Positions 1 to 46,866 of a stretch of DNA of 46,866 nucleotides are shown here, piece by piece. Where the stretch lies: NCBI GenBank assembly GCA_964616615.1, contig CAZTRJ010000003.1:1-46866 (forward strand), read 5' to 3'. Source of the DNA: an uncultured Dehalococcoidales bacterium (GTDB lineage: Bacteria > Chloroflexota > Dehalococcoidia > Dehalococcoidales > DAOVUZ01). Numbering within the stretch: position 1 is the first letter of the stretch; the number at the start of each line of letters is the position of its first letter. The notes beneath the pieces were generated by a model that saw only the letters and a program-made list of their open reading frames with translations, was not told the origin of the DNA and did not search any database. The translations under genes were made by a program, and so were the position numbers.

Positions 1-1
1 C

Positions 2-1102
2 CCCTTATGTTATAAACTTCAATACATTGACGGGCTAAAACCAAAGGATAAGTGGTATTTTAGCTTTGGCTTAACCATGCACAGCTGTGCCGAACACTTG
101 TTTAAGGTAAATGTACCTCCACCACCATCACTGGAGGAGTTGCTGGAGTTTTATGAGCGAAACTGGCTTGGTGTGGGGTATGAATCAGCAGAGGAAGAAG
201 CAAAATATAAGGCTTACGGTAAGGAAATACTGTCCAAGTTCTGGGAGATTCACACTACCGATTTCAGGATGCCAGTTGCTGTTGAGCGAAGGTTCTATAT
301 TGATATTGAAGGAGTAAAACTCACCGGCTATATTGACCGGGTAGATAAGCTGGATAGCGGGGGGTTATCCATTATCGACTATAAGACGAGTAAAGAACTA
401 TTTACCACCGACGATTTAGACCATGACCTCCAGTTGACCCTATATCAATTGGCAGCAGAGCAGACCTGGCATCTTCCTGTAGACCGGCTCACCCTCTATC
501 ACTTCAGGTCAAACACGCCTTTTAGTTGTCAATCAAGGCATAAGGCGCAACTTGAGCAGGCAAGACAGCTGGTGTTAAAGATAGCTGATGATATTGCTGA
601 AGAAAGATTCCCCGCTACCGAGAACCAGTATTGTCCCTGTGACTTCCCTGAGCACTGTCCATATTATAAGCATAAATATGCCGAAATTGTGGCTGAGCCC
701 AGGGAGACTGGTATCGGGCACGGGATGGCAGTAGGCGATGCTGTTGAGCAGTATGTCTCATTACAGAGTCAGATAAAAGAGCTCCAGTTGAAGTTGGAAG
801 AGATAAAGCAGATGGTTATTGATTTCTGCCAGACTGAGGGATTAAACCGGGTTTATGGCAGGGAGCATGCTATTACCTGTAAGCTGGTGGAGAGGACAGG
901 CTTTAGCGAGGACGAGGTCAGGGCACTACTTGAGCCTGAGGGGCTATGGGAGCAGGTGTTGAGCCTTGACCAATCCAGGCTCAACCAGCTCGTTACCAAT
1001 ATGGAGGTAGCTAAGGATATTAGAGATAAGCTGGAAGCCTTGAGGCAGGTTACTTCCGCTTCACCCCGGCTGTGGGTCAGAAGGCTTATTGAAGAAGAGT
1101 AA
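2..1102 (+). CDS. PD-(D/E)XK (RecB/AddB/Cas4-like) nuclease domain protein, 5' end cut by window edge
   Basis: The frame of ORF 77..1102 stays open back to nt 2 (PLCYKLQYIDGLKPKDKWYFSFGLT-MHS...), so the ATG at 77 is probably internal. Nuclease-type motifs GYIDRVD and LSIIDYKTS. One upstream Cys plus C-terminal CPCDFPEHC gives the 1+3 Cys pattern of Fe-S-bearing AddB/Cas4-type nucleases. Confidence 0.6.
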   Translation, partial: PLCYKLQYIDGLKPKDKWYFSFGLTMHSCAEHLFKVNVPPPPSLEELLEFYERNWLGVGYESAEEEAKYKAYGKEILSKFWEIHTTDFRMPVAVERRFYIDIEGVKLTGYIDRVDKLDSGGLSIIDYKTSKELFTTDDLDHDLQLTLYQLAAEQTWHLPVDRLTLYHFRSNTPFSCQSRHKAQLEQARQLVLKIADDIAEERFPATENQYCPCDFPEHCPYYKHKYAEIVAEPRETGIGHGMAVGDAVEQYVSLQSQIKELQLKLEEIKQMVIDFCQTEGLNRVYGREHAITCKLVERTGFSEDEVRALLEPEGLWEQVLSLDQSRLNQLVTNMEVAKDIRDKLEALRQVTSASPRLWVRRLIEEE

Positions 1103-1157
1103 ACTTGCTTTTTTCTCCAATTCCCTGTATTATATGTAAGCAAAATTGAACAGGTAA

Positions 1158-1281
1158 CCTGGAGGAGTCTGAACTGAGTTCAGGCATAATCGGGGAGCAA
1201 GTCGGTGCAAATCCGACACAGTACCGCCTGCTGTGACTGGTAGTTACATTCTATCAGAAGTCAGAACACCGACCTCCAGTA
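1158..1281 (+). promoter_or_regulatory. cobalamin riboswitch aptamer (copy 1)
   Basis: P1 pairing CTGGAGG (1160-1166) with CCTCCAG (1273-1279). Conserved core GGTGCAAATCC, ACCGCCTGCTGT and a B12-box-like AGTCAGAACACCGACC. Lies directly upstream of btuF. Confidence 0.75.
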
Positions 1282-1340
1282 GCCTTAAACCTCCGCGGAG
1301 CAAGGGGGTGGGGTTTATTTATTGACTAAAACAGTGCGTA

Positions 1341-1379
1341 AAAACCCCCCTGTTCCCAGGAGCAAGGGGTTTTCTTTTC
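1341..1379 (+). terminator. intrinsic terminator / riboswitch-1 expression platform
   Basis: AAAACCCC ... GGGGTTTT hairpin followed by TTTTCTTTT. The motif GGAGCAAGGGG occurs twice (about 1297 and 1359), giving two alternative partners for the C-run, as expected for an antiterminator/terminator switch. Confidence 0.5.
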
Positions 1380-1480
1380 CAGAGGTGGTAGCCTGGAGTT
1401 AAATTCTGAGGTAAAGAATTCAAACTAATTAGCCCGACTTCTGAGTGCGATGTATCCGAAATAACTGGAGGTGATTTTTA

Positions 1481-2428
1481 ATGCAACAATATATTCGGTG
1501 GTGTATTTCAGTTTTACTGATGGCAGCATTACTACTCCCGGCTACGGCTTGCACACTAGCTACCGACGAGGCGGCATCCTTTCTAATAGAAGTGACAGAC
1601 CAGACAGGCAGGGTAGTCAAATTAGAGGAAGTGCCGGAAACGATTATCTCACTGGCACCGAGTAATACCGAAATCCTTTATGCCCTGGGTCTTGAGGCTA
1701 AAGTGGTCGGGGTGACCGAGTATTGTGATTATCCTCCAGAGGCTCAAGATAAGCCGAAAATAGGTGGCTTCAGCACTGTTGACATAGAGAAAGTGGTTGA
1801 AATTCAGCCCGACCTGATATTAGCCGCTAACAAGCACGAGGAGAACGACACTACTAAAGCACTGGAGGGGTTTGAGTTAACTGTCTTTACCCTGGACCCC
1901 AAAACCCTGGATGAGGTGCTGGAAGCCATCACCCTGGTTGGAGAGATTACTGGTGAAGAAGAGGCTACCTCCCTGTTAGTGACCGAGATGAGTAACCGGA
2001 TTGAGGCGGTAACCAACGAGACGGATAATCTGCCCGAAGCTCAACGACCGAGAGTGTTTTACGTTACCTGGCACGACCCCTTGATGACGGTGGGCTCGGG
2101 AGCCCTCCATAACGAGCTAATTCAACAGGCAGGTGGCACCAACATTTTCCAGAACCTAGATGAGGACTATCCGAAAATCAGCTTAGAGGCAGTCATTGAA
2201 GCCAATCCTCAGGTGATAATCACCGGTATCAGCATGGGCTCAGGGGAGGACTTACCTTTTCAGTTTATCAGCACTGAGCCGAGATTGGAAGATGTGGATG
2301 CCCGAATTAACAACCGCATATATGCGATAACCAATGACCTGGTGAGCCGCTCCGGACCCAGGACCGTAGAGGCACTGGAACTGTTAGCCAAGATGATACA
2401 CCCGGAGATATTCGGTGAAGTCGAGTAG
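1481..2428 (+). CDS. btuF: corrinoid ABC transporter substrate-binding lipoprotein (BtuF-like)
   Basis: Signal/lipobox-like N-terminus (LLLPATAC). Periplasmic-binding-protein pattern IISLAPSNTEILYALGL, VVGVTEYCDYP, PDLILA. RBS GGAGGTGA upstream. First gene after a B12 riboswitch. Confidence 0.8.
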   Translation: MQQYIRWCISVLLMAALLLPATACTLATDEAASFLIEVTDQTGRVVKLEEVPETIISLAPSNTEILYALGLEAKVVGVTEYCDYPPEAQDKPKIGGFSTVDIEKVVEIQPDLILAANKHEENDTTKALEGFELTVFTLDPKTLDEVLEAITLVGEITGEEEATSLLVTEMSNRIEAVTNETDNLPEAQRPRVFYVTWHDPLMTVGSGALHNELIQQAGGTNIFQNLDEDYPKISLEAVIEANPQVIITGISMGSGEDLPFQFISTEPRLEDVDARINNRIYAITNDLVSRSGPRTVEALELLAKMIHPEIFGEVE

Positions 2429-2464
2429 AGATGAAAGGGTAAAACCTGAAGTCATCAGGATTTT

Positions 2465-3562
2465 TTGATTATGCCTTCGCAGCAAACTAAACTATCCCAC
2501 GCCAGCCAAGCGGGGGCAGTAGCCCTTTACCCTCGCCGGCGGGGGCGTATCTATGCCATTTTCGGGCTGTTGCTCCTATTGGGGGTGGTAGTAGCATTTG
2601 CCGTCACTATTGGGAGCGCTCAAATTCCCTTGTCGACTACAATCAGCATCCTGCTTTCTAAGCTGCCTCTAGTTGATATAACCCCCGACTGGGCAAGTAG
2701 CTTGGAGACCATAATTCTGGAGATACGCTTGCCCCGGGTTATTCTGGTGGGGCTGGTCGGCGCTGCCCTGGCGATAGCCGGGGCTACTTATCAGGGACTG
2801 TTTCGCAACCCGTTAGCTGACCCTTACCTTATCGGCGTGGCTCAGGGAGCAGCACTGGGGGCTGTTATCGGCTTCTTGTTTCCGGTCAACTGGCTGGGTA
2901 TAGGTGTCGGCACTGTCCCCCTGCTCGCCTTTGCCGGGGCGCTGCTTAGTATCGCCATTGTCTACAATTTGGCCCGGGTAGGTAGGACACTGCCAGTAAC
3001 CACCCTTATCCTGGCCGGTGTCGCTCTGGGTGCCCTCTTGGCAGCCATCGTTTCCTACCTAATAATTACCAGCGGGGATCAGATACACGGAATCATGTTT
3101 TGGATTATGGGTAGTTTTGCCTTAAGCCAGTGGTCGGAGGTAGCTTTTGTTCTTCCCTATATGGTGGTGGGGGTAACCATACTGCTAATTTATGCCCGCT
3201 CACTTAATGTAATGCAACTTAATGAGGAGCAAGCTCAACAGCTGGGAGTCAATGTAGAAAAGACCAAGCTCATTCTTCTGGGTGCGGCTACACTTATTAC
3301 TGCTGCCGCTGTTTCTTTCGTCGGCATCATCGGGTTTGTTGGCATCATCATCCCGCACGCTGTGCGCCTGATTTGGGGACCGGATTACCGTTTCTTATTA
3401 CCTTTATCCATCCTCGTCGGCGCCATTTTCCTTACCCTTGCCGATATCGTTGCCCGCACCGTGATGGCGCCTTCCGAGATACCAATAGGGGTGATTACTG
3501 CTTTCTGTGGAGCACCCTTCTTCCTCTATTTACTACGGCGGCGGGCAAAAGCACTCTTTTGA
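2465..3562 (+). CDS. btuC: corrinoid ABC transporter permease (FecCD/BtuC family)
   Basis: Polytopic membrane protein with RLPRVILVGLVGAALAIAGATYQGLFRNPLADPYLIGV and GFVGIIIPHAVRL signatures. The start may be the ATG at 2471 rather than the TTG at 2465. Confidence 0.85.
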   Translation: MIMPSQQTKLSHASQAGAVALYPRRRGRIYAIFGLLLLLGVVVAFAVTIGSAQIPLSTTISILLSKLPLVDITPDWASSLETIILEIRLPRVILVGLVGAALAIAGATYQGLFRNPLADPYLIGVAQGAALGAVIGFLFPVNWLGIGVGTVPLLAFAGALLSIAIVYNLARVGRTLPVTTLILAGVALGALLAAIVSYLIITSGDQIHGIMFWIMGSFALSQWSEVAFVLPYMVVGVTILLIYARSLNVMQLNEEQAQQLGVNVEKTKLILLGAATLITAAAVSFVGIIGFVGIIIPHAVRLIWGPDYRFLLPLSILVGAIFLTLADIVARTVMAPSEIPIGVITAFCGAPFFLYLLRRRAKALF

Positions 3563-3570
3563 GGAAAAAA

Positions 3571-4398
3571 ATGATTAAACTGGAAATGCAAAATGTCACT
3601 CTTGCCTACGGGCCTAAAGTAGTGGTGAAGGACATAAACTTTCAGATGATGCCTGGCGAAATGGTGGGGCTGGTCGGACCCAATGGCTGTGGTAAGTCAA
3701 CCATCATTAAAGCCTTAAGCCGTGTTATCGCCCCATATTCGGGCAGGATACTTGTAAACGGGAAGGATATATCCCGGATATCACGCAAGGATTTAGCTTG
3801 CATGCTTGGCGTAGTCCCTCAGATGTCGCTCCTGCCCAGTGTCTTTACCGCCTTTGAGATAGTGCTCATGGGCAGGAATCCCCACCTTGGTCTGTTTCAA
3901 TACGAAGGTCCAAGGGATATGGATATTGCCTGGCAAGCTATGGAAAGGGCATCAACACAGCATCTGGCTCACCGAAGGATAAACGAGCTTTCCGGTGGCG
4001 AGATACAGGGTGTAGTCATTGCTCGTGTCCTCGCCCAGGAGACAGAAGCGATTCTTCTAGATGAGCCGACGTCAAATCTGGATATCGGTCGTCAGATTGA
4101 AATCCTGGATTTAATCAAGAGCCTGTGCCGGGAAAATAATATGACGGTGGTGGCTGCTCTTCATGACCTAAACCTTGCCTCCCAATACTGTGACCAATTA
4201 GTCCTGATAAATAACGAGCGGATTCACGCTGAGGGTACGCCAGCAATGGTCATCAATCCGGAAAACATTGAGGAGGTCTACGGCGGCGGGAGCTATGTCC
4301 ACACTCACCCGCTAAGTGGCCTGCCGGCGGTGCTCCCCCATGCCGGCAATAGTAAACATGCTAAGCCCAGAGATGTGATAGAAGGAGACGCAGTTTAA
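3571..4398 (+). CDS. btuD: corrinoid ABC transporter ATPase (BtuD/FepC-like)
   Basis: Walker A GPNGCGKST, signature LSGGE, Walker B ILLDEPTSNLD. The start is set at ATG 3571 (MIKLEMQNV), just after the btuC stop. The 3373 start of the ORF track overlaps btuC. Confidence 0.85.
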   Translation: MIKLEMQNVTLAYGPKVVVKDINFQMMPGEMVGLVGPNGCGKSTIIKALSRVIAPYSGRILVNGKDISRISRKDLACMLGVVPQMSLLPSVFTAFEIVLMGRNPHLGLFQYEGPRDMDIAWQAMERASTQHLAHRRINELSGGEIQGVVIARVLAQETEAILLDEPTSNLDIGRQIEILDLIKSLCRENNMTVVAALHDLNLASQYCDQLVLINNERIHAEGTPAMVINPENIEEVYGGGSYVHTHPLSGLPAVLPHAGNSKHAKPRDVIEGDAV

Positions 4399-4403
4399 GA
4401 ATT

Positions 4404-5135
4404 ATGAAACATGCCGTTTTCAAGGAAGGAGACCTCGTAGTATGTCTTGGTGGAGGCTATTTCGGGACCAAAGCAGCCAGGCTGGGCAGGGAATGTAATG
4501 CCAGGACACTGATAATAGATACCAATCCAGATTGCGCCGCCAGGGACATAGCCGATGTTGTATTGACCGAACCAGGGACTATAAAAGCGGGACAAGTATC
4601 GCTCATCGTTGGTGATGCCATGGAAATCCTGTTCGGCATCCTGGAAGGAGAAGTGCCGCAGTGGATTATCCCGGCTGTCCCCGGGCATTCACTGGGTAAA
4701 TTCATCAACAGTTGGTTAAGGGCAAAGGGGCTTAAAGTGGCTAGCGGTGGAGATTTGTTGATTGAGGTTCTAGCCAGTTTACCTCGCAGATTGGTCCTGA
4801 GCGTAGATGAGAAGTCCGGGATTATTATATCTAGTTATATGGCGAAGGAGCTAAGGTGCGATACCAACTGTGCTCAACCCAGAATATGCCCGGTGACCAA
4901 GCACAAGAAGCCAGCTCCCATGTATGAACTTCTTGAATTCTCGGTCTCCGGGGCAGTGGATTACTATAAGATATTTGTCAGTCATCAATTTGATGGGGCG
5001 GGAGGAGTAGTGGGGGCAGAGGTGAAAAAGACATTAAACTATCTGGCAAGCCTCACCCCACCCTACTCATTAGCCATTGGCGTTTCGTGCCGATGCCATG
5101 GTATATTGAGCCTGCTTAAAGTGGAAGGGAATTAG
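4404..5135 (+). CDS. uncharacterised protein with N-terminal Rossmann/pre-ATP-grasp-like domain and Cys motif
   Basis: N-terminus LVVCLGGGYFGTKAARLGRECNARTLIIDTNPDCAA (GxGxxG followed by an acidic beta2 end). It resembles the N-terminus of the PylC in this window (RLGLVGGRLQGIEAAYLAREAGYQVTVIDRDPEAPA). Later motif CDTNCAQPRICP. Sits between btuD and cbiB. Confidence 0.4.
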   Translation: MKHAVFKEGDLVVCLGGGYFGTKAARLGRECNARTLIIDTNPDCAARDIADVVLTEPGTIKAGQVSLIVGDAMEILFGILEGEVPQWIIPAVPGHSLGKFINSWLRAKGLKVASGGDLLIEVLASLPRRLVLSVDEKSGIIISSYMAKELRCDTNCAQPRICPVTKHKKPAPMYELLEFSVSGAVDYYKIFVSHQFDGAGGVVGAEVKKTLNYLASLTPPYSLAIGVSCRCHGILSLLKVEGN

Positions 5136-5173
5136 ATTAGCAACATTATTGGCAGGTTCAGGATTAAACGGGC

Positions 5174-6106
5174 ATGGATATTTTGATAATACTGGCTCTG
5201 GCACTGGCTATTGACTTGGTCCTGGGTGAACCGCCCCGCGCCATCCACCCTGTGGTATGGATGGGGAAGGTCATTGCCTTTCTGGGGAGGGGTGGTGTTA
5301 ACCACCGTCCGCGGGTTCAGTTTATCTATGGGGTTGGGATAACCTTGGTCGCCACCGGATTATTTGTCGCTCCGACCTATTTTATACTCTTCTATCTAAA
5401 AAACCTTAACTTTGTCGCCTATGTAATTATGGGGGGAGTGCTCCTCAAATCCACCTTTAGTTTAAGGGAACTGCGACAAGCGGCGCTTAAGGTCAAGGGG
5501 CTTCTAATGAATGATGAGCTGAATGAAGCACGCTTTGCCCTGCGCTCATTAGTCAGTCGTGATACCAAGAATTTGCCCCAGCCACTATTAGTGTCGGCTG
5601 CCGTGGAATCAGTGGCTGAGAGCACCTGTGACAGCTTTGTGGCTCCCCTATTTTACTTTCTTCTCCTCGGGGTGCCTGGAGCTATAGCCTACAGGATAGT
5701 AAATACTGCTGACACCATGATAGGTTACCATGGGCAATGGGAATATGTAGGTAAGTTTGCCGCCAGGCTGGATGATGTGATTAGTTTTATCCCGGCAAGG
5801 CTCACCGCCTTAATGATAGTTATCGCCGCCGGGCTATGCCAAAAGGACATATCAGGGGCGTGGCGAGTTATGCTTCGTGACCACAATAAGACACAAAGCC
5901 CCAATGCCGGCTGGGCAATGAGCGCTGCTGCCGGCAGCCTGGGGGTGCAGCTAGAAAAGATAGGACACTACAAATTAGGTGATAACCACTACCCACTGTC
6001 ACCGGAGACAATTGGCGCTTCGCTTCAGGTGATGGTGGTAGTGGCTTTGCTGTGGAGCCTGACATGTATCTCAGTGGGGGTGATTCGCTTTGTCGTTACT
6101 ACCTAA
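5174..6106 (+). CDS. cbiB: adenosylcobinamide-phosphate synthase (CbiB/CobD family)
   Basis: Family-typical N-terminus ILALALAIDLVLGEPPRAIHPVVWMGK, membrane profile, and the SPNAGW motif. Confidence 0.85.
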   Translation: MDILIILALALAIDLVLGEPPRAIHPVVWMGKVIAFLGRGGVNHRPRVQFIYGVGITLVATGLFVAPTYFILFYLKNLNFVAYVIMGGVLLKSTFSLRELRQAALKVKGLLMNDELNEARFALRSLVSRDTKNLPQPLLVSAAVESVAESTCDSFVAPLFYFLLLGVPGAIAYRIVNTADTMIGYHGQWEYVGKFAARLDDVISFIPARLTALMIVIAAGLCQKDISGAWRVMLRDHNKTQSPNAGWAMSAAAGSLGVQLEKIGHYKLGDNHYPLSPETIGASLQVMVVVALLWSLTCISVGVIRFVVTT

Positions 6107-7208
6107 ACCTAAACCCGAAGTAGAAAATCTGAAAGTTTGTCCTCATGGCGGACCAAATTGGGCTGAGCTTGAGACTATGGGGCTTACTCCCGAGGAAGTT
6201 ATTGATTTTAGTGTCAACTCCAACCCCTTCCCACCCCCGTCGGGGATAAAGGAGATTTTTGACACCGTTGTCATTGACCGTTACCCTGACTCTGAGTCAA
6301 CCGAGCTTAAGCATTGCCTCTCAGAAAAACTAGGGGTAGCTCCCGATAATATCCTGGCCGGAAGCGGCTCCATGGAACTCATCAGGCTCATTGCTACCAC
6401 TTACTTTAGACGTGGCGATTCAGTATTAATCCTGGAGCCAACCTTCGGTGAATATGAGATTGCCTGCCAGGTGGTCGGCGCCAAGATTCTCAAGCAATGG
6501 GGAAAAGCTGAAGACTACTTTGCTTTGAGGATGGAGGAGACAGTAAGCACCATCAGGCGACGCCACCCCAGAGGAATTTTTATCTGTAATCCCAATAACC
6601 CCACTGGTCAATACCTTTCTCAGCCACAGGTCGAGATGGTCTTAGATTCCAGCAGGGATAGTTTGCTCATCCTGGATGAGGCATACATTGCTTTTACTGA
6701 GGGAAGCTGGCTCTCCACCGACCTGATTTCCCGAGGCAATGTGATTATTCTGCGTTCTATGACTAAGGACTATGCTTTAGCTGGACTGCGTTTGGGCTAC
6801 GCCATCGCCAGTCAGGAGATTATCCAGAATCTACGTAAGGTCTGTTCCCCGTGGAATGTCAATGTAGTGGCTCAAAAGGCAGGGGTTATCGCGCTAAAGA
6901 ATACCGAGCATCTCAAGCGGTGTGAGTCCAAGATTAGGCAGGCAAAGCAGTTCCTCACCGACGAGCTCTGCCGACTCGGCTTCACTGTAGTTCCATCAAA
7001 GACAAATTTCTTCCTGGTAGAAGTAGCCAATGCCAAAGCTTTTCACACCGCCTTGCTCCGACAGGGCATGCTGGTTCGCGATTGCACTTCTTTTGGCTTG
7101 CCCCAGTATATACGTATTGCGCCGCGGACCATGCCTGAGTGCCAGAAGCTCATCGCTACCATAGAAGCGTTGAAGAGCAAGGGAGAACTAGGTGCCACTA
7201 CTGGTTGA
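6090..7208 (+). CDS. cobD: L-threonine-O-3-phosphate decarboxylase (class I/II aminotransferase fold; HisC-like alternative not excluded)
   Basis: NPNNPTG motif, PLP-lysine context SMTKDYALAGLRLGY, TTG start overlapping the cbiB end. Assignment rests on the cbiB-adjacent operon context. Confidence 0.7.
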   Translation: MSLLPKPKPEVENLKVCPHGGPNWAELETMGLTPEEVIDFSVNSNPFPPPSGIKEIFDTVVIDRYPDSESTELKHCLSEKLGVAPDNILAGSGSMELIRLIATTYFRRGDSVLILEPTFGEYEIACQVVGAKILKQWGKAEDYFALRMEETVSTIRRRHPRGIFICNPNNPTGQYLSQPQVEMVLDSSRDSLLILDEAYIAFTEGSWLSTDLISRGNVIILRSMTKDYALAGLRLGYAIASQEIIQNLRKVCSPWNVNVVAQKAGVIALKNTEHLKRCESKIRQAKQFLTDELCRLGFTVVPSKTNFFLVEVANAKAFHTALLRQGMLVRDCTSFGLPQYIRIAPRTMPECQKLIATIEALKSKGELGATTG

Positions 7209-7233
7209 CAAATTCTAAATTATTTGATAAACT
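7205..7233 (+). promoter_or_regulatory. sigma70-like promoter for the second cob operon
   Basis: TTGACA (7205-7210, overlapping the cobD stop), a 17-nt spacer, then TAAACT (7228-7233). Confidence 0.5.
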
Positions 7234-7255
7234 ATATTGACTCTTTAACAAGAGC

Positions 7256-7429
7256 ACTTGTCGGTGCTTTGAAATAGAAGCTTAAAAGGGAAACCCGTGA
7301 AAGTCGGGTGCGGTCCCGCCGCTGTGATTAGGGACGAAACTTGATACAGTGCCACTGTTTTGCTTGAGCAAAACGGGAAGGCGTCAAGGAGTAGGATGAT
7401 CTAAGAGCCAGAAGACCTGCCAACAAGTT
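7256..7429 (+). promoter_or_regulatory. cobalamin riboswitch aptamer (copy 2)
   Basis: Near-consensus elements: AAAAGGGAAACCCGTGAAAGTCGGGTGCGGTCCCGCCGCTGTGA, GCCACTG, GGGAAGGC and B12 box AGAGCCAGAAGACCTGCC. P1 pairs ACTTGTCGG with CCAACAAGT. Confidence 0.9.
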
Positions 7430-7469
7430 GATTAAGCCTCGGGGAAAAGGGCTAAGGGAGATGGCAAAT

Positions 7470-7499
7470 CCCTAAGCCGAGTTTGGTTTAGGGGTTTTT
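7470..7499 (+). terminator. intrinsic terminator 1 after riboswitch 2
   Basis: CCCTAA(G)...TTAGGG(G) hairpin followed by TTTTT. Upstream CTAAGGGA (7451-7458) can pair with TCCCTAAG (7468-7475) as an alternative helix. Confidence 0.6.
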
Positions 7500-7515
7500 C
7501 TATTATTGGATGAAA

Positions 7516-7548
7516 ATCCCTAAGCTAAATCTAGTTTAGGGATTTTTT
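7516..7548 (+). terminator. intrinsic terminator 2 (near-duplicate of terminator 1)
   Basis: ATCCCTAA ... TTAGGGAT hairpin followed by TTTTTT. It shares the AATCCCTAAGC stem sequence with terminator 1. Confidence 0.55.
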
Positions 7549-7570
7549 GTATTTACTGGAGGGACAGCTT

Positions 7571-8608
7571 ATGAAGGCAGCTATCTTGAAAGCCCCCGGG
7601 CACCTGATGCTAGACGAAGTGGCAACGCCACTATGCCCCGATGGTGGTCTTGTGGTGAAAACTCAGGCATGTTCTATCTGCACTACCGATGTAAAGATGT
7701 TCCAGCGCGGTCACCGGGATGCGAACTACCCCCGCATACTGGGACATGAAGTCACGGGGGTGGTGGTTGAGAGCCGCGCCCAGGGTGACATGTTCCAAGC
7801 CGGTGATAAGGTACAGATTTTCCCTGGCATATGCTGTGGCCACTGCCCATTCTGTCGGCGGGGTATCGACAACCAGTGTGAGCACATCGGAATTATTGGT
7901 TTTAATCATGACGGCGGTTTTGCCGAGTTCCTGCTAGTGCCGCCGCAGAGTGTTGCTGGTAACGGAGTGAACCTTATACCTGGGGGAGTTAGCTATGAAG
8001 AGGCAGCCTTGACCGAGCCGTTAGCCAGTTGCCTAAATGGACAGCAACTAGCCGGTGTCGCTGAGGGTGATACCGTGCTCATCTTAGGTGCCGGGCCAAT
8101 AGGTCTGCTTCACGCCATGCTGGCTCGGGCCAGGGGAGCCTCACGAGTGCTGGTTGCTGAACGCTTACCGACTCGCCTTTCAATGACCGGGCGGGCAGAC
8201 ATTGACCGAAAGATTGACATAAATGGGGAGAGTATCAAGGCAGTAGTTAACGAGGAGACCGGAGGCCGAGGGGTTGATGTCATCCTCATCGCCAGTTCCG
8301 AGGTTATGGTCGCTTCCTTACCCGAGCTTTTAGCCCCCAGGGGACGGCTCTGTCTCTTTTCAGGATTGCCCCCGGAGACAGCTCAAATTCCTCTAGATAC
8401 CAACCTGATGCACTATAGGGAACTCACCATCGTTGGTGCTTACGGCTCTACTGCCGCCCAGAACACAGCGGCGCTCAGATTGATAGCTTCGGGCAAGGTG
8501 CCGGTTGCCTGGCTTATCACCAAGCGACTACCGCTGGATGAAATAGAGGAGGGCATGGAATATGTGGCAAATCGGGAAGGACTGAAAGCCGTCATCACAT
8601 TCTTTTAA
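7571..8608 (+). CDS. Zn-dependent medium-chain dehydrogenase (L-threonine 3-dehydrogenase / sorbitol dehydrogenase-like)
   Basis: Catalytic Zn ligand context CSICTTD and GHEVTGVV. Structural Zn cluster CGHCPFCRRGIDNQC. NAD fold ILGAGPIGLL. The start is set at ATG 7571 (MKAAILK) behind GGAGGG. Confidence 0.8.
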   Translation: MKAAILKAPGHLMLDEVATPLCPDGGLVVKTQACSICTTDVKMFQRGHRDANYPRILGHEVTGVVVESRAQGDMFQAGDKVQIFPGICCGHCPFCRRGIDNQCEHIGIIGFNHDGGFAEFLLVPPQSVAGNGVNLIPGGVSYEEAALTEPLASCLNGQQLAGVAEGDTVLILGAGPIGLLHAMLARARGASRVLVAERLPTRLSMTGRADIDRKIDINGESIKAVVNEETGGRGVDVILIASSEVMVASLPELLAPRGRLCLFSGLPPETAQIPLDTNLMHYRELTIVGAYGSTAAQNTAALRLIASGKVPVAWLITKRLPLDEIEEGMEYVANREGLKAVITFF

Positions 8609-8622
8609 GAAAGGAGGCTAAA

Positions 8623-9756
8623 ATGTTGGACGACAAGCTAAAGGTTTTTGGCACCAGGGTGGCTGCTATCGTCACTGGAAAAGACCTTGCCCGTGGAGAG
8701 GCGAAGGACATGTTTCGCCAGGTGCTCTTAAACGAGCAGCCAGATTTGCAGCAAGGGGCTTTCCTGATAGCACTCACCGCCAAGGGGGAGACGGCTGAGG
8801 AAATTGCCGGCGCCTGGGAGGCTATCTATGAGCTTGATACCGAAAAGGTTTCACCGATAGTGCCCGGACCTCTGGTTGAAAACTGCGGCACCGGTATGGA
8901 TTCGTTCAAGACTTTTAATATCAGCACCGCCGCTGCCATTGTTGCCGCTGCTGGCGGCGTTTACCTGGCCAAGCACGGCGCCAGAGCGCTTACCTCTACC
9001 TGCGGCGCCATTGACATCCTGGAAGCGGTAGGGGTTGATGTTGAGTGTGACCTTGACATTGTTAAGCAGAGCATTGAAAAGGTGGGAATTGGTATCTTCA
9101 ATGGCATGAGTCCTAAAGTCCATCCCCAGGCGCTGTTCCGTATCCTGTCCCAGATTCACTTTGGCACCACCCTGAATATCGCCGGTTCCCTGGCTAATCC
9201 AGCTCTACCCCGCTACGGGGTAAGAGGTGTATACTCCCAAGACCTGGTCGAGCCAGTGGCTCAAGCAATGAGGGAAATCGGCTATATAAAAGCCCTGGTG
9301 GTTCACGGTGGCAACGGGGATGGAATAAAGGGTATGGATGAAATCTCAACCTTGGGGGAGACGGTTATCGCTGAACTGACTGAGAGCGGGGAGATTACAA
9401 CCTACACTATCAGGCCGGAAGACTTCAGTATTCAACGCTCCAGCGGGCATGCCATTCATCCCTTCGCCGACCGGAAGAAGGAAGCATTAGAATTCCTGAG
9501 AATATTAACCGGTTACGACCGCGGCTCAAGGCACGAAATTACCTGCCTTAATGCTGCTCCCATTTTTTACCTGATGGGACAGGCTAAAGGTCTCAGGGAA
9601 GGCTTCATCCTGGCACAAGAGATAATCCAATCAGGTCGGGCTATCACCAAGCTGAGGGAATGGGTAATGGCTCAAAATTCCGACCCCGAGGGTGGACTGA
9701 GGAAACTGGACTGCCTTCTGGAAGAAATCGACGCAGTGAGGAGGCGAGAAGCGTAG
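8623..9756 (+). CDS. glycosyltransferase family 3 protein (anthranilate phosphoribosyltransferase TrpD paralog)
   Basis: TrpD-like core TFNISTAAAIVAAAGGVYLAKHGARALTSTCGAIDILEAVG and NIAGSLANP. The canonical GTGGDG PRPP loop reads GTGMDS. No other trp genes are nearby. Confidence 0.7.
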   Translation: MLDDKLKVFGTRVAAIVTGKDLARGEAKDMFRQVLLNEQPDLQQGAFLIALTAKGETAEEIAGAWEAIYELDTEKVSPIVPGPLVENCGTGMDSFKTFNISTAAAIVAAAGGVYLAKHGARALTSTCGAIDILEAVGVDVECDLDIVKQSIEKVGIGIFNGMSPKVHPQALFRILSQIHFGTTLNIAGSLANPALPRYGVRGVYSQDLVEPVAQAMREIGYIKALVVHGGNGDGIKGMDEISTLGETVIAELTESGEITTYTIRPEDFSIQRSSGHAIHPFADRKKEALEFLRILTGYDRGSRHEITCLNAAPIFYLMGQAKGLREGFILAQEIIQSGRAITKLREWVMAQNSDPEGGLRKLDCLLEEIDAVRRREA

Positions 9757-9836
9757 AGATGTAGGGCTATTGTCTGATATAATAGAAAACTGGACAGTGA
9801 TACTTGAACAATACAAGACTATAAAGGAGGAAGAGG

Positions 9837-10901
9837 ATGTCAGAACTTCTGTCCAATACAATCGGAATGATAAAACCTCTGGATAAAGAGGTAATGGCTC
9901 AGGCTCAAGCCCGGCAGGACATGCTGACCAAACCGCAAGGCAGCCTGGGCAGGCTGGAAGAACTATCTATCCAACTGGCTGGTATTCAAGGTAAGCCTCT
10001 ACCTCAAATCAGGCACAAAGCCATTATTACTATGGCTGGTGACCATGGGGTGGTGGCAGAGAAGGTCGGTAACTGGCCGCAGGAGGTTACCGCCCAGATG
10101 GTTTATAATTTCCTCGGTGGTGGAGCCGGGATAAATGTGATTTCCCACCAGGTTGGCACCAGAATTATTGTGGTTGATATGGGGGTGGCATCCGAGCTGG
10201 CACCCGACCCTCATCTGTTATCCAGAAAGGTTGCCCCTGGCACCCGGAATATAGCTACTGGTGCGGCGATGACTGAGGAGCAGGCGGTAACGGCGATAGA
10301 GACTGGAATTGAAATAGTAAAAGACGAGGTGGCTAAGGGTCTGGATATAGTCGGCACTGGCGATATGGGCATCGGTAATACTACCCCCAGTGCCGCTATC
10401 TGTGCCGTCATCACGGGAAAACCAGTGGCCGCGGTGACTGGTAGAGGCACTGGCATAACTGATGAACAGTTGACGCATAAGGTAGAAGTAATAACCAGGG
10501 CTCTGGCGGTAAATCACCCTGACCCCAAACAGCCTTTAACCGTGCTCGCCAAGATAGGTGGCTTTGAGATTGGCGGCTTAGCCGGAGTGATGCTGGGAGC
10601 GGGGGCTCACCGCATTCCGGTAGTTATTGATGGCTTTATATCAGGAGCCGCCGCTCTCATTGCCACTGCGCTAGCACCAGGGTTAAAGGACTACCTCATT
10701 GCCGCCCACCTTTCGGCGGAGTCAGGTCATCGGTTACTACTGGAACATCTTGGGCTCAAGCCCTTGCTCAGTCTGGACATGCGCCTGGGTGAGGGCACCG
10801 GCGCCGCCCTGGGAATATTTCTGGCTGAGACTTCAGCCCGGCTGCTGGCTGAGATGTCCACCTTTGCTGAGGCTGAGGTATCAGAGAAGGAAGAGCAGTA
10901 A
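9837..10901 (+). CDS. cobT: nicotinate-nucleotide:dimethylbenzimidazole phosphoribosyltransferase
   Basis: Family motifs LTKPQGSLGRLEEL, GDMGIGNTT, LGEGTGA. Confidence 0.9.
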   Translation: MSELLSNTIGMIKPLDKEVMAQAQARQDMLTKPQGSLGRLEELSIQLAGIQGKPLPQIRHKAIITMAGDHGVVAEKVGNWPQEVTAQMVYNFLGGGAGINVISHQVGTRIIVVDMGVASELAPDPHLLSRKVAPGTRNIATGAAMTEEQAVTAIETGIEIVKDEVAKGLDIVGTGDMGIGNTTPSAAICAVITGKPVAAVTGRGTGITDEQLTHKVEVITRALAVNHPDPKQPLTVLAKIGGFEIGGLAGVMLGAGAHRIPVVIDGFISGAAALIATALAPGLKDYLIAAHLSAESGHRLLLEHLGLKPLLSLDMRLGEGTGAALGIFLAETSARLLAEMSTFAEAEVSEKEEQ

Positions 10902-10903
10902 AG

Positions 10904-11683
10904 TTGGCGTTACTGGCCGCAATTCGGTTTCTAACCAGTATACCATTGCCCTGGGGGCGTGACGCTAGTCAGGAGGAATTTGTCCGCTCCGTGGGTTATT
11001 ACCCCGTGGTCGGCTTGGTTATTGGTCTAATTCTAGCCGGGCTCAGTTGGCTTTTGAGGCTTATTTTACCTTCGGCGGTAGTTAATGTGGTGCTGATTGT
11101 TTATCTAGTGATAATTAGTGGCGCATTGCACCTAGATGGCTTCGTTGATACCTGTGACGGGATAGGTGGTCACAAGACTCCTGAAGAAAGATGGCAGGTA
11201 ATGCGTGACAGTCGGGTTGGCGGTTTTGGTGTTATTGGCGCCTGCTGCCTAATCCTGGCTAAATATATCTCACTGAATAGTGTGCCCGAGCCTTTACTAA
11301 TGTCGACTCTGGTGCTTATGCCGGTAATAAGTCGCTGGGCAATGGTCTATGCTATTTGTGCCTATCCTTCGGCCAGCCCATCAGGTTTAGGGAAGGAGCG
11401 TAAGCAGGCTTCTGACTGGACAAGGTTTACCATGGCTACATTCATAACCCTGACAATAGCTATCGGTCTGGCTTGGCTGGCAAACATAAACTACTTCTAT
11501 CTGGTAGAACCTGCTATAATAGTTAGCATCTGGGTCATAGTGATAATCATGGGAGCCTATTTCAAGCGTAAGTTTTCTGGTCTTACTGGTGACACCTACG
11601 GGGCTATAAATGAGGTAGCCGAGGTCTGCGTCCTAATTATTGTAGTCCTGCTGGCTCACAACCAGTGGTTGGGATTAACCTAG
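10904..11683 (+). CDS. cobS: adenosylcobinamide-GDP ribazoletransferase (cobalamin synthase)
   Basis: Membrane protein with FLTSIPLP and HLDGFVDTCDG motifs. TTG start 2 nt after the cobT stop. Confidence 0.85.
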   Translation: MALLAAIRFLTSIPLPWGRDASQEEFVRSVGYYPVVGLVIGLILAGLSWLLRLILPSAVVNVVLIVYLVIISGALHLDGFVDTCDGIGGHKTPEERWQVMRDSRVGGFGVIGACCLILAKYISLNSVPEPLLMSTLVLMPVISRWAMVYAICAYPSASPSGLGKERKQASDWTRFTMATFITLTIAIGLAWLANINYFYLVEPAIIVSIWVIVIIMGAYFKRKFSGLTGDTYGAINEVAEVCVLIIVVLLAHNQWLGLT

Positions 11684-11696
11684 TTCGGAGGTATAA

Positions 11697-12302
11697 TTGT
11701 CTAGACTATTTCTGGTAAGACACGGTGATACCGAAGCAGGCAGTGGTCTAAGGTACTGGGGGCAGAGTGATGTTAAGCTGAGCGCCCTCGGACTCAGGCA
11801 GGCTGAGAGCTTGCGCCACCGACTGGCAACACAGAAGATTGATGCTATCTATACCAGTAACCTGATGCGGGCTTCAGTAACGGCTAAGACCATTGCCTCC
11901 GAGCACCAGCTGGATGTTACCACCTGTGCCGAGCTGAACGAAGTTAACTTCGGCAAGGTTGAGGGGCTGACATTTGACGAGGTTAGCCAGCTTTACCCCG
12001 AGGTAGCTCAAACCTGGGCTAGCCGGAGCCTCAGTCTTTCGTTTCCCGATGGCGAAAACTTTGATAGGTTTAATAACCGGGTAAGTAAATTCTTAAGCCG
12101 ACTGGAGAAACATACTCCGGAGGAAGCGATACTTATTGTGGCTCACGCCGGACCGCTGCGACTGCTGTTATGCCATATTCTAGGCCTGGAGTTATGTCAC
12201 TGGCGGCAGTTTCGTCTTGATTTAGCTTCGCTCAGTATAGTGGAAACCCATTCCCAGGGAGCAATAGTGAGCCTATTAAACGATGTTTCCCATTTAACAT
12301 AG
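11697..12302 (+). CDS. cobC: alpha-ribazole phosphatase (histidine phosphatase family)
   Basis: LVRHGDT catalytic motif, VAHAGPLR second His motif, position after cobS. Confidence 0.8.
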   Translation: MSRLFLVRHGDTEAGSGLRYWGQSDVKLSALGLRQAESLRHRLATQKIDAIYTSNLMRASVTAKTIASEHQLDVTTCAELNEVNFGKVEGLTFDEVSQLYPEVAQTWASRSLSLSFPDGENFDRFNNRVSKFLSRLEKHTPEEAILIVAHAGPLRLLLCHILGLELCHWRQFRLDLASLSIVETHSQGAIVSLLNDVSHLT

Positions 12303-12327
12303 AAAGGTCAATACTATAGGGAGTAAG

Positions 12328-13014
12328 GTGAGTAATATGAATCAGGTTTTTACCTCGTGGAGCGGGGGCAAAGATAGCTGCTTTGCCTGTTACCGAGCAA
12401 CTATCAACGGTCTAAAAGTTCGCTACCTGGCAAATATGATAACTGATGACGGTAAGCGGTCATGGAGCCACGGACAATCTCCCGAATTACTACAGGTGCA
12501 GTCACAGGCTATAGGAATTCCACTGGTTCAGCATCGGGCTACCAGAGACAACTATGAAGCCGAGTTTAAAAATATGCTCCGCGCCTTCAAGCAGGAGGGG
12601 GTTGACGGGGGTGTCTTTGGCGATATTGACTTTAATGAACACCGAGAATGGATTGAAAGAGTATGCCAGGCAGTAGATATTACCCCCCATTTACCCTTAT
12701 GGGGAGAGAACCAGGAAAAAATACTGAGAGACTTCATAAATTTGGGGTTTGAGACAATTATAGTTGTGACCAAGTCAGACCTGCTTGGTGAAGAGTGGCT
12801 GGGGCGGAAGGTTGACCTGGATTTCTTAAAACATTTAGATGAACTAAGAGAAACAAAGAACATTACTCCCTGCGGTGAATCCGGGGAGTATCATACCTTT
12901 GTTACCGATGGTCCTCTATTTAAGCAGCGGATAGAAATCCTGGAAACGAGAAAGGTTTTTAGAGACGAACACTGGTTTCTAGAGATTTTGGACACTGATT
13001 TGAGAGCCAAGTGA
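12328..13014 (+). CDS. PP-loop ATP pyrophosphatase, Dph6/MJ0570 (diphthine-ammonia ligase-like) family
   Basis: N-terminal SWSGGKDS PP-loop and about 225 aa length typical of the MJ0570-type domain. The start could be ATG 12337. Confidence 0.6.
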   Translation: MSNMNQVFTSWSGGKDSCFACYRATINGLKVRYLANMITDDGKRSWSHGQSPELLQVQSQAIGIPLVQHRATRDNYEAEFKNMLRAFKQEGVDGGVFGDIDFNEHREWIERVCQAVDITPHLPLWGENQEKILRDFINLGFETIIVVTKSDLLGEEWLGRKVDLDFLKHLDELRETKNITPCGESGEYHTFVTDGPLFKQRIEILETRKVFRDEHWFLEILDTDLRAK

Positions 13015-13043
13015 AGAAGGAAAGCTTGAAGGGGGTGAGGTAG

Positions 13044-13607
13044 ATAAACACTCTAATAATTGGTGGCGCCCGCAGTGGCAAAAGCCATTTTGCCCAGGAG
13101 CTTGCCCTGAAGTCAGGACAATCAGTGCTTTTTGTAGCTACCGCTGAGGCTGGTGATGAAGAAATGCGACAACGCATCGAGCAACACCAGAAGTCAAGAC
13201 CAGCAGCTTGGAGCACCCTTGAAGCTACCACACATATAGGCAGCCAGATTCCCCAGAGACTCGGTGGGGCTAAGGTGGTAATTATAGATTGTATCACCCT
13301 TCTGGTGAATAATACTTTTGGTCAGTATAGCCACCAGAGCGGTGAGCAAATTGATGCCCCCCTTATTGAGGAAAACCTTACTGCTGAGATTAATGAGCTG
13401 GTAGAGTGTATTGACCAGGTTGATGCCAGCTTCATTATCGTTACCAACGAGGTTGGTCTGGGCTTGGTGCCGGCTAATACAGTGGGCAGGCTTTATCGCG
13501 ATTTACTGGGCAGGGCAAACCAAGCCCTGGCACAGCGGGCTGACGAGATTTACCTCATGGTTGCTGGCTTACCGGTGTTGATAAAACCAGCCCAGTATAA
13601 TCTCTAA
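13044..13607 (+). CDS. cobU: adenosylcobinamide kinase / adenosylcobinamide-phosphate guanylyltransferase
   Basis: P-loop IIGGARSGKS is encoded at 13056-13085. This is upstream of the first canonical start (GTG 13125) and downstream of the in-frame TAG at 13041. VTNEVGLGLVP motif. The start is provisionally ATA 13044, behind SD GGGGGTGAGG. Confidence 0.7.
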   Translation: MNTLIIGGARSGKSHFAQELALKSGQSVLFVATAEAGDEEMRQRIEQHQKSRPAAWSTLEATTHIGSQIPQRLGGAKVVIIDCITLLVNNTFGQYSHQSGEQIDAPLIEENLTAEINELVECIDQVDASFIIVTNEVGLGLVPANTVGRLYRDLLGRANQALAQRADEIYLMVAGLPVLIKPAQYNL

Positions 13608-13656
13608 CCTCTTTCAAACAACAGGGCAAAGTCCCACCGGAACATGAATATTTCCG

Positions 13657-13673
13657 ATAGGGCTTCGCCCTAT
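13657..13673. terminator. short hairpin between convergent cobU and a methyltransferase gene
   Basis: ATAGGGC-TTC-GCCCTAT, a 7-bp stem. The flanking U/A tracts are weak. Confidence 0.25.
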
Positions 13674-13696
13674 AAGTAGCATAGTTTTGATTAACT

Positions 13697-14701
13697 TTAA
13701 TGATGCTTGGCGACATCCACCATAGCCAGAAGGTTTTCCTCTGGTGTGCCCGGGGCTATAGCGCAGCCCGGAGCCAACATCTGGATACCCAGCCCTATAG
13801 ACTTTTCGGCTTCCGCTCTTACCGTTTCTGCATTTTGCATAAACAGTGTATTCTTCACATCCACCCCGCCCATAAGTATCATATCCGGTCCACATTTTTC
13901 CCTGGCTAACTTGACATCAGCATCAGGTTCTATGCTCAAGATGTCAGCACCGGTCTGCCCCATCCACTCTACAATGGCATCCACCTTACCGCAGATATGA
14001 AGTATCTTGGGAACTCTTATGGCGGCGAACTGCTTTTTCTGGTATCCAAGCTCCAAGTCCCGGTAACTCTTGGGTATTATGAGGTCGGGAGAAGCAGTCA
14101 TATCCTCATTGACAATGATGTCGGCGCCGGCATCAATAAGGGCGTTGGCCAGCATGGTTCCCGCCTTTTCGCTTACTTCCAAGAAGGGGGGAATCTTCTC
14201 CGGTTGCTTAAAGCTGGCTTTCAGTATTACTGTCGTGTCTAAGAGAGAACCAGCAATGGTCCAGGGACCGATAATCCCGGCGACAATAGCTACCTCATCC
14301 CCCACTTCCTTCTTGAGGATTTTAACCGCCTTGAGCAGTTCCGGTATCCTACCTCGTGACAGAAAGTCATCGGGAAACACCGGGGTATCATCCAGTGTAT
14401 AGGCGGTTGGTGGATGGTCAATACCAGGGATACCCTTGGTTTTGCCGGACTTTACCTTACAACCAAGAGCCTCAGCCTCAAAGGTCTGGCAGAATGGCAC
14501 CCTTACCGCATCAAAGCCGAGAATAGTATAGGCCCCCAGCGCCTGTTTAGCCATCAGTTCCCCATTTTCATGCGCTTCAGGCCAAAAGGCCTGAACCTTT
14601 TCCATCTGTTCGTAGGTTACGGTGGAGTTGGCACCAAAGCAGGGCATCCTATCCGGCTTTTGATGGTTCAGTACTGCCATTATACGTTCTTTACCTGTCA
14701 T
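13697..14701 (-). CDS. URO-D/MtaA-CmuA family corrinoid methyltransferase
   Basis: N-terminus ERIMAVLNHQKPDRMPCF, ILHICGK motif, C-terminal LAPGCAIAPGTPEENLLAMV typical of the uroporphyrinogen-decarboxylase-fold methylcobamide methyltransferases. Confidence 0.8.
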   Translation of the reverse strand: MTGKERIMAVLNHQKPDRMPCFGANSTVTYEQMEKVQAFWPEAHENGELMAKQALGAYTILGFDAVRVPFCQTFEAEALGCKVKSGKTKGIPGIDHPPTAYTLDDTPVFPDDFLSRGRIPELLKAVKILKKEVGDEVAIVAGIIGPWTIAGSLLDTTVILKASFKQPEKIPPFLEVSEKAGTMLANALIDAGADIIVNEDMTASPDLIIPKSYRDLELGYQKKQFAAIRVPKILHICGKVDAIVEWMGQTGADILSIEPDADVKLAREKCGPDMILMGGVDVKNTLFMQNAETVRAEAEKSIGLGIQMLAPGCAIAPGTPEENLLAMVDVAKHH

Positions 14702-14860
14702 TTTAGTCCTCCTTCCTTACTATTAAATATTTACAAACTCTGGCTCTGACTATAATACAATTTTCACCCCCTTCCCCAGTGAACAGTTACCGCTCTCTCG
14801 TTGGCTTGGGAAGGATATAAACACCGGAGATATCACTTCCCGCCTTGAGCCTACTGCTGG

Positions 14861-15442
14861 CTAAAATTCAATTCCTGGCTGTGCCCTAATGCCCTGGTGA
14901 AAGGGATGCTTCACCTCCCGCATCTCAGTCACCAGGTCGGCAAAATCAATGCACTCTTGGGGAATATCCCGCCCGGTAACGATTACATGGATTTCCTTGG
15001 GACGATGCCTTAACACCTCAAGCACTTCCTCCGCAGATAGCCAACCGTATTTAAGGGGATAGCTGAGTTCATCTAGAATCACTATATCATAAGACCCGGA
15101 GTTAATTCTCTCTCTGGCCAAGTCCCATAGCTTGATGGCTTGACACTTGCCTTCCGGGACAGATTTGTCAAAAGGAGGCACATCGGCTCGGAATATCTCA
15201 ACTCCCATCTGCTGTGCTGCCCGGTGCTCACCCCAGTCGCTCCTCGAAGTCTTTATGAACTGGAACATGACCACCTTCATCTGCCGACCCCAGGCTCTGA
15301 GGAGCACGCCCAGAGCTGCTGTTGTCTTACCCTTCCCTCTGCCGGTATTGACAATTACCAGGCCAGTAGTCTCTCTTGTACCTTTGGCATCACCCACCTT
15401 AGCCTCCTTGCCCTGATGATGTGCACCGAGGTCAGTCGACAA
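14861..15442 (-). CDS. cobO: cob(I)yrinic acid a,c-diamide / cob(I)alamin adenosyltransferase (CobA/CobO/BtuR type)
   Basis: NTGRGKGKTTAALG P-loop, QFIK, ILDELSYPLKYGWL, VTGR motifs. Confidence 0.8.
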   Translation of the reverse strand: MSTDLGAHHQGKEAKVGDAKGTRETTGLVIVNTGRGKGKTTAALGVLLRAWGRQMKVVMFQFIKTSRSDWGEHRAAQQMGVEIFRADVPPFDKSVPEGKCQAIKLWDLARERINSGSYDIVILDELSYPLKYGWLSAEEVLEVLRHRPKEIHVIVTGRDIPQECIDFADLVTEMREVKHPFHQGIRAQPGIEF

Positions 15443-16061
15443 GGACCATGCCTACCCAGCTCCTGCCTTCATCCTGACCGAAGCTCAGGAAAAGCCCCGC
15501 CTTTTGAACAGTAGCCACCACATCTATGCCCATAGCCTCCATTGCTGGTCTTGCTTTGAGAGGGTGACGACAAGGTAATCCAGAGCTGATGCCAACGCAT
15601 TCCTCACATAAGCAGCAAGTACCCCCTAGAAGGCCAGCGGCGAAACGGTATCCTGCGGCAAAACAGAGAGCTTCTATGCGGTTAACTACCCCGTGAAGCT
15701 TCTTCTGGGCATCGTCGATGATGGTCATCTCCTCCGGCGTTGGTGCTCCCGGCGTCTCTTCCCTTTCCTCTCCACTGTCCCTGGACAGACCAGGCAATGG
15801 AATAACCATCTTTATCAGAATAGCGCTGTGATAGCAGCTAAGTATCTCCCTGAATTTCGATATCGGCGGCAGGTTAGGGGGGCACATTAGGTTGCCATAG
15901 TCGGGGCAGACGGGCACCAGACACTTTAGCCTTGTCCTCTCATCCAGTACTACATCGTCAACTGACAAGGCTACTGCCTGGGATGCTCCCAGGGCTTCTG
16001 CCTTCCGGCACATGGATGCTATGAAAGAGCCAAGATTCCTTTGTGACATATCAAACGCCAT
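15432..16061 (-). CDS. Cys-rich predicted metal-binding protein (DUF2284-like)
   Basis: CLVPVCPDYGNLMCPP and CCLCEEC Cys clusters, as recalled for DUF2284 proteins that accompany corrinoid methyltransferase genes. Overlaps the cobO start by 11 nt. Confidence 0.55.
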   Translation of the reverse strand: MAFDMSQRNLGSFIASMCRKAEALGASQAVALSVDDVVLDERTRLKCLVPVCPDYGNLMCPPNLPPISKFREILSCYHSAILIKMVIPLPGLSRDSGEEREETPGAPTPEEMTIIDDAQKKLHGVVNRIEALCFAAGYRFAAGLLGGTCCLCEECVGISSGLPCRHPLKARPAMEAMGIDVVATVQKAGLFLSFGQDEGRSWVGMVLVD

Positions 16062-16124
16062 ACAAACTCCATATGAATAAAAGTGCTAGCCGCAGCTACA
16101 GTTGTCAGCAAACCTCAGCGACTA

Positions 16125-17192
16125 TCACCCCAGCTTTCCATATTTTATCGTCGCTGCCACCAGCGCCTCCATGTTCTCTTTAGGTGCAGTCGGCCAGAGG
16201 TCACATCCGGGCCATACCGCATTGACCCCCTCGGCGATAGCCTGCTTCACAGCACTGTCAACATTCTCAGGCTTGCCTTCCACCATCACTTTGGAAGTGT
16301 CAATATTCCCAAAGATGAGCACATCAGGTCCCACCTTCTGCCGAGATTCGGCTATATGGTTTTTTTGCTCTACGCTGATGGCATCAGCCCCACAGATTGC
16401 CATCTGGTCAACAATGCCATCGGTATCACCACACATATGCAGAACCTTGGGCGACGGCAGAGCGGCAATGATTCGTTCCAGATGAGGCCGGACTACACTT
16501 CCAAACATACGCGGGCTTAATATGTCTCCTCCGGCTGCCATTTCATGGACAGTTATATAATCGGCGCCGGCTTCTTTATAAATCCTGGCGGTCTCGATTT
16601 CAACCTCATCCAGAATGTCCAGCAACTTACAGACTATATCTGGCTTCTTAAATGCCACCTTAGCCATGTGCCCGGGGTCGGTGACCTGACCGGCTAAGGT
16701 ATAGGATCCTAGAATTATGGCTCCTACTGCTACTTGCTCGCCTACTTCCTCTTTTAACAGGCGAATCGCTTCGGTTACTACAGGTATCCTTCCCGCCTTG
16801 GCTAAATCCGAGGGGACATTGACAGTCACATCCTCTATATGCTCAGCTAGATTCTGTTTTATGGTGGGGTAGATAACACCTTCAAAATGAGGGTAGAAAT
16901 TAACCTCGCAGCCCAAGGCCTCGGGTTCAATCCCGAAGTCAAAAGGAACTGTGGCACACTCAAAACCAAATAACTGGAATGTAGATGCAGCCGCACTCGC
17001 CATCTTGTGCGCATCACTATGAACATCTGTGAATCTACAGCCACATTTATTAAGTCCATCTACTGTTACGTTCCCCAGACCACTGAAAACAGGAATGCGG
17101 TCTATTTTGTCCCCTCTAAAAAGTCTGAGCACTCGTTCCCTGGAACTAAGTTCTGTGTTCATACTGTTCCTTTCCTGCATACCGTATTTCAA
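16125..17192 (-). CDS. URO-D/MtaA-CmuA family corrinoid methyltransferase
   Basis: RERVLRLFRGDKIDRIPVFSGLGN, VLHMCGD, WPGCDLWPTAPKENMEALV. Confidence 0.8.
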   Translation of the reverse strand: MKYGMQERNSMNTELSSRERVLRLFRGDKIDRIPVFSGLGNVTVDGLNKCGCRFTDVHSDAHKMASAAASTFQLFGFECATVPFDFGIEPEALGCEVNFYPHFEGVIYPTIKQNLAEHIEDVTVNVPSDLAKAGRIPVVTEAIRLLKEEVGEQVAVGAIILGSYTLAGQVTDPGHMAKVAFKKPDIVCKLLDILDEVEIETARIYKEAGADYITVHEMAAGGDILSPRMFGSVVRPHLERIIAALPSPKVLHMCGDTDGIVDQMAICGADAISVEQKNHIAESRQKVGPDVLIFGNIDTSKVMVEGKPENVDSAVKQAIAEGVNAVWPGCDLWPTAPKENMEALVAATIKYGKLG

Positions 17193-17380
17193 ACATGCGG
17201 TTCAGCATATTTGAGAGCAATATAGTTAAACCACTGCTGGCAAATTTTACCAGCTATTACCCAAGATTTACATGCTTTATTTTGCTACTGCCGCCAGTGC
17301 CTCTATGTCCTCCGTGGACACAATCATCAGATATTACACCCCGACCATAACGGTAGTGACAGCCTCGACAATAGTCGTCT

Positions 17381-18460
17381 TCACTTAGCCCAGAGAGTCC
17401 CCGGGACCGGGTTCTCGGCGTCGCTGTATTTCTTGGCAGCTTCCACCATCGCTTTTATGTTCTTCACCGGCGCCTCTGGCCAAATATCACAGGCGGGCCA
17501 TACCGCATCAACGCCTTCCCCAATAGCTGCCTTCACTTGCTGGTCAATCTCTTCCGGTGTTGACATCGCCAGCAATTGGTAAACATCCAAGTTCCCCATG
17601 AGGCGAACACCACTACCCTCCATTTTCTCCCTTGATTGACGGATATGATTCTTCTGCTCTACGGAGATAAAATCAGCCCCGGTTTTAATCATGTATATTA
17701 TATCGTCATCCGTGTCACCACAGGTATGCAGAATCCTGGGGTGGTCTATTTGGGAGAACAAGTCCTGCAAATGAGGCAATATCAGGTCCTCGTACGTCTT
17801 CGGGCTTAATAGCTCAGTGGCGCATGTCATCTCACGGACGCACACATAGTCAGCACCAGCCTCTCGGTAAAGTTTAACCTCCTGAGCAAGGTAGTCAGTC
17901 AGAACCTTCAGTAGCTGGTGCACCATGTCTCTATTCTTCAGTACCATCTTAGATAGGTCAACAACAGTATCTACCGCTCCCGCCACGCCGTAGGGACCCA
18001 GAATGTAAGCGCCGATTGCTACCTGGCCACCCACCTCCTTTTTCAAAAGGCGAAGCGCCTCTTCTACCACAGGTATTCTGCCTGCCCCAGATGGCTTTTT
18101 CTTCTTTAGCGCCTCAAGGTCCAGATCCACCAGTTTCTCCGTCAATTCATGCTTCATAGTGGGGTAGATGATTCTTTCTTTCTTCGCCTCGTAAAACTCA
18201 GGTACGGAGCCTAATGATTCAGCCTCTAGGTGGTAATCATAGGGAACTACGGCACACTCAAACCCAGTGGCTGGGTATGTGGCCGCTGCCGCCATTGCCA
18301 TTTTATAAGCATCTCGGTGCAGGTCTCCAAAAAGCAAGCCAAGGCGCTCTACCTCTTCTACCAGCACATTCCCCATACCAGTGAAACAGGGAATGCGGTC
18401 TACCTTTTCCTTCTTGAGAAATCGAATCACTCGTTCTCTAGAATTAAGTTCTGTTGCCAT
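17381..18460 (-). CDS. URO-D/MtaA-CmuA family corrinoid methyltransferase
   Basis: Paralog of 16125..17192 (RERVIRFLKKEKVDRIPCFTGMGN, ILHTCGD, WPACDIWPEAPVKNIKAMV). Confidence 0.8.
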   Translation of the reverse strand: MATELNSRERVIRFLKKEKVDRIPCFTGMGNVLVEEVERLGLLFGDLHRDAYKMAMAAAATYPATGFECAVVPYDYHLEAESLGSVPEFYEAKKERIIYPTMKHELTEKLVDLDLEALKKKKPSGAGRIPVVEEALRLLKKEVGGQVAIGAYILGPYGVAGAVDTVVDLSKMVLKNRDMVHQLLKVLTDYLAQEVKLYREAGADYVCVREMTCATELLSPKTYEDLILPHLQDLFSQIDHPRILHTCGDTDDDIIYMIKTGADFISVEQKNHIRQSREKMEGSGVRLMGNLDVYQLLAMSTPEEIDQQVKAAIGEGVDAVWPACDIWPEAPVKNIKAMVEAAKKYSDAENPVPGTLWAK

Positions 18461-18461
18461 A

Positions 18462-19415
18462 TTATTTTTCCTCCTCCTTTCCTAATAATTGCTCTACTAC
18501 CTTAGGGAACAGTAGGTTCAAAGGATGACCCTCAGTGGGTAAGGGTGCGCCCTCAGCATAGGCCCTGGCAGCCAGCATGCTACTAGCTGTTGCCACCGCG
18601 GGGTAGATTCGCTCCAGAGCAGTCATAGGACCAGGCAATATCCAGTCGCTTTCTATAGCAGTTATTGCCTGCATAGCAGCATCCACAGCCGGAAACTTGC
18701 TGGCACCCTCCTCACCCACAGACTTCTTCCACATATAGGTGCCGTTGGACGGAGCACAGCCCACCGGTAGCCCAAATTTCTCCTTGACCAGACGATTACC
18801 TATCAAGGAGAAGGCGGTGAGCGGTAAGCCCATCACCGCTGTGTCTACCAGGATGCTCTCGAAATTCCCTTTCTCCACCAGGGGTAGCAGCTTCTGGAGC
18901 GCCGAGACTCGTCCATTGGGTCCCATATCCTCCACATCAAACGCCTGAACGACCACATGCTTTACACCCAATTCCTTGAGTTCCGCTACCTGACCTTCAA
19001 TATCCTCATCCCAGGGAGTAATGCTATTATAAAGAAAGCGGTCCATCAGTCCTAGCTCAGCTATATAACGCGTTGCCGCAATTCTCGTCTTTGCCACCCA
19101 GATGTCGACACCGAAGGGTAAGTCGGTCACACTGGTGTAAAAATCAACCCACACCTTCATCTCATCCGTCTTGTTAGCTACCATAACCACCATACCGGGC
19201 ACGCCTGTCTCCTGAGACAGACGCTCCATCTCGTGGATACGTTCTGTAGCCTTCGCTCTGTCAAACTTACGCTCCTTTCTACTCTCAAGGAGCACATCCC
19301 CCTTCTGGAACATATTCCAAAATAAAACCGGGGGATTCTGTCCCGGTTGCCCACCCACTTTGATGCCACCAATGTTAAAAACCTTCTGTTCCAAGTTATA
19401 TTTAAGCATCACCAA
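18462..19415 (-). CDS. MtrH-family methyltransferase (methyl-corrinoid:tetrahydropterin methyltransferase-like)
   Basis: Alignable by eye to archaeal MtrH: FNIGGIKVGGQPGQNP, LYNSI, GLPVGCAPSN, GHPLN. Ends 1 nt before the next methyltransferase start. Confidence 0.75.
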   Translation of the reverse strand: MVMLKYNLEQKVFNIGGIKVGGQPGQNPPVLFWNMFQKGDVLLESRKERKFDRAKATERIHEMERLSQETGVPGMVVMVANKTDEMKVWVDFYTSVTDLPFGVDIWVAKTRIAATRYIAELGLMDRFLYNSITPWDEDIEGQVAELKELGVKHVVVQAFDVEDMGPNGRVSALQKLLPLVEKGNFESILVDTAVMGLPLTAFSLIGNRLVKEKFGLPVGCAPSNGTYMWKKSVGEEGASKFPAVDAAMQAITAIESDWILPGPMTALERIYPAVATASSMLAARAYAEGAPLPTEGHPLNLLFPKVVEQLLGKEEEK

Positions 19416-19434
19416 TATACCTCCTTTCTGGAGT

Positions 19435-21426
19435 TTATTTCTCTGCTCTCTGACTAAGAATGTCCTCTAAGTGAGGGAACTTATCCTTCATATGGGGCAA
19501 CCACATAGCCTGACCAAAAATCTTGTCAAAATCCGTCTCCACAGTCAACTCCACATATTCCACCATCCTAGCGATTTTGTCGGCTTCATCCCTCTGGTCT
19601 TTATCCATAAGGGCAACGCGGGCGCCATCACCGGCAGCATTACCCACGGAATAGACATTCTCCATATCACAACCGGGGAACATTCCCAGAACCGCCGCCG
19701 ATACCTTGTCAATAAAACTGCCGAAGGCTCCCGCCAGAACGACCTTATCAATTTTTTCAATGCCCAAGCGACGCATCATTATCTTGGCACCGGAATACAT
19801 CGCCCCCTTGCCTAGCTGGATAGCCCTCACATCAGCCTGGTTAACTGTGATGTCCTGCCCGATGGAGGTTTCTTTTGCCCAGGCAATTACATACTCGGCC
19901 TGCTCCTTCTCGTCAAGGCGTATACGAGGATTGTCTGACTCCTTGGTAAGAACACCATTCGTGGCTACCAGACCCGCCAGCCACAACTGAGGCACAACAT
20001 CAATTATTGCCGAGCCGCAGATACCGTTAGCTCCTAGATTTTCCTCCGCTTCTGTATTCCACTCCTCCCTGCCGATAACCTTGAAGTCAGCCTCTTTGGT
20101 AACCGGGTCTATCTTTATCTTCTCAATAGCCCCCGGAGCGGCACGACACCCGAACTTCATCTCGGCTCCTTCAAACGCCGGCCCAGTGGCACAGGAGGAA
20201 GAAATGAGCTTTTCCCGGTTGCCCAAAACCAGCTCGCCATTAGTGCCGATGTCGATGATGAGCTCCATACTATCCTGCTCATAAGGCTTCTCGCAGAGGA
20301 GCACGCCGACATTATCCGCCCCGACAAAGCCAGCCTCAATAGGAAGAACATGGACATAAGCCCCCGGGGCTATCTTGAGTCCCAGGTCTCTAGCCTTGTA
20401 ATTTACCGAGTGGTGTCTCGCTGCCGGGAAAGGAGCCATGCCGATATACTCGGTATCAACACCCATAAACAGGTGGTGCATACAAGTATTGCCGACTGCG
20501 GTCATGTCAATGATATCCCGCCGCTTGATGCCTGCCTTAAGGGCAGCTCTCCCACAGATTTCATTCAGACCCTTAACGATGGTATCCTGCATTGTCGACG
20601 CGCCGTCCTCGTGGGTCATATTATAGGTAATACGCGCCATCACATCTTCACCGTAAATTGTCTGCGGGTTCATCATGGATTCGGTGGCTACTACCTCGCC
20701 AGTGGACAGGTCACACAGGTAACCAACTACCGTGGTGGTGCCGATATCAAAAGCTATACCATAAGCCTTTTCCACATTTCCCGGCTCTATCAAGATAATT
20801 TCTTTATCCATCCATACCGATACGGTTACCTCCCACTTTTCGGCATATTTCCCACCAATCTTTCGCACCCTGTCCTGCATAGTCTTCAGTACCTGATAGT
20901 CAAGGTCGAGTTGCTTCGATACTCCATACTGCTCATTAAGCGCGTTACATATCCGCTCAAAGTCAGGGAGGGGGTCATAAAATGTCGCTGCCGGCAGTAC
21001 CAAATGGTATTTCTTCACCGCTGGGTTTACCTCAAGCCATGGTATCTCCCTGGCTGCCTTGCGCACAATCTGCTTGGCCAGCCGGCTCTCCTCAGGGACG
21101 AAGACCATAACATCACCGTGGATACAAGCCTGGCAAGCCAGCCGGTAACCTTCCTTCGCCTCCCTATCACTGATAAACTTCTCCTTCTCCGTTTCGTTTA
21201 TTGGACTGAGATGACTCCCGCTTGAGTCAATATGGTATTTCTCAAAGAACCCCTCTTCTATCCTGACCTTACACTTGCCGCAGGTACCCTTTTGAGAGCA
21301 AGTGCCTTCAATACCTACCCCCAGTTTCTCCGAAGCCTCCTTGAGGTTCACTCCGTCTTCGATATCGCCTCTACGACCCGATGGAGTAAAGATAACCTTG
21401 TGCATTTGGTTCCCCTGTTCCGTCAT
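19435..21426 (-). CDS. RACo-type reductive activator of corrinoid proteins ([2Fe-2S] ferredoxin + ASKHA ATPase)
   Basis: N-terminal plant-type ferredoxin Cys pattern (GTCSQKGTCGKCKV ... LACQ). Large ASKHA/DUF4445-like body (AFDIGTTTV, IDIGTNGE, CGSAI). Confidence 0.8.
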   Translation of the reverse strand: MTEQGNQMHKVIFTPSGRRGDIEDGVNLKEASEKLGVGIEGTCSQKGTCGKCKVRIEEGFFEKYHIDSSGSHLSPINETEKEKFISDREAKEGYRLACQACIHGDVMVFVPEESRLAKQIVRKAAREIPWLEVNPAVKKYHLVLPAATFYDPLPDFERICNALNEQYGVSKQLDLDYQVLKTMQDRVRKIGGKYAEKWEVTVSVWMDKEIILIEPGNVEKAYGIAFDIGTTTVVGYLCDLSTGEVVATESMMNPQTIYGEDVMARITYNMTHEDGASTMQDTIVKGLNEICGRAALKAGIKRRDIIDMTAVGNTCMHHLFMGVDTEYIGMAPFPAARHHSVNYKARDLGLKIAPGAYVHVLPIEAGFVGADNVGVLLCEKPYEQDSMELIIDIGTNGELVLGNREKLISSSCATGPAFEGAEMKFGCRAAPGAIEKIKIDPVTKEADFKVIGREEWNTEAEENLGANGICGSAIIDVVPQLWLAGLVATNGVLTKESDNPRIRLDEKEQAEYVIAWAKETSIGQDITVNQADVRAIQLGKGAMYSGAKIMMRRLGIEKIDKVVLAGAFGSFIDKVSAAVLGMFPGCDMENVYSVGNAAGDGARVALMDKDQRDEADKIARMVEYVELTVETDFDKIFGQAMWLPHMKDKFPHLEDILSQRAEK

Positions 21427-21472
21427 CGTTCCCTTCCTTTCTATTTGTATTTTTTATATTTTTGATGGCACA

Positions 21473-21793
21473 CTACTTATGCATAATATCGAATATCACC
21501 ACCACATCACGAGGTAGAGCTAGCTCAGCCTCAGCCTCGATTGCCTTAAGGACAGCCATGGGAACGGGGCAGGTAGTATGCAACTTACACCTTGAAGCAG
21601 CTTTATAAACTTCAGTGTCTACGTGCCGTTTAAGTACCTCTCCCTCGTCTATCTCTGTCAGTGATTCGCCCAGCTCAGTTACCATTTCACAGCCGCTGGT
21701 AATTACGACCTTAAAGCTCTCATCGTCAACTCTGTCAACCTCTACAGTGCTGATAAAACCACAGATACCCGACTTAACGATTACCCTGGTCAT
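21473..21793 (-). CDS. small conserved-looking Cys-containing protein, unknown function
   Basis: 106-aa ORF with an RBS (AGAGGAA), placed just upstream of the activator gene. Four Cys (GICGF, SGCEM, SRCKLHTTCP). No family recognised. Confidence 0.4.
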   Translation of the reverse strand: MTRVIVKSGICGFISTVEVDRVDDESFKVVITSGCEMVTELGESLTEIDEGEVLKRHVDTEVYKAASRCKLHTTCPVPMAVLKAIEAEAELALPRDVVVIFDIMHK

Positions 21794-21815
21794 CCATATT
21801 CCTCTATTCTAACCC

Positions 21816-22126
21816 CTACTGATGGACGGCAAAACCGCCTAAACCTCTGCCTACCCTGTCCATCTGCCGAACATCATACAAACTCCCCCTCGGTAGCATT
21901 TCGCCGCCTGGTTCTAGTGTAAAACCCGGTTTGTGCTTCTTCCCAATCTCAATGGCTTTTCAGCAACTTTCCTAGACATCAGCAGCCGTGCCTACCTGAA
22001 AAACCGCTGGCTCAACGTTCCCGTAGAGAATGTCATTGGGAAAAAGCTTGCTAAAACTCTCAAAAGGTGTTGGACAGTTAAGAGCCCGATAACCACCGAT
22101 GTACCCGGCGCCAAAATTAACTATGC
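21816..22126 (-). pseudogene. decayed C-terminal relic of a URO-D/MtaA-family methyltransferase
   Basis: The - strand translation reads WRIVNFGAGYIGGYRALNCPTPFESFSKLFPNDILYGNVEPAVFQVGTAADV*ESC*KAIEIGKKHKPGFTLEPGGEMLPRGSLYDVRQM. This parallels the C-terminus of the intact paralogs (ILGNVESKVVLTHGTAEEVRAVARKALEAG..MLEPSCG..MPLNNIKVLV). It has in-frame TAG and TGA codons, and the N-terminal ~240 aa are missing. Confidence 0.4.
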
Positions 22127-22231
22127 GCCACTACCCCTTTCCTATTAATAGAAGCGTCAACTACTTTCAGCAGGTAGCGAGCTACTTTATACGCCATTCC
22201 CTCTTGTCTTATTTCCCCTCTCTTTTGTGGG

Positions 22232-22918
22232 CTATTTCTTAGCTGCTGCCTCTTCTTCCTTCAGCATTGCAATCAGCTTCATCGCTTCATCAACCGCCGT
22301 CCCAGCACTTTCTGCATATCCATCAGCATCATATTTTTTAGCTACATCTGGGTTTATCGGAGCACCGCCTATCATAATACGGCACTTGGGATTTTTCTCC
22401 CTTATCTTCTTTATCACCACCGGCATGCCCAGCATGCTAGTCGTCATCATAGCTGAGAGAGCCACAATCTCAGAATTAGTCTTAAGCTGCTCCTCGACAA
22501 ACTTTTCCAGTGGCACATCCCTTCCCAGGTCATAGACGCTCCAGCCAGCAACATCAAACATCATCTTGATCAGGTTCTTGCCGATGTCGTGAACATCGCC
22601 CTCAACCACACCAATGACTACTGTCCCCGCCACTTTTGATTTTCTTCCTGAGGCAATGATGGCCGGCTTTAAGATGTCCAAGCCAGCATACAGCGCATCG
22701 GCACACATCAGGAGTTCCGGGACAAAGTACTCCTTTTTGTTGTACAGGTCGCCTACCGCTACCATCCCATTAGCCAGACCGTCCATTGTGGCGACGAAGG
22801 GGTCTACGCCTTCGTCTATAGCAGCGTGGCTAAGCTCCACCACCTTGTCCTCATCAAAAGCCACCACCGCGTCATGAAGCCCTTTTAGTATTTCCTTAGT
22901 TCTCTCCTCTGAAGCCAA
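22232..22918 (-). CDS. corrinoid (B12-binding) protein of MtaC/MtbC/MttC type
   Basis: B12-binding DxHxxG motif (GDVHDIGKN), SAMMTTSM and GGAP motifs, N-terminal helical cap. TTG start behind AGGAGG. Stop codon is TAG. Confidence 0.85.
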   Translation of the reverse strand: MASEERTKEILKGLHDAVVAFDEDKVVELSHAAIDEGVDPFVATMDGLANGMVAVGDLYNKKEYFVPELLMCADALYAGLDILKPAIIASGRKSKVAGTVVIGVVEGDVHDIGKNLIKMMFDVAGWSVYDLGRDVPLEKFVEEQLKTNSEIVALSAMMTTSMLGMPVVIKKIREKNPKCRIMIGGAPINPDVAKKYDADGYAESAGTAVDEAMKLIAMLKEEEAAAKK

Positions 22919-23117
22919 TTTTCTCCTCCTTTTTTGATTAAAATAACACCTAAATCAGGTGGATAGTCGTTCCTCTTTTTAAGTTTTTTTACCTAGCTGC
23001 CATCACCTCTCTTTCCATCACTTGGCTCTATTGCCCAGCCAGCAAGCGTTTATGCAAGCCAACTTCACTGCCCATACCAAACAATATGAACACCAAGCAC
23101 CTCTATCTACCAGGTAG

Positions 23118-23147
23118 AATATACAACAGGCATATTCTTATTGTCAA
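23118..23147 (-). promoter_or_regulatory. sigma70-like promoter for the corrinoid-protein operon
   Basis: On the - strand: TTGACA (23147-23142), an 18-nt spacer, then TATATT (23123-23118). A small palindrome ACAGTTTAACACTGT sits just upstream. Confidence 0.45.
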
Positions 23148-23207
23148 GAACACAGTTTAACACTGTTTAGCAATTCTGCCCAGATAGCTCTAGCTGAAAA
23201 CTCAGAG

Positions 23208-24233
23208 TCACTCCTTAAGTTTAAAGTTTCTAGCCTCTTCGACAAGGACTTTTATGTTATTGAGCGGCATTAATGCTTCAAGACCACAGCTAGGCTCGAG
23301 CATAGTAACACCAGCCTCAAGCGCTTTCCTAGCTACGGCTCTCACCTCTTCAGCGGTACCATGGGTTAGCACCACTTTGGATTCAACATTACCCAAGATT
23401 TTAACGTCACCTACGATTGGCTTTATCCGGGCGATGTCAACACTTTGCTTAACGCTTATAACGTCAAAACCAATGTCAGCGATGTCTGGTATAAATGGTT
23501 CGACATCCCCACACAGATGTAGGATTCTTATTCCACCCAGATTGTCGGCGATTTTTTTCAGGGCGGGCTTAATATATTCTCTAAAAGTCTTGAGACCCAT
23601 TATGTCAGGCGTTCCCAGAGGCTCGCCAAGTGAGATTACATCAGAGCCAGCACGATATTGTGCCTTGCCATACTCTATGATGGCTTCCACGGCAAAATCA
23701 ATGAACTTTTTGGCACTTTCCGGATTCTTTACTGCCCACATCAAGAATCTCGTTGGCTCGGCTAACTCACCAGCTAGTGAATAAGGACCAAAGACAAAAC
23801 TTGTTACCGGGAGAAAATCTCCCACCTTTCTCCTCGCCAAACGAATGGCTTCCATTACGGCTGGAATTCTACCTCTTTTCAGAAAATCATCTGGCATCTT
23901 CAGGTCCTCGGCTTTATCAAAGGCATGATGTAGCATTGCTGGTTTAAGTTCATGACGGTCATAGAACTGAATTTCACAGCCCAAAACCTCAGGCAATATA
24001 CTGAATTCGTACCCAATGTTCACATTTCCCAGTCCAGTTATCTCCTGGCTAGCAATAGCCAGATTTGCCATCTTTTCCGGGTCTTGAAAGGCTTCAGGCC
24101 AGTATATTCCAGCCGCTTTTTGAATCTCTACGGTAACACTTCCTCCACAAGCCCCGATGCAGGTTGCCGGTACCTCATCAACTTTCCCTCCCAATAAAGC
24201 AGTCAACACCCTTCGTTTTGGAGTGAATTTCAA
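23208..24233 (-). CDS. URO-D/MtaA-CmuA family corrinoid methyltransferase
   Basis: RRVLTALLGGKVDEVP, ILHLCGD, MLEPSCGLEALMPLNNIKVLV. Confidence 0.8.
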   Translation of the reverse strand: MKFTPKRRVLTALLGGKVDEVPATCIGACGGSVTVEIQKAAGIYWPEAFQDPEKMANLAIASQEITGLGNVNIGYEFSILPEVLGCEIQFYDRHELKPAMLHHAFDKAEDLKMPDDFLKRGRIPAVMEAIRLARRKVGDFLPVTSFVFGPYSLAGELAEPTRFLMWAVKNPESAKKFIDFAVEAIIEYGKAQYRAGSDVISLGEPLGTPDIMGLKTFREYIKPALKKIADNLGGIRILHLCGDVEPFIPDIADIGFDVISVKQSVDIARIKPIVGDVKILGNVESKVVLTHGTAEEVRAVARKALEAGVTMLEPSCGLEALMPLNNIKVLVEEARNFKLKE

Positions 24234-24316
24234 TATTTTTATACCTCCTCTTAAAGGTTGATTTACCCCAGTTTAAGCTTTACCAGCCAGTGATAAGAAT
24301 GATAAATAATTTGTCC

Positions 24317-25360
24317 CTACTTTTCCTCAAATTTCACACCATATCTCGGGGCAACTTGTTGAATGGTACCAATTATCATACTATATAGAAGGTCCTCGGG
24401 TAACTTGCTGGCTATGGCGTCAACCACGAGCCTGCCACCACTCAGAGTATCCATATCACCAGTGAAATCGACTTCTTGGTCCAAGCTCACTAAACTGGCT
24501 TTAAGGAAGAAGCTCTCATCGCTGATAATCGCCTTTATATGGTTAATATCTCCTTCCATGCCGAGCACCTTTTCGGCTATCCCCACTAACAGGTAACGCA
24601 GGAAGTCCTTCAGCTCAGATTGGCTAAGAGTGCGCTCGACCTCAATGGCGTACCGCTCCCCCCGCTCCCCTATCTCAGTCACCGACCTAGCAAAAGTCTT
24701 AAACACGGTCATGGTAGCAACGGGAACAACTTCATGCCTTCCCCGAAGCACTATACCTGATAATTCATCTAAACCCGTCCCCGTTTTCGCCGACATCATA
24801 AGTAATCTTGCCCTGGGATTAATGTGCTGAATGATGGCTTGTATCGCTGGGAGCTGGTCCGGCGCCACCAGGTCCATCTTGTTTATCACCACTACCTCCG
24901 CATCCTCTATTTGACGGGACTCAATAAAGGGTAACTTCTCAGTATCTCCCTGATAGGATAAGAGTCGCAGCGCATCAACCAGTATTATTACCGGCGCCAA
25001 GTCCACTGTCTCACCAAACTTTCTCTGGAACGCCTCATACAGTTTTGAGGGCAGGAAATAAGCTACTGGCTCAATGAACATCACATCTGGGATAAACCTC
25101 TCGGTTATGGTATCAATGATGTAACCAAGATGGTCGAGGTAAAAGCAAATGCATCCTCCCGTGATTTCCCCAGCCTCGAACCCAAGACGCTTGGTCATCT
25201 CCCCATCGACATTGATTGCCCCTTTGTCATTAGATACTACCGCCACCCGCTTCCCCTCCCCACTCAGTTTTTTCCCCAGTTCCATAATGGCAGTAGTCTT
25301 GCCGACGGCGTAAAAGCCACCTATGCTGGCAACCCTTACTTTCTCCATTGTTATGCTCAT
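24317..25360 (-). CDS. G3E-family P-loop GTPase (CobW/MeaB/HypB-like) with C-terminal domain
   Basis: G1 GGFYAVGKTT, CobW-like GGCICF (degenerate CxCC), switch IEPVA, NKMDL (NKxD), and a ~130-aa C-terminal extension. Confidence 0.65.
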   Translation of the reverse strand: MSITMEKVRVASIGGFYAVGKTTAIMELGKKLSGEGKRVAVVSNDKGAINVDGEMTKRLGFEAGEITGGCICFYLDHLGYIIDTITERFIPDVMFIEPVAYFLPSKLYEAFQRKFGETVDLAPVIILVDALRLLSYQGDTEKLPFIESRQIEDAEVVVINKMDLVAPDQLPAIQAIIQHINPRARLLMMSAKTGTGLDELSGIVLRGRHEVVPVATMTVFKTFARSVTEIGERGERYAIEVERTLSQSELKDFLRYLLVGIAEKVLGMEGDINHIKAIISDESFFLKASLVSLDQEVDFTGDMDTLSGGRLVVDAIASKLPEDLLYSMIIGTIQQVAPRYGVKFEEK

Positions 25361-25417
25361 AATTAAAAACTATCTGGGGCTACTCTAACTTTTGTCAACA
25401 GGCAAATAACTTCCCGT

Positions 25418-26008
25418 CTACAATTTAACCCCAATGAGAATAGTCCCCTGACCCCGCACATCAACCCCGTTAAAATAGCCATTTTTCAAGAATAAATCAC
25501 AAGGTGTGGTGGGACTAGCATAAATAATGGAACGACATGAAAAATCGCTCCCCTCCAGGATACACCATTCGGCGAGGAGGCTCGGGGTCTCAAAACAGCA
25601 GACATCCTTGGCGATATCCTGAGGAAAAGATATCCTGTCCTTATAAATAACAAAATTATCCAGCATAAACCAGACATTTTCCTTTTTTTTCATCCTGGCA
25701 ATGGCTTCCTCATCCTCAATTTCTTCACCCACCACCTCCTCTCCTTTCTTTAAAATCAGGGAAGGAGAGCCCCACTCAAACTCTCTGTCAGTCAGGCCAA
25801 CATAGACCAAATCACAAGTTAGCACCTCCCTTATCCCGGTGTTGGCGACCCTACCCAGACCCATCAGGGAGTGCTTTTCGGCCTCATCCTCGATGCTCAA
25901 CACCTGCTGACTATCTTTTTCAGAAAAAGGGCAGATGTCTACGAGCCCCTTCACCTTTTTCAAGGCCGCTATCATCACCGCATCTGCCTTCGTCCGGTCT
26001 ATGGTCAT
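25418..26008 (-). CDS. hypothetical Cys-rich protein
   Basis: 196-aa ORF whose ATG overlaps the stop of the RamA-like gene (ATGA). Acidic linker and several Cys (DICPF, DVCCF, EWC, FSC, TPC). No family recognised. Confidence 0.4.
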   Translation of the reverse strand: MTIDRTKADAVMIAALKKVKGLVDICPFSEKDSQQVLSIEDEAEKHSLMGLGRVANTGIREVLTCDLVYVGLTDREFEWGSPSLILKKGEEVVGEEIEDEEAIARMKKKENVWFMLDNFVIYKDRISFPQDIAKDVCCFETPSLLAEWCILEGSDFSCRSIIYASPTTPCDLFLKNGYFNGVDVRGQGTILIGVKL

Positions 26009-27678
26009 TTCTCCTCTCCCGCTGAAGAGCTACTTTGCCGACCTTTAACTCCTGAAGTAATTAGTTTATTCAGGTTGAACACCTTTTCGCTACATATCCT
26101 TTCACATCTCATACAGGCTACCCCATTACACAGGGCTAGGTTAATAACGATGGCAGGCTTCTCCCCCTGTTCATCCAGGGAAAGAGCTCCCTCGGGGCAT
26201 TCCTCGACGCACTTCTGGCAGCTGATGCACCCCTCAAAAGCCATCTCTTTTAGTTCCCCGATGTCGGGAATAATCTTTAGCCCCATAACCCCCAAATCTG
26301 GTATGTCCCTCTCCACCGTCTTAATAACCTCTGGAAGCTCACCGACCTCGTGGAGGGGAGGGTAGCCATATCTTTCCAGAAATTGTTGATACATCTTCAA
26401 GGGCATACCCTGAGTCCATAAGGAAAGTTCAAGGACATAGACCTTCTCAAAAACCTCGGACTCGGCAAACATGCAGTGGTGTTGCCGCATCTCATTGGCT
26501 ATTTTTTGCATGTTCCACAGTTCATCCTCGCTTTTGACCATATCCCGGGACATAGCCAGGGAGGTGTTCCCTACCTGGAAGACCCTCTTTACAGTTGACG
26601 GTACCATGCCTATTTGCTGGGCCTTGAGGGCATCGACATAGGTTCCAGAGGCGCCGGACATATAAGCCGTTCCTATTTGGGTCATATCTATACCCGCCGC
26701 CTGACAAAGGGTGACATGCCCCGCCCTGACCGCGCCAATAGCCTTACCCGCCTCCTCGACATCGTGTTCGGTAAACTTGATACCGCTGGCAAGTTTGATT
26801 TTACTATCGGATGTTTTGATTTTGGGAAGTTTAATCAGACCGGTGTTTATTCCCTGGCTGAGTAAGGCAATCACTCCGGTACCAGTAATGCCTACCGCCT
26901 TTAAACTCCCTTTATCCAGGACTTTGCCCGAATCAGGGTCCACTAGGTCTCCTTTTTGGGCATACATATCCTGGTCAAGGACAAAACACTGAAGTCCGCC
27001 ATCCTGGGAATTGACATCAGAGATGGCTCCGGGGAGGGCTAATAGGCCATCCTCAATCTGTTGCCCTTCCAGGGCAGGCCCAGCAGCCGTAGAGCCAGTG
27101 TAAACGACTCCCCCTACTATGAGGGCCATTTCATTGTTAGTGCCGTAATCGGTGACAATGGCGATTTCTTCCCTTTCCAGCACACCTGCCTGAATCATCA
27201 TAGCCAGGGCGTCGGCTCCAATCTCGTGGCGAACCGCCGGTGGCACCAACACATCTGCTTCAGTCGGCAGGTCAAGACCTCTGACATCCCGTGCCTTAAC
27301 TATTTGGGCATCTCTTTTCGGGGGGACTACCCCCAGACTTTCCAGCTTGCTTTTCCCAGCATAGGCCAGGTCTCTTATCTCCATTTCCCTGAAAATAGAG
27401 AGCTGAATAGGATTGCCGCAGACAGCCAATCGCACCACATCATCTTTTTCGATTCTAAGATTGTCAATAACCCGATTGACAGCATTAACAGCCACATCAT
27501 GGGCGTTTGCTACCCCAACCTCCAGGGCAAAATGCAGGTGGTCCATTACATTAGCCCCTGGCATGGGGTGGCGGGTAGTAATAGCGGTAGAGATTATTTT
27601 GTTCCCATTGTCCAGGTCAATGGCTTGCCCCCTGAAGCCACTGGTTCCCAAATCAAAGGCAATACCTAGTTTCCCCAT
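26005..27678 (-). CDS. ramA: RamA-type reductive activase (ASKHA ATPase + C-terminal 2x[4Fe-4S] ferredoxin domain)
   Basis: N-terminal ASKHA motifs (GIAFDLGTSG, TDYGTNNE). C-terminal CISCQKCVEECP and CNGVACMRCERIC clusters. This is the domain order described for Methanosarcina RamA. Confidence 0.7.
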   Translation of the reverse strand: MGKLGIAFDLGTSGFRGQAIDLDNGNKIISTAITTRHPMPGANVMDHLHFALEVGVANAHDVAVNAVNRVIDNLRIEKDDVVRLAVCGNPIQLSIFREMEIRDLAYAGKSKLESLGVVPPKRDAQIVKARDVRGLDLPTEADVLVPPAVRHEIGADALAMMIQAGVLEREEIAIVTDYGTNNEMALIVGGVVYTGSTAAGPALEGQQIEDGLLALPGAISDVNSQDGGLQCFVLDQDMYAQKGDLVDPDSGKVLDKGSLKAVGITGTGVIALLSQGINTGLIKLPKIKTSDSKIKLASGIKFTEHDVEEAGKAIGAVRAGHVTLCQAAGIDMTQIGTAYMSGASGTYVDALKAQQIGMVPSTVKRVFQVGNTSLAMSRDMVKSEDELWNMQKIANEMRQHHCMFAESEVFEKVYVLELSLWTQGMPLKMYQQFLERYGYPPLHEVGELPEVIKTVERDIPDLGVMGLKIIPDIGELKEMAFEGCISCQKCVEECPEGALSLDEQGEKPAIVINLALCNGVACMRCERICSEKVFNLNKLITSGVKGRQSSSSAGEEK

Positions 27679-27752
27679 AACTCCCTCCTCGCAAGAATCA
27701 ATCTTTTACTTTGGTAGCATTAATTGTTCAAGACCTCCTGCGGTGCCACCTA

Positions 27753-28565
27753 TCAGGCTAATGCCTGAACTGCCATGGCAGCGACACCCAGTTGCAGGGG
27801 GTCATGGATAAGTTGAACCATATCTGACTCAGGTTCGTCAATGCCCAGAGGTACGCCCGGCGCTGCCAGGAACAGCCGACATTTCAGCTCCCCGACCCTG
27901 ATAATGTTAGAAGAGGTGGTGGCATCCAGCACCAGGTTGGTCTCACTTAAAATCTCACCCACACTACCCGCCCCTCTTATGCCTGCCCTCCCCGCCAGAA
28001 AATCAGACTGCCGCCTCTGGTCCTTATCATAAACGATGAGCCGGGCCCCGTGCGAGTGAAGCCAGCCCACTGCCGCCTGCCCTACCGGCCCTAATCCCAG
28101 GACAGCCACCGGGCGTCCAGCGACACCTCCGGCAGCAGCAGCCAGGGCGGCAGCATAAACCTCACCCGTAGCCAGTGTATTATCTACCAGTCGGCGGGAA
28201 CGCAAGTTCAATGCCAGAAAGGCGGCATCGTCGGCAAGTAGTATAATTTCTGAACCACCGACCACAGCCTCGCCCAATCCAGCCACATCCTGCCCTCTGG
28301 TAACTTTACAAGGCAGCCCCAGAAAACAGCCTATGTCAGCTACCTGTTCCGAAAAACCAGGAATGATGCCCTGACCGGTAGTGATAGGAATAACCGCCAC
28401 CCAGGACAGAGCTGCCACCCCGGTTCTGTATTGTTCCAGTGTCATATCTGTTGTCTCAAGAGCCAGTTCCAGCAGTCCCATACCAGTTGCAGCCTGCAGC
28501 CTCTGCTCGTATGCTTTCAAATCGATAGGTCCCTGCTTCAGGTCATCTGTGGTCAACCGCGTCAT
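27753..28565 (-). CDS. pylD: pyrrolysine biosynthesis dehydrogenase PylD
   Basis: By-eye alignment with Methanosarcina PylD: LTTDDL, IPITTGQGIIPGFSEQV, GSEIILLADDAAFLALNL, VLGLGPVG Rossmann loop. Overlaps the pylC end by 23 nt. Confidence 0.85.
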   Translation of the reverse strand: MTRLTTDDLKQGPIDLKAYEQRLQAATGMGLLELALETTDMTLEQYRTGVAALSWVAVIPITTGQGIIPGFSEQVADIGCFLGLPCKVTRGQDVAGLGEAVVGGSEIILLADDAAFLALNLRSRRLVDNTLATGEVYAAALAAAAGGVAGRPVAVLGLGPVGQAAVGWLHSHGARLIVYDKDQRRQSDFLAGRAGIRGAGSVGEILSETNLVLDATTSSNIIRVGELKCRLFLAAPGVPLGIDEPESDMVQLIHDPLQLGVAAMAVQALA

Positions 28566-29781
28566 GATTCCCTCCGAGTTGCGGCACTTGGTAAGTAGGG
28601 TCGATAAAATCTTTCAGGTTCAATGCCGAGGCTATGCGCTCCAGGCACCTTTGCCGCTTTTCAGCAACTGATGCCCAGTCAACTCCAGTAAAAATGAGGG
28701 TGCTCTTGAAAGCCGACTTCCCTTCCTGATAGTTAGTCAGGGCTACGGTGGCTCCGAAAAATTCACCATTGGGCCACACCCGGAGTCCGCTCCAGGGTAG
28801 CAAACGCGTCTCGCCAATAGCCTCCAGACAGGAGTTACCTACTGACCAGTGTTCCAGCCAGGCACACCCGGGCCCAGCTACCGCCGGGCGGAGGGGCTGA
28901 CCACATCCATGAGCCTTTACCCATTCCTCCAGCAGGTTGATACCGGAGGCATGATAAACAGCCATGGGCGTCTGACTGGGAAAGCGAGCATCAATCTCCA
29001 GAACAACAACCTCCCCCCTTCGGGGGTCAGCCATGACCTCAACATCCATAAGCCCATTAAGCTTCAGGTGGCGGGCAATGTCAAGGCAGATGGTTTCAAA
29101 CCTCTGATTGAGACTGTGGGGCAATCTCGACGGAGCATAAACCCGCTTGCAATCCAGTTTAGCATCAAATTCCAATTCGGTGACCAGATAGCCGACGCCT
29201 GCCCCTTGCCGGGCAATTACCTCCAAAGAAAGGGAAGGACCGCTATGATAGGCTTCCACCACCATCTCTCCATAACGGGTAGTGAGTTCCGGCAAAACAG
29301 CGTCCAAGGCGGTCCGACTCAACACTACCTGAAGACCATGACTCCCACTGGACGTGGACGGTTTGACTATAACCGGGAAGCGGCAATGAGGCCACTTTTC
29401 CGGGACAGGGATTCCGTGGTCGGCAAAAAAGCGGTTACTGCGTATTTTGGATGATGATACGGCATAGGCTGCAGTATCATGCAAAAATGTCACCCCGGCT
29501 TCCTCACAGGTCTCCGCCAAAAAATCCAGGGTTCCCTTCTCTTCAGTTGCCGGTAGAATCGCATCCATATCCGGCAGCAGACGGCGAAACCGGTGGGGCT
29601 CTTCCTGGATGTCAAAAACGCAGGCTTGATGAGCCAGTGCCAGAGCTGGCGCCTCCGGGTCACGGTCGATAACCGTAACCTGATATCCAGCTTCCCGTGC
29701 CAGGTAGGCGGCTTCAATCCCCTGTAGACGCCCCCCGACAAGTCCAAGGCGAAAGGAATAAGCATGTGGTTTAGGGTTCAT
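28543..29781 (-). CDS. pylC: 3-methylornithine--L-lysine ligase PylC (ATP-grasp)
   Basis: Pre-ATP-grasp N-terminus LGLVGGRLQGIEAAYLAREAGYQVTVID. ATP-grasp body (VIVKPSTSSGSHG, LEIDARFPSQTP). The start is set at ATG 29781 (MNPKPH) rather than the upstream alternative start at 29796. Confidence 0.8.
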   Translation of the reverse strand: MNPKPHAYSFRLGLVGGRLQGIEAAYLAREAGYQVTVIDRDPEAPALALAHQACVFDIQEEPHRFRRLLPDMDAILPATEEKGTLDFLAETCEEAGVTFLHDTAAYAVSSSKIRSNRFFADHGIPVPEKWPHCRFPVIVKPSTSSGSHGLQVVLSRTALDAVLPELTTRYGEMVVEAYHSGPSLSLEVIARQGAGVGYLVTELEFDAKLDCKRVYAPSRLPHSLNQRFETICLDIARHLKLNGLMDVEVMADPRRGEVVVLEIDARFPSQTPMAVYHASGINLLEEWVKAHGCGQPLRPAVAGPGCAWLEHWSVGNSCLEAIGETRLLPWSGLRVWPNGEFFGATVALTNYQEGKSAFKSTLIFTGVDWASVAEKRQRCLERIASALNLKDFIDPTYQVPQLGGNHDAVDHR

Positions 29782-29801
29782 AGCCACCAGTCTCACATAA
29801 T

Positions 29802-29838
29802 GGGGTGAGCTTCGCTAAGGAGTCACTAAGCTCACCCC
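29802..29838 (-). promoter_or_regulatory. leader hairpin upstream of pylC
   Basis: Perfect 11-bp stem GGGGTGAGCTT / AAGCTCACCCC with a 15-nt loop. It lies between the promoter and the pylC start, with no trailing U-run. Confidence 0.5.
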
Positions 29839-29849
29839 AAGCAGTGAAA

Positions 29850-29878
29850 ATTATAAGCCCAGCCTAAATTCTTGTCAA
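29850..29878 (-). promoter_or_regulatory. consensus sigma70 promoter for pylC-pylD
   Basis: On the - strand: TTGACA (29878-29873), a 17-nt spacer, then TATAAT (29855-29850). Both hexamers are perfect. Confidence 0.65.
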
Positions 29879-30003
29879 CAGCTTGTACTCTTCTTGTTCC
29901 AGAAACTTGAGTGGTGTCAGGTAGTTAAGGGCTTGGTGAGAACAGGAGGACAGCAGTAACTAGCTTTAATAAGGCAAGAGGTCATGGTTTTGGCACAGCC
30001 TGT

Positions 30004-30834
30004 TTAGATGTTGAGCCGTGCCCCATCCAGATAGATTAGGCTTCTACCGACACGGTGTATATTCCCATTGCCGGTAACTAACATAGCCACCCGCTCCAGC
30101 CCTACACCCAGTCCGGCCCAGGATTCGCTGATGTTCCAGTTGCCATCCAGAGGATGGGGGCCGGTAGCGCCCGAAGCCACCTCCACCCCATCACAGACCA
30201 CATCCAGGGTAAAGCCATAAACCTGAGAGGACTCTTTCACCAAATCATAGGAAAGACCAAATGTGCCCATGACCAGGTCTGCTATCTCAACCAACCGTTC
30301 TTGTGGCTCACCTTGACAACCCAATTCCACCAGGTTCAGCATAGTGAACTCTTCCATGTGGTGGGAGCCTTTGGACTCCTTGCGCCAGCAGGAGCCTATC
30401 TCAAAAAGGCAGATTGGGCGCGGCCACAGACGCTGCAAGTGTCCCAACAGAAAATAGAGGTTGGGCGCCAACATAGGGCGAAGGCAACGCTCTTCATCAA
30501 TCCAGAAAATCTGCTTCCACAGGGGGTCATCCTCAAAAATGTTCATTTTTTTGAGTAATCCCCGGGCTAAAAAGGCGGGGGTAGTCACCTCCACGAACCC
30601 GGCCTGCACCAAGGTTTCGGCTATCTGCGCCGCTATTCTAACCGGGGCAGGACGACGCAGAGTAGTGCGGAGTCTGGTCAAGATTTCCAGGTTTCTTTCC
30701 GACAACTCTTTGGCCAGATGATTGAAGCAGGCGTTACGCTCCGATTCGGAGGCAAAGCTCAGTGCCAGTGCCTCAGGTTCCGCATCCAGTTCAACGAGCC
30801 GCTGTTTTTGAGTACTTGAAAAGGTAACCTTCAT
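30004..30834 (-). CDS. pylS: pyrrolysyl-tRNA synthetase, catalytic subunit (PylSc)
   Basis: By-eye alignment with Desulfitobacterium PylSc and the Methanosarcina PylRS C-domain: CLRPMLAPNLY, ICLFEIGSCWRKES, EEFTMLN, VYGFTLDV, ASGATGPHPLD, GLGVGLERV, SLIYLDGARLNI. The start is set at ATG 30834 behind AAGGAAGG. Confidence 0.9.
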   Translation of the reverse strand: MKVTFSSTQKQRLVELDAEPEALALSFASESERNACFNHLAKELSERNLEILTRLRTTLRRPAPVRIAAQIAETLVQAGFVEVTTPAFLARGLLKKMNIFEDDPLWKQIFWIDEERCLRPMLAPNLYFLLGHLQRLWPRPICLFEIGSCWRKESKGSHHMEEFTMLNLVELGCQGEPQERLVEIADLVMGTFGLSYDLVKESSQVYGFTLDVVCDGVEVASGATGPHPLDGNWNISESWAGLGVGLERVAMLVTGNGNIHRVGRSLIYLDGARLNI

Positions 30835-31174
30835 GTCCGCCTTCCTTGACAAAGGAGGTCCGAGAGTATTTTTCCAGCTTCCACGCCGGCACCCGACAAC
30901 TCTGACAGGGCTTTTCGTACCATTTATTCCTGAGCCACCGTGCCAGGCGACTATTACTGGAACACTTGACACAGACCCTCTGGTTGCAGTGGGTGATTAT
31001 GGTCATCACATTACCCCGGCACTTTACGGAACGAACACCATGGAGGATTCCCTTATGTGACGGCAAAAGCTTAATCCGATTTATGAGGTAATATAAGTCT
31101 TCGCCCTTCCTGAAGACCTTCTTCTTTTTCCGCTTTCCGCCAACCTCAGCGGTAACGGGACTTTGTGGTTCCAT
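30791..31174 (-). CDS. pylSn: pyrrolysyl-tRNA synthetase N-terminal tRNA-binding subunit (PylSn)
   Basis: Matches the PylRS N-domain by eye: LINRIKLLPSHKGILHGV...THCNQRVCVKCSSNSRLARWLRNKWYEKPCQSCRV against M. mazei LISATGLWMSRTGTIHKI...[34 protein letters not shown]. The H/C/C/C Zn ligands are conserved. Its 3' end overlaps pylSc by 44 nt in another frame. Confidence 0.8.
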   Translation of the reverse strand: MEPQSPVTAEVGGKRKKKKVFRKGEDLYYLINRIKLLPSHKGILHGVRSVKCRGNVMTIITHCNQRVCVKCSSNSRLARWLRNKWYEKPCQSCRVPAWKLEKYSRTSFVKEGGHEGYLFKYSKTAAR

Positions 31175-31206
31175 AACACTTCCCCCGGGCTATAGACGGC
31201 AAACAC

Positions 31207-31278
31207 TGGCGGAGAGTTCGGGAGTTTAACCCGACTACATGGATTTAGAGTCCACGCGGTCCTGCCGACCAACCCTCC
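31207..31278 (-). tRNA. pylT: tRNA-Pyl (anticodon CUA), CCA encoded
   Basis: The - strand reads GGAGGGT-T-GGTC-GGCAG-GACC-G-CGTGGA-CTCTAAA-TCCATG-TAG-TCGGG-TTAAACT-CCCGA-ACTCTCC-G-CCA. Features: 7-bp acceptor stem, one linker nt, 5-nt D loop, 6-bp anticodon stem, CUA anticodon, 3-nt variable loop, T loop lacking the TPsiC consensus, and G discriminator. Close to the M. barkeri tRNA-Pyl core GGACTCTAAATCC. Confidence 0.92.
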
Positions 31279-31400
31279 ATAAAGGCTGAGAACACTTGCT
31301 TTCTGGGACACTTAGCCCATCGTGTCCCCCATCTCTAATATCCAACCGAAGAGCTATTACATTGGCTCCAGTAGTATGCAAGTCACCAGCCAGCTTGTTG

Positions 31401-32090
31401 TTATTTCGGCTTTTGAATGGCTCTCAGCGCTCGGCGCAACATATCCAGCCAGGGTTCTACCGTTTCGGCTCTAAACCGTTCGTAGTCCCTTGCCAACGAT
31501 GCATCTGCCACCGTCAGATAGACCCTAGCCACTTCCGGGCTCTCAAATTCCCCGCTGAGCTTATCCCCTAAAACTTTTTTTAAAGAAGGGTAAAGCTCCT
31601 GGTACGGTTCTAAAAATCCCATAATTTCGAAAACACTGCCTTCCATTTCCTCCAGACACGGAAATTCCTCCAGACACGGAAAGGGTTTACTCAAAATCCT
31701 CTCTAAACAGCGACAACGCTCAGACAATGAATCCAGCCCACCCTGCAAGTAAGCACTGACTGCCTCCGAATCAACACTGATATAATCCATAACAGCCAGT
31801 TGGCAGTCGTCAATGGCATAAATGCTGCAACCTTCGTCGCTAACTTTTAATTCCAGCTCATTTTTCACGAAACTGTAGAGAGCCTCTCCCGTGAGCCTGG
31901 AAGACATCTTCCCAATTATCCGTACCACCTCCCCCATGGATTCCAGTGGAAGTTCAGCAGGAGCCTTCAAGCAGTATAGTTCGCCGAAAAAATGGCACCG
32001 CACGCTTAAAGGCCGGGCTAAGCTCCCAAACGTACCAGGGTCCCAAACCTTTAACAGCAGCATGTCACCCGGCGAGCTTTCGCTGGTCAT
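31401..32090 (-). CDS. hypothetical protein, third gene of the AAA+/VWA module
   Basis: 229-aa ORF whose start overlaps the VWA gene stop by 4 nt. No recognisable motif. Contains the internal PCLEEF/PCLEEM duplication. Confidence 0.45.
   Translation of the reverse strand: MTSESSPGDMLLLKVWDPGTFGSLARPLSVRCHFFGELYCLKAPAELPLESMGEVVRIIGKMSSRLTGEALYSFVKNELELKVSDEGCSIYAIDDCQLAVMDYISVDSEAVSAYLQGGLDSLSERCRCLERILSKPFPCLEEFPCLEEMEGSVFEIMGFLEPYQELYPSLKKVLGDKLSGEFESPEVARVYLTVADASLARDYERFRAETVEPWLDMLRRALRAIQKPK
31647..31682. repeat. 18-nt perfect tandem duplication inside the hypothetical CDS
   Basis: TTCCTCCAGACACGGAAA x2 (31647-31664 and 31665-31682), encoding FPCLEE twice. Confidence 0.9.
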
Positions 32091-33325
32091 TGTTCATACC
32101 CCTGTAACCGGATGACCCTTCCAAATGGCGGCTCACGGTAAGAATTCATAACCCAGATGACATCAAAGGGTTGATTCGAGTCCGGATATTTCCCATCTCC
32201 GTCCGTCAGGTAAACCAGCACTTCAGGCGGGTCATCATCTATCTTGCTAAAAACAGGACGGAAGTCGGTACCACCACTACCACTGAGACACTTCAGGAAA
32301 GACTCAAAATCTGAATCATGCACCGCCATCATATCAGCATGAACGGCGGCATCGCAAGCCAAAAGCCTGGCCCGGAACGAACTGAAGGACTGGAGGATGT
32401 TTCTGATTTCCGCCAAAAACTCGTCAAGCTGCTCATCACTCACGCTTCCCGAGGTGTCCACCGCCACCGCTATTTTTAACAGCTCAGACTTAGAAGATGG
32501 ATAGTATATCCCATATTGAAGCAATCGCCTATCGGGTTTCATCCAATCATAATCATCACTAGAGCGCTGCTTAATATACTGATGCAAAAGCTGACGCCAA
32601 TTCAAACGAGGGTAAGCAAGTTCCCCAACTACCCGGGCAATGCCCAAGGGGAACATACCTTGATGCTTCGCCACCGCCGCCGCTTCAATCGCCCTCTGTT
32701 TCCACAACTCCTCATCTTTACTAGCTTCAGCAGACTTATCCAATGCCTCTTTACTAGCTTCAGCAGACTTATCCAATGCCTCTTTACTAGCTTCAGTGGG
32801 CTTATCCAATGTCTCCCTTGGCCCACTATCCTGTCGGTTGATGTCATGCCCGCCTTCTTCAGTGTTGTCCCACACACCGTGGTCATCAATAGTATCTCCT
32901 TCACCACCAGGCAGGCCTTCTTCATTCAATAGCTCATTGTAAATTTGCTCCGCGCTTTTGTTTTCAAACTCTTTTTCATACAATATCCCTTCAGGCAAAC
33001 GGAAGTGGTCTTTCAAAATAGCGTTAATCACATAGTCCGCCGCCATGTTCCAGAGCCTTTTTTCTCGAGAACCACGCCTCCAGATGTGCCCCAGCGCCAG
33101 ATGCATCACCTCGTGGGCAAAGACCCCCTCAATCTCCTCATCTTCCAGTCTATCTATCTTTTCCGGGAAATAGTACAGACAAATACCGTCGGTCCCGGTT
33201 GGATATTTGCTCTCATGCTCCCTCAGCTCGAGATAGTTGGCGAGATAGCCAAAAAAGGGGTTCTTCAGCAGTAGCTGAACCCTGGCTCTAATTACCCTCT
33301 TCCTGACGCTCGTAGAATCACTCAT
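32087..33325 (-). CDS. HExxH metallopeptidase-like + VWA-like domain protein (DUF2201-type partner of MoxR ATPases)
   Basis: N-terminal FAHEVMHLALGH (HExxH). Central low-complexity repeat linker. C-terminal VWA/MIDAS-like AVDTSGSVS. Overlaps the AAA+ gene stop by 4 nt. Confidence 0.65.
   Translation of the reverse strand: MSDSTSVRKRVIRARVQLLLKNPFFGYLANYLELREHESKYPTGTDGICLYYFPEKIDRLEDEEIEGVFAHEVMHLALGHIWRRGSREKRLWNMAADYVINAILKDHFRLPEGILYEKEFENKSAEQIYNELLNEEGLPGGEGDTIDDHGVWDNTEEGGHDINRQDSGPRETLDKPTEASKEALDKSAEASKEALDKSAEASKDEELWKQRAIEAAAVAKHQGMFPLGIARVVGELAYPRLNWRQLLHQYIKQRSSDDYDWMKPDRRLLQYGIYYPSSKSELLKIAVAVDTSGSVSDEQLDEFLAEIRNILQSFSSFRARLLACDAAVHADMMAVHDSDFESFLKCLSGSGGTDFRPVFSKIDDDPPEVLVYLTDGDGKYPDSNQPFDVIWVMNSYREPPFGRVIRLQGYEQ
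32715..32813. repeat. 33-nt tandem repeat x3 within the VWA protein linker
   Basis: Units at 32715-32747, 32748-32780 and 32781-32813 (TCTTTACTAGCTTCAGCAGACTTATCCAATGCC). The first two are identical and the third has a few changes. Encodes (EASKEALDKSA)n. Confidence 0.9.
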
Positions 33326-34326
33326 AGAATCAAATCTCGGTGCTTTTCGGCAAAATAAACAAATTCCTGCGTTTCTCTAACCGGTAACTCCGCTCTAATA
33401 GCATCCCTTACCAGCAACACGGAGAATTCCTCAGGTAAAAGGCAGGCGTATTCTATAACTCTGGCAGTTTTCCCCATGTCCTCGCGGGCATAACAAACCA
33501 GGGCCGACACCAGAGAGTAGAGCAGGTCCGGACTCTGTGGAACCAGGTCCTCTCCGTTGAGAATCATCTTTGCATCCGGAAGCCGCTCTGTTGCCCGCAG
33601 GTAAGCCAGGAATTCAGTCGCCGCACCCACGCCGATAGCACCGGCTACATCCGTTTTGCTCTCAAGCCCTATAGCCAAAATCTCGGAGACCCTCTCCCAA
33701 CTTCGAGGTGTGGGAAAAGCGTGTTCCATCTTCGCCGGGTCGAAGCGAAACAGCAGGTCAGGTTTGAAGCTTAAAAAACCTATTACCCTGGAGTCAATCT
33801 GATTGGCATACGCCCATTTTTTCCAGTCATCAAGATTGGTTTCAACTTCCCAATGGATGAACCGATTGGCTAACGGGGCTGGCATGGGCACGGTATAGGC
33901 TCTGTCGGTGGACTTATTTCCCGCCGCCACCACCATCCACCCATCCGGCAACACATACTCCCCGACTCTGCGGTCCAAAATAAGCTGATACGCAGCCGCC
34001 TGTACTGAATGAGGCGCCAGGTTCAGCTCGTCCAGGAACAAAATGCCCTTTCCGCTTTGCGGCAGGAAACAGGGTGGCGACCAACTGACCGTTCCCCCAT
34101 CAAACCTGGGCAGCCCCCTAAGGTCAACGGGGTCAAGCAAGGTCAACCGCAAATCCTCAAAATCTATTCCCTCTTCCTCACAGATTTGCTTGACAATGTC
34201 AGACTTCCCTATCCCAGTGGAGCCCCATAAAAAGACGGGCGGTGAGTTTATTCTTGCCCCCAGGCAAAAACTCACCATATGCCTGAGCACCTCCTTAACC
34301 TCGTTAATGCTTTTGGTAGCGAGCAT
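33322..34326 (-). CDS. MoxR/AAA_5-type AAA+ ATPase
   Basis: Walker A GSTGIGKS, Walker B ILFLDELN, sensor region VVAAGN, LANRF motif. The start lies 2 nt after the pylB stop. Confidence 0.8.
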   Translation of the reverse strand: MLATKSINEVKEVLRHMVSFCLGARINSPPVFLWGSTGIGKSDIVKQICEEEGIDFEDLRLTLLDPVDLRGLPRFDGGTVSWSPPCFLPQSGKGILFLDELNLAPHSVQAAAYQLILDRRVGEYVLPDGWMVVAAGNKSTDRAYTVPMPAPLANRFIHWEVETNLDDWKKWAYANQIDSRVIGFLSFKPDLLFRFDPAKMEHAFPTPRSWERVSEILAIGLESKTDVAGAIGVGAATEFLAYLRATERLPDAKMILNGEDLVPQSPDLLYSLVSALVCYAREDMGKTARVIEYACLLPEEFSVLLVRDAIRAELPVRETQEFVYFAEKHRDLIL

Positions 34327-34328
34327 CT

Positions 34329-35399
34329 TTATGAACTCTCCTTTTTATTCCGCCGCTTTTCCTTCTTAAGCCACTTTTGGTACCCTGATACCGGGGCTAC
34401 CCTCAAACCCGCCTGCTCAATCACCGGGGTCACCACCGACACCGTCCGCAGCCCGTCTTCAATACCTAGCTGAGACCTGGATACCCCCGCCAGTCCATAC
34501 CGCGGTGGTATCATCGAGGTCACCACATTGGCTCCGGCATCTAATCGAGCCTTAAGCCCCTCAACCCCATCCACATCCAGCGAGGCTGGTATCAGTCGGT
34601 CGGGAAAGCAAATACGAAATGTGGCAATAGTTCGTAATTCATTCAGTGAATCCGGCGCTTGCCAATCAGCCATCGGGGTGCCACGCTGAGGTCTGAAGGT
34701 CATCGCCCTCACCTGGCTGGCACAAAGGCTTTCTATGGCTTTTACCGCCAATGCCCCGTCAGCGGGGCTGTCTCCTACCCCCAGCAGCAGCCCCTCTTCA
34801 ATAAGCAATCCAGCCCGGCGGGCGTGCACCTTAGCTACCAGACGCCTATTAAAATCCTGCTGTATACGCAAGCGGGCAAAAAGACTTTCATTGAAAGTTT
34901 CCTGATAACAGGCATACCAATCCACCCCCAGGCGGGCAATTTCAACCAAAATCCCCGGTGTTAAAACGCCAGGGGAAACCATAACTGATAGCGGGACAGC
35001 CTCGCGCACCTCATCCACCAATTCCAGAAGCCTCCCCCCACCCCCCTCCAGGTAGTAAGGGTCCTCCCCCATAGTCAAATCCAGCAGGTGAACCCCATCG
35101 GCGGCTAATGCCCGGGCGACATCAAGTATGACCTTTATGCTTTTGCGATAGCGAGGCGAGGCGCTGTTGCCACACCGATAAAGACAAAAATTGCAGTGGT
35201 TTCGGCAGTAGGTGGATAAATAGACAAAACCGTAAAGAAAAACCTCCTCGCCGAAGACACGCTCCCTCAGTGTCCGGGCAGTGGCAAAGAGGCTATCCAG
35301 GGGTTTGCCCGGCGGTGTGGCTAAAAGCGAAGCCACCTCTACTTCATCCAGGGGCTGCCCGCACAAGGCCTTTTCCAAAATGGGTTCAATAGTCCTCAT
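34329..35399 (-). CDS. pylB: methylornithine synthase PylB (radical SAM)
   Basis: By-eye alignment with Methanosarcina PylB: VFLYGFVYLSTYCRNHCNFCLY (CxxxCxxC), DLTMGEDPYY, YQETFNESLF, RLIPASLDVDG, AGANVVTS. Confidence 0.88.
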   Translation of the reverse strand: MRTIEPILEKALCGQPLDEVEVASLLATPPGKPLDSLFATARTLRERVFGEEVFLYGFVYLSTYCRNHCNFCLYRCGNSASPRYRKSIKVILDVARALAADGVHLLDLTMGEDPYYLEGGGGRLLELVDEVREAVPLSVMVSPGVLTPGILVEIARLGVDWYACYQETFNESLFARLRIQQDFNRRLVAKVHARRAGLLIEEGLLLGVGDSPADGALAVKAIESLCASQVRAMTFRPQRGTPMADWQAPDSLNELRTIATFRICFPDRLIPASLDVDGVEGLKARLDAGANVVTSMIPPRYGLAGVSRSQLGIEDGLRTVSVVTPVIEQAGLRVAPVSGYQKWLKKEKRRNKKESS

Positions 35400-35508
35400 A
35401 GTTTGAGCACCTGCTCCAAACCAGCCCGAGTTTATGAATTACGACGCCGCTGAAATAATATTATTAACTCAATTAAGAGTTGAGTAATTCTCACTACTCC
35501 AAATATCC

Positions 35509-35537
35509 ATTATATCACTTAGCTGTATGGTTGAACA
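35509..35537 (-). promoter_or_regulatory. possible extended -10 promoter for pylB
   Basis: On the - strand: TGATATAAT (TGn + TATAAT) with a weak -35 (TGTTCA). An inverted repeat ACTCAA-N-TTGAGT (35464-35487) lies in the leader. Confidence 0.3.
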
Positions 35538-35607
35538 AAAATCTCACACATACGAGCCTGGCACATAAATAAACCAGGCAGTTAACCTAGTCATACTCCT
35601 AAACACA

Positions 35608-35641
35608 TTCGCCCACCGCCCCAGAAGGGACGGTGGGCGAA
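35608..35641 (-). terminator. hairpin terminator downstream of mtmB
   Basis: TTCGCCCACCG / CGGTGGGCGAA, an 11-bp GC-rich stem 23 nt after the mtmB stop. The trailing U tract is only moderate (TGTGTTT). Confidence 0.5.
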
Positions 35642-35663
35642 CCTCAAATCAAGAGCAAGCTTT

Positions 35664-37046
35664 TTATAGCTTAAGCTTGAACCCGCACCCCTCAAAGGTC
35701 TTTAAGGCTTTATCCATTACCTTGATATACTCATCCGTAGGCGACAGAGAAGCTACATCGTAGCACTCCTGGAAGGTCTTGCCCTTTGGTGCCGTCTTGA
35801 AGTTCTTCTCATAGAGAGACACCAGCTTGTCTAGAGCGACATTGACCTTTTCCAGAGGCTCCCCGGCGACGGCTCGGCTGGCATAAGCCATAAAGCGTGA
35901 TTCCATGGCAGTGGTGTAGTCCCGAGCAACACCTTTTGCCGAGGCATTACCACTAATAATCTCACGCCCGGCGGCAGTATCCGTAACCGCCTGAGCCGCT
36001 GCCTCCAGCAAGCACATCTCAGTGCATGGACCAGCTGAAGTATAGTACTGGTTACCCAAAAGCAGATGGGTATTGCGATCCAGAGCCCGACCACAGTAGC
36101 CGGCAACCATCAACACCTCCCTGGCTGTTGTGTTGCCCCAGCGCACATGAATCGGTCCGTCCAGATGCCAGTCAGCTCCCACTAATAGGAAAGCTCCCAA
36201 ACTGGTGGCTACGTCAATGATGGTGGTCTCCTCGACCCCTCCTGCCCAGCCACCGAAGATGGGCATCTGCTCACTCATAACTATGCAACCGCCTAACTTG
36301 TAGTGGGCGGTGAAGGTAAGGGCATTAATGTCAATCTTGAGCTCATTAAGCTGACTTACCTCGTGGCTATCACTTGGCCGCATGCCGCCCTCAAAATCAG
36401 CAGCTAAAACGCCAGCCGCCGTCAGCGAAGTTTCATTCCCCTACATCGCCATCCCGGGACGACCAGCCCGCTGCTGTGCCATACGGATTCCGTATGCTTC
36501 CTGTTTGACAGCAGCTATCTCATACGGGGAGCCAGGCTTGGGTTCGTGCCCGTTCCAGGTAGCCACAACACCGTCAACGATGGAATCTACCAAGGGCTCC
36601 CGGGCATACGCCTCCATCATCGGGATAAAGATGTTCTCCGATACCGGAGCCCCGGTCGGACCACCCTGATTAATGGGTGGGCGGGGGTCATCAAATGTCC
36701 GTGACTTCATCTGCTCCGAATCCTTACCCTCACCTAGCGTGAGGCAGTCAGGAGCCGCCGCTGCCCCCATCATAACCTCGTCCTCGGTGTACTTGCAGAC
36801 ACGACAGGTATCCATGTTGAAATAGCCCTGTGTTACGAGCATTTCAACACCGGCACGGAACAAACGGTCACAGAGGTCATTGTCAGTCGGGACTATCTTG
36901 CTCCTGTCAAATTGAAGCTTATACTTCTCCTTCAATGCATGTGCCGTTTTGAAGGTGAGTACTTCATCCCACTCTTTCTCTGTCACCCTGGGGCCGGTGC
37001 GCATTCGGTCGTAGGTCTCAAACACGCCGACCTTTTCCCTAAACAT
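35664..37046 (-). CDS. mtmB: monomethylamine:corrinoid methyltransferase MtmB with in-frame UAG (pyrrolysine) at codon 202
   Basis: ORFs 36441..37046 and 35664..36383 are in the same frame. They are joined through TAG (36443-36441) plus 19 codons. The read-through gives GRPGMAM-O-GNETSLTAAGVLAADFEGGMRPSDSHEVSQLNELKIDINAL, which matches M. barkeri MtmB GRPGMGV-O-GPETSLSAQGNISADCTGGMTCTDSHEVSQLNELKIDLDAI. 460 aa in total. AGGAGG RBS. Confidence 0.92.
36441..36443 (-). other. recoded amber codon (Pyl) inside mtmB
   Basis: + strand CTA equals TAG on the - strand, at the position homologous to the pyrrolysine codon of archaeal mtmB. Confidence 0.9.
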
Positions 37047-37129
37047 TTATTTTCCTCCTTTTAATCTTTCGGGCTGGCCACGCCGCAAAAGCCGTTTGCT
37101 TTCCCTCCTCTCAGTTTATTATCTGGTTA

Positions 37130-37768
37130 TTATCCCAGTAGTTTCCTGGCTACCGTCACCGCCTCGGCCCCATTCTCGGCCCATCCGTCAGCGCCAATCT
37201 CTTTTATCCACTCCGGAGTCGTTGGTGCCCCACCAAACATGGTCTTGAATTTGTCGCGAACACCTCGTTCCTTAAGGGCGGCAACAATCTCCCGCTGGGA
37301 AAACATGGTCGTGCTCATAAGAGCTGAGCCAGTAATCATGTCAACCTTCTCCTCCTCAGCCACATCACACACGTGCTCTATGGGAACATCACGACCCAGG
37401 TCCACCGTCTCAAATCCGCTGGCAGTCAACAGGATTTTCACGATATTTTTGCCAATATCATGGATATCCCCTTCCACGGTATGACAGATGATCTTGCCTT
37501 TGGCTTTGTAGCCTCCCTTAATAAGGGGCTTCAGGATTTCCACCGCTTCGGTAAAGGCTTCGGCTGAGATAATAATCTGGGGAACAAAGACCTCCGCCTT
37601 ATCAAACAAATCGCTGATAACATTCATACCTGCCCCCAACCCCTCGTCAATGCACTTCATAAGGTCCAGATTCTCAGCCGCAGCCTCTTTGGCGGCTGCC
37701 TTAGCCCCATCCACATCCTGCTCAACAATAGCCTTCTTTAACTTTTCCAGAATTTCCTTCTCGGCCAT
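37130..37768 (-). CDS. mtmC: monomethylamine corrinoid protein (B12-binding)
   Basis: DxHxxG motif GDIHDIGKN, SALMSTTM, GGAP. Lies immediately upstream of mtmB, as in the archaeal mtmCB arrangement. Confidence 0.85.
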   Translation of the reverse strand: MAEKEILEKLKKAIVEQDVDGAKAAAKEAAAENLDLMKCIDEGLGAGMNVISDLFDKAEVFVPQIIISAEAFTEAVEILKPLIKGGYKAKGKIICHTVEGDIHDIGKNIVKILLTASGFETVDLGRDVPIEHVCDVAEEEKVDMITGSALMSTTMFSQREIVAALKERGVRDKFKTMFGGAPTTPEWIKEIGADGWAENGAEAVTVARKLLG

Positions 37769-37805
37769 CTCTATCTCGTCTCCTTTCGTTACTTTGGGTA
37801 CTATT

Positions 37806-37835
37806 TAGAAACTAAAGTTACTACTAGAAACTAAA
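37806..37835. promoter_or_regulatory. 11-bp direct repeat pair upstream of mtmC (candidate regulator site)
   Basis: TAGAAACTAAA at 37806-37816 and 37825-37835 (19-bp period), 38-67 nt upstream of the mtmC ATG. Confidence 0.4.
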
Positions 37836-37886
37836 CTGACAGAGCACCTCCTTTCCTCTTTAAGCCCCCTGCTCAGGGGCCCTAAC

Positions 37887-37920
37887 GTCCTTTTTGCTTC
37901 ATTCAGCCAGCAAAAAGGAC
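37887..37920 (-). terminator. hairpin terminator after the Amt gene
   Basis: GTCCTTTTTGC / GCAAAAAGGAC, an 11-bp stem directly after the amt stop. A second GC hairpin GCCCC-N7-GGGGC lies at 37864-37880. Confidence 0.5.
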
Positions 37921-37934
37921 TAAAAATTTATTTA

Positions 37935-39116
37935 TTAATACGGTTCCTGCCTGCCGGGCTCCAAATCGAAGATCTCGGAATCGTCCACATCCAGCGCTGG
38001 TCTCGGACTGCGGCACAGAACTCCAGTGATAACACCGACTACTATCATAATCACTATAGCGCCGAGCAAAGCCCAGACCTGCACCACACCAGCAAACAAG
38101 ACGGCACATATCAGAGCACCAAAAATACCACCGACCCCGTGCAGGTTCTGCACCCCCATCATATCTTTCACACCAAAGATTCTTTCGCTAGCGGGCTGCC
38201 AGTACTTAAAGCATAAGACTGATATGGCACCTGCTGCCACACCAATGATAAGCCCTGCCCATGGTCCGACCAGGTCACATGTTGAACCAATAGCAACCAT
38301 GCCGCACAGCATAGCATAGGTGTAAATCAGGGGGTCAACCTTTTTATCTATCATCCAATTCACTACATAGGCAGCAACTGCCGCACCAAAACCAGACATG
38401 TAGGTGACTATGGCTACGTCAACCACTTGACCCGGTGCCAGCAGGACTGTCACGAAGGATGGCCACAGTATAAACAGCAACATCGACGCCAGCCAGACGA
38501 AGCTCACACTGTGGGTAGTAATATCCATCGGCGCCGTTAGAGCTGACTTACTCCGAATCCCATGAATCATCCCAAAGCCAAAGGCCCATGCCGCCGCATG
38601 AACCACAATGGACCCGCCAGCGTCAAGAACGCCTACCAGGAACTCAAACATAAACCACTCCATGAGTAGAAAAGCGAAGGGGAAGGTTATCCCCATGATA
38701 ACATAGTGACCATGTTTTACCTGCCCCAAACACACCCCGATGGCTATCACCAGCGTTATCGACATAACGATGCCCATTGCCAGGAAGTCAACAGTCCACC
38801 CTGTTGGCATTACCGAAAACTGGTTGGCAAAGACAACAGTCTTGAGAAAAGCATACACCGGTAAACTAATACACAGCGTCAGCATAGTTGCGAGGCAGAC
38901 TATCCACTCCATCCTCTTAACAAACAACATCAAAAAGGCAACTAGCATGTACATAAAGAAGATATTCTGCGTCCTTTGCCACATTAAGTTGTCTATTATC
39001 TCTACATCTAGAATTTCCTGAGCAAAAACAGTAACTGGCTGGACTATCAGCGCTACCACTGTTGCCGCTACTAACAATCCAAGCCATATCACCTTCCGTG
39101 ATTTCAACACTTTCAT
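37935..39116 (-). CDS. Amt/MEP-family ammonium (methylammonium) channel
   Basis: Signal-like N-terminus and about 11 hydrophobic segments. LDAGGSIVVH corresponds to the DFAGGTVVH signature, and the second His context is NLHGVGGIFGAL. Confidence 0.7.
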   Translation of the reverse strand: MKVLKSRKVIWLGLLVAATVVALIVQPVTVFAQEILDVEIIDNLMWQRTQNIFFMYMLVAFLMLFVKRMEWIVCLATMLTLCISLPVYAFLKTVVFANQFSVMPTGWTVDFLAMGIVMSITLVIAIGVCLGQVKHGHYVIMGITFPFAFLLMEWFMFEFLVGVLDAGGSIVVHAAAWAFGFGMIHGIRSKSALTAPMDITTHSVSFVWLASMLLFILWPSFVTVLLAPGQVVDVAIVTYMSGFGAAVAAYVVNWMIDKKVDPLIYTYAMLCGMVAIGSTCDLVGPWAGLIIGVAAGAISVLCFKYWQPASERIFGVKDMMGVQNLHGVGGIFGALICAVLFAGVVQVWALLGAIVIMIVVGVITGVLCRSPRPALDVDDSEIFDLEPGRQEPY

Positions 39117-39271
39117 ATCACCTCCGTCTCTTGTCTATAGATTTTGACTCCGGCGATCCAGCTAACTATATAAATTTCATAATCACCTCCTCCCTCATAA
39201 ATTTCGAGGAGTTTCACCGGGTTATCGCGAGGTTTTCAAATTGGCAAATAGATATAAAACAACTTTCCATC

Positions 39272-39300
39272 ATCCTAGAATAAATCAGAAACTTTGTCAA
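39272..39300 (-). promoter_or_regulatory. promoter-like element upstream of amt (P1)
   Basis: On the - strand: TTGACA, a 17-nt spacer, then TAGGAT. Embedded in the motif TACTTGACAAA. Confidence 0.35.
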
Positions 39301-39400
39301 GTAACTCCTAGGTTATGTTCAATAGATTTCACATCACTCTCTCTTGCCCATAGACTCCAGCGAGTTATCGACTTTTTAAGTAAATATGAGGTAAAAAAGT

Positions 39401-39429
39401 ATTTTAAAACAAATCAACAATTTTGTCAA
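39401..39429 (-). promoter_or_regulatory. promoter-like element upstream of amt (P2)
   Basis: On the - strand: TTGACA, a 17-nt spacer, then TAAAAT. Carries the same TACTTGACAAA motif as P1. Confidence 0.4.
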
Positions 39430-39510
39430 GTAGGAGAGGGTTTTTCAGATAACCCCAGCCTCTTTAGTCCACAGGCATTTTCTGCCCCACAGCTAAGCCA
39501 AAGGCAATTG

Positions 39511-39540
39511 TTGTTAAATAGCCCCTTTTATTGCTATAAT
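39511..39540 (+). promoter_or_regulatory. promoter for tRNA-Ala
   Basis: TTGTTA, an 18-nt spacer, then TATAAT (39535-39540). The tRNA starts 14 nt downstream. Confidence 0.55.
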
Positions 39541-39553
39541 ATTTTTGGTAAAT

Positions 39554-39629
39554 GGGGCTGTAGCTTAGCTGGGAGAGCGCCTCCCTTGCACGGAGGAGGT
39601 CGGGGGTTCGAGTCCCCCCAGCTCCACCA
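39554..39629 (+). tRNA. tRNA-Ala (anticodon UGC), CCA encoded
   Basis: GGGGCTGTAGCTTAGCTGGGAGAGCGCCTCCCTTGCACGGAGGAGGTCGGGGGTTCGAGTCCCCCCAGCTCCACCA. It has the G3:U70 alanine identity pair, anticodon loop CTTGCAC and T loop TTCGAGT. Confidence 0.95.
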
Positions 39630-39646
39630 AGACTTAGCCTCTTCCT

Positions 39647-42600
39647 TCAGGTTTGAGAGGCAGAAGCCCCTTTGTCAAGCCGGTTCCTGTGTTCGCAGCA
39701 CTGATGGTAAAATGCCTCAAGCCTTATCTCCTGCCCCGGGTCCCTATTACCATCAACGATAAGGTTGAACACGGGGAGTCCATGTTTGCTGCGAAATTGG
39801 TGTAAGAGAACGCTGGCAACAGTGCCGGGCATACAGCCGAAGGGTATAACATTGACCACACCGTTAAAACCATGTTCAGCATATTCCACAGCGCGTCCCA
39901 AACTTAGAATCGCCTCACCCCCCGTTCCGTCGATTAGATAGGTGTTGCCCCGAGCCACAATCTCTGATGCCGGTAGTTCACGGCCAAAATGCTCCAGAGC
40001 CCCATCAAACTGCCGCCTCAATTGCTCAACCGCCCTTTCCTGGACCAACTCGGCTAACTTCTGCTTGGCATATCTCTTCCACTGCCAATTAAAGCGATAC
40101 TCAAGTCTTCGTTCATAATCAATGTAATCTAGCCACTCCTCAAACGGCGGCAGTGAACATTCGGCACCAAGGGCTTCCAGCTTGCGAACAATAAAATCAT
40201 TGGCGAATTCATTATCACGAGTGAAGATTTCTCCAACCAGACCGATGCGCGGCTTACGAACACTTTTATCAACTTCTATCGCGTCAAAGGCATTCCTGAT
40301 GCGTCTAGCCAAGAGCTCCAAACCACCACCGCCCTCCTCAACAATTCCCACCAGCGACTGCATCCCCTCCTGGTAAACGGCATCGGCTTCCCCTTGGTTA
40401 ACTTCATAGGGACGCCTTTCAAGAAGCATCTTCTGCATTAAGTCCATAATGATAAGCCCTCGCCAGGCAAGCAGTTTGAAGCCCGAACCTACACGGGTAA
40501 CATGCTGCTGATAATTCCTGCTCTGGTCAAGGACAAGGATTGGAACTTCCTCCAAGCCAAGCTCATCAAGGACAATTCTATGGAGTCGGTTATATTGCCC
40601 GAAGCGGCATGGTCCGCGGGCGTCAGCCATAAAGAAGGCAGCCCGGTGGGGGTCAAAATCAGAGGAAAGGGCTTTTTTAACCATATCACCAGTGGTGATG
40701 ATGGCAGGGTAGCACTCTTTGCCACTGGTATATTTCCTGCCGAGTTCCAGGGTGAGTGTGTCTGCCATAGGTAGTGGTTCAGCAACAACCCGGTAGTATC
40801 GCATCGCCGCCGCTACAACGTATCCATGGTCTAACATATACGGGACGTATACTGTTCTACCATTGGCATAGCTGGGAACAAAGCTAGGTACTATGATAGG
40901 CTTCCTTATACCTCGAGTTCTAGCATTGCGTATAGTATCAAGGAATGCCTCACAGCGGGTAATAATACCAACATCAGCCGAGTGCTCGTCAATTTCTATG
41001 GTAAGAAAAGGCTTGCCCTCAGTCTCCTTGGTGAAAAACTTCAGTAGATAAGAATCAGGACCACAGCTAAAGTTAGTCACGTAGAGTCCAAACAGCCGCC
41101 GGTCGGCGGCAATCATTCTGGCAGCAGCCAGAATTTTCTGCCCTGACTTCCAATACATATTGGGATGGACTGAAGTAACCTCCCTGGCATAGGCCTTCAG
41201 GGGTAGAAAATCCAGGGGAATCGCCAGCACGCCAAGTTCACGAAGCTTTTCCGGCAAATTCAGCATCACTCCCGGGTCACAGGTATTATAAGGTCGCCCA
41301 ATGATAACGATAGCCTTTTCGTCAGGCTTTAACTGCGCCAGCACCTCCTGACCACGCCTTTGCTGCCATTGGTTAAATGAATCAAGGGCGGCAAAGCCAG
41401 CATCAACAGCTTCCCCCAGCAACCTTCGGTTGGTAATGCCCATCTCACGCCCCAATCGGAACAATGCCTTACGCATCCACCGGTGACCCCGGTCAAGATA
41501 AAACACAGGACTGAGCACCCTTGGTCCGCCATCACGGGATGCCCCTCCAATCTGGATAGAACTGCGAATGGTAAACGGAAGACCCTGGGTCAGCGGACAG
41601 TTCCATGACCTATCAAAATCTTCACTCAGTTTCTCCATGGAGCATTGAGCGGGCAAGAAAAGGAAATCAGCGCCTTTTTCCAGCAGGTTTAGCACATGTC
41701 CGTGGGCAACTTTTATCGGGAAGCACGGCTCCTCGACAACATTCTCCACACCCTGACGGATAATGTTGCGATTGGTCGCGTCAGATACGACCACCTGAAA
41801 GCCAAGTTCGGTGAAAAATGCCTTCCACAGCGGGAACAGCTCGTGGAAGAATAAGGCTCTAACGATTCCAACTGTCTTACCATTAGGAGAATCCGGGCTA
41901 TCCTTGGGATAGGCGCCCATCAAGGCTTGGTGCCGCTCATCAAAAAGCCGCGGGATTGTTGATGACTGGCACTGTTGCTTCTTTTTCGGGCTATCATATT
42001 TACCGCAGCGCGAACCATAAAAGAGCGGCGCCTCATCGCCAAAAATAACCTGGTGAATCTCGCACCGATTGGGACAGCCCTGGCACTCAAACGATGAAAG
42101 CTCGTATTTTCTATCCCTGAGGTCGAAGCCCCGGAAGCCTGTCCTGCCCCCGCTCCTGTCCATTTCCTCCATCGCCAGCATCGCCACCCCGATAGCCCCG
42201 AGGATGTCATGATGGGGGGGAACCAAAACCTTCTCGCCGAGCACGCTTTCAAAGGCTGCCTTGACTGCCCGGTTGAACGCCACCCCCCCCTGAAAAAGTA
42301 TGTGATTGCCGATGCGATGGTCTTCTACCACCTTACTGAGGTAGTTCTTGACAATAGAATAAGAAAGACCACCGAGCAAGTCTTCCTTTGCCGCCCCTTT
42401 CTGTTTGTAGAAATTAAGCTGGGACTCCATAAAGACGGTGCAGCGCTGACCTAAGTCCAGAGGTCGTTTTGAAGCCAGCGCCCTGGCGCCAAATTCCTCA
42501 TCGATATTGATGGCTAATTTTTCCGCCTGCTCCTCAAGGAAGGAGCCAGTCCCGGCAGCACATACCTTGTTCATAGTAAAATCAACAATGGTACCATTCT

Positions 42601-43912
42601 CAAGGCTAATGTATTTGGCGTCCTGCCCCCCGATTTCAAAGATAGTATCCACCTCAGGGCACACGAACGCCGCCGCCTTGGCATGGCTGGTAATCTCATT
42701 CCGAACCACATCGGCACCAAAAAACTCCCCCGTCATATAGCGACCGGAACCGGTGGAACCAGCACCCTTGATTACCACGCTATCACCCAATTCCTGAGCC
42801 ACCTCGTAAAGCCCTTTCTTGACTGCTTCAATTGGTCTGCCCGCAGTCATCAGGTAACGCCGTGCCAGAACATTCACATTTCTATCTATCACCACCACAT
42901 TGGTGCTTATTGAACCAATATCCACACCCAGATAGGCTTCAATTTTCTCCGCGGTAGCACGTTTGACCGTCTCGATGCATAGGGGGTAATTATCGCCTTT
43001 GAGCGGAGGTAGGCTGAGGAAATCACACTGGCGCTGGGCAAGGTATTGGCGCATCCGACTAAGGTCGGGAATTTGAGGTAAAGTGGGCTGGCTGGCTGCT
43101 GTTTGTGCTCTCTCCTGTGCCTTCTCACCGGCAACAAGCACGGCACCAATCGCCCCCAGCACCGCAAAATGCTCAGGCACGATGAGCTCATTCTCGCTCA
43201 GATGCATCAAATCGCGGATAGCCCACCTTATGCCTTTGTTGGCGGCAACACCACCCTGAAAGCAAACTGGTTTGCTTAACTTCCGACCTCGAACAATATT
43301 GCCGATAAAGTTGTGCACCATGGCGAAGCATAAGCCGGCAACAATGTCGTGGACCGGGGTGCCAACCTGTTGCAGGTGAATCATATCGGTCTTGGCAAAG
43401 ACACTGCAGCGTCCGGCGATGCGTGGTGGATGAACTGATTTAAACGCCACATCGCCGAACTGCTCAATGGGAATACCCATCCGGGATGCTTGCTGGTCAA
43501 GAAAGGAGCCAGTTCCAGCGGCGCAGGCGCCGTTAAGTGAAAAATCAATAACCCTCGGTGGTCCGCCCTGACCCTCGCTACCAAGCAAGGTCAGCTTAGA
43601 ATCCTCACCCCCAATTTCAATAATCGTTCTGGCTTCAGGATGAAAGCACACCGTGCCCGCTGCCTGGGCAACGATTTCATTTACAAACTGTGCCCCCAGA
43701 AGTTCAGCAATGAGTTTCCCGCCGGTGCCAGTAGCAGCCATAAGCTCAAATCCATCCGTTTCGTATCTCGGCAACACCTCTTCCAGGATGGCAAGAACCG
43801 TCTCCACCGGCTGCCCTTTGGTGCGGACATAGTGCCACTCAATAACACTATCAGCTTCGCCCAGAACCACAACCTTAGCACTAACCGAGCCAACATCAAT
43901 CCCCAGTTTCAT
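39647..43912 (-). CDS. large fusion protein: two BcrAD/BadFG-type (2-hydroxyacyl-CoA dehydratase activase-like) ATPase domains + dehydratase-component-like C-terminal region
   Basis: Two ASKHA repeats (LGIDVGSVSAKVV..EIGGEDSK..CAAGTGSFLD and LGVDIGSISTNVV..EIGGQDAK..CAAGTGSFLE). A Cys cluster CQGCPNRC. A long C-terminal part resembling activase-associated dehydratase-like domains. The start is ATG 43912 or TTG 43924. Confidence 0.7.
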   Translation of the reverse strand: MKLGIDVGSVSAKVVVLGEADSVIEWHYVRTKGQPVETVLAILEEVLPRYETDGFELMAATGTGGKLIAELLGAQFVNEIVAQAAGTVCFHPEARTIIEIGGEDSKLTLLGSEGQGGPPRVIDFSLNGACAAGTGSFLDQQASRMGIPIEQFGDVAFKSVHPPRIAGRCSVFAKTDMIHLQQVGTPVHDIVAGLCFAMVHNFIGNIVRGRKLSKPVCFQGGVAANKGIRWAIRDLMHLSENELIVPEHFAVLGAIGAVLVAGEKAQERAQTAASQPTLPQIPDLSRMRQYLAQRQCDFLSLPPLKGDNYPLCIETVKRATAEKIEAYLGVDIGSISTNVVVIDRNVNVLARRYLMTAGRPIEAVKKGLYEVAQELGDSVVIKGAGSTGSGRYMTGEFFGADVVRNEITSHAKAAAFVCPEVDTIFEIGGQDAKYISLENGTIVDFTMNKVCAAGTGSFLEEQAEKLAINIDEEFGARALASKRPLDLGQRCTVFMESQLNFYKQKGAAKEDLLGGLSYSIVKNYLSKVVEDHRIGNHILFQGGVAFNRAVKAAFESVLGEKVLVPPHHDILGAIGVAMLAMEEMDRSGGRTGFRGFDLRDRKYELSSFECQGCPNRCEIHQVIFGDEAPLFYGSRCGKYDSPKKKQQCQSSTIPRLFDERHQALMGAYPKDSPDSPNGKTVGIVRALFFHELFPLWKAFFTELGFQVVVSDATNRNIIRQGVENVVEEPCFPIKVAHGHVLNLLEKGADFLFLPAQCSMEKLSEDFDRSWNCPLTQGLPFTIRSSIQIGGASRDGGPRVLSPVFYLDRGHRWMRKALFRLGREMGITNRRLLGEAVDAGFAALDSFNQWQQRRGQEVLAQLKPDEKAIVIIGRPYNTCDPGVMLNLPEKLRELGVLAIPLDFLPLKAYAREVTSVHPNMYWKSGQKILAAARMIAADRRLFGLYVTNFSCGPDSYLLKFFTKETEGKPFLTIEIDEHSADVGIITRCEAFLDTIRNARTRGIRKPIIVPSFVPSYANGRTVYVPYMLDHGYVVAAAMRYYRVVAEPLPMADTLTLELGRKYTSGKECYPAIITTGDMVKKALSSDFDPHRAAFFMADARGPCRFGQYNRLHRIVLDELGLEEVPILVLDQSRNYQQHVTRVGSGFKLLAWRGLIIMDLMQKMLLERRPYEVNQGEADAVYQEGMQSLVGIVEEGGGGLELLARRIRNAFDAIEVDKSVRKPRIGLVGEIFTRDNEFANDFIVRKLEALGAECSLPPFEEWLDYIDYERRLEYRFNWQWKRYAKQKLAELVQERAVEQLRRQFDGALEHFGRELPASEIVARGNTYLIDGTGGEAILSLGRAVEYAEHGFNGVVNVIPFGCMPGTVASVLLHQFRSKHGLPVFNLIVDGNRDPGQEIRLEAFYHQCCEHRNRLDKGASASQT

Positions 43913-44075
43913 TGGAAGTCCCAAATAAGCATATTATTCCCCAGATTCTATATTCTTGATTAGCCACCGCCAGCCATCCATCCCCGCTAAAGAATATATA
44001 TTCTTAGCCCCCGACTGTCAAGGCAGGAGTGCTTACCAACCCCCCACCCTTTCAACCCCATTATTACAACTTGGC

Positions 44076-44798
44076 TTAATCCTGCACCTTGATGTGAACA
44101 TAAAGGTCTCCCGGCTGACCATCTAATTTTAATCGGGCTCCCCGGTATCTTACTTTTTGACCGGTCTTAACCCCACGAGGTATGCTTATCCCAATCTTTC
44201 CCTTTCCCCTCTTATACTCCATTCTAAGTCCTTGCTTGGCTTTTTGAGAAGAAATGGCTAGTTGCTCATGTATATCATTGCTACCTTTAGCGGTTCGCCT
44301 AAAAGCTTGCTCGAAAGGCACACCAGCATACTCCCTATAAGCTCCAGGTTCAGCCTCAAATAAACCAGCCAGCACATCTTCTAACGGGGCGCGACCGTGA
44401 AAGGTTTTTCCGTCAGGTCGCTGAGCCCTAAATTCAACTCTGCCCTGTTTACTGGAGAATTCAAAACCATCAAAGATATTTCTAAGAAAGTCAAAACCCA
44501 GCCCGCCTTTACCAAAATCCCTCATTACCCCCTCAAAACCAGCCCGGGTAAAGGGACTGCCAAAAATATCGCCGGTGCCAACCGTACCAACCATATCATA
44601 TTGCTTCCTCTTTTCCGGGTCGCCCAAGACCTCGTAAGCCTCATTTATTTGTTTAAATTTTTCGTTTGCCTCTTTTTCCTTTCCCGGATTGCGGTCAGGG
44701 TGATACTTCATAGCTAGTTTTCGGTAAGCTTTCTTTATTTCAGCCTCGGTAGCATTCTTAGCTACCCCCAGTATCCCATAATAATCTTTTTGGTTCAT
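44076..44798 (-). CDS. J-domain co-chaperone (DnaJ/CbpA-like, no Zn finger)
   Basis: DYYGILGV...[18 protein letters not shown] with the HPD tripeptide. C-terminal [12 protein letters not shown] resembles the DnaJ C-terminal domain. No CxxCxGxG repeats. Confidence 0.8.
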
Positions 44799-45072
44799 CC
44801 TGAATCCCCCTCTGCCTACATCTTGAAAGTACGCCTATACCGGTGAAGGTTAGCCAGCATCCGCTGACCCTGGTCACGGATTACGACCAGCGGTTCCATC
44901 CGCTCCATAATTTTAACCTCTTGTTGCCTCTGGAGCAAGCAGGGAATCCCCCAATGCCAAACAGCCAAACTAAAATCTAACAACAGGGTTGGGCAAATAG
45001 TGTCGGCTAGTGGTATAATGCCCAAGGGATATAACTTTCTGAATATAAAGACTCTATAGGAGGTATGTAGTA

Positions 45073-45402
45073 ATGAGAGTAATTAAGTATCTTGATGTTG
45101 AACCCACTCAGGAGACACCGGGGGTAGCCAAGCGTGAGGTTATTACTGCTGATGATGGGGCACCAAATTTCTGTATGCGTGTCTTTGATGTCAGGTCAGG
45201 TAGCTCCACCCCGTCTCATTCACACGAGTGGGAACACGAGATATTCATCCTTTCCGGTCAGGGGGTAGCGGTAGGTGAACAGGGAGCAACACCGATAGGC
45301 AAAGAAAATGTTATCTTCATTGCCCCTAATGAGACCCACTGCCTGGTTAATACCGGTAATGAACCCCTCCGCTTTATCTGTCTTATTCCGCTACATCAAT
45401 AG
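45073..45402 (+). CDS. cupin-domain protein
   Basis: Cupin motifs PSHSHEWEHEIFILSGQG and the second motif FIAPNETHCLVNTG. RBS TAGGAGGT. Confidence 0.75.
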   Translation: MRVIKYLDVEPTQETPGVAKREVITADDGAPNFCMRVFDVRSGSSTPSHSHEWEHEIFILSGQGVAVGEQGATPIGKENVIFIAPNETHCLVNTGNEPLRFICLIPLHQ

Positions 45403-45440
45403 AATTTGAGAGCCAGACTATATTGGGGGGGCATATCTCT

Positions 45441-46580
45441 ATGATAACCACATTTCACCTGCCAACGAAAATCATTTTTGGCACGGGAAGCCTTGCCCAG
45501 CTCGGGGTAGAGGCAAGGAGAACAGGACACAAGGCTATCGTGGTCACCGGCTCCAGTAGTATGCACCAAACCGGGGTTCTGGACAGGGTTATCCACGACT
45601 TAAAGGCTAATGGGGTGGATACCGTGACTTTTGATAAAGTGGAGCCTAATCCTCGTGCCTCAACCGTAGATGAGGGAGCCAGGATAGCCAGGGACAGCGG
45701 GATTGACCTGGTTATCGGTCTCGGCGGGGGCAGTGCTATGGATGCTGCTAAAGGAATAGTACTAGCCAGCACCGGCACTGAACCAATCTGGCACTATATT
45801 GAAGCCGAGGTTGAGACAATGGGGAGTGTGCCATCACTTATTCTGGTGCCAACGGTGGCTGCTAGCGGCTCTGAGGCAAATAGTGGAGCAGTAATTACTA
45901 ACTGGGAAACCCATGAGAAGAGCGTGTTAATCAGCCCTCATCTTTTTGCTAAGGTTTCTATTGTTGACCCTGAGCTTACCCTTACCCTGCCGGAAAAGCC
46001 TACGGCGCAGGGAGGGGTAGACATCTTTTGCCATTTAGTAGAGTGTTACCTTACTACCGGAAAACCGTCTCCCCTGACTGATGGCATTATGGAGACAGCG
46101 ATGAGGCTGGTAATAGCATCCTTGCCTCAAGTATTAACCAGGCGGGATGACATTGAAGCTCGCACCCAGCTTTCCTGGACAAGCACCATTGCCTGTTCGC
46201 AATTTGCTACGCTGGGTGGGGGAAACGGTTCTATGACCCTCCACGGCATTGAGCACCCGTTAAGCGGATACTACGACATTGCTCATGGCGATGGCCTGGC
46301 AGCCCTCCTTCCGGCCTGGATGAGGTTCACACTTCCGGTAAAGCAGGAGAGGTTTCAGTCTCTGGGCAGGAATGTCTTTGGTGAAACAGATGGGCTACTG
46401 GCTACGGAGAAGTGGCTGGAAAGGGTGGGAATGAAGCTCCGACTGCGAAATCTTGGCGTTGAGCCCGGGCGTATGGAACAAATGGCAAATTGTGCGGTAA
46501 AAACAGCCGACTGGCTTGAAGAACACCCTAGATTGCTTGATGCCGCACATACCGCCCAAATTTACCAGGATTCTTACTAG
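45441..46580 (+). CDS. iron-containing (group III) alcohol dehydrogenase
   Basis: Fe-ADH pattern: IVVTGSSS, GLGGGSAMDAAK, metal-binding His context (HGIEHPLS, AHGDG). The start is set at ATG 45441 (MITTFHLPTKIIFG). Confidence 0.8.
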   Translation: MITTFHLPTKIIFGTGSLAQLGVEARRTGHKAIVVTGSSSMHQTGVLDRVIHDLKANGVDTVTFDKVEPNPRASTVDEGARIARDSGIDLVIGLGGGSAMDAAKGIVLASTGTEPIWHYIEAEVETMGSVPSLILVPTVAASGSEANSGAVITNWETHEKSVLISPHLFAKVSIVDPELTLTLPEKPTAQGGVDIFCHLVECYLTTGKPSPLTDGIMETAMRLVIASLPQVLTRRDDIEARTQLSWTSTIACSQFATLGGGNGSMTLHGIEHPLSGYYDIAHGDGLAALLPAWMRFTLPVKQERFQSLGRNVFGETDGLLATEKWLERVGMKLRLRNLGVEPGRMEQMANCAVKTADWLEEHPRLLDAAHTAQIYQDSY

Positions 46581-46635
46581 CCTGGAAATAGTAGGCTACT
46601 TATTAAACAGAATTATCAACTTTAGGGTAAAAGGC

Positions 46636-46666
46636 TTGACAAACTTACCAAAGTGTGGTGTAATAT
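46636..46666 (+). promoter_or_regulatory. promoter upstream of 23S rRNA
   Basis: TTGACA (46636-46641) followed, after 17-19 nt, by TGTAAT/TAATAT. Confidence 0.5.
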
Positions 46667-46725
46667 ATCTAGACATGAAGATGGTTGATACATAAATGAA
46701 GTAATGGTGATGTGATAACCAAGCG

Positions 46726-46753
46726 ACGGCTTGGTGGTAAGTCACCAAGCCGT
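46726..46753 (+). promoter_or_regulatory. strong hairpin in the 23S leader
   Basis: ACGGCTTGGTG-GTAAGT-CACCAAGCCGT, a perfect 11-bp stem followed by TTTTGTT. Upstream CCAAGC (46719-46724) can alternatively pair with GCTTGG. Confidence 0.45.
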
Positions 46754-46813
46754 TTTGTTATGTCTACAGCACCTTAACAATTGAATATGAGGACTAATAT
46801 CAAATCTGAAGCA

Positions 46814-46866
46814 GGTCAAGCGGTGAAGGCACATGGTGGATGCCTTGGCATCAAGGGCCGATGAAG
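46814..46866 (+). rRNA. rrl: 23S rRNA, 5' end (partial, runs off the window)
   Basis: GGTCAAGCGGTGAAGGCACATGGTGGATGCCTTGGCATCAAGGGCCGATGAAG matches the universally conserved bacterial 23S 5' start (GGTYAAG...GGTGGATGCCTTGGC...GCCGATGAAGGACG). Confidence 0.85.

What the first reader, a model, noticed from the sequence alone, without database searches (positions are those of the whole stretch)
7205..9756. A B12 riboswitch controls a threonine-dehydrogenase-like Zn-ADH and a TrpD paralog ahead of cobT
Seen: promoter, a near-consensus cobalamin riboswitch, two terminators, then a Zn-ADH, a TrpD-like protein with an altered PRPP loop (GTGMDS instead of GTGGDG), and cobT-cobS-cobC. Established: neither enzyme belongs to the canonical nucleotide-loop pathway, and TrpD-family enzymes are phosphoribosyltransferases acting on aromatic amines. 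Inference, first hypothesis: the TrpD paralog may phosphoribosylate an alternative lower-ligand base or a precursor. Second hypothesis: the Tdh-like enzyme may feed an aminoacetone/aminopropanol route or modify a lower-ligand precursor. Either way it would be an undescribed cobamide remodelling branch.
Basis: partly seen in the sequence, partly recalled or inferred. Interest (0 to 1): 0.6.

Follow-up and report, generated by a model that had tools for sequence, protein, structure and literature searches.

The report
B12-switched dehydrogenase/TrpD-like pair coupled to CobT
A genuine vitamin-B12 riboswitch here turns on a zinc dehydrogenase and a remodelled tryptophan-pathway enzyme that travel with, or are fused to, the B12 lower-base enzyme CobT in many anaerobes, including Dehalococcoides mccartyi, so they most likely carry out an undescribed step of B12 assembly.

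Summary
A full-length cobalamin riboswitch (7245-7438, 114 bits), two strong terminator hairpins, a Zn-dehydrogenase (7571-8608) and a TrpD paralog with GTGMDS (8623-9756) open a cobT-cobS-cobC-(PP-loop gene)-cobU operon.

The pair is a conserved module, not stray Trp or Thr metabolism:
- In 77 of 80 related loci, from nine bacterial and archaeal lineages, the TrpD paralog lies beside this dehydrogenase (42) or a dehydrogenase-CobT fusion (35).
- In 56 of 71 testable loci a B12-riboswitch-like element lies directly upstream.
- All 31 genomes tested also keep a canonical TrpD.
- The paralog keeps the PRPP/Mg residues but has lost the anthranilate-binding Asn and Arg.

New here:
- The fused CobT domains form one clade and usually coexist with a second, ordinary CobT.
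- Archaeal-type CobT is linked to the pair too.
- D. mccartyi 195 has the riboswitch-dehydrogenase-TrpD operon, yet needs external DMB. This argues against self-sufficient DMB synthesis.
- NaMN supply and Bza linkage were tested and are not supported.

The biochemical role stays inferred. My best guess is PRPP-dependent handling of a neutral lower-ligand base that feeds CobT. Earlier agents of this scan found the same module on other DNA. No paper describing it was found.

The parts
7205..7233 (+). sigma-70-type promoter-like site (TTGACA, 17 nt, TG-TAAACT)
   Evidence: 10 of 12 matches with an extended -10 TG. Consensus match only; the region has about twice the shuffled number of such hits.
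7245..7438 (+). cobalamin riboswitch aptamer (RF00174)
   Evidence: 114.3 bits (gathering score 31.5), E 4.9e-28, full model 1-189.
7466..7507 (+). terminator hairpin 1 with T-run (expression platform)
   Evidence: 14-pair stem followed by TTCTATTATT. Fold.
7512..7557 (+). terminator hairpin 2 with T-run; a near-repeat of hairpin 1
   Evidence: 16-pair stem followed by a T-run; the two units can also pair with each other; z -4.0.
7571..8608 (+). module dehydrogenase: Zn-dependent MDR enzyme, Tdh/polyol-dehydrogenase-like, NAD-type
   Evidence: ADH_N plus ADH_zinc_N. The best NCBIfam scores are IolM 189 and Tdh 175 bits, both far below their cut-offs; both Zn sites are invariant, as are GxGxxG, E197 and the family-specific R55 and H281-Y282-x-E284. 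Start ATG 7571 lies behind GGAGGG.
8623..9756 (+). module phosphoribosyltransferase: TrpD-fold paralog (GTGMDS, KHGAR, Leu in place of the anthranilate Arg)
   Evidence: AF2 model pLDDT 92. TrpD fold with TM 0.8-0.9. The canonical trpD lies elsewhere in the genome.
9837..10901 (+). cobT (NaMN:base phosphoribosyltransferase), the only CobT of this genome
   Evidence: TIGR03160 460.7 bits (cut-off 319); single DBI_PRT match in the genome.
10904..11683 (+). cobS
   Evidence: PF02654; TIGR00317 145 bits (cut-off 110).
11697..12302 (+). cobC (alpha-ribazole phosphatase)
   Evidence: TIGR03162 171 bits (cut-off 163).
12328..13014 (+). Dph6/MJ0570-like PP-loop ATP pyrophosphatase; an occasional companion of the module
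   Evidence: The same family lies beside the module in archaeal L003/L004 and in L008.
13125..13607 (+). cobU. The ORF from the first canonical start lacks the P-loop, so the true start probably lies upstream.
Evidence: the match starts at profile position 27-31.

Best explanation
Region 7205-9756 is the leader and the first two genes of a seven-gene, B12-repressed nucleotide-loop operon. When cobamide is scarce the riboswitch lets transcription pass its terminators.

The two genes encode a conserved two-enzyme module that works with CobT. One is a TrpD-fold phosphoribosyltransferase that still binds PRPP/Mg but no longer binds anthranilate. The other is an NAD-type zinc dehydrogenase of the threonine/polyol-dehydrogenase class.

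Core claim (shown by context): the pair is a dedicated accessory of the lower-ligand activation step of cobamide assembly. It is not tryptophan or threonine metabolism.

Proposed mechanism (inferred, low certainty):
1. The TrpD-like enzyme uses PRPP to N-phosphoribosylate a neutral aromatic base or amine. The most likely substrate is a benzimidazole-type lower ligand taken from outside or made by other enzymes. This would capture it as a charged ribotide.
2. The dehydrogenase, which has an invariant Arg beside its catalytic zinc, oxidises a hydroxyl of that phosphorylated intermediate.
3. The base or ribosyl unit is then passed to CobT, which makes the alpha-ribotide that CobS installs.

The module does not by itself make a functional base, and it is not needed to supply NaMN.
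For: Riboswitch and operon.

Conservation: of 80 loci fetched with the TrpD paralog, 77 hold the dehydrogenase (42) or a 711-aa dehydrogenase-CobT fusion (35). The taxa are Dehalococcoidales, Dehalogenimonas, Desulfobacterales/Desulfobulbales, Acetobacterium, Bacteroidota, Fibrobacteres, Spirochaetes, Methanomassiliicoccales and Halobacteriota.

Archaea: archaeal-type CobT (TIGR00303) > ADH > TrpD-like in Methanosaeta-type contigs, and CobT > TrpD-like > ADH in Syntrophoarchaeum.

B12 control: RF00174 lies directly upstream in 4 of 7 loci scanned by cmscan and in three Dehalococcoidaceae genomes. A profile of 8 aptamers hits within 600 nt upstream in 56 of 71 testable loci.

Not TrpD: a canonical TrpD (290-427 bits) coexists with the paralog (211-285 bits) in 30 of 30 genomes plus this one. 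The family-wide switches are G92M, the Asn of KHGNR mostly replaced (Ala in the window, A120, nearly invariant), Arg to Leu at 175, an N160-G161 insert, and new invariant K96, R173 and R201. GTGxD, N99/S101/T102 and D239-E240 are kept. The PDB holds M. tuberculosis variants at exactly these sites: N138A, R193L, R194A and P180A.

Dehydrogenase: the stand-alone and fused forms share Zn ligands, an NAD-type acid and the family-specific R55 and H-Y-x-E.

Fused CobT: it keeps all CobT invariants and forms one clade with SH-aLRT 94.

D. mccartyi 195: it carries riboswitch > ADH > TrpD-like.
Against: No enzymology exists, so the substrate and the order of steps are guesses.

PRPP chemistry gives beta-ribotides, whereas cobamides need the alpha form. 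The proposed hand-over to CobT therefore needs chemistry that has no precedent in these families.

The new invariant Arg and Lys residues in the TrpD paralog could mean an anionic acceptor rather than a neutral one.

Most genomes with the fusion also hold a second CobT. The module could therefore make something other than the usual alpha-ribotide.

The fusion has a roughly 38-residue disordered linker and pTM 0.62, so no fixed channel is indicated.

The residue mapping to M. tuberculosis numbering rests on my memory of that sequence.
Confidence: 0.6

Rival explanations
1. De novo lower-ligand synthesis. The TrpD-like enzyme ribosylates an aromatic amine, and the dehydrogenase oxidises the ribose-derived chain to drive ring closure. 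The new base, built partly from PRPP carbon, goes straight to CobT, as BluB feeds the CobT fused to it in Propionibacterium.
For: The dehydrogenase is fused upstream of CobT in 35 loci. A base-making enzyme fused or clustered with CobT has precedent in BluB-CobT2 and the bza operon (own knowledge, and the pointer in e1-4407001). The window genome has one ThiC-family gene, which scores like the presumed ThiC copies of other genomes (660.7 bits; its identity as ThiC rather than BzaF was not examined), and no BluB above cut-off. No dedicated lower-ligand synthesis gene was therefore found.
Against: D. mccartyi carries the operon but cannot make a functional cobamide unless DMB is added (PMC8163811). 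The module also shows no complementary pattern with Bza. In Desulfobulbales, 7 of 12 module-bearing genomes have two or more ThiC-family genes, against 86 of 139 module-free ones. No source of a suitable amine is known.
Confidence: 0.12
2. Recovery of base during remodelling. The dehydrogenase oxidises the ribose of a displaced alpha-nucleoside or nucleotide so that the base is eliminated whatever the anomer. CobT re-activates the freed base, and the TrpD-like enzyme deals with the sugar or the unwanted base.
For: The module sits in salvage and remodelling clusters: with btuFCD-cbiB-cobD here, and beside CbiZ and a CbiR-type AP_endonuc_2 gene in some loci. The ADH-to-CobT fusion order fits hand-over of a base.
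Against: The module also occurs in genomes that carry Bza-type lower-ligand genes, in Acetobacterium as a stand-alone riboswitch operon, and in methanogen-type archaea. No role follows for PRPP. There is no precedent in MDR enzymes.
Confidence: 0.12
3. NaMN regeneration. The TrpD-like enzyme is a nicotinate phosphoribosyltransferase that recycles the nicotinate released by CobT, which makes PRPP the ultimate ribosyl donor.
For: The link to both bacterial and archaeal CobT types points to something common to the reaction. Nicotinate resembles anthranilate. No PncB-family match was found in 14 of 31 module genomes, this one included.
Against: NadC is present in 28 of 31 module genomes, this one included, and a strong PncB in 8, so NaMN is available. 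The flux into cobamides is tiny. The carboxylate-binding Arg and Asn are lost. The equally conserved dehydrogenase has no role.
Confidence: 0.07
4. Aminopropanol-linker route. The Tdh-like enzyme oxidises L-threonine to give aminoacetone or aminopropanol for the nucleotide loop.
For: The nearest named solved relatives are archaeal and bacterial L-threonine 3-dehydrogenases at about 146 bits; one unnamed putative dehydrogenase (4EJ6) scores slightly higher. cobD and cbiB lie just upstream here.
Against: Tdh models score 170-175 bits against cut-offs of 380-458. The enzyme is fused to CobT, never to CbiB or CobD. The pair often occurs with no cbiB or cobD nearby. The TrpD-like partner is unexplained.
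Confidence: 0.06

Closest known systems
Anthranilate phosphoribosyltransferase TrpD (EC 2.4.2.18; TIGR01245; e.g. PDB 9UCW, 1ZVW, 1ZYK)
   Same: Same two-domain fold: TM 0.8-0.9, 30-37% identity. It scores above the TIGR01245 cut-off. The PRPP/Mg residues are kept: GTGxD, NxST and DE.
   Different: GTGGD is GTGMD in all 71 paralogs aligned. The anthranilate-binding Asn is mostly replaced (Ala in the window) and the Arg is Leu. There is a two-residue insert in the substrate tunnel and a C-terminal extension. It is never in a trp operon, it always coexists with a true TrpD, and it is under B12 control.
BluB-CobT2 fusion of Propionibacterium freudenreichii and the riboswitch-controlled bza operon (bzaAB/bzaF-cobT-bzaCDE)
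   Same: Accessory lower-ligand enzymes are fused to, or clustered with, CobT and repressed by a cobalamin riboswitch.
   Different: The enzyme families are unrelated: flavin destructase and radical-SAM ThiC-like enzymes, against an MDR dehydrogenase and a TrpD-fold PRT. Those systems make the base. This module is present in D. mccartyi, which depends on external DMB, and it occurs with or without Bza.
L-threonine 3-dehydrogenase and polyol(-phosphate) dehydrogenases of the Zn-MDR family
   Same: Catalytic and structural Zn sites, a Rossmann GxGxxG and an NAD-type acidic residue. The closest named solved relatives are Tdh enzymes.
   Different: It scores far below every curated cut-off. It has its own invariant residues: the Arg in PR(I/V)LGHE, and H-Y-x-E. 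It is fused to CobT in 35 loci.
Dehalococcoides-type corrinoid salvage cluster (btuFCD-cbiZ-cbiB-cobD, riboswitch, cobT-cobS-cobC-cobU)
   Same: Same gene order and two riboswitches in the window.
   Different: Here the module is inserted between the riboswitch and cobT. A PP-loop gene lies between cobC and cobU, and an unknown 243-aa gene stands where cbiZ is expected. In D. mccartyi 195 the module is a separate riboswitch operon.
ArsAB, specialised CobT paralogs for phenolic lower ligands (own knowledge)
   Same: A second, specialised CobT lineage exists beside a housekeeping CobT, as with the dehydrogenase-fused CobT clade.
   Different: The fused CobT keeps all canonical residues. It is joined to a dehydrogenase, and no heterodimer partner is evident.

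Membership tests
Cobalamin riboswitch (RF00174) | Covariance-model score above the gathering threshold over the full aptamer | tested here: met
   114.3 bits against 31.5, model positions 1-189 of 189.
Cobalamin riboswitch (RF00174) | Expression platform and cobamide-related downstream genes | tested here: met
   Two terminator hairpins with T-runs, followed by cobT-cobS-cobC-cobU.
Cobalamin riboswitch (RF00174) | Ligand-dependent switching | not testable with these tools
   Needs in-line probing or a reporter assay.
Anthranilate phosphoribosyltransferase TrpD | TrpD fold and HMM score above the curated cut-off | tested here: met
   TIGR01245 274.5 bits against 199. Foldseek TM 0.8-0.9 to TrpD structures.
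Anthranilate phosphoribosyltransferase TrpD | GTGGD glycine-rich PRPP loop | tested here: not met
   GTGMD in 71 of 71 paralogs, against GTGGD in 97% of 30 canonical TrpDs.
Anthranilate phosphoribosyltransferase TrpD | Anthranilate-binding Asn (KHGNR) and Arg (M. tuberculosis N138 and R193) | tested here: not met
   A120 in the window and nearly invariant in the family alignment; L175 is invariant in the paralogs where the canonical enzymes have Arg in 100%. The numbering link to M. tuberculosis is from memory; PDB variant titles are.
Anthranilate phosphoribosyltransferase TrpD | Role in tryptophan synthesis (trp gene context, sole copy) | tested here: not met
   It lies in a cob operon. A better-scoring trpD (417 bits) is on another contig. 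The same holds in 30 of 30 other genomes.
L-threonine 3-dehydrogenase (TIGR00692 / NF003808) | Score above the curated equivalog cut-off | tested here: not met
   174.6 against 458 and 169.4 against 380.
L-threonine 3-dehydrogenase (TIGR00692 / NF003808) | Zn-MDR catalytic and structural zinc sites | tested here: met
   C37, H59, E60, E149 and C89/C92/C95/C103 are invariant.
L-threonine 3-dehydrogenase (TIGR00692 / NF003808) | Oxidation of L-threonine; partnership with Kbl | not tested
CobT (NaMN:base phosphoribosyltransferase, TIGR03160) | Equivalog score and catalytic motif for the gene after the pair | tested here: met
   460.7 bits against 319. The LGEGTG and GxGxGNT motifs are invariant.
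Class II nucleoside / AMP phosphorylases (same fold superfamily) | HMM score near the family cut-offs | tested here: not met
   31-50 bits against cut-offs of 269-571.

The most novel reading that the evidence does not exclude
The module is a second, NaMN-independent way to make the alpha-ribotide of the lower ligand. The TrpD-like enzyme would make the beta-ribotide of a benzimidazole from PRPP. The dehydrogenase would transiently oxidise the ribose so that the glycosidic bond can be inverted or re-formed on the alpha face. This would be a nucleotide 'anomerase' chemistry not known in either enzyme family, and it would also let cells trap trace environmental bases.
Probability: 0.12. Interest if true: 0.9.

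Novelty: new variant of a known kind. Interest (0 to 1): 0.7.

Why it matters
Assembly of the B12 lower loop is regarded as a closed pathway (CobU, CobT, CobS, CobC). Here, a widely conserved, riboswitch-controlled enzyme pair that is physically fused to CobT says a step is missing from that picture.

The pair is currently annotated as anthranilate phosphoribosyltransferase and threonine/alcohol dehydrogenase. This mis-states tryptophan and threonine metabolism in many anaerobe genomes.

Because Dehalococcoides mccartyi 195 carries it, the question can be tested in the main model for corrinoid salvage. It bears on how bioremediation consortia, methanogens, alkane-oxidising archaea and sulfate reducers acquire or tailor cobamides.

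Tried and rejected
1. Complex prediction of the TrpD-like protein with the dehydrogenase returned no verdict. It is not used as evidence either way.

2. AF2 of the dehydrogenase-CobT fusion gave two well-folded domains, a linker of about 38 disordered residues and pTM 0.62. No fixed interface can be claimed.

3. Ten literature searches found no description of the pair. The only mention is a figure legend that lists trpD and a dehydrogenase among genes of low-coverage genomic regions, together with cobalamin genes, in an Antarctic Chlorobium (PMC8620254). The riboflavin-degradation paper was irrelevant. Rodionov 2003, Yi 2012, Men 2012, Men 2014b and one guessed PMC id were not held.

4. I had suspected that the module goes with Bza, because 19 of 30 module genomes had a Bza-like ThiC paralog. 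This was rejected: within Desulfobulbales the rate is the same with and without the module (7 of 12 against 86 of 139).

5. The NaMN shortage idea was rejected: NadC is present in 28 of 31 module genomes.

6. Ordinary Trp or Thr metabolism was rejected.

7. A single ADH-TrpD-like fusion record (P0123) is noted, but one record could be an assembly artefact.

Full report
**What is there**

Rfam finds two cobalamin riboswitches. The first (1146-1291, 48.9 bits) precedes btuF, btuC, btuD, an unknown 243-aa gene, cbiB and cobD. The second (7245-7438) is a full-length aptamer at 114.3 bits, E 4.9e-28. It follows a promoter-like TTGACA-17-TG-TAAACT (7205-7233). After it come two near-identical hairpins with T-runs, 7466-7497 and 7512-7547. 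The stretch folds with z -4.0, and the two units can also pair with one another.

Seven co-directional genes follow:
- a Zn-MDR dehydrogenase (start most likely ATG 7571, end 8608)
- a TrpD-fold protein (8623-9756, motif GTGMDSFKTFNIST)
- cobT
- cobS
- cobC
- a Dph6/MJ0570-like PP-loop gene
- cobU

**The two genes are not tryptophan or threonine metabolism**

The genome has a better TrpD on another contig (417 bits against 275 for TIGR01245). The dehydrogenase reaches only 175 bits against a Tdh cut-off of 458, and 189 bits against 450 for IolM. Its closest named solved relatives are Tdh enzymes at about 146 bits.

I aligned 71 paralogs with 30 canonical TrpDs from the same genomes.
- Unchanged: the PRPP/Mg apparatus (GTGxD93, N99, S101, T102, H118-G119, D239-E240).
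- Family-wide switches: G92 to M; a two-residue insert N160-G161 and A-to-S163 in the substrate tunnel; Arg to Leu at 175; P to S189.
- The Asn of KHGNR is Ala in the window (A120), and Ala is nearly invariant in the family alignment.
- New invariant residues: K96, R173 and R201.

By my recollection of the M. tuberculosis sequence, A120 and L175 correspond to N138 and R193. These are the anthranilate-binding residues for which N138A and R193L variant structures exist in the PDB (titles). The AF2 model is confident (pLDDT 92) and is a TrpD fold (TM 0.8-0.9).

The protein therefore very probably still uses PRPP, with an acceptor other than anthranilate.

**The pair is a conserved module tied to CobT and to B12 control**

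A scan of one genome per species returned 80 loci. After ORF clustering, 77 of them hold either the dehydrogenase (42) or a roughly 711-aa protein beside the TrpD paralog (35). Pfam resolves the larger protein as ADH_N + ADH_zinc_N + DBI_PRT, that is, dehydrogenase fused to CobT. Two of the three exceptions are cut by contig ends (L008, L056); the third (L048) is unresolved. CobT in some form is present in 46 of the 80 loci.

The taxa span Dehalococcoidales, Dehalogenimonas, Desulfobacterales/Desulfobulbales, Acetobacterium and other Bacillota, Bacteroidota, Fibrobacteres, Spirochaetes and Methanomassiliicoccales. Protein hits at 60-70% identity extend this to Methanophagales, Syntrophoarchaeum, Methanotrichaceae and Halobacteriota.

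In archaeal contigs the pair lies beside a bacterial-type CobT (Syntrophoarchaeum). It also lies beside the distantly related archaeal-type CobT (TIGR00303, 307 bits; Methanosaeta-type contigs). The link is thus to the CobT reaction, not to one CobT lineage.

Stand-alone and fused dehydrogenases share family-specific invariant residues: the Arg in PR(I/V)LGHE next to the catalytic zinc, H-Y-x-E, and an NAD-type Glu. They are therefore one family.

cmscan finds RF00174 immediately upstream of the module in Acetobacterium, Dehalogenimonas and two Desulfobacterota loci. A sequence profile of eight validated aptamers hits within 600 nt upstream, on the same strand, in 56 of 71 loci that have enough upstream sequence. 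This is a lower bound, because the profile ignores structure. The two Methanomassiliicoccales loci in the set (L010, L011) show no hit.

1. The 33 fused CobT domains form a single clade (SH-aLRT 94) across three phyla. They are separate from the stand-alone CobTs of the same genomes and retain every invariant CobT residue. Most genomes with the fusion have a second CobT, in several cases next to BzaF or in the same operon. The module thus brings its own CobT lineage. In the window, however, the CobT after the pair is the only one in the genome.

2. Within the class Dehalococcoidia the paralog was found in 9 of 301 genomes sampled: this one and two genera of one family. One of these is Dehalococcoides mccartyi 195. 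The protein is AAW40551.1 / WP_010935931.1 on the 1,469,720-bp chromosome. It is preceded by the dehydrogenase and a 107-bit RF00174, with no cobT adjacent. D. mccartyi is a corrinoid auxotroph that turns non-functional cobamides into functional ones only when DMB is supplied (PMC8163811; PMC11321594). The module is therefore not a self-sufficient route to a functional benzimidazole.

3. NadC is present in 28 of 31 module genomes, this one included, and a strong PncB in 8. Shortage of NaMN is therefore not the reason for the module.

4. A suspected link to the anaerobic Bza pathway did not hold. In a Desulfobulbales sample, two or more ThiC-family genes occur in 7 of 12 module-bearing genomes and in 86 of 139 module-free ones.

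5. The window genome has one ThiC-family gene, no BluB above cut-off, a CbiC, and NadC.

**How it most likely works**

Shown: B12-repressed co-expression with cobT-cobS-cobC-cobU; obligatory pairing of the two enzymes; recurrent fusion to CobT; retention of PRPP/Mg, Zn and NAD residues; loss of the anthranilate determinants.

Inferred: the TrpD-like enzyme phosphoribosylates a neutral aromatic base or amine with PRPP. The dehydrogenase has an invariant Arg beside the zinc, which suggests a phosphorylated or otherwise anionic substrate, and it oxidises a hydroxyl of that intermediate. CobT then receives the base or ribosyl unit.

The D. mccartyi result makes capture or conditioning of an externally supplied (or separately made) base more plausible than synthesis of one. 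The difficulty is that PRPP chemistry gives beta-ribotides. The dehydrogenase may be what resolves this, but that is speculation.

I put about 0.8 on the core claim that this is an accessory of lower-ligand activation. I put about 0.25 on the specific capture-oxidise-hand-over scheme. Rivals are listed with their tests.

**Comparison with what is known, and novelty**

The riboswitch and the cob genes are ordinary. The pair fails the defining tests for TrpD and for Tdh, although it has their folds. It resembles BluB-CobT2 and the bza operon only in logic. No curated family distinguishes it, and ten full-text searches found no description.

Earlier agents of this scan reached the same general conclusion on other DNA (e1-5394302, e1-1416330, e1-4407001, e1-2174591, e1-3901713, e1-954711). 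This window is therefore a further instance, not a first sighting. I rate it a new functional variant within known enzyme families and a known pathway, with interest 0.7.

**Limits**

- Many genomes are incomplete MAGs and are related to one another, so the counts are not independent.
- ORFs were called mechanically.
- The riboswitch survey used a sequence-only profile.
- The structure models could not be inspected at atom level.
- Nothing was assayed.

Noticed in passing
window 12328-13014: A Dph6/MJ0570-like PP-loop ATP pyrophosphatase sits between cobC and cobU. It scores 159 bits against the 197 cut-off for archaeal Dph6. The same family lies next to the module in an archaeal contig that also carries CobN (L003/L004), and in another Dehalococcoidales locus (L008). 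It may be a third, occasional member of the module.
   Followed up: partly
window 4404-5135: A 243-aa ORF with no Pfam or NCBIfam match lies between btuD and cbiB, where Dehalococcoides-type clusters carry cbiZ. A homolog occupies the same place in L005.
   Followed up: no
window 13044-13607: From its first canonical start (GTG 13125), cobU matches the CobU profiles only from position 27-31, so the P-loop would be missing. The true start probably lies upstream at a non-canonical codon.
   Followed up: no
window 6090-7208: The 'cobD' aminotransferase scores at the hisC cut-off (276.6 against 276.55) and just below the threonine-phosphate decarboxylase cut-off (268 against 290.6). Its assignment rests on context next to cbiB.
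   Followed up: no
window 7466-7547: The two terminator hairpins are near-identical repeat units. In the minimum-energy fold they pair with each other as one long hairpin rather than as two separate stems.
   Followed up: partly
own genome, G000:C29:6314-6898 (outside the window): A CbiC (precorrin-8X methylmutase) match of 240 bits lies in a 346-aa open frame in this 1.19-Mb genome. The organism may keep part of the corrin ring pathway, unlike Dehalococcoides.
   Followed up: no
L044, L039, L052, L053, L055, L060, L062, L064 (Acetobacterium and relatives): In these genomes the riboswitch-controlled operon is dehydrogenase > TrpD-like > a PF06189 5'-nucleotidase, with no cobT nearby. A dedicated nucleotidase hints that a 5'-phosphate is removed from the module's product.
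   Followed up: partly
L022:466-1275 and L024:6867-7679: An AP_endonuc_2 (xylose-isomerase-like TIM barrel) gene lies directly upstream of the module. This is the superfamily of the cobamide-remodelling enzyme CbiR.
   Followed up: no
L035 and L038 (Bacteroidota): One operon holds both the dehydrogenase-CobT fusion and a separate stand-alone CobT. In L035 the order is TrpD-like > ADH-CobT > cobU > cobT > cobS > cobC. The two CobT copies fall in different clades of the tree.
   Followed up: yes

Follow-up and report, generated by a model that had tools for sequence, protein, structure and literature searches.

A putative mosaic methylotrophy island with four MtaA-like zinc methyltransferases in an uncultured pyrrolysine-decoding Dehalococcoidia-like bacterium

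The core of the mec (dichloromethane) cassette consists of MecE (an MtaA/CmuA-family methyltransferase), MecF (an MtrH-type methyltransferase), the corrinoid protein MecB and the RACo protein MecH, together with MecG, a DUF protein, and the additional URO-D proteins MecC and MecI (PMC9768040; 10.1101/2021.08.30.458270). Operons of O-demethylase and Mto type that encode several MT1 enzymes are also known (PMC8630106), and the O-demethylases of this superfamily have their Cys zinc ligands replaced (PMC10418091). In MtaA and MtbA, a His-Cys-Cys zinc site activates thiol acceptors, and in vitro ClMlp2 transfers the methyl group of methylcobalamin to selenide (PMC10418091). Work cited in 10.1101/2021.08.30.458270 describes split MetH systems that have RamA-like activators.

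The DNA analysed here (the window) is a stretch of 46,866 nucleotides. Four MtaA-like URO-D genes (U1-U4) lie in it on the minus strand, with genes for a corrinoid protein (CP), RACo, an MtrH-type enzyme, DUF6951, DUF2284 and CobO and with a URO-D pseudogene (Table 1). Pfam and NCBIfam bore out the genes, order and strand listed in an initial annotation; its assignment to corrinoid-dependent methyl transfer is supported, and we agree that the substrates cannot be read from the sequence. Its single uniform operon of four recent paralogs was not recovered, since at least three orthologous lineages with differing conserved neighbours are present. The gaps described as mostly tiny are so within sub-blocks (1-63 nt), but the remaining ones measure 159, 188, 289 and 438 nt. 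On balance, and with modest confidence, we favour a mosaic methylotrophy island of at least three older units, in which U2 and U3 would methylate CP, the MtrH-type enzyme would unload it to tetrahydrofolate, U4 would work with MtmC and U1 would belong with CobW.

Table 1. Features of the window, in order of position
Feature	Position	Strand	Evidence
U4, MtaA/CmuA-family Zn methyltransferase, 334 aa, MtbA-like	13697..14701	-	Pfam URO-D E 9e-68; TIGR01463 279 bits (cut-off 235.4)
CobO, ATP:cob(I)alamin adenosyltransferase	14861..15442	-	PF02572 E 6e-59; TIGR00708 182.9 bits > 167.75
DUF2284, predicted metal-binding protein	15432..16061	-	PF10050 E 1e-37
U3, URO-D/MtaA-like Zn methyltransferase, module core enzyme	16125..17162 (ORF to 17192)	-	Pfam URO-D E 8e-65
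Second relic, decayed U3-type 3'-terminal fragment (~40 codons) between U2 and U3	17193..17380	-	Conservation and ORF comparison
U2, URO-D/MtaA-like Zn methyltransferase	17381..18460	-	Pfam URO-D E 1e-60
MtrH-type methyl-corrinoid:pterin methyltransferase	18462..19415	-	PF02007 E 5e-48
RACo-type ATP-dependent reductive activase, N-terminal [2Fe-2S] domain	19435..21426	-	Pfam Fer2, RACo_linker, Raco_middle, RACo_C_ter
DUF6951, small Cys/His protein (106 aa), facultative module member	21473..21793	-	PF22263 E 2e-27
URO-D pseudogene, fifth very divergent lineage ('URO410-type')	21794..22231 (438 bp)	-	Pfam URO-D C-terminal match
Corrinoid protein CP (B12-binding_2 + B12-binding)	22232..22918	-	Pfam
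Promoter-like site (23147..23118) and ~200-nt conserved leader	22919..23147	-	Sigma-70-like scan
U1, MtaA/CmuA-family Zn methyltransferase	23208..24233	-	Pfam URO-D E 1e-66; TIGR01463 296.7 bits > 235.4
CobW-family GTPase metallochaperone	24317..25360	-	PF02492 E 2e-24
196-aa conserved protein without known family	25418-26008	-	Near RamA in L034, L035, L045
RamA	26005-27678	-	TIGR04270 788.8 bits > 500
Pyrrolysine system: pylD, pylC, pylSc, pylSn, tRNA-Pyl, pylB	27753..35399	-	Pfam, NCBIfam, ARAGORN
tRNA-Pyl, anticodon CUA	31207-31278	-	ARAGORN
pylB	34329-35399	-	Pfam and NCBIfam
MtmB monomethylamine:corrinoid methyltransferase	35664..37046	-	PF05369 on both halves (E 1e-71, 5e-114)
MtmC-type corrinoid protein	37130-37768	-	TIGR02370 229.7 bits > 215.3
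Amt-family transporter	37935-39116	-	PF00909

Residues H242, C244 and C320 are kept in all four URO-D proteins and in 10 relatives, and they align with the HxC...C ligands of M. mazei MtaA, which the four proteins match with 127-257 bits (U1, 256.6 bits and 37.7% identity; U4, 37.9% identity). Judged from this alignment, the zinc site of U1-U4 is the His-Cys-Cys (His-x-Cys...Cys), thiol/selenol-directed MtaA-like site and not that of the O-demethylases; both the retained ligands and the MtaA matches speak against the O-demethylase analogy drawn at first. U1, U3 and U4 score above the NCBIfam 'methylcobalamin:CoM methyltransferase' subfamily cut-off. For U3, 267.8 bits were obtained with PRK06252 (cut-off 244) and 232 bits with TIGR01463 (below 235.4); for U2, both scores were below the cut-offs (239 against 244 and 206 against 235). 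In a neighbour-joining tree without support values, which included a single characterised enzyme, U1 and U4 grouped with MtaA, and U2 and U3 formed a separate bacterial clade. A tight clustering of all four with CoM methyltransferases would have counted against the initial annotation by its own criterion; two of the four group with MtaA in this tree, but none reached the MtaA (400) or MtbA (600) NCBIfam equivalog cut-offs.

Pairwise identities among U1-U4 are 27-47%, and by sequence and neighbourhood the four genes are old lineages with different conserved partners. The methyltransferase relic reported next to CP is real, as indicated by a partial Pfam URO-D match in one frame (profile positions 275-339 of 346, E 8e-5, 22.2 bits, just below the gathering score) and by in-frame TAG and TGA codons; the third zinc-ligand Cys is replaced by Gly. 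It scored 21 bits against the HMM of the URO410-type lineage and 2-3 bits against those of U1, U2/3 and U4. An intact gene is located near this position in L005, and a homologous relic with other indels is present in L002, a related MAG whose proteins are ~78% identical. As read from these comparisons, the relic is old and descended from a fifth URO-D lineage. Together with the low identities, a relic shared at this distance and derived from outside U1-U4 argues against the ongoing diversification that had been proposed. The second relic lies in the U2-U3 intergenic region, a stretch with 84% conservation across four lineages. L045 retains it as a 42-codon ORF that shares 80% identity with the U3 C-terminus (E 1.5e-15); the copy in the window has been frameshifted and leaves the remnants WSGCNI and EDIEALAAVAK.

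The arrangement CP-(DUF6951)-RACo-MtrH-U3 recurs in Desulfobacterales, Dehalococcoidia/Chloroflexota, Desulfotomaculia, Armatimonadota, Actinomycetes and Bacillota, and also in Desulfotomaculum copahuensis, Desulfotruncus arcticus and Desulfovirgula. Orthologs of U3 adjoin CP, RACo and MtrH across phyla (identity 45-66% for genome loci and 81% for a close MAG); they begin at a corresponding M, and the ATG at 17162 is the probable start of U3. U2 is related to U3 at some distance (47% identity), and members of its clade turned up in Dehalococcoidia-like contigs alone (L002, L005, L045, L046). In the relatives, U3 is the last gene of the unit, and DUF2284, which accompanies the module at many loci, mostly stands on the opposite strand, where CobO is also found. 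U3 is often the sole URO-D gene within the recovered flank. Since the module of many genomes is limited to CP, RACo, MtrH and a single U3-type URO-D, the other half-reaction has to fall to the U2/U3-type enzyme. In the loci compared, neither a transporter gene nor a substrate-specific one was conserved beside the module.

CP contains DxHxxG, read as GDVHDIGKN; it scored 198.5 bits with TIGR02370 (below 215.3), and its PDB matches were MttC (146 bits) and Moorella 1Y80 (143 bits). In the U1-CP gap, the site TTGACA-18-TATATT (11/12 matches) was the best sigma-70-like site in a 14-kb scan, and in L002 its hexamers and a large part of the leader are the same or almost the same; the promoter proposed there by the initial annotation is plausible on these grounds. 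Overall, the scan gave 22 consensus promoter matches against 16.7 +/- 3.7 in shuffled sequence, which is no enrichment, and operon boundaries depend on such matches. The leader holds a hairpin with a U-run at 22961..22947; no Rfam family and no folding signal (z -0.07) were found in it. The MtrH-type protein obtained 286.9 bits with NF002142 (cut-off 287) and 165.6 bits with the MtgA model, and it matched the structures of MtrH (8Z9U, 160 bits) and D. hafniense MtgA (6SJ8, 151 bits). It is as close to MtgA, a demonstrated tetrahydrofolate methylase, as to MtrH, and its pterin is probably tetrahydrofolate. In DUF6951, residues C11, C35, H72 and C75 do not vary among 28 homologs, and the AF2 model (pLDDT 89.5) weakly resembles IscU/SufU/SufE in Foldseek (E 0.1-1, TM 0.4-0.5); the gene is missing from L045.

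In the mechanism that we propose, the conserved promoter would drive CP, the URO-D pseudogene, DUF6951, RACo, MtrH, U2, the U3-type fragment and U3 as a self-contained, widespread module for corrinoid-dependent methyl transfer. With their His-Cys-Cys zinc site, U2 and U3 would draw a methyl group from a small donor whose leaving group is soft, either a methylthiol/thioether or methylselenide or perhaps a methyl halide, and place it on the Co(I) of CP. The MtrH-type enzyme would then hand the methyl group to tetrahydrofolate, and RACo, spending ATP, would re-reduce inactive Co(II). DUF6951 (IscU-like Cys3His), DUF2284, CobO and CobW may service the metal and corrinoid cofactors. Several URO-D enzymes for a single CP and MtrH, with B12 salvage genes and riboswitches alongside the cluster, fit a catabolic funnel.

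The absence of a recognisable MT1 holds inside 13697-24233 but not in the window, where MtmB is encoded with MtmC, RamA, tRNA-Pyl and pylSn/Sc/B/C/D, 11 kb upstream of the cluster on the same strand. The MtmB gene is a 461-codon frame hidden in the ORF view by its single stop, a TAG (pyrrolysine) at codon 202; the pyl genes are interrupted by AAA, DUF2201-VWA and 229-aa genes. U4, encoded here downstream of DUF2284 and CobO on the same strand, has orthologs in four Desulfobacterales loci (L034-L037, 69-75% identity) and in an Armatimonadota locus (50%). An MtmC-type corrinoid protein occurs in all five of these loci and adjoins the U4 ortholog in L034-L037; RamA occurs in four, L034-L036 among them, MtmB-family genes in two (L036, L037), and CobW and h196 in L034 and L035. 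U4 is the ortholog of an MtbA-like enzyme that travels elsewhere with MtmC, RamA and MtmB. By gene neighbourhood, it is most likely the partner of MtmC, demethylating the methyl-MtmC produced by the upstream Pyl-MtmB. The CobW-U1 pair is kept in L001-L003, and a promoter-like site was found near CobW in the scan (25398..25369). This pair would form a separate upstream unit, U1 being another MtaA-like MT2-type enzyme. These associations, of U4 with MtmC/RamA/MtmB and of U1 with CobW, run against four paralogs of one system.

According to the initial annotation, all four URO-D proteins would be substrate-specific MT1s, for methoxylated aromatics among others, which load the CP encoded at 22232, and MtrH would unload it to a tetrahydropterin. 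One CP, MtrH and RACo beside several URO-D genes on one strand agree with this, as do the described multi-MT1 operons (PMC8630106). We nevertheless consider it unlikely, because U1 stands upstream of the conserved promoter, paired with CobW, the partners of U4 orthologs are MtmC and RamA rather than this CP or MtrH, the unit stops at U3 in relatives, with DUF2284/CobO on the opposite strand, and the zinc ligands are those of thiol-type rather than O-demethylase enzymes (PMC10418091).

We give the same low weight to a biosynthetic direction, in which MtrH would load CP from methyl-tetrahydrofolate and U2/U3 would methylate a thiol or selenol; the module would then serve as a MetH-like methionine synthase in split form, or else produce methanethiol, methylselenide or some methyl-thiol cofactor. 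Energetics favour it: pterin-to-thiol methyl transfer is exergonic, as established for Mtr and MetH, and with -30 kJ/mol for the Mtr reaction, thioether-to-pterin transfer is estimated to be uphill, which would favour this reverse flow. The thiol-activating zinc site and the selenide methylation by ClMlp2 (both PMC10418091), the domain logic parallel to MetH, the split MetH systems with RamA-like activators (cited in 10.1101/2021.08.30.458270) and the DUF1638 present in the Desulfotruncus locus point the same way. Against it, two or three URO-D proteins per module are hard to square with a single biosynthetic acceptor, the module in the window stands inside a catabolic methylamine/B12 island, and methionine or sulfur-assimilation genes are not conserved near it in the loci compared.

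A halomethane system akin to the mec cassette or of CmuA type, dehalogenating CH3X/CH2Cl2 onto the corrinoid for MtrH to pass to tetrahydrofolate, appears quite improbable. The part list of the mec core (PMC9768040; 10.1101/2021.08.30.458270) and the Dehalococcoidia-like source suit it, but no PocR histidine kinase, response regulator or cation antiporter was found in or beside the cluster, the gene order is unlike mec, and the published mec proteins are said to have close counterparts only in DCM degraders and Dehalobacter, whereas the present module is widespread in sulfate reducers. Least probable of all is that all URO-D proteins are methylcobamide:CoM-type MT2s, with CoM or another thiol cofactor as acceptor, for MT1/corrinoid pairs encoded elsewhere (MtmB here): despite the subfamily scores of U1, U3 and U4 and the grouping of U1 and U4 with MtaA, the equivalog cut-offs are missed, the organism is bacterial, CoM genes are absent from the window, and the U3 module is complete without another MT1 in many genomes, which leaves MtrH unexplained.

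Set beside the known systems, the module that we favour as the core of the island matches the mec core in its part list, by description of the parts only and with a different gene order, and resembles MetH in combining pterin, B12 and Zn-thiol modules with a separate reactivator.

All the genes named in the initial annotation were found on the minus strand in the order described (see the table; U1 to U4 denote the four URO-D/MtaA-like genes and CP the corrinoid protein). The tiny gaps ascribed to the whole run hold inside sub-blocks (1-63 nt) but not between them, where 159, 188, 289 and 438 nt separate the genes. Operon boundaries were drawn from promoter consensus and conservation. A promoter had also been proposed, and the top sigma-70-like match of a 14-kb scan, TTGACA-18-TATATT, indeed sits in the gap between U1 and CP and recurs unchanged in a related metagenome-assembled genome (MAG). 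From this conserved promoter to CP runs a leader of about 200 nt, strongly conserved with respect to L002 (the locus of a Dehalococcoidia relative about 78% identical), which terminates in a hairpin and U-run directly before the ribosome-binding site. Since both an Rfam match and a thermodynamic folding signal were absent for this leader, it is not claimed as a riboswitch. In relatives, the unit stops at U3, and DUF2284 and CobO lie on the opposite strand; a DUF2284-CobO-U4 tail on the same strand is therefore peculiar to the lineage of the window. TAG is the ordinary stop in 11 of the 41 window genes despite the pyl system, including CP, DUF6951, CobO and CobW, with possible read-through tails of at most 36 residues.

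Coordinates of the features discussed (window positions unless a locus is named)
Feature	Positions	Strand	Remark
U1, URO-D	23208-24233	-	profile match
Leader 5' of CP	22919-23117	-	hairpin and U-run, 22961..22947
CP, B12-binding_2 + B12-binding	22232-22918	-	profile match
Non-coding stretch, 438 bp	21794-22231	-	
DUF6951, 106 aa	21473-21793	-	
RACo	19435-21426	-	Fer2, linker, middle, ASKHA domains
MtrH-family protein	18462-19415	-	
U2, URO-D	17381-18460	-	
U2-U3 spacer	17193-17380	-	
U3, URO-D	16125-17192	-	
DUF2284	15432-16061	-	
CobO	14861-15442	-	
U4, URO-D	13697-14701	-	
B12 uptake and lower-ligand genes	1146-13607	+	
Cobalamin riboswitches	1146-1291 and 7245-7438	+	
RamA	26005-27678	-	
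pyl cluster	27753-35399	-	interrupted
tRNA-Pyl	31207-31278	-	
MtmB	35664-37046	-	listed as ORFs 35664-36383 and 36441-37046
MtmC-type corrinoid protein	37130-37768	-	upstream of MtmB
Amt-family transporter	37935-39116	-	upstream of MtmB
1425-aa fusion	39647-43924	-	
URO410-type genes	L005 3959-5191; L024 4668-5756; L009 1473-2516		
Genes upstream of CobW-U1	L002 589-2996		
42-codon frame	L045 11086-11214		

Pairwise identities among U1-U4 are 27-34%, except for U2/U3 (47%), which speaks against a single recent expansion. True uroporphyrinogen decarboxylases aside, the only solved structure matched was that of M. mazei MtaA (4AY7; U1, 257 bits; U4, 224; U3, 177; U2, 127), at 27-38% identity, a value within the range among characterised MtaA-type enzymes themselves (PMC10418091). 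When scored against TIGR01463 (MtaA/CmuA family, cut-off 235.4 bits), U1 (296.7) and U4 (279.0) were above and U3 (232.0) and U2 (206.2) below. The methanogen equivalogs were not reached, the best scores being those of U4 with MtaA (NF040654; 317, cut-off 400) and with MtbA (NF041608; 239, cut-off 600). In a neighbour-joining tree (no support values) of 56 URO-D proteins from the recovered loci plus M. mazei MtaA, the sole characterised enzyme included, U1 and U4 grouped with MtaA, and U2/U3 fell in a separate, purely bacterial clade. No coenzyme M (CoM) biosynthesis gene was found within the 47-kb window.

U1-U4 and ten relatives all have H242, C244 and C320, which correspond in the alignment to the VLHICG and APGCG motifs of M. 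mazei MtaA. S-methyltransferases of the superfamily have a His-Cys-Cys zinc site, whereas phenolic O-demethylases replace the Cys (Kountz & Balskus, PMC10418091). The analogy with O-demethylases drawn at the outset is thus disfavoured, because U1-U4 keep His-x-Cys...Cys; a reading as O-demethylase MT1, that is, a substrate-specific methyltransferase of the OdmB/VdmB/MtvB/MtoB type, was rejected on this ground and because U1 and U4 pass TIGR01463.

The MtrH-type protein passed PF02007 (164.2 bits; gathering score 22.8), was borderline for NCBIfam NF002142 (286.9 versus 287 bits) and remained below the MtgA equivalog (165.6 bits; cut-off 550); pairwise, it scored 151 bits with D. hafniense MtgA (6SJ8) and 160 bits with archaeal MtrH. 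The 2Fe-2S ferredoxin, linker, middle and ASKHA ATPase domains of RACo were all above Pfam cut-offs. In DUF6951, C11, C35, H72 and C75 are invariant, and all 54 detected homologs stand alone, with about 100-114 aa. Its confidently predicted model (mb9e5eb6fd227; pLDDT 89.5) comprises three strands plus helices and gave sub-threshold Foldseek matches to IscU/SufU/SufE, a weak resemblance; a metal- or cluster-handling role may be guessed. Literature searches found nothing on DUF6951, nor on URO-D, MtrH, corrinoid and tetrahydrofolate methyltransferase combined.

The 438-bp stretch between CP and DUF6951, taken initially for a methyltransferase relic, is a genuine URO-D remnant by profile match. 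One frame, with in-frame TAG and TGA and the third zinc-ligand Cys changed to Gly, aligns with the stretch 275-339 of the Pfam URO-D model, which has 346 positions (E 8e-5). BLASTX against U1-U4 returned nothing; the relic was detected only by the Pfam HMM and by that of the URO410-type lineage, a fifth and highly divergent branch of URO-D proteins with 21% identity to U2, scoring 21 bits with the latter and 2-3 bits with the U1, U2/3 and U4 HMMs. By these profile scores, the relic derives from the URO410-type lineage. Intact genes of this lineage lie between CP and DUF6951 in L005 and beside CP in Desulfotruncus. In the 78% relative, the spacer from CP to DUF6951 holds the homologous sequence with different indels; the relic therefore predates the split from this relative. 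L045 has lost both relic and DUF6951. URO410-type proteins, whose genes accompany the CP-(DUF6951)-RACo-MtrH-U3 module in some genomes, are 21-33% identical to other URO-D proteins, keep HxC...C and score far under MtaA/CmuA cut-offs; a PDB sequence search with one of them gave no match.

A second relic lies in the U2-U3 spacer, where some 40 codons from the 3' end of a U3-type gene persist as a decayed copy. Across four lineages, the spacer shows 84% conservation. In L045, it holds an intact 42-codon frame, 80% identical to the U3 C-terminus (E 1.5e-15), and the window copy is frameshifted yet recognisable. Its 3' half, which is conserved and directly 5' of U3, may carry regulatory signals. 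Rearrangement and gene loss have shaped the cluster, but the events are old, and the ongoing diversification suggested earlier is not supported.

Homologous loci were obtained from exact-protein look-ups and one scan of species-representative genomes (at least 36 loci), and window proteins were mapped onto them by tblastn. In the loci listed, U3-type genes adjoin genes for a corrinoid protein, RACo and an MtrH-type enzyme; DUF6951, DUF2284 or CobO frequently accompanies them. This pattern occurs in at least Desulfobacterales, Dehalococcoidia and other Chloroflexota, Armatimonadota, Actinomycetes and Bacillota, and also, among the matches listed, in Desulfotomaculum copahuensis, Desulfotruncus arcticus and Desulfovirgula. 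An MtrH-type gene is present in most recovered module loci, and in several loci U3 is the sole URO-D of the recovered flank (e.g. L007: S15 peptidase-CP-DUF6951-RACo-MtrH-U3). In Desulfotruncus arcticus, the Pfam-annotated neighbourhood contained cofactor-logistics genes only (MoxR/VWA, CbiMQ, DUF1638, DUF5714 and a PNPOx-like protein) and no substrate clue.

U4-type genes adjoin MtmC-type corrinoid proteins and were found at 69-75% identity in four Desulfobacterales loci and at 50% in one Armatimonadota locus; RamA lies within 10 kb in four of the five, and CobW, a conserved 196-aa protein and MtmB-family genes accompany some. In methanogens, MtbA works with the same kind of partners. In close relatives, U1 is paired with CobW. 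Upstream of this pair in L002, the place of the window's pyl/RamA genes is taken by a further corrinoid protein, a 407-aa protein whose SAM-methyltransferase-like domains are weak, and a member of the histone-deacetylase family. A Desulfobacterales contig (L011 and L036) shows a co-location similar to that of the module with the methylamine/B12 island in the window. The closest relatives are all metagenomic: U2 shares 78% identity with a protein encoded in the Dehalococcoidia MAG GCA_011170285.1, and DUF6951 shares 94% with one from another Dehalococcoidia MAG; an exact-sequence look-up with the MtrH-like protein matched no contig.

The cluster had been described as having no recognisable MT1. 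The window does contain one, the monomethylamine methyltransferase MtmB, 11 kb from the cluster and concealed by an amber codon, by which ORF lists split the gene in two. It is a single 461-codon frame whose sole stop is a TAG at codon 202, the pyrrolysine position of MtmB (as in M. barkeri MtmB), and a substrate-specific MT1 is therefore present. The MtmB domain and the single in-frame UAG near residue 202 are accompanied by tRNA-Pyl, PylS and PylBCD. In a pyrrolysine-decoding genome, an amber-encoded MT1 can be overlooked, as MtmB was here. Upstream of U1 on the same strand are found CobW, the 196-aa protein, RamA (TIGR04270, 788.8 bits; cut-off 500), pylD, pylC, pylSc, pylSn and tRNA-Pyl, and further upstream three inserted genes, pylB, MtmB, the MtmC-type corrinoid protein and the Amt-family transporter. 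Chloroflexi pyrrolysine systems have been reported already (PMC5424206).

Read from pylB, the pyl cluster is interrupted by an AAA (MoxR-like) ATPase, a DUF2201 VWA/metallopeptidase-like protein and a 229-aa protein, and continues with tRNA-Pyl, pylSn, pylSc, pylC and pylD, followed by RamA and the 196-aa protein; the 229-aa and 196-aa proteins had no family match. A comparable AAA+VWA pair borders the module in Desulfotruncus arcticus (L024). The plus strand carries, convergent with the methyltransferase genes, a B12 uptake operon (BtuF-like, FecCD, ABC) and an operon for the nucleotide loop and lower ligand (CobD, aminotransferase, ADH, glycosyltransferase family 3, CobT, CobS, CobC, CobU), with the two cobalamin riboswitches ahead of them. 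The 1425-aa fusion has two BcrAD/BadFG ATPase domains, DUF2229 and an HGD-D-like region (CoA-enzyme activase type), and its gene adjoins tRNA-Ala and a DnaJ-like gene.

Where the module has only CP, the activase, the MtrH-type protein and one MtaA-like enzyme, the two half-reactions must be divided between its two methyltransferases. The MtrH-type enzyme would most likely handle tetrahydrofolate, because the host is bacterial and its similarity to MtgA, a demonstrated methyl-corrinoid:tetrahydrofolate methyltransferase of D. hafniense (6SJ8), equals that to MtrH. For the MtaA-like enzyme, the partner in methyl exchange would be a substrate coordinated by the His-Cys-Cys zinc site, putatively a thiol/thioether or selenol, halides being also possible, as in CmuA. 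Methyl groups may flow from methyl-tetrahydrofolate to a thiol, in a split MetH-like arrangement, which is energetically easier. The catabolic direction, from substrate to tetrahydrofolate, is nevertheless favoured, because several URO-D enzymes share one CP and one MtrH, because the module sits in a methylamine/B12 island in the window and because of the similar co-location on the Desulfobacterales contig. U4 would most likely unload the methyl-MtmC produced by Pyl-MtmB, and U1 perhaps likewise.

As a speculative proposal, which we consider rather improbable as a whole, the module could be the bacterial system, yet to be identified, that transfers methyl groups from methylthiols (methanethiol/dimethylsulfide, or methylselenide) to tetrahydrofolate, with U4 and U1 as MtbA-like enzymes using a non-CoM acceptor in bacterial Pyl-methylamine pathways. 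If this were true, sulfate reducers and subsurface Chloroflexota would be able to oxidise methylated sulfur compounds without coenzyme M. Bacterial MtaA/MtbA homologs are widespread and their substrates and acceptors largely unknown (PMC10418091). Three such lineages lie side by side in the window, each with its own conserved partner set, and the compact module (corrinoid protein, activase, MtrH and one MtaA-like enzyme) recurs in sulfate reducers and Chloroflexota. It constitutes a small clonable protein set for asking which methylated S, Se or halogen compounds enter or leave the folate C1 pool.

Among known systems, the methanogen enzymes MtaA, MtbA and MtsA (soluble methylcobamide:coenzyme M methyltransferases; structure 4AY7) share with U1-U4 the URO-D fold and family and the His-x-Cys...Cys zinc ligands, and U4 likewise sits with MtmC, RamA and MtmB, the functional partners of MtbA. 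However, the host is here bacterial, the equivalog cut-offs are unreached, and methylation of CoM by U2/U3 seems unlikely, given their separate clade and their coupling to an MtrH-type enzyme. In the glycine betaine system MtgB/MtgC/MtgA of Desulfitobacterium hafniense, an MtrH-family enzyme is the methyl-corrinoid:tetrahydrofolate methyltransferase and MtgC is related to CP, but the MT1 is of the MttB family instead of URO-D, and the window proteins stay below the equivalog cut-offs for MtgA and MtgC.

Type 1 mlp clusters consist of a corrinoid protein, a bacterial RACE and two or three MtaA-like proteins, for which methyl-selenide/methyl-sulfur metabolism has been proposed (Kountz & Balskus, PMC10418091). 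The window cluster has in common with them the corrinoid protein, a 2Fe-2S RACo-type activase, at least two MtaA-like His-Cys-Cys proteins and an anaerobic bacterial host. They are characteristically without a tetrahydrofolate methylase, and, by gene content, membership fails on the MtrH-type gene of the cluster.

The Mto system (MtoA, MtrH-like; MtoB, O-demethylase; MtoC; MtoD) and the bacterial O-demethylases (OdmB, VdmB, MtvB) follow the same four-part logic of URO-D-superfamily MT1, corrinoid protein, MtrH-like MT2 (in Mto) and 2Fe-2S activase (PMC8630106, PMC8359953); their MT1s cluster apart from the MtaA/CmuA family and have the Cys zinc ligands replaced, whereas U1-U4 keep them. The mec cassette (MecA-J) of anaerobic dichloromethane catabolism has in common an MtaA/CmuA-family methyltransferase, an MtrH-type methyltransferase, a corrinoid protein, RACo, a small DUF protein and additional URO-D proteins. 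Its gene order differs and the window module is broadly distributed taxonomically. Pfam scanning of the genes across 77-46580 revealed no PocR histidine kinase (MecA), response regulator (MecD) or cation antiporter (MecJ), which flank the methyltransferases in mec, and membership in mec was rejected by gene content in the absence of these regulators and the antiporter. Since type 1 mlp, mec and O-demethylase definitions each failed to fit, the cluster is treated, from its sequence features, as a putative uncharacterised member of the three-component corrinoid methyltransferase systems; its part list most resembles those of Mto and of the mec cassette for dichloromethane.

Follow-up and report, generated by a model that had tools for sequence, protein, structure and literature searches.

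The window analyzed here is a stretch of 46,866 nt from an uncultured Dehalococcoidales bacterium, and all the genes discussed lie on its minus strand. Upstream is a Pyl/monomethylamine block (27753-37768; assigned with ARAGORN, Pfam, and TIGR03911). It contains mtmC (37130-37768) and mtmB (35664-37046), whose codon 202 is an in-frame amber and whose two halves have Pfam MtmB matches (2-195 and 216-449). There follow pylB (34329-35399); a stretch encoding an AAA_5 ATPase, a DUF2201 VWA protein, and a 229-aa open reading frame (ORF) (31401-34326); tRNA-Pyl with anticodon CTA (31207-31278, identified by ARAGORN); pylS (30004-30972); pylC (28543-29796); and pylD (27753-28565; TIGR03911, 197 bits against a cut-off of 150). 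The order of the block is identical in related loci L065-67 and L080.

Behind pylD lie the genes of main concern. The first encodes a 557-aa RamA-type ATP-dependent reductive activase of corrinoid proteins (26005-27678; TIGR04270 and Pfam domains), and the second a 196-aa protein of an uncurated family, recognized through homologue searches and synteny (25418-26008). Next come a 347-aa G3E GTPase of divergent COG0523 type (24317-25360; PF02492, HHalign, and Foldseek) and an MtaA/MtbA-like URO-D methyltransferase, here called MtaA1 (23208-24233; PRK06252 and an HxC...C motif). The first-pass annotation had reported this gene order, and the ORF coordinates bear it out, together with the gaps of 74 nt (pylD to ramA), 57 nt (196-aa gene to GTPase gene), and 83 nt (GTPase gene to URO-D gene) and the motifs it quoted. 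The coupling of ramA to the 196-aa gene by a 4-nt ATGA overlap can be seen directly in the DNA (...gagaaATGAccat). A promoter-like site, TTGACA-18-GATAGT (25369-25398), sits in the 57-nt gap; a consensus scan gives it 10 of 12 matches, which is weakly consistent with the GTPase gene heading its own transcription unit.

The remainder of a second methyltransferase cluster follows MtaA1 (13697-22918; assigned with Pfam and NCBIfam). It encodes a corrinoid protein (22232-22918), a DUF6951 protein (21473-21793), a 2Fe-2S RACo/AcsV-like activase (19435-21426), an MtrH-like methyltransferase (18462-19415), three further MtaA-like URO-D proteins (17381-18460, 16125-17192, and 13697-14701), a DUF2284 protein (15432-16061), and a CobO-like protein (14861-15442; assigned to CobO_BtuR via its ortholog in L065). 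No cobalamin riboswitch was found on the minus-strand cluster. The GTPase and MtaA1 genes may be read as opening a second corrinoid methyltransferase operon, one that includes its own RACo activase.

The activase had been called RamA from its domain order, and correctly so. TIGR04270 matches it over model positions 2-532 of 534 with 788.8 bits, against a curated NCBIfam cut-off of 500. It consists of a RACo_middle domain (PF17651, residues 4-165, 2.9e-13), an ASKHA domain (PF14574, RACo_C_ter, residues 171-428, 4.9e-62), and a C-terminal Fer4 dicluster (PF12838, residues 484-531, 6.4e-7), and two [4Fe-4S] motifs can be read in its translation, CISCQKCVEECP and CNGVACMRCERIC. Pfam gives no match to Fer2 or RACo_linker, the N-terminal 2Fe-2S part of RACo. 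An Archaeoglobales homologue (L071) is 51% identical over the full length. RamA proteins return corrinoid proteins from the inactive Co(II) state to Co(I), spending ATP and drawing on low-potential electrons. The window protein would be expected to carry out this same reductive activation, with MtmC as its likely substrate.

What, then, is the 196-aa protein that is encoded in overlap with this activase? Its homologues number 144 in an indexed search (E<=1e-3), and an exhaustive profile search gathers 169 representative clusters; a search with the GTPase returns 43 matches. With homologues this abundant, neither ORF is a product of chance. The 196-aa family occurs in Bacteria (Dehalococcoidia and Desulfobacterota) and Archaea (Archaeoglobi, Methanomethylicia, and Methanosarcina). 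No match to the window protein was found in Pfam or NCBIfam, and a Pfam scan of 19 diverse members yielded only isolated weak matches, each in a single member and none consistent. A profile search against PDB sequences returned nothing at E<=10. The AF2 model is confident (pLDDT 85.5, pTM 0.80), and Foldseek finds no fold match for it in the PDB (best E 0.72, TM <0.2). The family appears to be new to description as an associate of RamA and RACo. The first-pass annotation called the ORF Cys-rich, which is true of this copy with its seven cysteines and not of the family, whose members carry zero to eight. C137 alone is invariant among close homologues, and once distant members are included not one Cys is conserved. 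Cysteine content is therefore no clue to function, and the candidate reading of a Cys-cluster or Cys-ligated metal protein can be set aside, some members being free of Cys altogether.

The GTPase is indeed a member of the G3E class, as had been noted (PF02492, cobW/HypB/UreG, residues 11-186, 86.9 bits). To which branch does it belong? The earlier suggestion was an analogy with MeaB, and this does not hold up. The NCBIfam MeaB models score far below their cut-offs (NF006958, 25.6 bits against 329; TIGR00750, 23 bits against 240.75), similarity to MeaB in Pfam is confined to the P-loop (residues 10-48), and no AdoCbl-dependent mutase is present among the annotated ORFs of the window or the called genes of related loci. 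HypB and UreG fare no better, with TIGR00073 giving 38 bits against a cut-off of 121.2 and no hydrogenase or urease genes adjacent. HMM placement instead falls on the COG0523 side. Foldseek agrees, ranking YjiA first for the AF2 model (pLDDT 89.3; E 3.6e-13), ahead of HypB (2e-10), UreG (2e-8), and MeaB (1e-7), and the model aligns over about 355 columns to full-length YjiA. The C-terminal domain has no PF07683 match, and an HHalign alignment (99.6%) runs into the CobW_C region of GTPases from methanol methyltransferase clusters.

Judged by its sequence and predicted fold, then, the protein is a divergent COG0523 member. GGFYAVGKTT (Walker A), GGCICF, and NKMDL are all present in its translation, and its clade holds GGFYAVGKTT, EP, and NKMD invariant. 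Further invariants specific to the clade are YFLPS, ERGE, and NHIK, and the putatively CobW_C-like C-terminal domain has a conserved HxK. The divergence is clearest in switch I. A metal-binding CxCC motif there is given as present in all COG0523 members (PMC2770081). The window GTPase departs from it, GGCICF being an instance of CxC[F/Y] in place of CxCC. The clade has kept both C70 and C72 without exception, and all 12 of its members have F or Y at the third position; remoter relatives (P0146-P0159 and the L071 protein) keep CxCC.

A constant neighbor of this GTPase gene in bacteria is MtaA1, which lies 3' of it in every bacterial locus with readable, intact downstream DNA (15 loci; the arrangement is seen in L061-67, L072-76, L078-80, L083, and L084). 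The URO-D assignment of MtaA1 made at first pass stands (PRK06252, 328.1 bits against 244; TIGR01463, 296.7 bits against 235.4). ILHLCGD and EPSCG can be read in its translation, and we take these HxC...C positions to be zinc ligands, as in MtaA structures. All four MtaA-like proteins of the window carry the motif, and MtaA and MtaB are Zn enzymes (PMC2770081). The upstream neighbor of the GTPase gene is either the RamA-196-aa pair or a deacetylase/methyltransferase/MTTB block, and in L086 and L089 a 3' remnant of the deacetylase gene still separates the GTPase gene from the 196-aa gene. The remainder of the second cluster also lies 3' of the GTPase gene in L061, L062, L078, and L079, which have no RamA-196-aa pair upstream, and L007 has the same downstream cluster minus both the GTPase and MtaA1. 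A fragmented GTPase gene in L087 is probably a pseudogene. P0137 and P0139 were considered as designed G3E-URO-D fusions and rejected; because GTPase residues 1-243 abut the last ~90 URO-D residues, they are internal deletions or chimeras.

Do RamA, the 196-aa protein, and the GTPase nevertheless form one unit? The three families do recur jointly in corrinoid methyltransferase neighborhoods. The exact trio is found in close relatives (L065-67, L076, and L080, and the short contigs L077, L085, and L090), while analogous trios occur in an Archaeoglobales metagenome-assembled genome (MAG) (L071; G3E-RamA-196-aa homologue, contiguous, then CbiMNQO and cbi genes) and in Desulfomonilaceae (G3E-196-aa-RamA, contiguous). 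The first-pass annotation would have given up its proposal of a cofactor-loading or repair system had the GTPase clustered with Zn or Ni metallochaperones unrelated to corrinoids and the trio been syntenic nowhere else; since the trio is syntenic in other genomes, the proposal keeps that footing, and three contiguous orders in three lineages equally fit a single functional unit. On such a reading, the trio would be one corrinoid-protein maturation or repair unit in which the GTPase and the 196-aa protein load or exchange cobamide in the manner of MeaB. The cbi genes directly behind the L071 trio speak for it, as do the cobamide salvage genes and CobO inside the window.

A second COG0523 type occupies methanol methyltransferase clusters. 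The usual place of this Mta-cluster G3E gene is immediately after the gene of the corrinoid protein MtaC (22 cases), which again favors a single unit; its occurrence, however, goes with MtaB and not with RamA. Among 55 genome loci that hold the 196-aa gene (Dehalococcoidia and Desulfobacterota), a G3E gene is present in 35, all with MtaB, and in 0 of the 17 without MtaB. Eight times, the pair of RamA and the 196-aa gene occurs in a locus that lacks both G3E and MtaB. Against the single unit also count the COG0523-like character of the window GTPase, whose MeaB signal is limited to the P-loop, its habit of retaining MtaA1 while exchanging its upstream neighbor, and the lack in the 196-aa family of any conserved His or Cys able to ligate cobalt. 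One joint unit is thus improbable, and a MeaB-like B12-loading role for the GTPase is unsupported and unlikely.

The three genes are real. The best explanation overall, to which we give a probability of roughly 55%, is that they belong to two gene pairs, each of them conserved, that adjoin in a Dehalococcoidia-type genome. The first pair is ramA with the 196-aa gene, behind pylD; the second is the divergent COG0523 GTPase gene with that of the MtaA-like URO-D methyltransferase. In the second pair, the GTPase would most likely be a chaperone, dependent on GTP, that serves the metal site of MtaA1 (probably Zn) or MtaA1 assembly. A role as metal chaperone, probably for Zn, would be likelier than B12 loading. 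With the third Cys gone, as well as the His-rich linker that is present in the Mta-cluster type, the GTPase may not bind metal canonically. Could it have ceased to be a metal chaperone altogether? It might then assist the assembly or regulation of a complex of MtaA1 and corrinoid protein in a nucleotide-dependent way, or have a role common to its archaeal homologues. The clade-wide fixation of CxC[F/Y], along with YFLPS, ERGE, and NHIK, lends this some weight, as does the setting of the closest archaeal homologues (MSBL1 and another archaeon; 61-66% identity), near which no methyltransferase genes were found. On the other hand, two of the three cysteines are invariant, the two-domain YjiA-like architecture is kept, and the gene tightly adjoins that of a Zn enzyme, all of which leave a non-chaperone role doubtful.

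For the first pair, a link between the 196-aa gene and RamA had been raised as a point to examine, and the two genes do go together. An intact ramA adjoins the 196-aa gene in 45 of the 55 loci (39 with ramA immediately upstream, 6 with it immediately downstream), and the median distance between the two tblastn matches is 45 nt. At L010 and L029, "ferredoxin-only" genes seemed to lie upstream of the 196-aa gene; this reading was rejected, since the first is a ramA pseudogene in decay and the second a ramA broken up by N's. Archaea show comparable arrangements: in Archaeoglobales (L071) the RamA-homologue gene overlaps that of the 196-aa homologue, and in Methanosuratincola (L069 and L070) a RACo-homologue gene is followed by an overlapping 196-aa homologue. 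Further homologues are located in URO-D, MtaB, MtmB, or RACo neighborhoods. That the ORF is a mere passenger, a lineage-specific hypothetical or an annotation artifact without functional tie to RamA, is very improbable and largely refuted by this synteny: Methanosarcina homologues are not adjacent to an activase gene and a few bacterial loci have no adjoining ramA, but adjacency holds across two bacterial phyla and, with RamA or RACo, two archaeal lineages, coding overlaps are frequent, the sequences are strongly conserved (mean column identity 66%), and the predicted fold is confident.

The overlapping stop and start codons would allow the 196-aa protein to be synthesized in step with RamA, and we infer that it interacts physically with activases of the RamA/RACo type, as partner or adaptor. 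Its task might be, for example, to dock either the corrinoid protein or the electron donor, or to gate ATP use. More broadly, we tentatively suggest, at somewhat less than even odds, that the family is an unrecognized component of ATP-dependent corrinoid activation: a new fold, common to Bacteria and Archaea, that binds RamA/RACo-type ASKHA activases and governs the entry of electrons, the choice of partner, or the turnover of nucleotide.

Why would this matter? Corrinoid methyltransferase systems underlie the turnover of methylamines, methanol, and methoxy compounds in anoxic sediments, as well as methanogenesis, and all of them need reductive reactivation of oxidized cobalt. Reactivation is currently seen as the task of one protein, be it RamA, RACo, or an activating enzyme. 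If a conserved 196-aa partner without known fold does take part, both reconstitution and our understanding of reactivation would have to be revised, and its gene would be a clean metagenome marker for such systems. The role of COG0523 proteins in methyltransferase clusters, in turn, is a question standing since 2009. It is now sharper, because one clade with a changed metal motif is tied to a single URO-D methyltransferase, and the GTPase and MtaA1 offer a defined pair for testing that role.

How do these proteins compare with known systems? The window activase has the same order as RamA (TIGR04270) and its paralogue RamM, namely, RACo middle, ASKHA ATPase, and C-terminal 2x[4Fe-4S], and like RamA it is encoded beside pyl and mtmBC genes. 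Unlike Methanosarcina RamA, it is bacterial (Dehalococcoidia-type) and has a translationally coupled 196-aa partner gene, a kind of partner for which we found no description in the literature on the Methanosarcina enzymes. Ferguson and colleagues reportedly saw in 2009 that Methanosarcina RamA is active in vitro without a partner. The second activase of the window is of the RACo/AcsV type, as is the one preceding the 196-aa homologue in Methanosuratincola, and no accessory subunit for RACo is described in the literature searched. Our search for an activase accessory protein or a characterized G3E protein of corrinoid methyltransferase systems returned only Haas et al. 2009.

For the GTPase, the top fold match over both domains is Escherichia coli YjiA (PDB 1NIJ and 4IXM), a Zn-binding COG0523 GTPase that is also the top PDB sequence match (E 1.7e-4) and whose Cys motif aligns with that of the window protein in switch I; however, the two are only 16-17% identical, the window protein lacks the third Cys, and the genomic contexts differ. 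MeaB/MMAA, the chaperone that delivers AdoCbl to methylmalonyl-CoA mutase, is likewise a G3E protein of a B12-linked system, but the sequence likeness is limited to the P-loop and the fold E value is about six orders weaker than that of YjiA. MeaB/MMAA also has no Cys motif or CobW_C domain, and the window GTPase has no mutase partner. The closest parallel in context is COG0523 "subfamily 13," which Haas et al. 2009 (PMC2770081) had already found co-localized with mtaA, mtaB, mtaC, and ramM, so that the link of a G3E protein with such clusters is not new. Subfamily 13 has a CobW_C-like C-terminal domain, which the window GTPase probably has as well, and like the window GTPase it lies inside corrinoid methyltransferase clusters, near Zn-dependent methyltransferases and RamA-type activases. 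The Mta-cluster type and the window GTPase nonetheless form separate clades, about 28% identical: the former combines CxCC and a His-rich linker with MtaC/MtaB pairing, whereas the latter combines CxC[F/Y] with pairing to a URO-D methyltransferase.

On the minus strand of the window, pylD (27753-28565; TIGR03911 for PylD, 197 bits, cut-off 150) is followed by genes for a RamA-type activase of 557 aa (26005-27678), a 196-aa protein that no Pfam or NCBIfam model matched (25418-26008), a G3E GTPase of 347 aa (24317-25360; PF02492, of the CobW/HypB/UreG type, 86.9 bits), and MtaA1, an MtaA/MtbA-like URO-D methyltransferase (23208-24233; Pfam and NCBIfam). The first-pass annotation had described these genes correctly: the gaps of 74, 57, and 83 nt agree with the ORF coordinates, the ATGA stop/start overlap of the 557-aa and 196-aa ORFs can be read in the sequence, and the quoted GTPase motifs (GGFYAVGKTT, GGCICF, and NKMDL) are present. 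Its interpretation, a possible cofactor-loading or repair unit of RamA, the 196-aa protein, and a MeaB-like GTPase, is supported in part: RamA stands, and the MeaB analogy found no support. The conserved units are RamA with the 196-aa protein and the GTPase with the URO-D methyltransferase, which are adjacent in the window.

By the names of its nearest homologues and loci, the window belongs to a Pyl-decoding bacterium of Dehalococcoidia type. Upstream of RamA, in order of transcription, lie mtmC, mtmB, pylB, genes for an AAA_5 ATPase and a DUF2201 VWA protein, and a 229-aa ORF, followed in the same direction by tRNA-Pyl, pylS, pylC, and pylD. At codon 202, mtmB (35664-37046, minus strand) is interrupted once by an in-frame TAG, the expected pyrrolysine codon, and its two halves match positions 2-195 and 216-449 of Pfam MtmB. 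The three genes inserted between pylB and tRNA-Pyl (31401-34326, minus strand), for a MoxR-like AAA_5 ATPase, a DUF2201_N metallopeptidase-like plus DUF2201 VWA protein, and the 229-aa product without a family, recur in three related loci (L065-67), and a fourth (L080) keeps the last of them. The pylS ORF (30004-30972, minus strand) encodes 322 aa from a GTG start; counted from an internal Met at residue 47 it gives about 276 aa, equal to the 276-aa pylS call in L065. A casual look over the window's ORFs turned up no separate one of pylSn type. Downstream of the GTPase gene is a second corrinoid methyltransferase cluster, which opens with a URO-D gene, a corrinoid protein, and DUF6951, continues with a 2Fe-2S RACo/AcsV-like activase and an MtrH-like methyltransferase, and ends with two further URO-D genes, DUF2284, a CobO-like gene, and one more URO-D gene. 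All four MtaA-like proteins of the window carry HxC...C in their translations. The plus-strand half holds cobamide salvage and remodelling genes, preceded by two cobalamin riboswitches (1146-1291 and 7245-7438; 48.9 and 114.3 bits); the genes 3' of both resemble cobamide uptake and lower-ligand genes. No cobalamin riboswitch was found on the minus-strand methyltransferase clusters of the window.

Pfam and NCBIfam identify the 557-aa product as a genuine RamA: it scores 788.8 bits with TIGR04270, where the cut-off is 500, and carries the RACo middle and ASKHA domains as well as a 2x[4Fe-4S] tail. RamA, as Ferguson et al. reportedly established for the family in 2009, spends ATP to reduce Co(II) to Co(I) in methylamine corrinoid proteins, and the protein of the window would, as a family member, do the same.

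What, then, is the 196-aa protein? An indexed search returned 144 homologues and an exhaustive profile search 169 representative clusters at 50% identity. The label "Cys-rich" did not survive the alignment: close homologues share one invariant Cys, members have 0 to 8, and none is kept family-wide. AF2 folds the protein with confidence (pLDDT 85.5, pTM 0.80), and neither a fold match (best E, 0.72) nor a sequence match was found in the PDB. The gene's stop codon (25418-25420, minus strand) is TAG in a Pyl-decoding organism, with in-frame TAGs again 11 and 16 codons beyond it; there may be low-level read-through.

A genome scan for this gene gave 55 loci in Dehalococcoidia and Desulfobacterota, whose neighbours were identified by tblastn with the window's proteins. 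An intact RamA lies directly 5' of the gene in 39 loci (median distance between tblastn matches, 45 nt) and directly 3' in six, all Desulfomonilaceae; among the other 10, RamA is broken by N's in one and decayed in one. The decayed case is in a Dehalococcoidia MAG (A509; L010, 9400-10594), where the 196-aa gene has a second copy that stands 3' of a RamA remnant with several stop codons and has outlasted its activase. The loci include that of an isolate, Desulfospira joergensenii DSM 10085, a sulfate reducer that PMC8048578 lists as using methanol, with the order sigma-54 activator, MtaA, MtaC, CobW (with CobW_C), sigma-54 activator, MtaB, RamA, and 196-aa homologue.

Distant relatives occur in Archaea in varied contexts. 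An Archaeoglobales MAG has DUF6951, MtaB, URO-D, MtaC, a cobW-type GTPase, RamA, and the homologue, the coding regions of the last two overlapping, with CbiMNQO and cbi genes after them. In Methanosuratincola, a 2Fe-2S RACo-type gene, which adjoins mcrC/mcrD, DUF2102, DUF2113, and an ABC ATPase, is overlapped at its 3' end by the homologue; in two such loci (L069/L070, 1-8546) the activase and homologue come last in a series of genes associated with MCR (mcrD, two McrC-family genes, DUF8179, DUF2102, DUF2113, and a double ABC ATPase). This arrangement hints that reductive activators for MCR and corrinoid proteins are co-regulated. Further homologues adjoin URO-D, MtaB, non-Pyl MtmB, and RACo genes, and that of Methanosarcina stands alone. 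At one locus (L096, 1509-2897), an MtmB-family gene runs for 462 aa without interruption and is apparently a non-Pyl homologue; its neighbours are genes for a corrinoid protein, RACo, URO-D, and a member of the 196-aa family. By these contexts, the family's trait is partnership with RamA/RACo-type activases within corrinoid methyltransferase neighbourhoods. That the genes are tightly coupled in translation and stay syntenic across domains points to a physical partner, which might act at the activase as an adaptor, a gate, or a docking site for the donor. We found no description of the family, or of any RamA/RACo accessory protein, in a literature search whose incomplete coverage makes this absence of evidence only; the family is the part most worth following.

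Does the GTPase belong with this pair? Loci with its type were gathered by two protein look-ups and a metagenome scan. In 15 bacterial loci, those with readable and intact downstream DNA, an MtaA1-like URO-D gene follows it. Its 5' neighbour is RamA-196aa in the window and eight related loci (L065-67, L076, L077, L080, L085, and L090) and a deacetylase/methyltransferase/corrinoid protein/MTTB block in others (L061-64, L072, L074, L075, L078, L081, and L083). Two loci (L086, 2162-2359; L089, 2492-2575) retain a short 3' deacetylase (Hist_deacetyl) remnant between the 196-aa gene and the GTPase, read as a rearrangement junction that joined the pyl/RamA block to a GTPase-headed cluster. The downstream cluster is the same in a related Dehalococcoidales locus (L007), where GTPase and MtaA1 are both missing and the cluster diverges from RamA-196aa. 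In the metagenome assembly of L061, RamA-196aa is on a separate contig (L003), possibly of a different organism, adjoining MtaA-MtaB-MtaC-CobW. Of the 55 loci with the 196-aa gene, 35 have a G3E gene, all 35 with MtaB, against 0 of the 17 that lack MtaB; RamA occurs with neither G3E nor MtaB in eight cases. On weak evidence, a promoter-like site lies within the 57-nt gap 5' of the GTPase gene. Since the GTPase keeps its URO-D partner while its 5' neighbour changes, and G3E tracks MtaB, the conserved units are two. That all three form one cofactor-loading unit is unlikely, though the families adjoin one another in three lineages, each with an order of its own, and the GTPase of the Mta clusters is usually directly 3' of MtaC; the MeaB analogy itself has no support.

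Close homologues of the GTPase, 57-91% identical, are found in Dehalococcoidia and among archaeal MAGs (MSBL1 and Methylarchaceae, for example); the one in Methanonatronarchaeum is 39% identical. PDB sequences match only weakly (YjiA, 1.7e-4; a MeaB-like protein, 3.5e-4; HypB, 8.6e-4). Profile-profile comparison with the CobW_C-bearing Mta-cluster GTPases gives 99.6% probability, the alignment extending into the C-terminal domain, and the AF2 model (pLDDT 89.3) matches full-length YjiA best in Foldseek (E, 3.6e-13), with MeaB (1e-7) behind HypB (2e-10) and UreG (2e-8). By sequence search, profile comparison, and fold-match order, it is a divergent COG0523 relative and not a relative of MeaB. 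In two metagenome proteins on two contigs (P0137 and P0139, 330 aa), GTPase residues 1-243 run straight into the C-terminal ~90 residues of URO-D, as a deletion variant or assembly chimera; L089 has a similar junction, G3E(1-67)/MtaA1(273-341).

A COG0523 subfamily co-localised with mtaA, mtaB, mtaC, and ramM was described by Haas et al. in 2009, who pointed out MtaA and MtaB as Zn enzymes (PMC2770081); we found no later characterisation in the literature. Given COG0523 ancestry, two invariant switch I Cys, and a fixed Zn-methyltransferase neighbour, the most economical reading of the window's GTPase would be that it serves the methyltransferase as a chaperone for a metal, probably Zn, or in assembly. 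Its clade, paired with a URO-D methyltransferase, is of secondary interest. In all of that clade, CxC[F/Y] takes the place of the canonical CxCC motif, which PMC2770081 describes as universal among COG0523 proteins, and the change leaves a metal-chaperone role uncertain. The CobW-type GTPases of Mta clusters (L013, L057, L060, and others) carry His-rich linkers typical of metallochaperones, such as HHHHEDKKHPHHHH and HGHDHG, between their GTPase and CobW_C domains, whereas the GTPase of the window has none.

Follow-up and report, generated by a model that had tools for sequence, protein, structure and literature searches.

In Desulfitobacterium hafniense, the genes for pyrrolysine (Pyl), the 22nd amino acid, are clustered in the order pylT-pylSc-pylB-pylC-pylD-pylSn. 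Pyl gene order in bacteria is described as variable, and in Acetohalobium arabaticum, a bacterium that uses TAG as a normal stop codon, the pyl genes lie beside methylamine methyltransferase genes (PMC11467909). In 2017, a metagenomic study described Chloroflexi-type pylSn and pylSc genes together with a "Chloroflexi PylRS clade" (Mukai et al., mBio, PMC5424206), and the available text of that paper also reports a dehalococcoid lineage with PylRS.

We analyzed a 46,866-nucleotide stretch of DNA (the window) and conclude with high confidence from sequence comparison that it carries a complete, very probably functional Pyl cassette inside the monomethylamine utilization locus of a Dehalococcoidales (Chloroflexota) bacterium. 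In minus-strand order, the features of the locus are the following.

37935..39116, minus strand: amt, putative methylammonium transporter of the Amt family, opening the block (Pfam Ammonium_transp, 93 bits)
37130..37768, minus strand: mtmC-like corrinoid protein gene (Pfam B12-binding_2 and B12-binding)
35664..37046, minus strand: mtmB, monomethylamine methyltransferase; codon 202 (36443-36441) is an in-frame UAG (read-through ORF scan)
34329..35399, minus strand: pylB, methylornithine synthase, radical SAM (TIGR03910, 421.4 bits; cut-off, 348.2)
33322..34326, minus strand: AAA_5/MoxR-like ATPase, not a pyl gene (Pfam AAA_5, 24.3 bits; phrog_1297, 314 bits)
32087..33325, minus strand: DUF2201 protein, not a pyl gene (Pfam DUF2201_N, 140.8 bits, and DUF2201, 83.7 bits; phrog_1314, 303 bits)
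31401..32090, minus strand: orphan of 229 aa, clade restricted (ATGA overlap with the DUF2201 gene; dN/dS, 0.38-0.56)
31207..31278, minus strand: pylT, tRNA-Pyl (CUA), 72 nt, CCA encoded (ARAGORN)
30791..31174, minus strand: pylSn, small (tRNA-binding) subunit of PylRS (TIGR03912, 99.3 bits; cut-off, 51.15)
30004..30834, minus strand: pylSc, catalytic subunit of PylRS (TIGR02367, 278.4 bits; cut-off, 178.15)
29850..29878, minus strand: sigma-70 consensus TTGACA-17-TATAAT in the pylSc-pylC spacer (12/12 matches; promoter-like by consensus match alone)
28543..29796, minus strand: pylC, 3-methylornithine--L-lysine ligase, ATP-grasp (TIGR03909, 323.7 bits; cut-off, 248.3)
27753..28565, minus strand: pylD, 3-methylornithyl-N6-L-lysine dehydrogenase (TIGR03911, 197 bits; cut-off, 150.05)
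26005..27678, minus strand: ramA-like gene for a corrinoid reductive activase with a RACo ASKHA domain and 2x[4Fe-4S] (Pfam RACo_C_ter, 209.8 bits, Raco_middle, and Fer4_7)

A first-pass annotation had assigned 27753-35399 to a complete set of pylT, pylSn, pylSc, pylB, pylC, and pylD with the split pylSn/pylSc configuration of bacteria. ARAGORN, NCBIfam equivalog scores, and the best PDB structures bear out both the set and the split, but three non-pyl genes between pylB and pylT (31401-34326) had been overlooked, and the adjacent UAG-containing mtmB had been left out. The 72-nt tRNA with a CUA anticodon lies exactly at the minus-strand coordinates first proposed, 31207-31278. It folds to a cloverleaf with Pyl-specific geometry (MFE, −30.9 kcal/mol), and across seven homologues 97.7% of cells are paired, with compensatory changes in five pairs. 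Rfam has no Pyl-specific tRNA model, and its general tRNA model left pylT unscored even at E ≤ 10; the identity of the tRNA therefore rests on ARAGORN, structure, and covariation.

All five Pyl proteins exceed the curated NCBIfam equivalog cut-offs and score far above BioB, generic ATP-grasp, and generic class II aaRS models, and their best solved-structure matches are PylSc, PylSn, PylB, PylC, and PylD themselves; the five proposed assignments stand, with neither a failing tRNA nor a generic family outscoring a Pyl model. For PylB, the top PDB match is PylB 3T7V (263 bits; HydE, 76), the next-best families in the profile search are HydE (87 bits) and BioB (73 bits), and the translation shows the CxxxCxxC motif (CRNHCNFC). 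The single PDB match of PylC below 1e-10 is PylC 4FFL (158 bits), with Ddl/PurK as next-best families at 44-47 bits, and PylD matches Pfam PylD_N (95.5 bits) and the PylD structures 4J43/4Q39 (95 bits). PylSc is closest in the PDB to D. hafniense PylSc (3DSQ/2ZNI, 264 bits), retains the conserved motifs MLAPNLY, RKES, EFTMLN, VYG, and W-G-GLER, and has EpmA as its next-best family at 30 bits; PylSn aligns to Methanosarcina mazei PylSn (5UD5) and retains its His, Cys, and CxxC positions. The pylSc start is most likely the ATG at 30834, which is preceded by a Shine-Dalgarno sequence and gives a 44-nt overlap with pylSn; the GTG at 30972, where the mechanical ORF begins, is an unlikely start.

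The best in-sequence evidence that the cassette may function is the adjacent mtmB, whose product matches Pfam MtmB over its full length (670.8 bits). The read-through ORF scan found only one in-frame UAG, and it aligns with Pyl202 of Methanosarcina barkeri MtmB1 (1L2Q/1NTH, 527 bits); the same split of mtmB into two ORFs recurs in the related loci L001, L006, L011, and L012. Reading frames are intact and the whole block is kept in L001, L003, L004, and L006, in all of which ramA comes after pylD. The Amt-family gene holds the same position in L001 and L006, and a promoter-like site with 11/12 consensus matches accompanies it at 39429-39401 (minus strand). The pyl genes have dN/dS values of 0.10-0.27, and mtmB has values of 0.25-0.56.

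That the cassette is instead a nonfunctional relic of horizontal transfer, in which the mtmB UAG merely truncates the protein, seems to us extremely improbable. TAG is common as a stop codon in the window, and neither a regulator gene nor a PYLIS-like structure or other recoding element was found when looked for at the locus, both as a relic might show; against this, five independent loci retain all six pyl genes and both mtmB halves intact, dN/dS stays well under 1 even for mtmB past the UAG (0.25-0.31), the UAG falls exactly at the catalytic Pyl position, and catalytic motifs are retained.

For a functional cassette, a route can be proposed from steps shown for these protein families and inferred for this locus. 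PylB would rearrange lysine to 3-methyl-D-ornithine, PylC would join this to a second lysine, and PylD would oxidize the product, which would then cyclize to pyrrolysine. PylSc, helped by the tRNA-binding PylSn, would charge tRNA-Pyl(CUA), which would read the UAG at mtmB codon 202. The resulting Pyl-MtmB would methylate the MtmC corrinoid protein, RamA would keep MtmC in the Co(I) state, and neighboring URO-D-type and MtrH-type methyltransferases would hand on the methyl group, with a folate as the presumed acceptor.

Stop codons in the window are TAA (16 genes), TGA (14), and TAG (10 of 40 genes, 25%); TAG thus continues to serve as a normal stop. Because TAG ends a quarter of the genes, genome-wide UAG reassignment is unlikely, and Pyl would probably be inserted conditionally, when the methylamine genes are also turned on, the pattern described for A. 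arabaticum; for this locus such an expression pattern is a prediction, since no regulator gene or PYLIS-like structure was found. With so many TAG-ended genes, the costs of read-through would need managing, by means not visible in the window.

The only unexplained feature of the locus is the module embedded between pylB and pylT. Its AAA_5 gene, with a PDB match to the Midasin AAA domain, begins 2 nt past the pylB stop (dN/dS, 0.10-0.11) and has an ATGA overlap with the DUF2201 gene (dN/dS, 0.13-0.20), which encodes an N-terminal HExxH metallopeptidase-like domain and a C-terminal VWA-like domain; the three module genes are translationally coupled and evolve under purifying selection. The DUF2201 gene also contains a 3 × 33-nt tandem repeat (32715-32813). 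The orphan product has no match in Pfam, NCBIfam, PHROG, PADLOC, or the PDB; thirty homologues were found, each at least 57% identical, and a profile search of 1.84 billion representatives returned its own cluster and two weak matches only. The AAA and DUF2201 pair scores strongly to PHROG families, which places it by profile among families common in phages and mobile elements. We read the three genes as an insertion between pylB and pylT in this sub-clade, now kept by selection; the more distantly related locus L011, described below, has the pyl gene order without them.

We think it unlikely that the module serves Pyl/methylamine metabolism as a dedicated accessory of this clade rather than being an unrelated passenger. 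As an accessory it could act as a MoxR-VWA type chaperone in the maturation of MtmB/MtmC or PylB, or in protease-based quality control of proteins extended by UAG read-through. Such a role would suit genes that sit inside the operon, chained by ATGA overlaps, that occur in every clade member examined, and that include an orphan known only in this arrangement, and the AAA and DUF2201 dN/dS values are the lowest of the block. However, Pyl use does not need the triad, because L011 (PylSc 67% identical) has mtmCB and the same pylB-pylT-pylSn-pylSc-pylC-pylD order without it, and neither L012 nor L010 carries it. Outside the clade, the nearest DUF2201 relatives (45% identity) are encoded on virus-like contigs without pyl genes, again behind an AAA_5 gene; a Methanonatronarchaeum homologue does not neighbor pyl or methyltransferase genes, and both members of the pair fall into large phage families. 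The literature on DUF2201 contained no experiment tying any member to a function.

Host assignment to Chloroflexota/Dehalococcoidia, suggested in the first-pass annotation, holds because the block recurs, ~90% identical in nucleotide sequence and with 94% identity in PylSc, in a binned metagenome-assembled genome (MAG; L001) whose label reads "uncultured Dehalococcoidales bacterium"; orphan homologues likewise bear Dehalococcoidales and Anaerolineales labels. The cobamide salvage gene order cited as a clue (btuFCD-cbiB-cobD ... cobT-cobS-cobC-cobU) was essentially right. The other clue, a 23S gene, was false: the window has no 23S rRNA gene, and the region so called (39647-43924) is a protein-coding BcrAD_BadFG/DUF2229 ORF of 1,425 aa. 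We consider it quite improbable that the contig is not from Dehalococcoidales, through misbinning of the related MAG contig or recent transfer of the island from another phylum. The label does derive from one binned MAG and the source names of a few homologues, one of them "Anaerolineales," and Pyl clusters are known to move horizontally (PMC11467909 and the available text of PMC5424206). Yet synteny with L001 and L006 runs past the pyl block to tRNA-Ala(UGC) and ramA, G+C is even across the window (0.46-0.54), the cobamide salvage context fits corrinoid-auxotrophic Dehalococcoidia, and the Chloroflexi PylRS clade was defined in an independent paper (PMC5424206, in its available text).

Compared with known systems, the locus shares with the D. 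hafniense cluster a split PylRS, the same set of six genes, and a linked methylamine methyltransferase gene that contains a UAG. The difference in order from Desulfitobacterium noted at first pass is real: here pylB comes first, followed by pylT-pylSn-pylSc-pylC-pylD, with pylSn directly upstream of and overlapping pylSc, three unrelated genes between pylB and pylT, and a host in Chloroflexota rather than Bacillota. TAG as a normal stop codon and pyl genes beside a methyltransferase gene are shared with A. arabaticum and fit substrate-dependent code expansion (PMC11467909), although regulation is demonstrated in that organism and predicted here, and that system acts on trimethylamine (mttB), in contrast to the mtmB linked to the present cassette. 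An AAA_5 gene followed by a VWA-domain gene recalls the MoxR-type AAA+/VWA pairs CbbQ-CbbO, NorQ-NorD, and CobS-CobT and the phage pair phrog_1297/phrog_1314, a pairing also seen in L009; unlike MoxR/VWA pairs, the VWA partner here has the N-terminal metallopeptidase-like domain (DUF2201_N), and its placement within a pyl operon seems confined to this clade. Phylum and split pylSn/pylSc are the same as in the Chloroflexi PylRS clade, for which the available text of PMC5424206 centers on SepRS co-occurrence and does not describe the pylB...pylT interruption. Because that clade and the variability of pyl order were already published (PMC5424206; PMC11467909), the novelty implied by placing this lineage outside the classic Pyl users was overstated, and the cassette, in a lineage whose pyrrolysine use was reported in 2017, is a well-preserved example and not a new kind of system.

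The minus-strand cassette reads amt-mtmC-mtmB-pylB, then three further genes, then pylT-pylSn-pylSc-pylC-pylD-ramA. The five pyl proteins proposed by the first-pass annotation (PylSn, PylSc, PylB, PylC, and PylD) were confirmed with profile HMMs, all scoring above the NCBIfam equivalog cutoffs, and BioB, generic ATP-grasp, and class II aminoacyl-tRNA synthetase families scored far lower. PylB reached 421.4 bits against a cutoff of 348.2 (TIGR03910), with HydE at 87 and BioB at 73; PylC reached 323.7 bits against 248.3 (TIGR03909), with generic ATP-grasp models at 47 or less; and PylD reached 197 bits against 150.05 (TIGR03911), plus 95.5 bits to PylD_N in Pfam. PylSc scored 278.4 bits against 178.15 (TIGR02367), the next non-Pyl class II model being EpmA at 29.8, and PylSn scored 99.3 bits against 51.15 (TIGR03912). 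The exact sequence of PylD from the window returned no record on look-up.

Sequence motifs and solved structures agree with these assignments. The radical-SAM CxxxCxxC motif of PylB is present as CRNHCNFC, and the protein matches the PylB structure 3T7V at 263 bits; PylD has the Rossmann motif GxGxxG as GLGPVG. The best solved structures are PylC itself (4FFL) for PylC, PylD 4J43 for PylD, and Desulfitobacterium hafniense PylSc and Methanosarcina mazei PylSn for the two synthetase proteins. Aligned to D. hafniense PylSc (3DSQ/2ZNI), PylSc keeps APNLY, RKES, EFTMLN, VYG, and W-x-G-x-G-x-GLER, motifs that we take to map to M. mazei residues N346, Y384, W417, and R330. The zinc-ligand pattern of PylSn (His...Cys...CxxC) aligns with that of M. 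mazei PylSn (5UD5). The start of pylSc is most plausibly the ATG at 30834, which has a Shine-Dalgarno sequence (AGGAAGG) and gives a 44-nt overlap with pylSn that was also called in three related loci (L003, L004, and L006). The enzymology of the PylB, PylC, PylD, PylS, MtmB, MtmC, and RamA families is established (PMC11467909), and membership in these families suggests that the proteins encoded here would act in the same way.

ARAGORN detected two tRNAs in the window, one of which is a 72-nt tRNA-Pyl at 31207-31278(-) with anticodon CUA (at position 31), at the same coordinates that the first-pass annotation had given. Its sequence is GGAGGGU-U-GGUC-GGCAG-GACC-G-CGUGGA-CUCUAAA-UCCAUG-UAG-UCGGG-UUAAACU-CCCGA-ACUCUCC-G-CCA. 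Read directly, it has a single nucleotide at the acceptor/D stem junction, a 5-nt D loop, a 6-bp anticodon stem, a 3-nt variable loop, a T loop (UUAAACU) without the T-psi-C consensus, and an encoded 3' CCA. It also carries a G73 discriminator and a G1:C72 pair, the PylRS identity elements defined by work on D. hafniense and Methanosarcina; the discriminator is U in the tRNA-Pyl of L012, a more distant pyl locus. The minimum free energy fold gives all four cloverleaf arms (acceptor, D, anticodon, and T) and departs from the Pyl model at junctions only, pairing 8-61 and 22-42, which are unpaired in the model, but not 45-61. When the window's tRNA was aligned with six from related loci, the named structure was 97.7% paired across the seven homologues, five pairs showed compensatory double changes, and sliding the register collapsed the pairing. 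The general tRNA model of Rfam (RF00005) gave no match at an E value of ≤10 in 31100-31400, as expected for so atypical a tRNA, which in itself lends the identification no support; Rfam 15 holds no Pyl-specific tRNA family, and the identification was made with ARAGORN and covariation among the seven homologues. Charging of the tRNA with pyrrolysine by PylRS and decoding of UAG are predicted.

A scan for open reading frames (ORFs) that continue through TAG showed that ORFs of 201 and 239 amino acids at 35664-37046(-), just outside the interval first annotated as the cassette, form one mtmB gene with a single in-frame TAG at 36443-36441 (codon 202). The read-through product scores 670.8 bits to PF05369 over profile positions 2 to 449 of 450, and in the alignment codon 202 corresponds to residue 202 of Methanosarcina barkeri MtmB1 (1L2Q/1NTH), the position of pyrrolysine. 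The UAG-split mtmB is the best evidence within the sequence that the cassette would be used. It is the sole credible UAG-containing gene that the scan found in the window, and no stable PYLIS-like structure lies 3' of its UAG (z-score of +1.06, no better than shuffled sequence). Ten of the 40 window genes (25%) end in TAG; a genome-wide reassignment of UAG is therefore unlikely.

The neighbors of mtmB are an MtmC-like corrinoid protein and an Amt-family transporter on its 5' side and, 3' of pylD, a RamA-like activase. Elsewhere, the window encodes another corrinoid protein, a second RACo-type activase, a CobW GTPase, a corrinoid adenosyltransferase, one MtrH-type methyltransferase, and four URO-D-type methyltransferases. 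The cobamide-salvage region described in the first-pass annotation was also recovered, with BtuFCD-like, CbiB, CobD, CobT, CobS, CobC, and CobU genes under riboswitch control. Given these methyl-transfer, corrinoid, and cobamide-salvage surroundings, the pyl cassette belongs to a monomethylamine:corrinoid methyl-transfer locus.

Several of these genes form a second methyl-transfer island at 13697-24233(-). Its four URO-D-family genes are MtaA/MtbA-like, and it also encodes an MtrH-family protein, a corrinoid protein, DUF2284, a CobA/BtuR adenosyltransferase, and a 663-amino-acid RACo that includes a 2Fe-2S domain. We recognized no "B" methyltransferase specific for a substrate in this island, and about 800 bp of it (21426-22232) have weak coding potential and a 106-amino-acid ORF only. 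The stronger of two cobalamin riboswitches (114 bits) lies 5' of an unusual operon at 7245-13607(+) that encodes a Zn-dependent (threonine-dehydrogenase-like) dehydrogenase, a TrpD-family phosphoribosyltransferase scoring above the trpD cutoff, CobT, CobS, a CobC-type phosphatase, a Diphthami_syn_2-family protein, and CobU; genes resembling trpD and diphthamide synthase would not be expected for assembly of the lower ligand or nucleotide loop. The weaker, shortened riboswitch (1146-1291; 48.9 bits) precedes the BtuF/BtuC/BtuD-like transporter genes, and a PD-(D/E)XK nuclease-family gene occupies the left edge of the window at 77-1102(+).

The host assignment had been based in part on a 23S rRNA gene, which proved to be an error. 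Rfam searches of the whole window at gathering thresholds found no large-subunit rRNA and returned only the two cobalamin riboswitches and a tRNA-Ala. We rejected the 23S identity of 39647-43924(-), which is a 1,425-amino-acid ORF encoding DUF2229 and a pair of BcrAD_BadFG ATPase domains; its product resembles a 2-hydroxyacyl-CoA dehydratase activase. The tRNA-Ala(UGC) at 39554-39629 is isolated, and its position is kept in L001 and L006. The proposed Chloroflexota/Dehalococcoidia-like host itself held up on other grounds. A PylSc search of one genome per GTDB species found a contig of an “uncultured Dehalococcoidales bacterium” MAG (L001) with a 94% identical PylSc and, by blastn, about 90% nucleotide identity throughout the block that runs from tRNA-Ala(UGC) to ramA. 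Homologues of an orphan gene in the cassette are labeled Dehalococcoidales and Anaerolineales.

Three genes that the first-pass annotation does not list interrupt the cassette between pylB and pylT.

Genes of the inserted module
33322-34326, minus strand: AAA_5/MoxR-like ATPase gene, beginning 2 nt past the pylB stop
32087-33325, minus strand: DUF2201 gene, its N-domain resembling an HExxH metallopeptidase and its C-domain VWA-like
31401-32090, minus strand: 229-amino-acid orphan gene of no family

The DUF2201 and orphan genes are each joined to the preceding gene of the module by an ATGA overlap (4 nt for ATPase/DUF2201). The order DUF2201-orphan-pylT-pylSn-pylSc-pylC-pylD-ramA is common to L001 and three further loci (L003, L004, and L006); another, L005, shows the shared order through pylSn and ends inside pylSc. 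The full block from amt through the UAG-containing mtmB and pylB to the ATPase and beyond is visible in L001 and L006. The module is absent from L011 (PylSc 67% identical), which reads mtmC-mtmB(UAG)-pylB-pylT-pylSn-pylSc-pylC-pylD; thus, the pylB-first order is older, and the three genes entered the pylB-pylT interval within a sub-clade. Other distant loci are arranged differently, L012 (60% identical) as pylT-pylSn-pylSc-pylB-pylC-pylD and L010 (72% identical; 6116-10837) with pylT and pylSc alone, next to corrinoid genes and an mttB split by UAG. In L010, neither pylSn nor pylBCD lies within 10 kb, so this genome has dispersed pyl genes. These order differences fit the description of bacterial pyl clusters as “more variable, but compact” (PMC11467909).

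Two further differences among the related loci concern the 3' part of the cassette. About 1.9 kb at 10848-12793 of L001, between pylSc and pylC, has no counterpart in the window. This segment contains a weak DUF2283-like ORF preceded by a small ORF, with an NYN-domain protein encoded on the opposite strand, and suggests a toxin-antitoxin system or a mobile insertion. The pylSc-pylC spacer therefore tolerates insertions. Beyond ramA, a 196-amino-acid ORF at 25418-26008(-) overlaps the ramA stop by 4 nt (dN/dS of ~0.4); it has no match in Pfam, NCBIfam, or PHROG and nothing meaningful from PADLOC. A gene of equal length lies 3' of ramA in L003 and L004, and a CdhD/FeS-domain gene takes its place in L006.

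The ATPase scores 24.3 bits to AAA_5 (cutoff, 22) and stays below the cutoff of bpMoxR, and its partner scores 83.7 bits to DUF2201 (VWA-like); judged by these domains, the two fit a MoxR-type AAA+/VWA two-gene module, with no specific MoxR subfamily implied. Both give full-length matches to phage families (314 bits to phrog_1297 for the ATPase and 303 bits to phrog_1314 for DUF2201). Within the clade, DUF2201 proteins are at least 81% identical, and the next relatives outside it are 45% identical. The latter are encoded on contigs (L007, L008, and L009) with PolB or PolD, AEP primase, NrdD, HEPN/NTase, and many small ORFs, which look like archaeal viruses or plasmids; an ATPase-sized gene lies directly 5' of DUF2201 there too, matching AAA_5 in L009. 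We take the ATPase-DUF2201 pair to derive from a mobile element, viral or otherwise, and to have been captured and kept. No direct or inverted repeats that would point to a recent mobile insertion flank the module, in which we found internal tandem repeats only. Source names of the 45%-identity homologues include Hadarchaeum/Hadesarchaea MAGs. We also considered a DUF2201-pyl link in the methylotrophic methanogen Methanonatronarchaeum and rejected it, the homologue there lying in an unrelated chromosomal neighborhood.

The 30 homologues of the orphan are no less than 57% identical, and wherever their context is known they occur in this arrangement. It has no match in Pfam, NCBIfam, PHROG, or PDB and no homology to the genes 3' of DUF2201 on the virus-like contigs. 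Searched against 1.84 billion representatives, its HMMER profile found only its own cluster and two weak matches (E of ~1e-4) on an uninformative 2-kb contig, and its AlphaFold model is poor (mean pLDDT of 59, with the N-terminal half below 50). Two repeats were seen within the module: a tandem repeat of 3 × 33 nt in the DUF2201 gene (32715-32813), encoding EASKEALDKSA-type repeats in the interdomain linker, and, in the orphan gene (31647-31682), a tandem duplication of 18 nt that adds a second FPCLEE, which is lacking in most homologues. DUF2201 homologues are 391 to 414 amino acids long, so the repeat copy number probably varies.

By the Nei-Gojobori method against L001, L006, and L003, dN/dS was ~0.10 for the ATPase, 0.13 to 0.20 for DUF2201, 0.38 to 0.56 for the orphan, and 0.12 to 0.27 for the pyl genes, indicating that the module is maintained by selection. 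A role in defense finds no support, because PADLOC returned nothing meaningful for the three proteins. We consider it doubtful that the module serves the Pyl/methylamine system, and quite improbable that the sub-clade's pyl operon recruited the phage-type AAA+/metallopeptidase-VWA pair and the orphan as a code-expansion accessory, perhaps a remodeling or quality-control machine for maturation of the Pyl-dependent methyltransferase complex, or else a means of disposing of UAG-read-through extensions. A literature search for DUF2201 gave four unrelated papers only.

PylSc relatives are abundant in public data (2,632 at an E value of <1e-20). Mukai et al. describe a Dehalococcoid lineage that has PylRS as well as SepRS and, in their supplement, a “Chloroflexi PylRS clade”; SepRS/SepCysS occur together with PylRS in some Dehalococcoidia (PMC5424206). 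The passages of its main text on pyl and SepRS do not mention an interruption of this kind, and “ATPase” has no match in its supplements. Pyrrolysine in Chloroflexi and variable bacterial pyl orders are thus already published, a near-identical locus lies in a public MAG, and the locus adds little conceptually; the interruption of the operon is a minor variation specific to this clade. The locus offers a full-length, intact reference for the Chloroflexota-type pyrrolysine system. With six pyl genes, UAG-containing mtmB, a corrinoid partner, an activase, and a transporter on one contig, it documents monomethylamine use in Dehalococcoidales, an abundant subsurface group, and it supplies genetic-code-expansion engineering with a split PylSn/PylSc-tRNA pair of a clade that has been little sampled.

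A promoter-like site lies upstream of amt (39429-39401), and a perfect sigma-70 consensus precedes pylC (29878-29850). Coexpression of the pyl genes and mtmCB from a promoter at this first site would make read-through conditional and linked to substrate. Read-through is conditional in Acetohalobium arabaticum, and we propose that the same may hold for this locus.

Follow-up and report, generated by a model that had tools for sequence, protein, structure and literature searches.

A MoxR-like ATPase and zincin-vWA gene module in the pyrrolysine operon of one Chloroflexota clade

NorQ/NorD, CbbQ/CbbO, CoxD/CoxE and RavA/ViaA are client-linked MoxR/vWA metallochaperone pairs, the first two of which act on enzymes encoded beside them; BchI/BchD and CobS/CobT are distant analogues. 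Ternary vWA-MoxR systems were reportedly proposed by Kaur et al. in 2020 to be conflict systems. To our knowledge, pyrrolysine (Pyl) biosynthesis and decoding are thought to require pylTSBCD alone. The MoxR plus metallopeptidase-vWA pair considered here has been described in jumbo phages (Iyer et al. 2021, PMC7824862). This phage and archaeal pair (AAA_5 with DUF2201_N/DUF2201; PHROG 1297 and 1314; arCOG06980) is encoded by adjacent overlapping genes, and homologues are present in 696 phage records.

We analysed a version of the pair that shares these overlapping genes. Unlike the phage pair, it is chromosomal, lies within a pyl operon, is coupled to pylB and has an added third, helical protein, so the role put forward for the pair in phages (assembly and processing of virions) does not carry over as such. 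The initial annotation knew of no described pyl cluster with such a module, and we likewise found none in the literature.

Gene order and transcription signals

The window (the whole stretch of DNA analysed, 46,866 nt) contains all components of the canonical bacterial pyl cluster (pylT-pylSc-pylB-pylC-pylD-pylSn, and variants), apparently intact, plus ramA and an mtmB with TAG. Most other loci have pylC directly after pylB, whereas here a trio of genes and pylT-pylSn-pylSc lie between pylB and pylC/pylD. The order along the minus strand is pylB, AAA+ ATPase, zincin-vWA protein, X, tRNA-Pyl, pylSn, pylSc, pylC and pylD (Table 1).

Table 1. Positions of genes and other features in the window, with the evidence for each
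Feature	Position	Strand	Evidence
mtmB, monomethylamine methyltransferase	35664-37046	-	Pfam MtmB, two halves, 1.1e-71 and 4.8e-114
G+C-rich hairpin, 16 bp, directly 3' of mtmB stop	35607-35642	-	Folding energy, conservation
AT-rich stretch, inverted repeat ACTCAA-N7-TTGAGT	35455-35485	-	Conserved in alignment of relatives
pylB, methylornithine synthase (radical SAM)	34329-35399	-	TIGR03910 2.2e-126, 421 bits (cut-off 348)
AAA_5 / MoxR-like AAA+ ATPase, 334 aa	33322-34326	-	Pfam AAA_5 24.3 bits (cut-off 22)
Zincin-like + vWA protein, 412 aa	32087-33325	-	DUF2201_N 8.5e-41, DUF2201 1.4e-23
Tandem repeat, 33 nt x 3.1, in frame, EASKEALDKSA	32715-32815	-	Tandem Repeats Finder
X, 229 aa, mostly helical	31401-32090	-	ORF; 30 homologues
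pylT, tRNA-Pyl, anticodon CUA (CTA)	31207-31278	-	ARAGORN
pylSn	30791-31174	-	TIGR03912 1.1e-28
pylSc	about 30004-30834	-	TIGR02367 6.5e-83
Sigma-70-like TTGACA-17-TATAAT, between pylSc and pylC	29850-29878	-	12/12 consensus match
pylC	28543-29796	-	TIGR03909 1.2e-96
pylD	27753-28565	-	TIGR03911 3.1e-58

As read from the sequence, the pylB stop (TAA) is followed after 2 nt by the ATG of the ATPase gene (TCA TAA AG ATG), and both the AAA+/vWA and the vWA/X junctions are ATGA overlaps. The initial annotation had described these positions within the pyl cluster, the overlaps and the 2-nt gap correctly, and tRNA-Pyl, which it placed about 120 nt after the 229-aa ORF, lies 122 nt beyond X. Its proposal that the ATPase gene is coupled to pylB also stands, with translational-coupling junctions kept in all relatives examined: TAA-2nt-ATG at pylB/AAA+ in 5 of 5 loci, ATGA at AAA+/vWA in 11 of 11, and ATGA or GTGA at vWA/X in 11 of 11. 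Throughout the clade contigs that cover the trio, order and junctions are unchanged, the exception being a deletion variant (L107). The spacer between X and pylT is mostly absent in one locus (L101). The three ORFs are real genes rather than chance reading frames, as each has orthologues and a dN/dS below 1.

The hairpin that follows mtmB (minimum free energy -45.4 kcal/mol over 77 nt, z = -7.9) is identical in 5 relatives and is likely a terminator and the transcript boundary upstream of pylB. An AT-rich inverted-repeat stretch 55-85 nt upstream of pylB is a candidate promoter or operator, although a scan for consensus promoters gave no call there. Between genes within the pylB-to-pylSc block, no terminator-like site and no internal promoter were called, and a search of the 122-nt spacer for a pylT-specific promoter gave nothing convincing. 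The hairpin and the terminator-free interior fit the single transcript predicted earlier, and pylB-AAA-vWA-X-pylT-pylSn-pylSc are probably co-transcribed as one unit. The consensus promoter between pylSc and pylC is likely a separate start for pylC-pylD. In three other loci (L002, L003 and L004), three extra genes are inserted at the pylSc/pylC junction. The likely start of pylSc is the ATG at 30834, which gives a 44-nt overlap with pylSn; orthologues are called at 276 aa. The pylT gene is unchanged across relatives. The one in-frame stop of mtmB, a TAG at 36441-36443, is presumed to be a Pyl codon.

The 47-kb surroundings form a methylotrophy island encoding MtmB/C, RamA, a CobW-like protein, three URO-D/MtaA-like proteins, an MtrH-like protein and RACo. 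A prophage remnant was considered and ruled out, as no phage genes were seen among the methylotrophy genes.

The three proteins and their relatives

Profile matches and motifs place the ATPase in the AAA_5/MoxR-like family: the Walker A (GSTGIGKS) and Walker B (ILFLDE) motifs are intact in its translation, and phrog_1297 matches it over its full length (2.3e-93). The AAA_3 and bpMoxR profiles both fall under their cut-offs (bpMoxR 16.9 bits vs 27). Its PDB matches at E ≤ 0.01 are to midasin AAA domains only, and it has no NCBIfam model match. These results argue against membership in the NorQD/CbbQO/CoxDE subfamily, and the earlier likening to the CbbQ/NorQ type does not hold at the sequence level, where the ATPase has no detectably close relationship with CbbQ, NorQ or RavA. 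The trio nevertheless resembles the client-linked pairs in that an AAA+ protein and a MIDAS vWA partner share an operon with an enzyme that depends on a metal or cofactor, but its vWA protein has an extra zincin domain and its linkage to a presumed client is not kept across lineages.

The vWA protein matches DUF2201_N (140.8 bits, cut-off 23.2) and then DUF2201 (83.7 bits, cut-off 26.4) in the expected order, as well as phrog_1314 over its full length (6.7e-90). As in the phage and archaeal pair, both an HExxH motif (HEVMHLALGH, in the N-terminal domain) and an intact MIDAS (DTSGS...T...D) are present. The residues H70, E71, H74, H79, D289, S291, S293, T352 and D374 are all found and are invariant or nearly so among 78 homologues. 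In Foldseek comparisons of the AlphaFold2 model (pLDDT 83.7), the C-terminal domain matched the CLCA1 vWA, BatB and MDN1 MIDAS structures with a probability of 1.0, which points to a vWA fold. In profile comparisons the N-terminal domain weakly resembles M48 and minigluzincin; its peptidase activity is putative. The in-frame tandem repeat lies in the stretch that links the zincin domain to the vWA domain, a region predicted at pLDDT < 50; the protein is 412 aa long here vs 391-395 aa in relatives.

X has no match in Pfam, NCBIfam, PHROG or PADLOC, and all 30 of its homologues (57-86% identity) are from the same clade. By hhalign, however, X aligns with the ORF between the AAA and vWA genes of an archaeal locus (L093; 91.8% probability, E 7e-7) and, more weakly, with AMET1_0357-type proteins of Methanonatronarchaeum, which adjoin arCOG06980. 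X-like proteins were thus detected in three lineages: this clade, Methanonatronarchaeum and the L093 archaeon. The initial annotation had left X as an unknown protein; given distant homologues beside the same pair it is no orphan and, by profile comparison, is a divergent representative of a partner family found with the AAA/vWA pair in archaea. The trio is therefore older than its association with pyl genes. A profile search with X and its archaeal homologues added only Methanonatronarchaeum orthologues and did not widen the family, and a metagenome scan with the X alignment returned 15 short contigs, all of the same clade, and no deeper-branching pyl-linked members. The structure prediction suggested for this protein yielded an AlphaFold2 model of moderate confidence (pLDDT 71, shallow alignment), for which neither PDB nor BFVD contained a significant fold match (best E 0.4, TM < 0.2), and so gave no lead to a function.

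In the archaeal loci, the ATPase (L093, Walker motifs kept) is 57% and the vWA proteins (L093 and AMET1_0358) are 37-40% identical to those of the trio, with X as a remote homologue. The gene order there is AAA-X-vWA (L093) or X-vWA (AMET1_0357/0358) as opposed to AAA-vWA-X here, and neither locus has pyl genes within 10 kb. The X-vWA pair is of low abundance in the AMET1 proteome.

Distribution and selection

All pyl loci that bear the trio belong to one shallow clade (dS up to 0.44) of Dehalococcoidales-labelled Chloroflexota, with one species representative in the searched genome collection. For the vWA protein, matches at 81-94% identity are followed by the next homologues at ≤ 45%; similarly, PylB has one species representative at 91% identity and the remaining ones at ≤ 55%. 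From 510 pylB loci found, 80 were inspected. The module is absent from all 79 inspected loci outside the clade (± 10 kb; tblastn or DUF2201 HMM), which include other Dehalococcoidia and several loci with mtmB nearby. Conversely, six outgroup homologues occur in mobile-element-like or ordinary archaeal chromosomal settings, and pyl or methyltransferase genes are present in none of these contexts. Outgroup vWA homologues nearest to the clade are carried by contigs that resemble mobile elements and encode their own polymerases, a primase and a Cas4-like nuclease.

The initial annotation had proposed an accessory module of Pyl or methylamine metabolism, an idea expected to fail if homologues never recurred beside pyl or methyltransferase genes in other genomes. 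Outside the one shallow clade this is essentially the case (0/79 and 0/6). Across the 80 of 510 pylB loci inspected, there is no recurrent linkage in independent lineages of the kind that a general accessory role in pyl clusters would entail; within the bearing clade, linkage and selection are both evident, except for the deletion in L107.

Pairwise alignments of clade orthologues gave dN/dS values of 0.10-0.11 for the ATPase, 0.11-0.21 for the zincin-vWA protein, 0.39-0.66 for the fast-evolving X and 0.04-0.27 for the pyl genes. The ATPase and vWA protein are therefore under strong purifying selection; they rank as the most constrained of the locus, with constraint no weaker than that on the pyl genes. 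The GC, GC3 and codon usage of the trio are those of its neighbours, and its dS is that of the flanking genes. Recent horizontal acquisition is thus ruled out: the trio is no recent arrival. In the metagenomic contig L107 (metagenome Ga0114923), the AAA+ and vWA genes are apparently deleted and pylB is retained, with an open frame and a dN/dS of 0.19-0.25.

Origin and possible role

So, what is the trio doing in a pyl operon? Its genes lie within the operon, are intact and conserved, and are under strong selection. We favour, with a probability of roughly 0.55, the reading that they constitute a self-contained, functional remodelling or processing module that was captured once into the pyl operon of one Chloroflexota clade. 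Modules of this type abound in phages and in mobile elements of archaea, and also stand alone in archaeal chromosomes. One such module would have become fixed between pylB and pylT-pylSn-pylSc in the ancestor of the shallow clade, and its translation would now be linked to that of pylB. As in MoxR/vWA pairs that have been characterised, an ATPase ring may spend ATP to remodel a client held via the MIDAS site of the vWA protein; the zincin domain may bind or cleave that client, and X could be an adaptor, a regulator or a substrate. On present evidence, the pyrrolysine link is one of shared expression from a single capture event rather than an accessory function common to pyl systems at large.

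Some observations sit uneasily with capture alone. The 2-nt coupling to pylB and the site upstream of pylT/pylS are as expected of a dedicated accessory, and the strong constraint on the AAA and vWA genes, apparently expressed only with the pyl genes, would be more readily understood if what they do were important during Pyl production. Moreover, this clade and Methanonatronarchaeum, two of the three lineages with X, both use Pyl (for Methanonatronarchaeum, PMC5852551).

A less likely alternative is that the trio acts on a product of its own regulon by maturing, repairing or assembling it. Candidate clients, by parallel with NorQ/NorD and CbbQ/CbbO, would be the Fe-S radical-SAM PylB, Pyl-containing MtmB, its corrinoid partner or the PylSn-PylSc-tRNA complex. 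The location within the pylB...pylS unit with its kept coupling, the lack of called signals between the genes, the purifying selection on AAA+ and vWA, and the fully ameliorated composition are all compatible with such a role, as is the finding that, among those detected, X-like proteins elsewhere occur only in Pyl-using Methanonatronarchaeum and the L093 archaeon. Against it, the association reflects a single evolutionary event that none of the other pylB loci inspected repeats, even among Dehalococcoidia or beside mtmB. In Methanonatronarchaeum thermophilum the X-vWA pair AMET1_0357/0358 is on a contig other than that of pylS and pylB, and Methanonatronarchaeum sp. AMET-Sl has no pyl gene within 10 kb of its pair. 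The family is mainly phage-borne, the ATPase lacks detectable closeness to those of the client-linked pairs, the PylB of this locus is an ordinary TIGR03910 protein of full length, and L107 keeps a selected pylB after losing AAA and vWA. Marginally more doubtful is the specific version in which the trio has been recruited to serve a pyrrolysine system as a dedicated chaperone, the first one known, loading or repairing PylB or assembling or processing MtmB or its corrinoid partner. If true, this would explain the tight pylB coupling and strong constraint, and might explain the X-like proteins of Pyl-using Methanonatronarchaeia.

We consider it unlikely that the trio is a conflict or anti-virus system of the vWA-MoxR ternary type, or a domesticated viral module in the pyl operon by chance, acting in defence or mobile-element competition. 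The three-component make-up, with a MoxR ATPase and a vWA protein, recalls the ternary systems proposed to act in conflict, the closest vWA outgroups sit on mobile-element-like contigs, and X evolves fast. However, no trio protein has a PADLOC match at a meaningful E-value, the bpMoxR profile is under threshold and VMAP or effector domains are absent, all of which argues against membership in these or other known defence systems. The neighbours are methylotrophy genes and not a defence island, and a defence cassette would not usually be embedded in a metabolic operon through 2-nt and 4-nt junctions. Least credible by far is a neutral, decaying insertion of passenger genes without current function, since, despite the lineage restriction and the one deletion variant, dN/dS for AAA/vWA is 0.10-0.21 over a dS of 0.2-0.4, all motifs are intact, the start-stop overlaps are kept, and at least 12 orthologous copies are free of frameshifts and stops.

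Because the trio is confined to one narrow Chloroflexota group, a pyrrolysine role for it is only possible. An accessory chaperone, if true, would be new biology and could raise heterologous Pyl production for genetic-code expansion. If the link is merely positional, little would be learned about pyrrolysine itself, and the locus would be a clear case of a virus-type module fixed within an essential-pathway operon. The locus also offers a rare handle on the large, little-characterised phage and archaeal MoxR plus zincin-vWA (DUF2201) family, as the module here is found in a defined metabolic operon, with few candidate clients and a recognisable third partner.

Gene order and transcription of the pyl locus

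The genes for a MoxR-like AAA+ ATPase, a HExxH/vWA protein and a 229-aa protein (X) lie between pylB and the gene for tRNA-Pyl. ORF listing, ARAGORN and direct reading of the sequence bear out the gene order and junctions described in the initial annotation: pylB and the ATPase gene meet as TAA-AG-ATG, and the ATPase/vWA and vWA/X junctions are both ATGA overlaps. Downstream of tRNA-Pyl, pylSn, pylSc, pylC, pylD and ramA follow in that order on the minus strand. PylB, PylSn, PylSc, PylC, PylD and RamA each exceed the cut-off of their NCBIfam equivalog model.

Features of the pyl locus and its surroundings (window positions)
Feature	Position	Strand	Remarks
mtmC	37130-37768	minus	
mtmB	35664-37046	minus	in-frame TAG at 36441-36443
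Hairpin after mtmB	35607-35642	minus	16 bp; invariant, very stable (z = -7.9)
Inverted repeat	35467-35485	minus	ACTCAA-N7-TTGAGT, conserved
pylB	34329-35399	minus	
AAA+ gene	33322-34326	minus	
HExxH/vWA gene	32087-33325	minus	
vWA linker repeat	32715-32815		in-frame, 33 nt x 3.1 (EASKEALDKSA)
X	31401-32090	minus	
X repeat	31647-31682		in-frame, 18 nt x 2 (FPCLEE)
tRNA-Pyl	31207-31278	minus	ARAGORN
Sigma-70 consensus	29850-29878	minus	perfect, TTGACA-17-TATAAT
pylC/pylD boundary	28543-28565		23-nt overlap
196-aa ORF	25418-26008	minus	overlaps ramA stop
Second methyltransferase set	13697-25360	minus	

Given the hairpin after mtmB, and with no terminator-like site found between genes within the block, the sequence suggests that pylB-AAA-vWA-X-pylT-pylSn-pylSc is likely one transcription unit, in keeping with the earlier proposal that the trio shares a transcript with pyl genes. 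Upstream of pylB, the inverted repeat occupies an AT-rich stretch and may be an operator through which pyl expression is regulated. The sigma-70 consensus falls in the gap separating pylSc from pylC, and at this junction three related contigs (L002, L003 and L004) carry a three-gene insertion encoding proteins of 114 aa and 138 aa and an opposite-strand NYN-domain protein.

At the pylC/pylD boundary, the window encodes proteins of 417 and 270 aa, called as 437 and 242 aa in relatives. Because the 270-aa PylD matches the TIGR03911 model end to end, pylD starts in the relatives may be miscalled. The 196-aa ORF has no family match and is conserved in two related contigs (L005, L006); in two others (L001, L002) a 410-aa CdhD/FeS-domain protein is encoded there instead. 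Further downstream, the second methyltransferase set comprises a CobW-like GTPase, three URO-D/MtaA-like genes, a corrinoid protein, an MtrH-like gene and a RACo-type activase, so the pyl cluster is part of a larger methylotrophy island. TAG is the stop codon of ~7 of the 33 larger ORFs in the window; as UAG is not avoided as a stop in this Pyl-decoding organism, its reading as Pyl must depend on regulation or on context.

The three proteins and their relatives

The ATPase scores above the Pfam AAA_5 cut-off and is matched from end to end by phrog_1297 (2.3e-93); among solved structures, it matches midasin AAA domains and nothing else at E ≤ 0.01. The second protein combines DUF2201_N (a putative zincin, HEVMHLALGH) with DUF2201 (vWA) and matches phrog_1314 over its full length. 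Its metal-site histidines and MIDAS residues, all present in the window's protein, are invariant in 78 homologues. An AlphaFold2 model of the protein (pLDDT 83.7) shows a vWA fold at the C-terminus; DUF2201 has no solved structure. The linker repeat accounts for the protein's length of 412 aa, compared with 391-395 aa in relatives. By tblastn, 696 phage records contain a homologue, jumbo phages and Thermus phage phiFa among them. A MoxR plus metallopeptidase-vWA pair, with a proposed role in virion assembly, was described in jumbo phages (Iyer et al. 2021, PMC7824862), and the same pair is present in the window.

Direct searches with X recovered only 30 homologues (57-86% identity), all from the same clade. 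Its apparent status as an orphan did not hold, as remote relatives adjoin vWA genes elsewhere. X is related to a 202-aa ORF on an archaeal chromosomal contig, L093 (HMM and hhalign, 91.8% probability, E 7e-7), where that ORF lies between an ATPase 57% identical and a vWA protein 40% identical to those of the window. A weaker link by the same methods is to a 248-aa Methanonatronarchaeum protein encoded immediately upstream of a vWA gene. These archaeal neighborhoods indicate that the trio already existed as a ternary module. For M. thermophilum, the X-like and vWA proteins (AMET1_0357 and AMET1_0358) were both detected, at low abundance, and the contig encoding them does not carry pylS or pylB (PMC5852551 supplement). 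X is predicted to be mostly helical, and no fold match for the model was found. Hypothetical proteins are also encoded immediately upstream of AAA-vWA pairs on outgroup contigs L109 (6253-7167) and L110 (3522-4358), whose ATPases are 49-52% identical to the window's. Their matches to the X profile are marginal (E 0.03-1.4), so a third partner that evolves fast may be more widespread.

Conservation within the clade and recurrence beyond it

The order pylB-AAA-vWA-X-pylT-pylSn-pylSc and its junctions are the same in every related contig covering the region. Pairwise dN/dS is 0.10-0.11 for the ATPase, 0.11-0.21 for the vWA protein, 0.39-0.66 for X and 0.04-0.27 for pyl genes, within a clade that is shallow, as dS is only 0.04-0.44. 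The trio is in line with neighboring genes in GC, GC3 and codon usage, so it did not arrive recently. One metagenomic contig, L107 (Ga0114923_10266825), carries a natural deletion: at positions 621-709, corresponding to window 31888-34352, the 3' end of pylB runs directly into X at about codon 68, and the ATPase and vWA genes are missing. The pylB fragment is open (dN/dS 0.19-0.25), and the X remnant, with an in-frame TAA, looks only recently disabled. Coming from a single short 1.2-kb contig, this evidence is suggestive, not decisive.

Recurrence of trio homologues beside pyl or methyltransferase genes, the check proposed with the initial annotation, was not seen outside the clade in the 79 pylB loci and six outgroup contexts examined. 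Searching a genome collection with a PylB alignment gave 510 pylB loci, and the best 80 were examined. Only L012, from a Dehalococcoidales MAG (91% identity), belongs to the same clade; PylB identity is ≤55% for the remaining 79, and tblastn and a 119-sequence DUF2201 HMM found no homologue of the ATPase, the vWA protein or X within 10 kb of any of them. In most of these 79, pylC directly follows pylB, whereas the trio does so in the window. Identity of vWA homologues is 81-94% within the clade and then drops to ≤45%. The six outgroup contexts are two contigs resembling mobile elements, which carry polymerases of their own, a primase, NrdD and a Cas4-like nuclease (L008, L010), a Methanonatronarchaeum chromosome (L092), and L093, L109 and L110; pyl or methyltransferase genes occur in none of the six. 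On the mobile-element-like contigs, the AAA-vWA pair belongs to a stretch of replication and nucleotide-metabolism genes, with PolB or PolD, primase, NrdD and a radical-SAM activase upstream of it, and is not near structural genes.

A probable captured module among the pyl genes

We favor, with a probability of roughly 0.55, a captured, self-contained MoxR/zincin-vWA/X machine now expressed together with pyl genes, because all evidence for a Pyl-specific role traces to a single capture in a single shallow lineage and because the family normally occurs in phages, on mobile elements and at unrelated chromosomal sites. By analogy, the captured machine would use ATP to remodel a client bound at the MIDAS site, the zincin domain would process that client, and X could act as an adaptor or regulator. 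A dedicated Pyl or methylamine accessory, as first suggested, seems unlikely: the co-organization with pylB stands, but the same confinement to one capture event weighs against it. A conflict system is more doubtful still, as no PADLOC defense model matches any of the three. On sequence grounds the module is real, functional and co-organized with pylB, and a neutral passenger is very improbable.

In the literature library searched, no paper ties pyl clusters to MoxR/vWA genes, in agreement with the earlier remark that no described cluster of this kind was known. The module is part of a known family of uncharacterized function; what is new is its ternary arrangement embedded among pyl genes.
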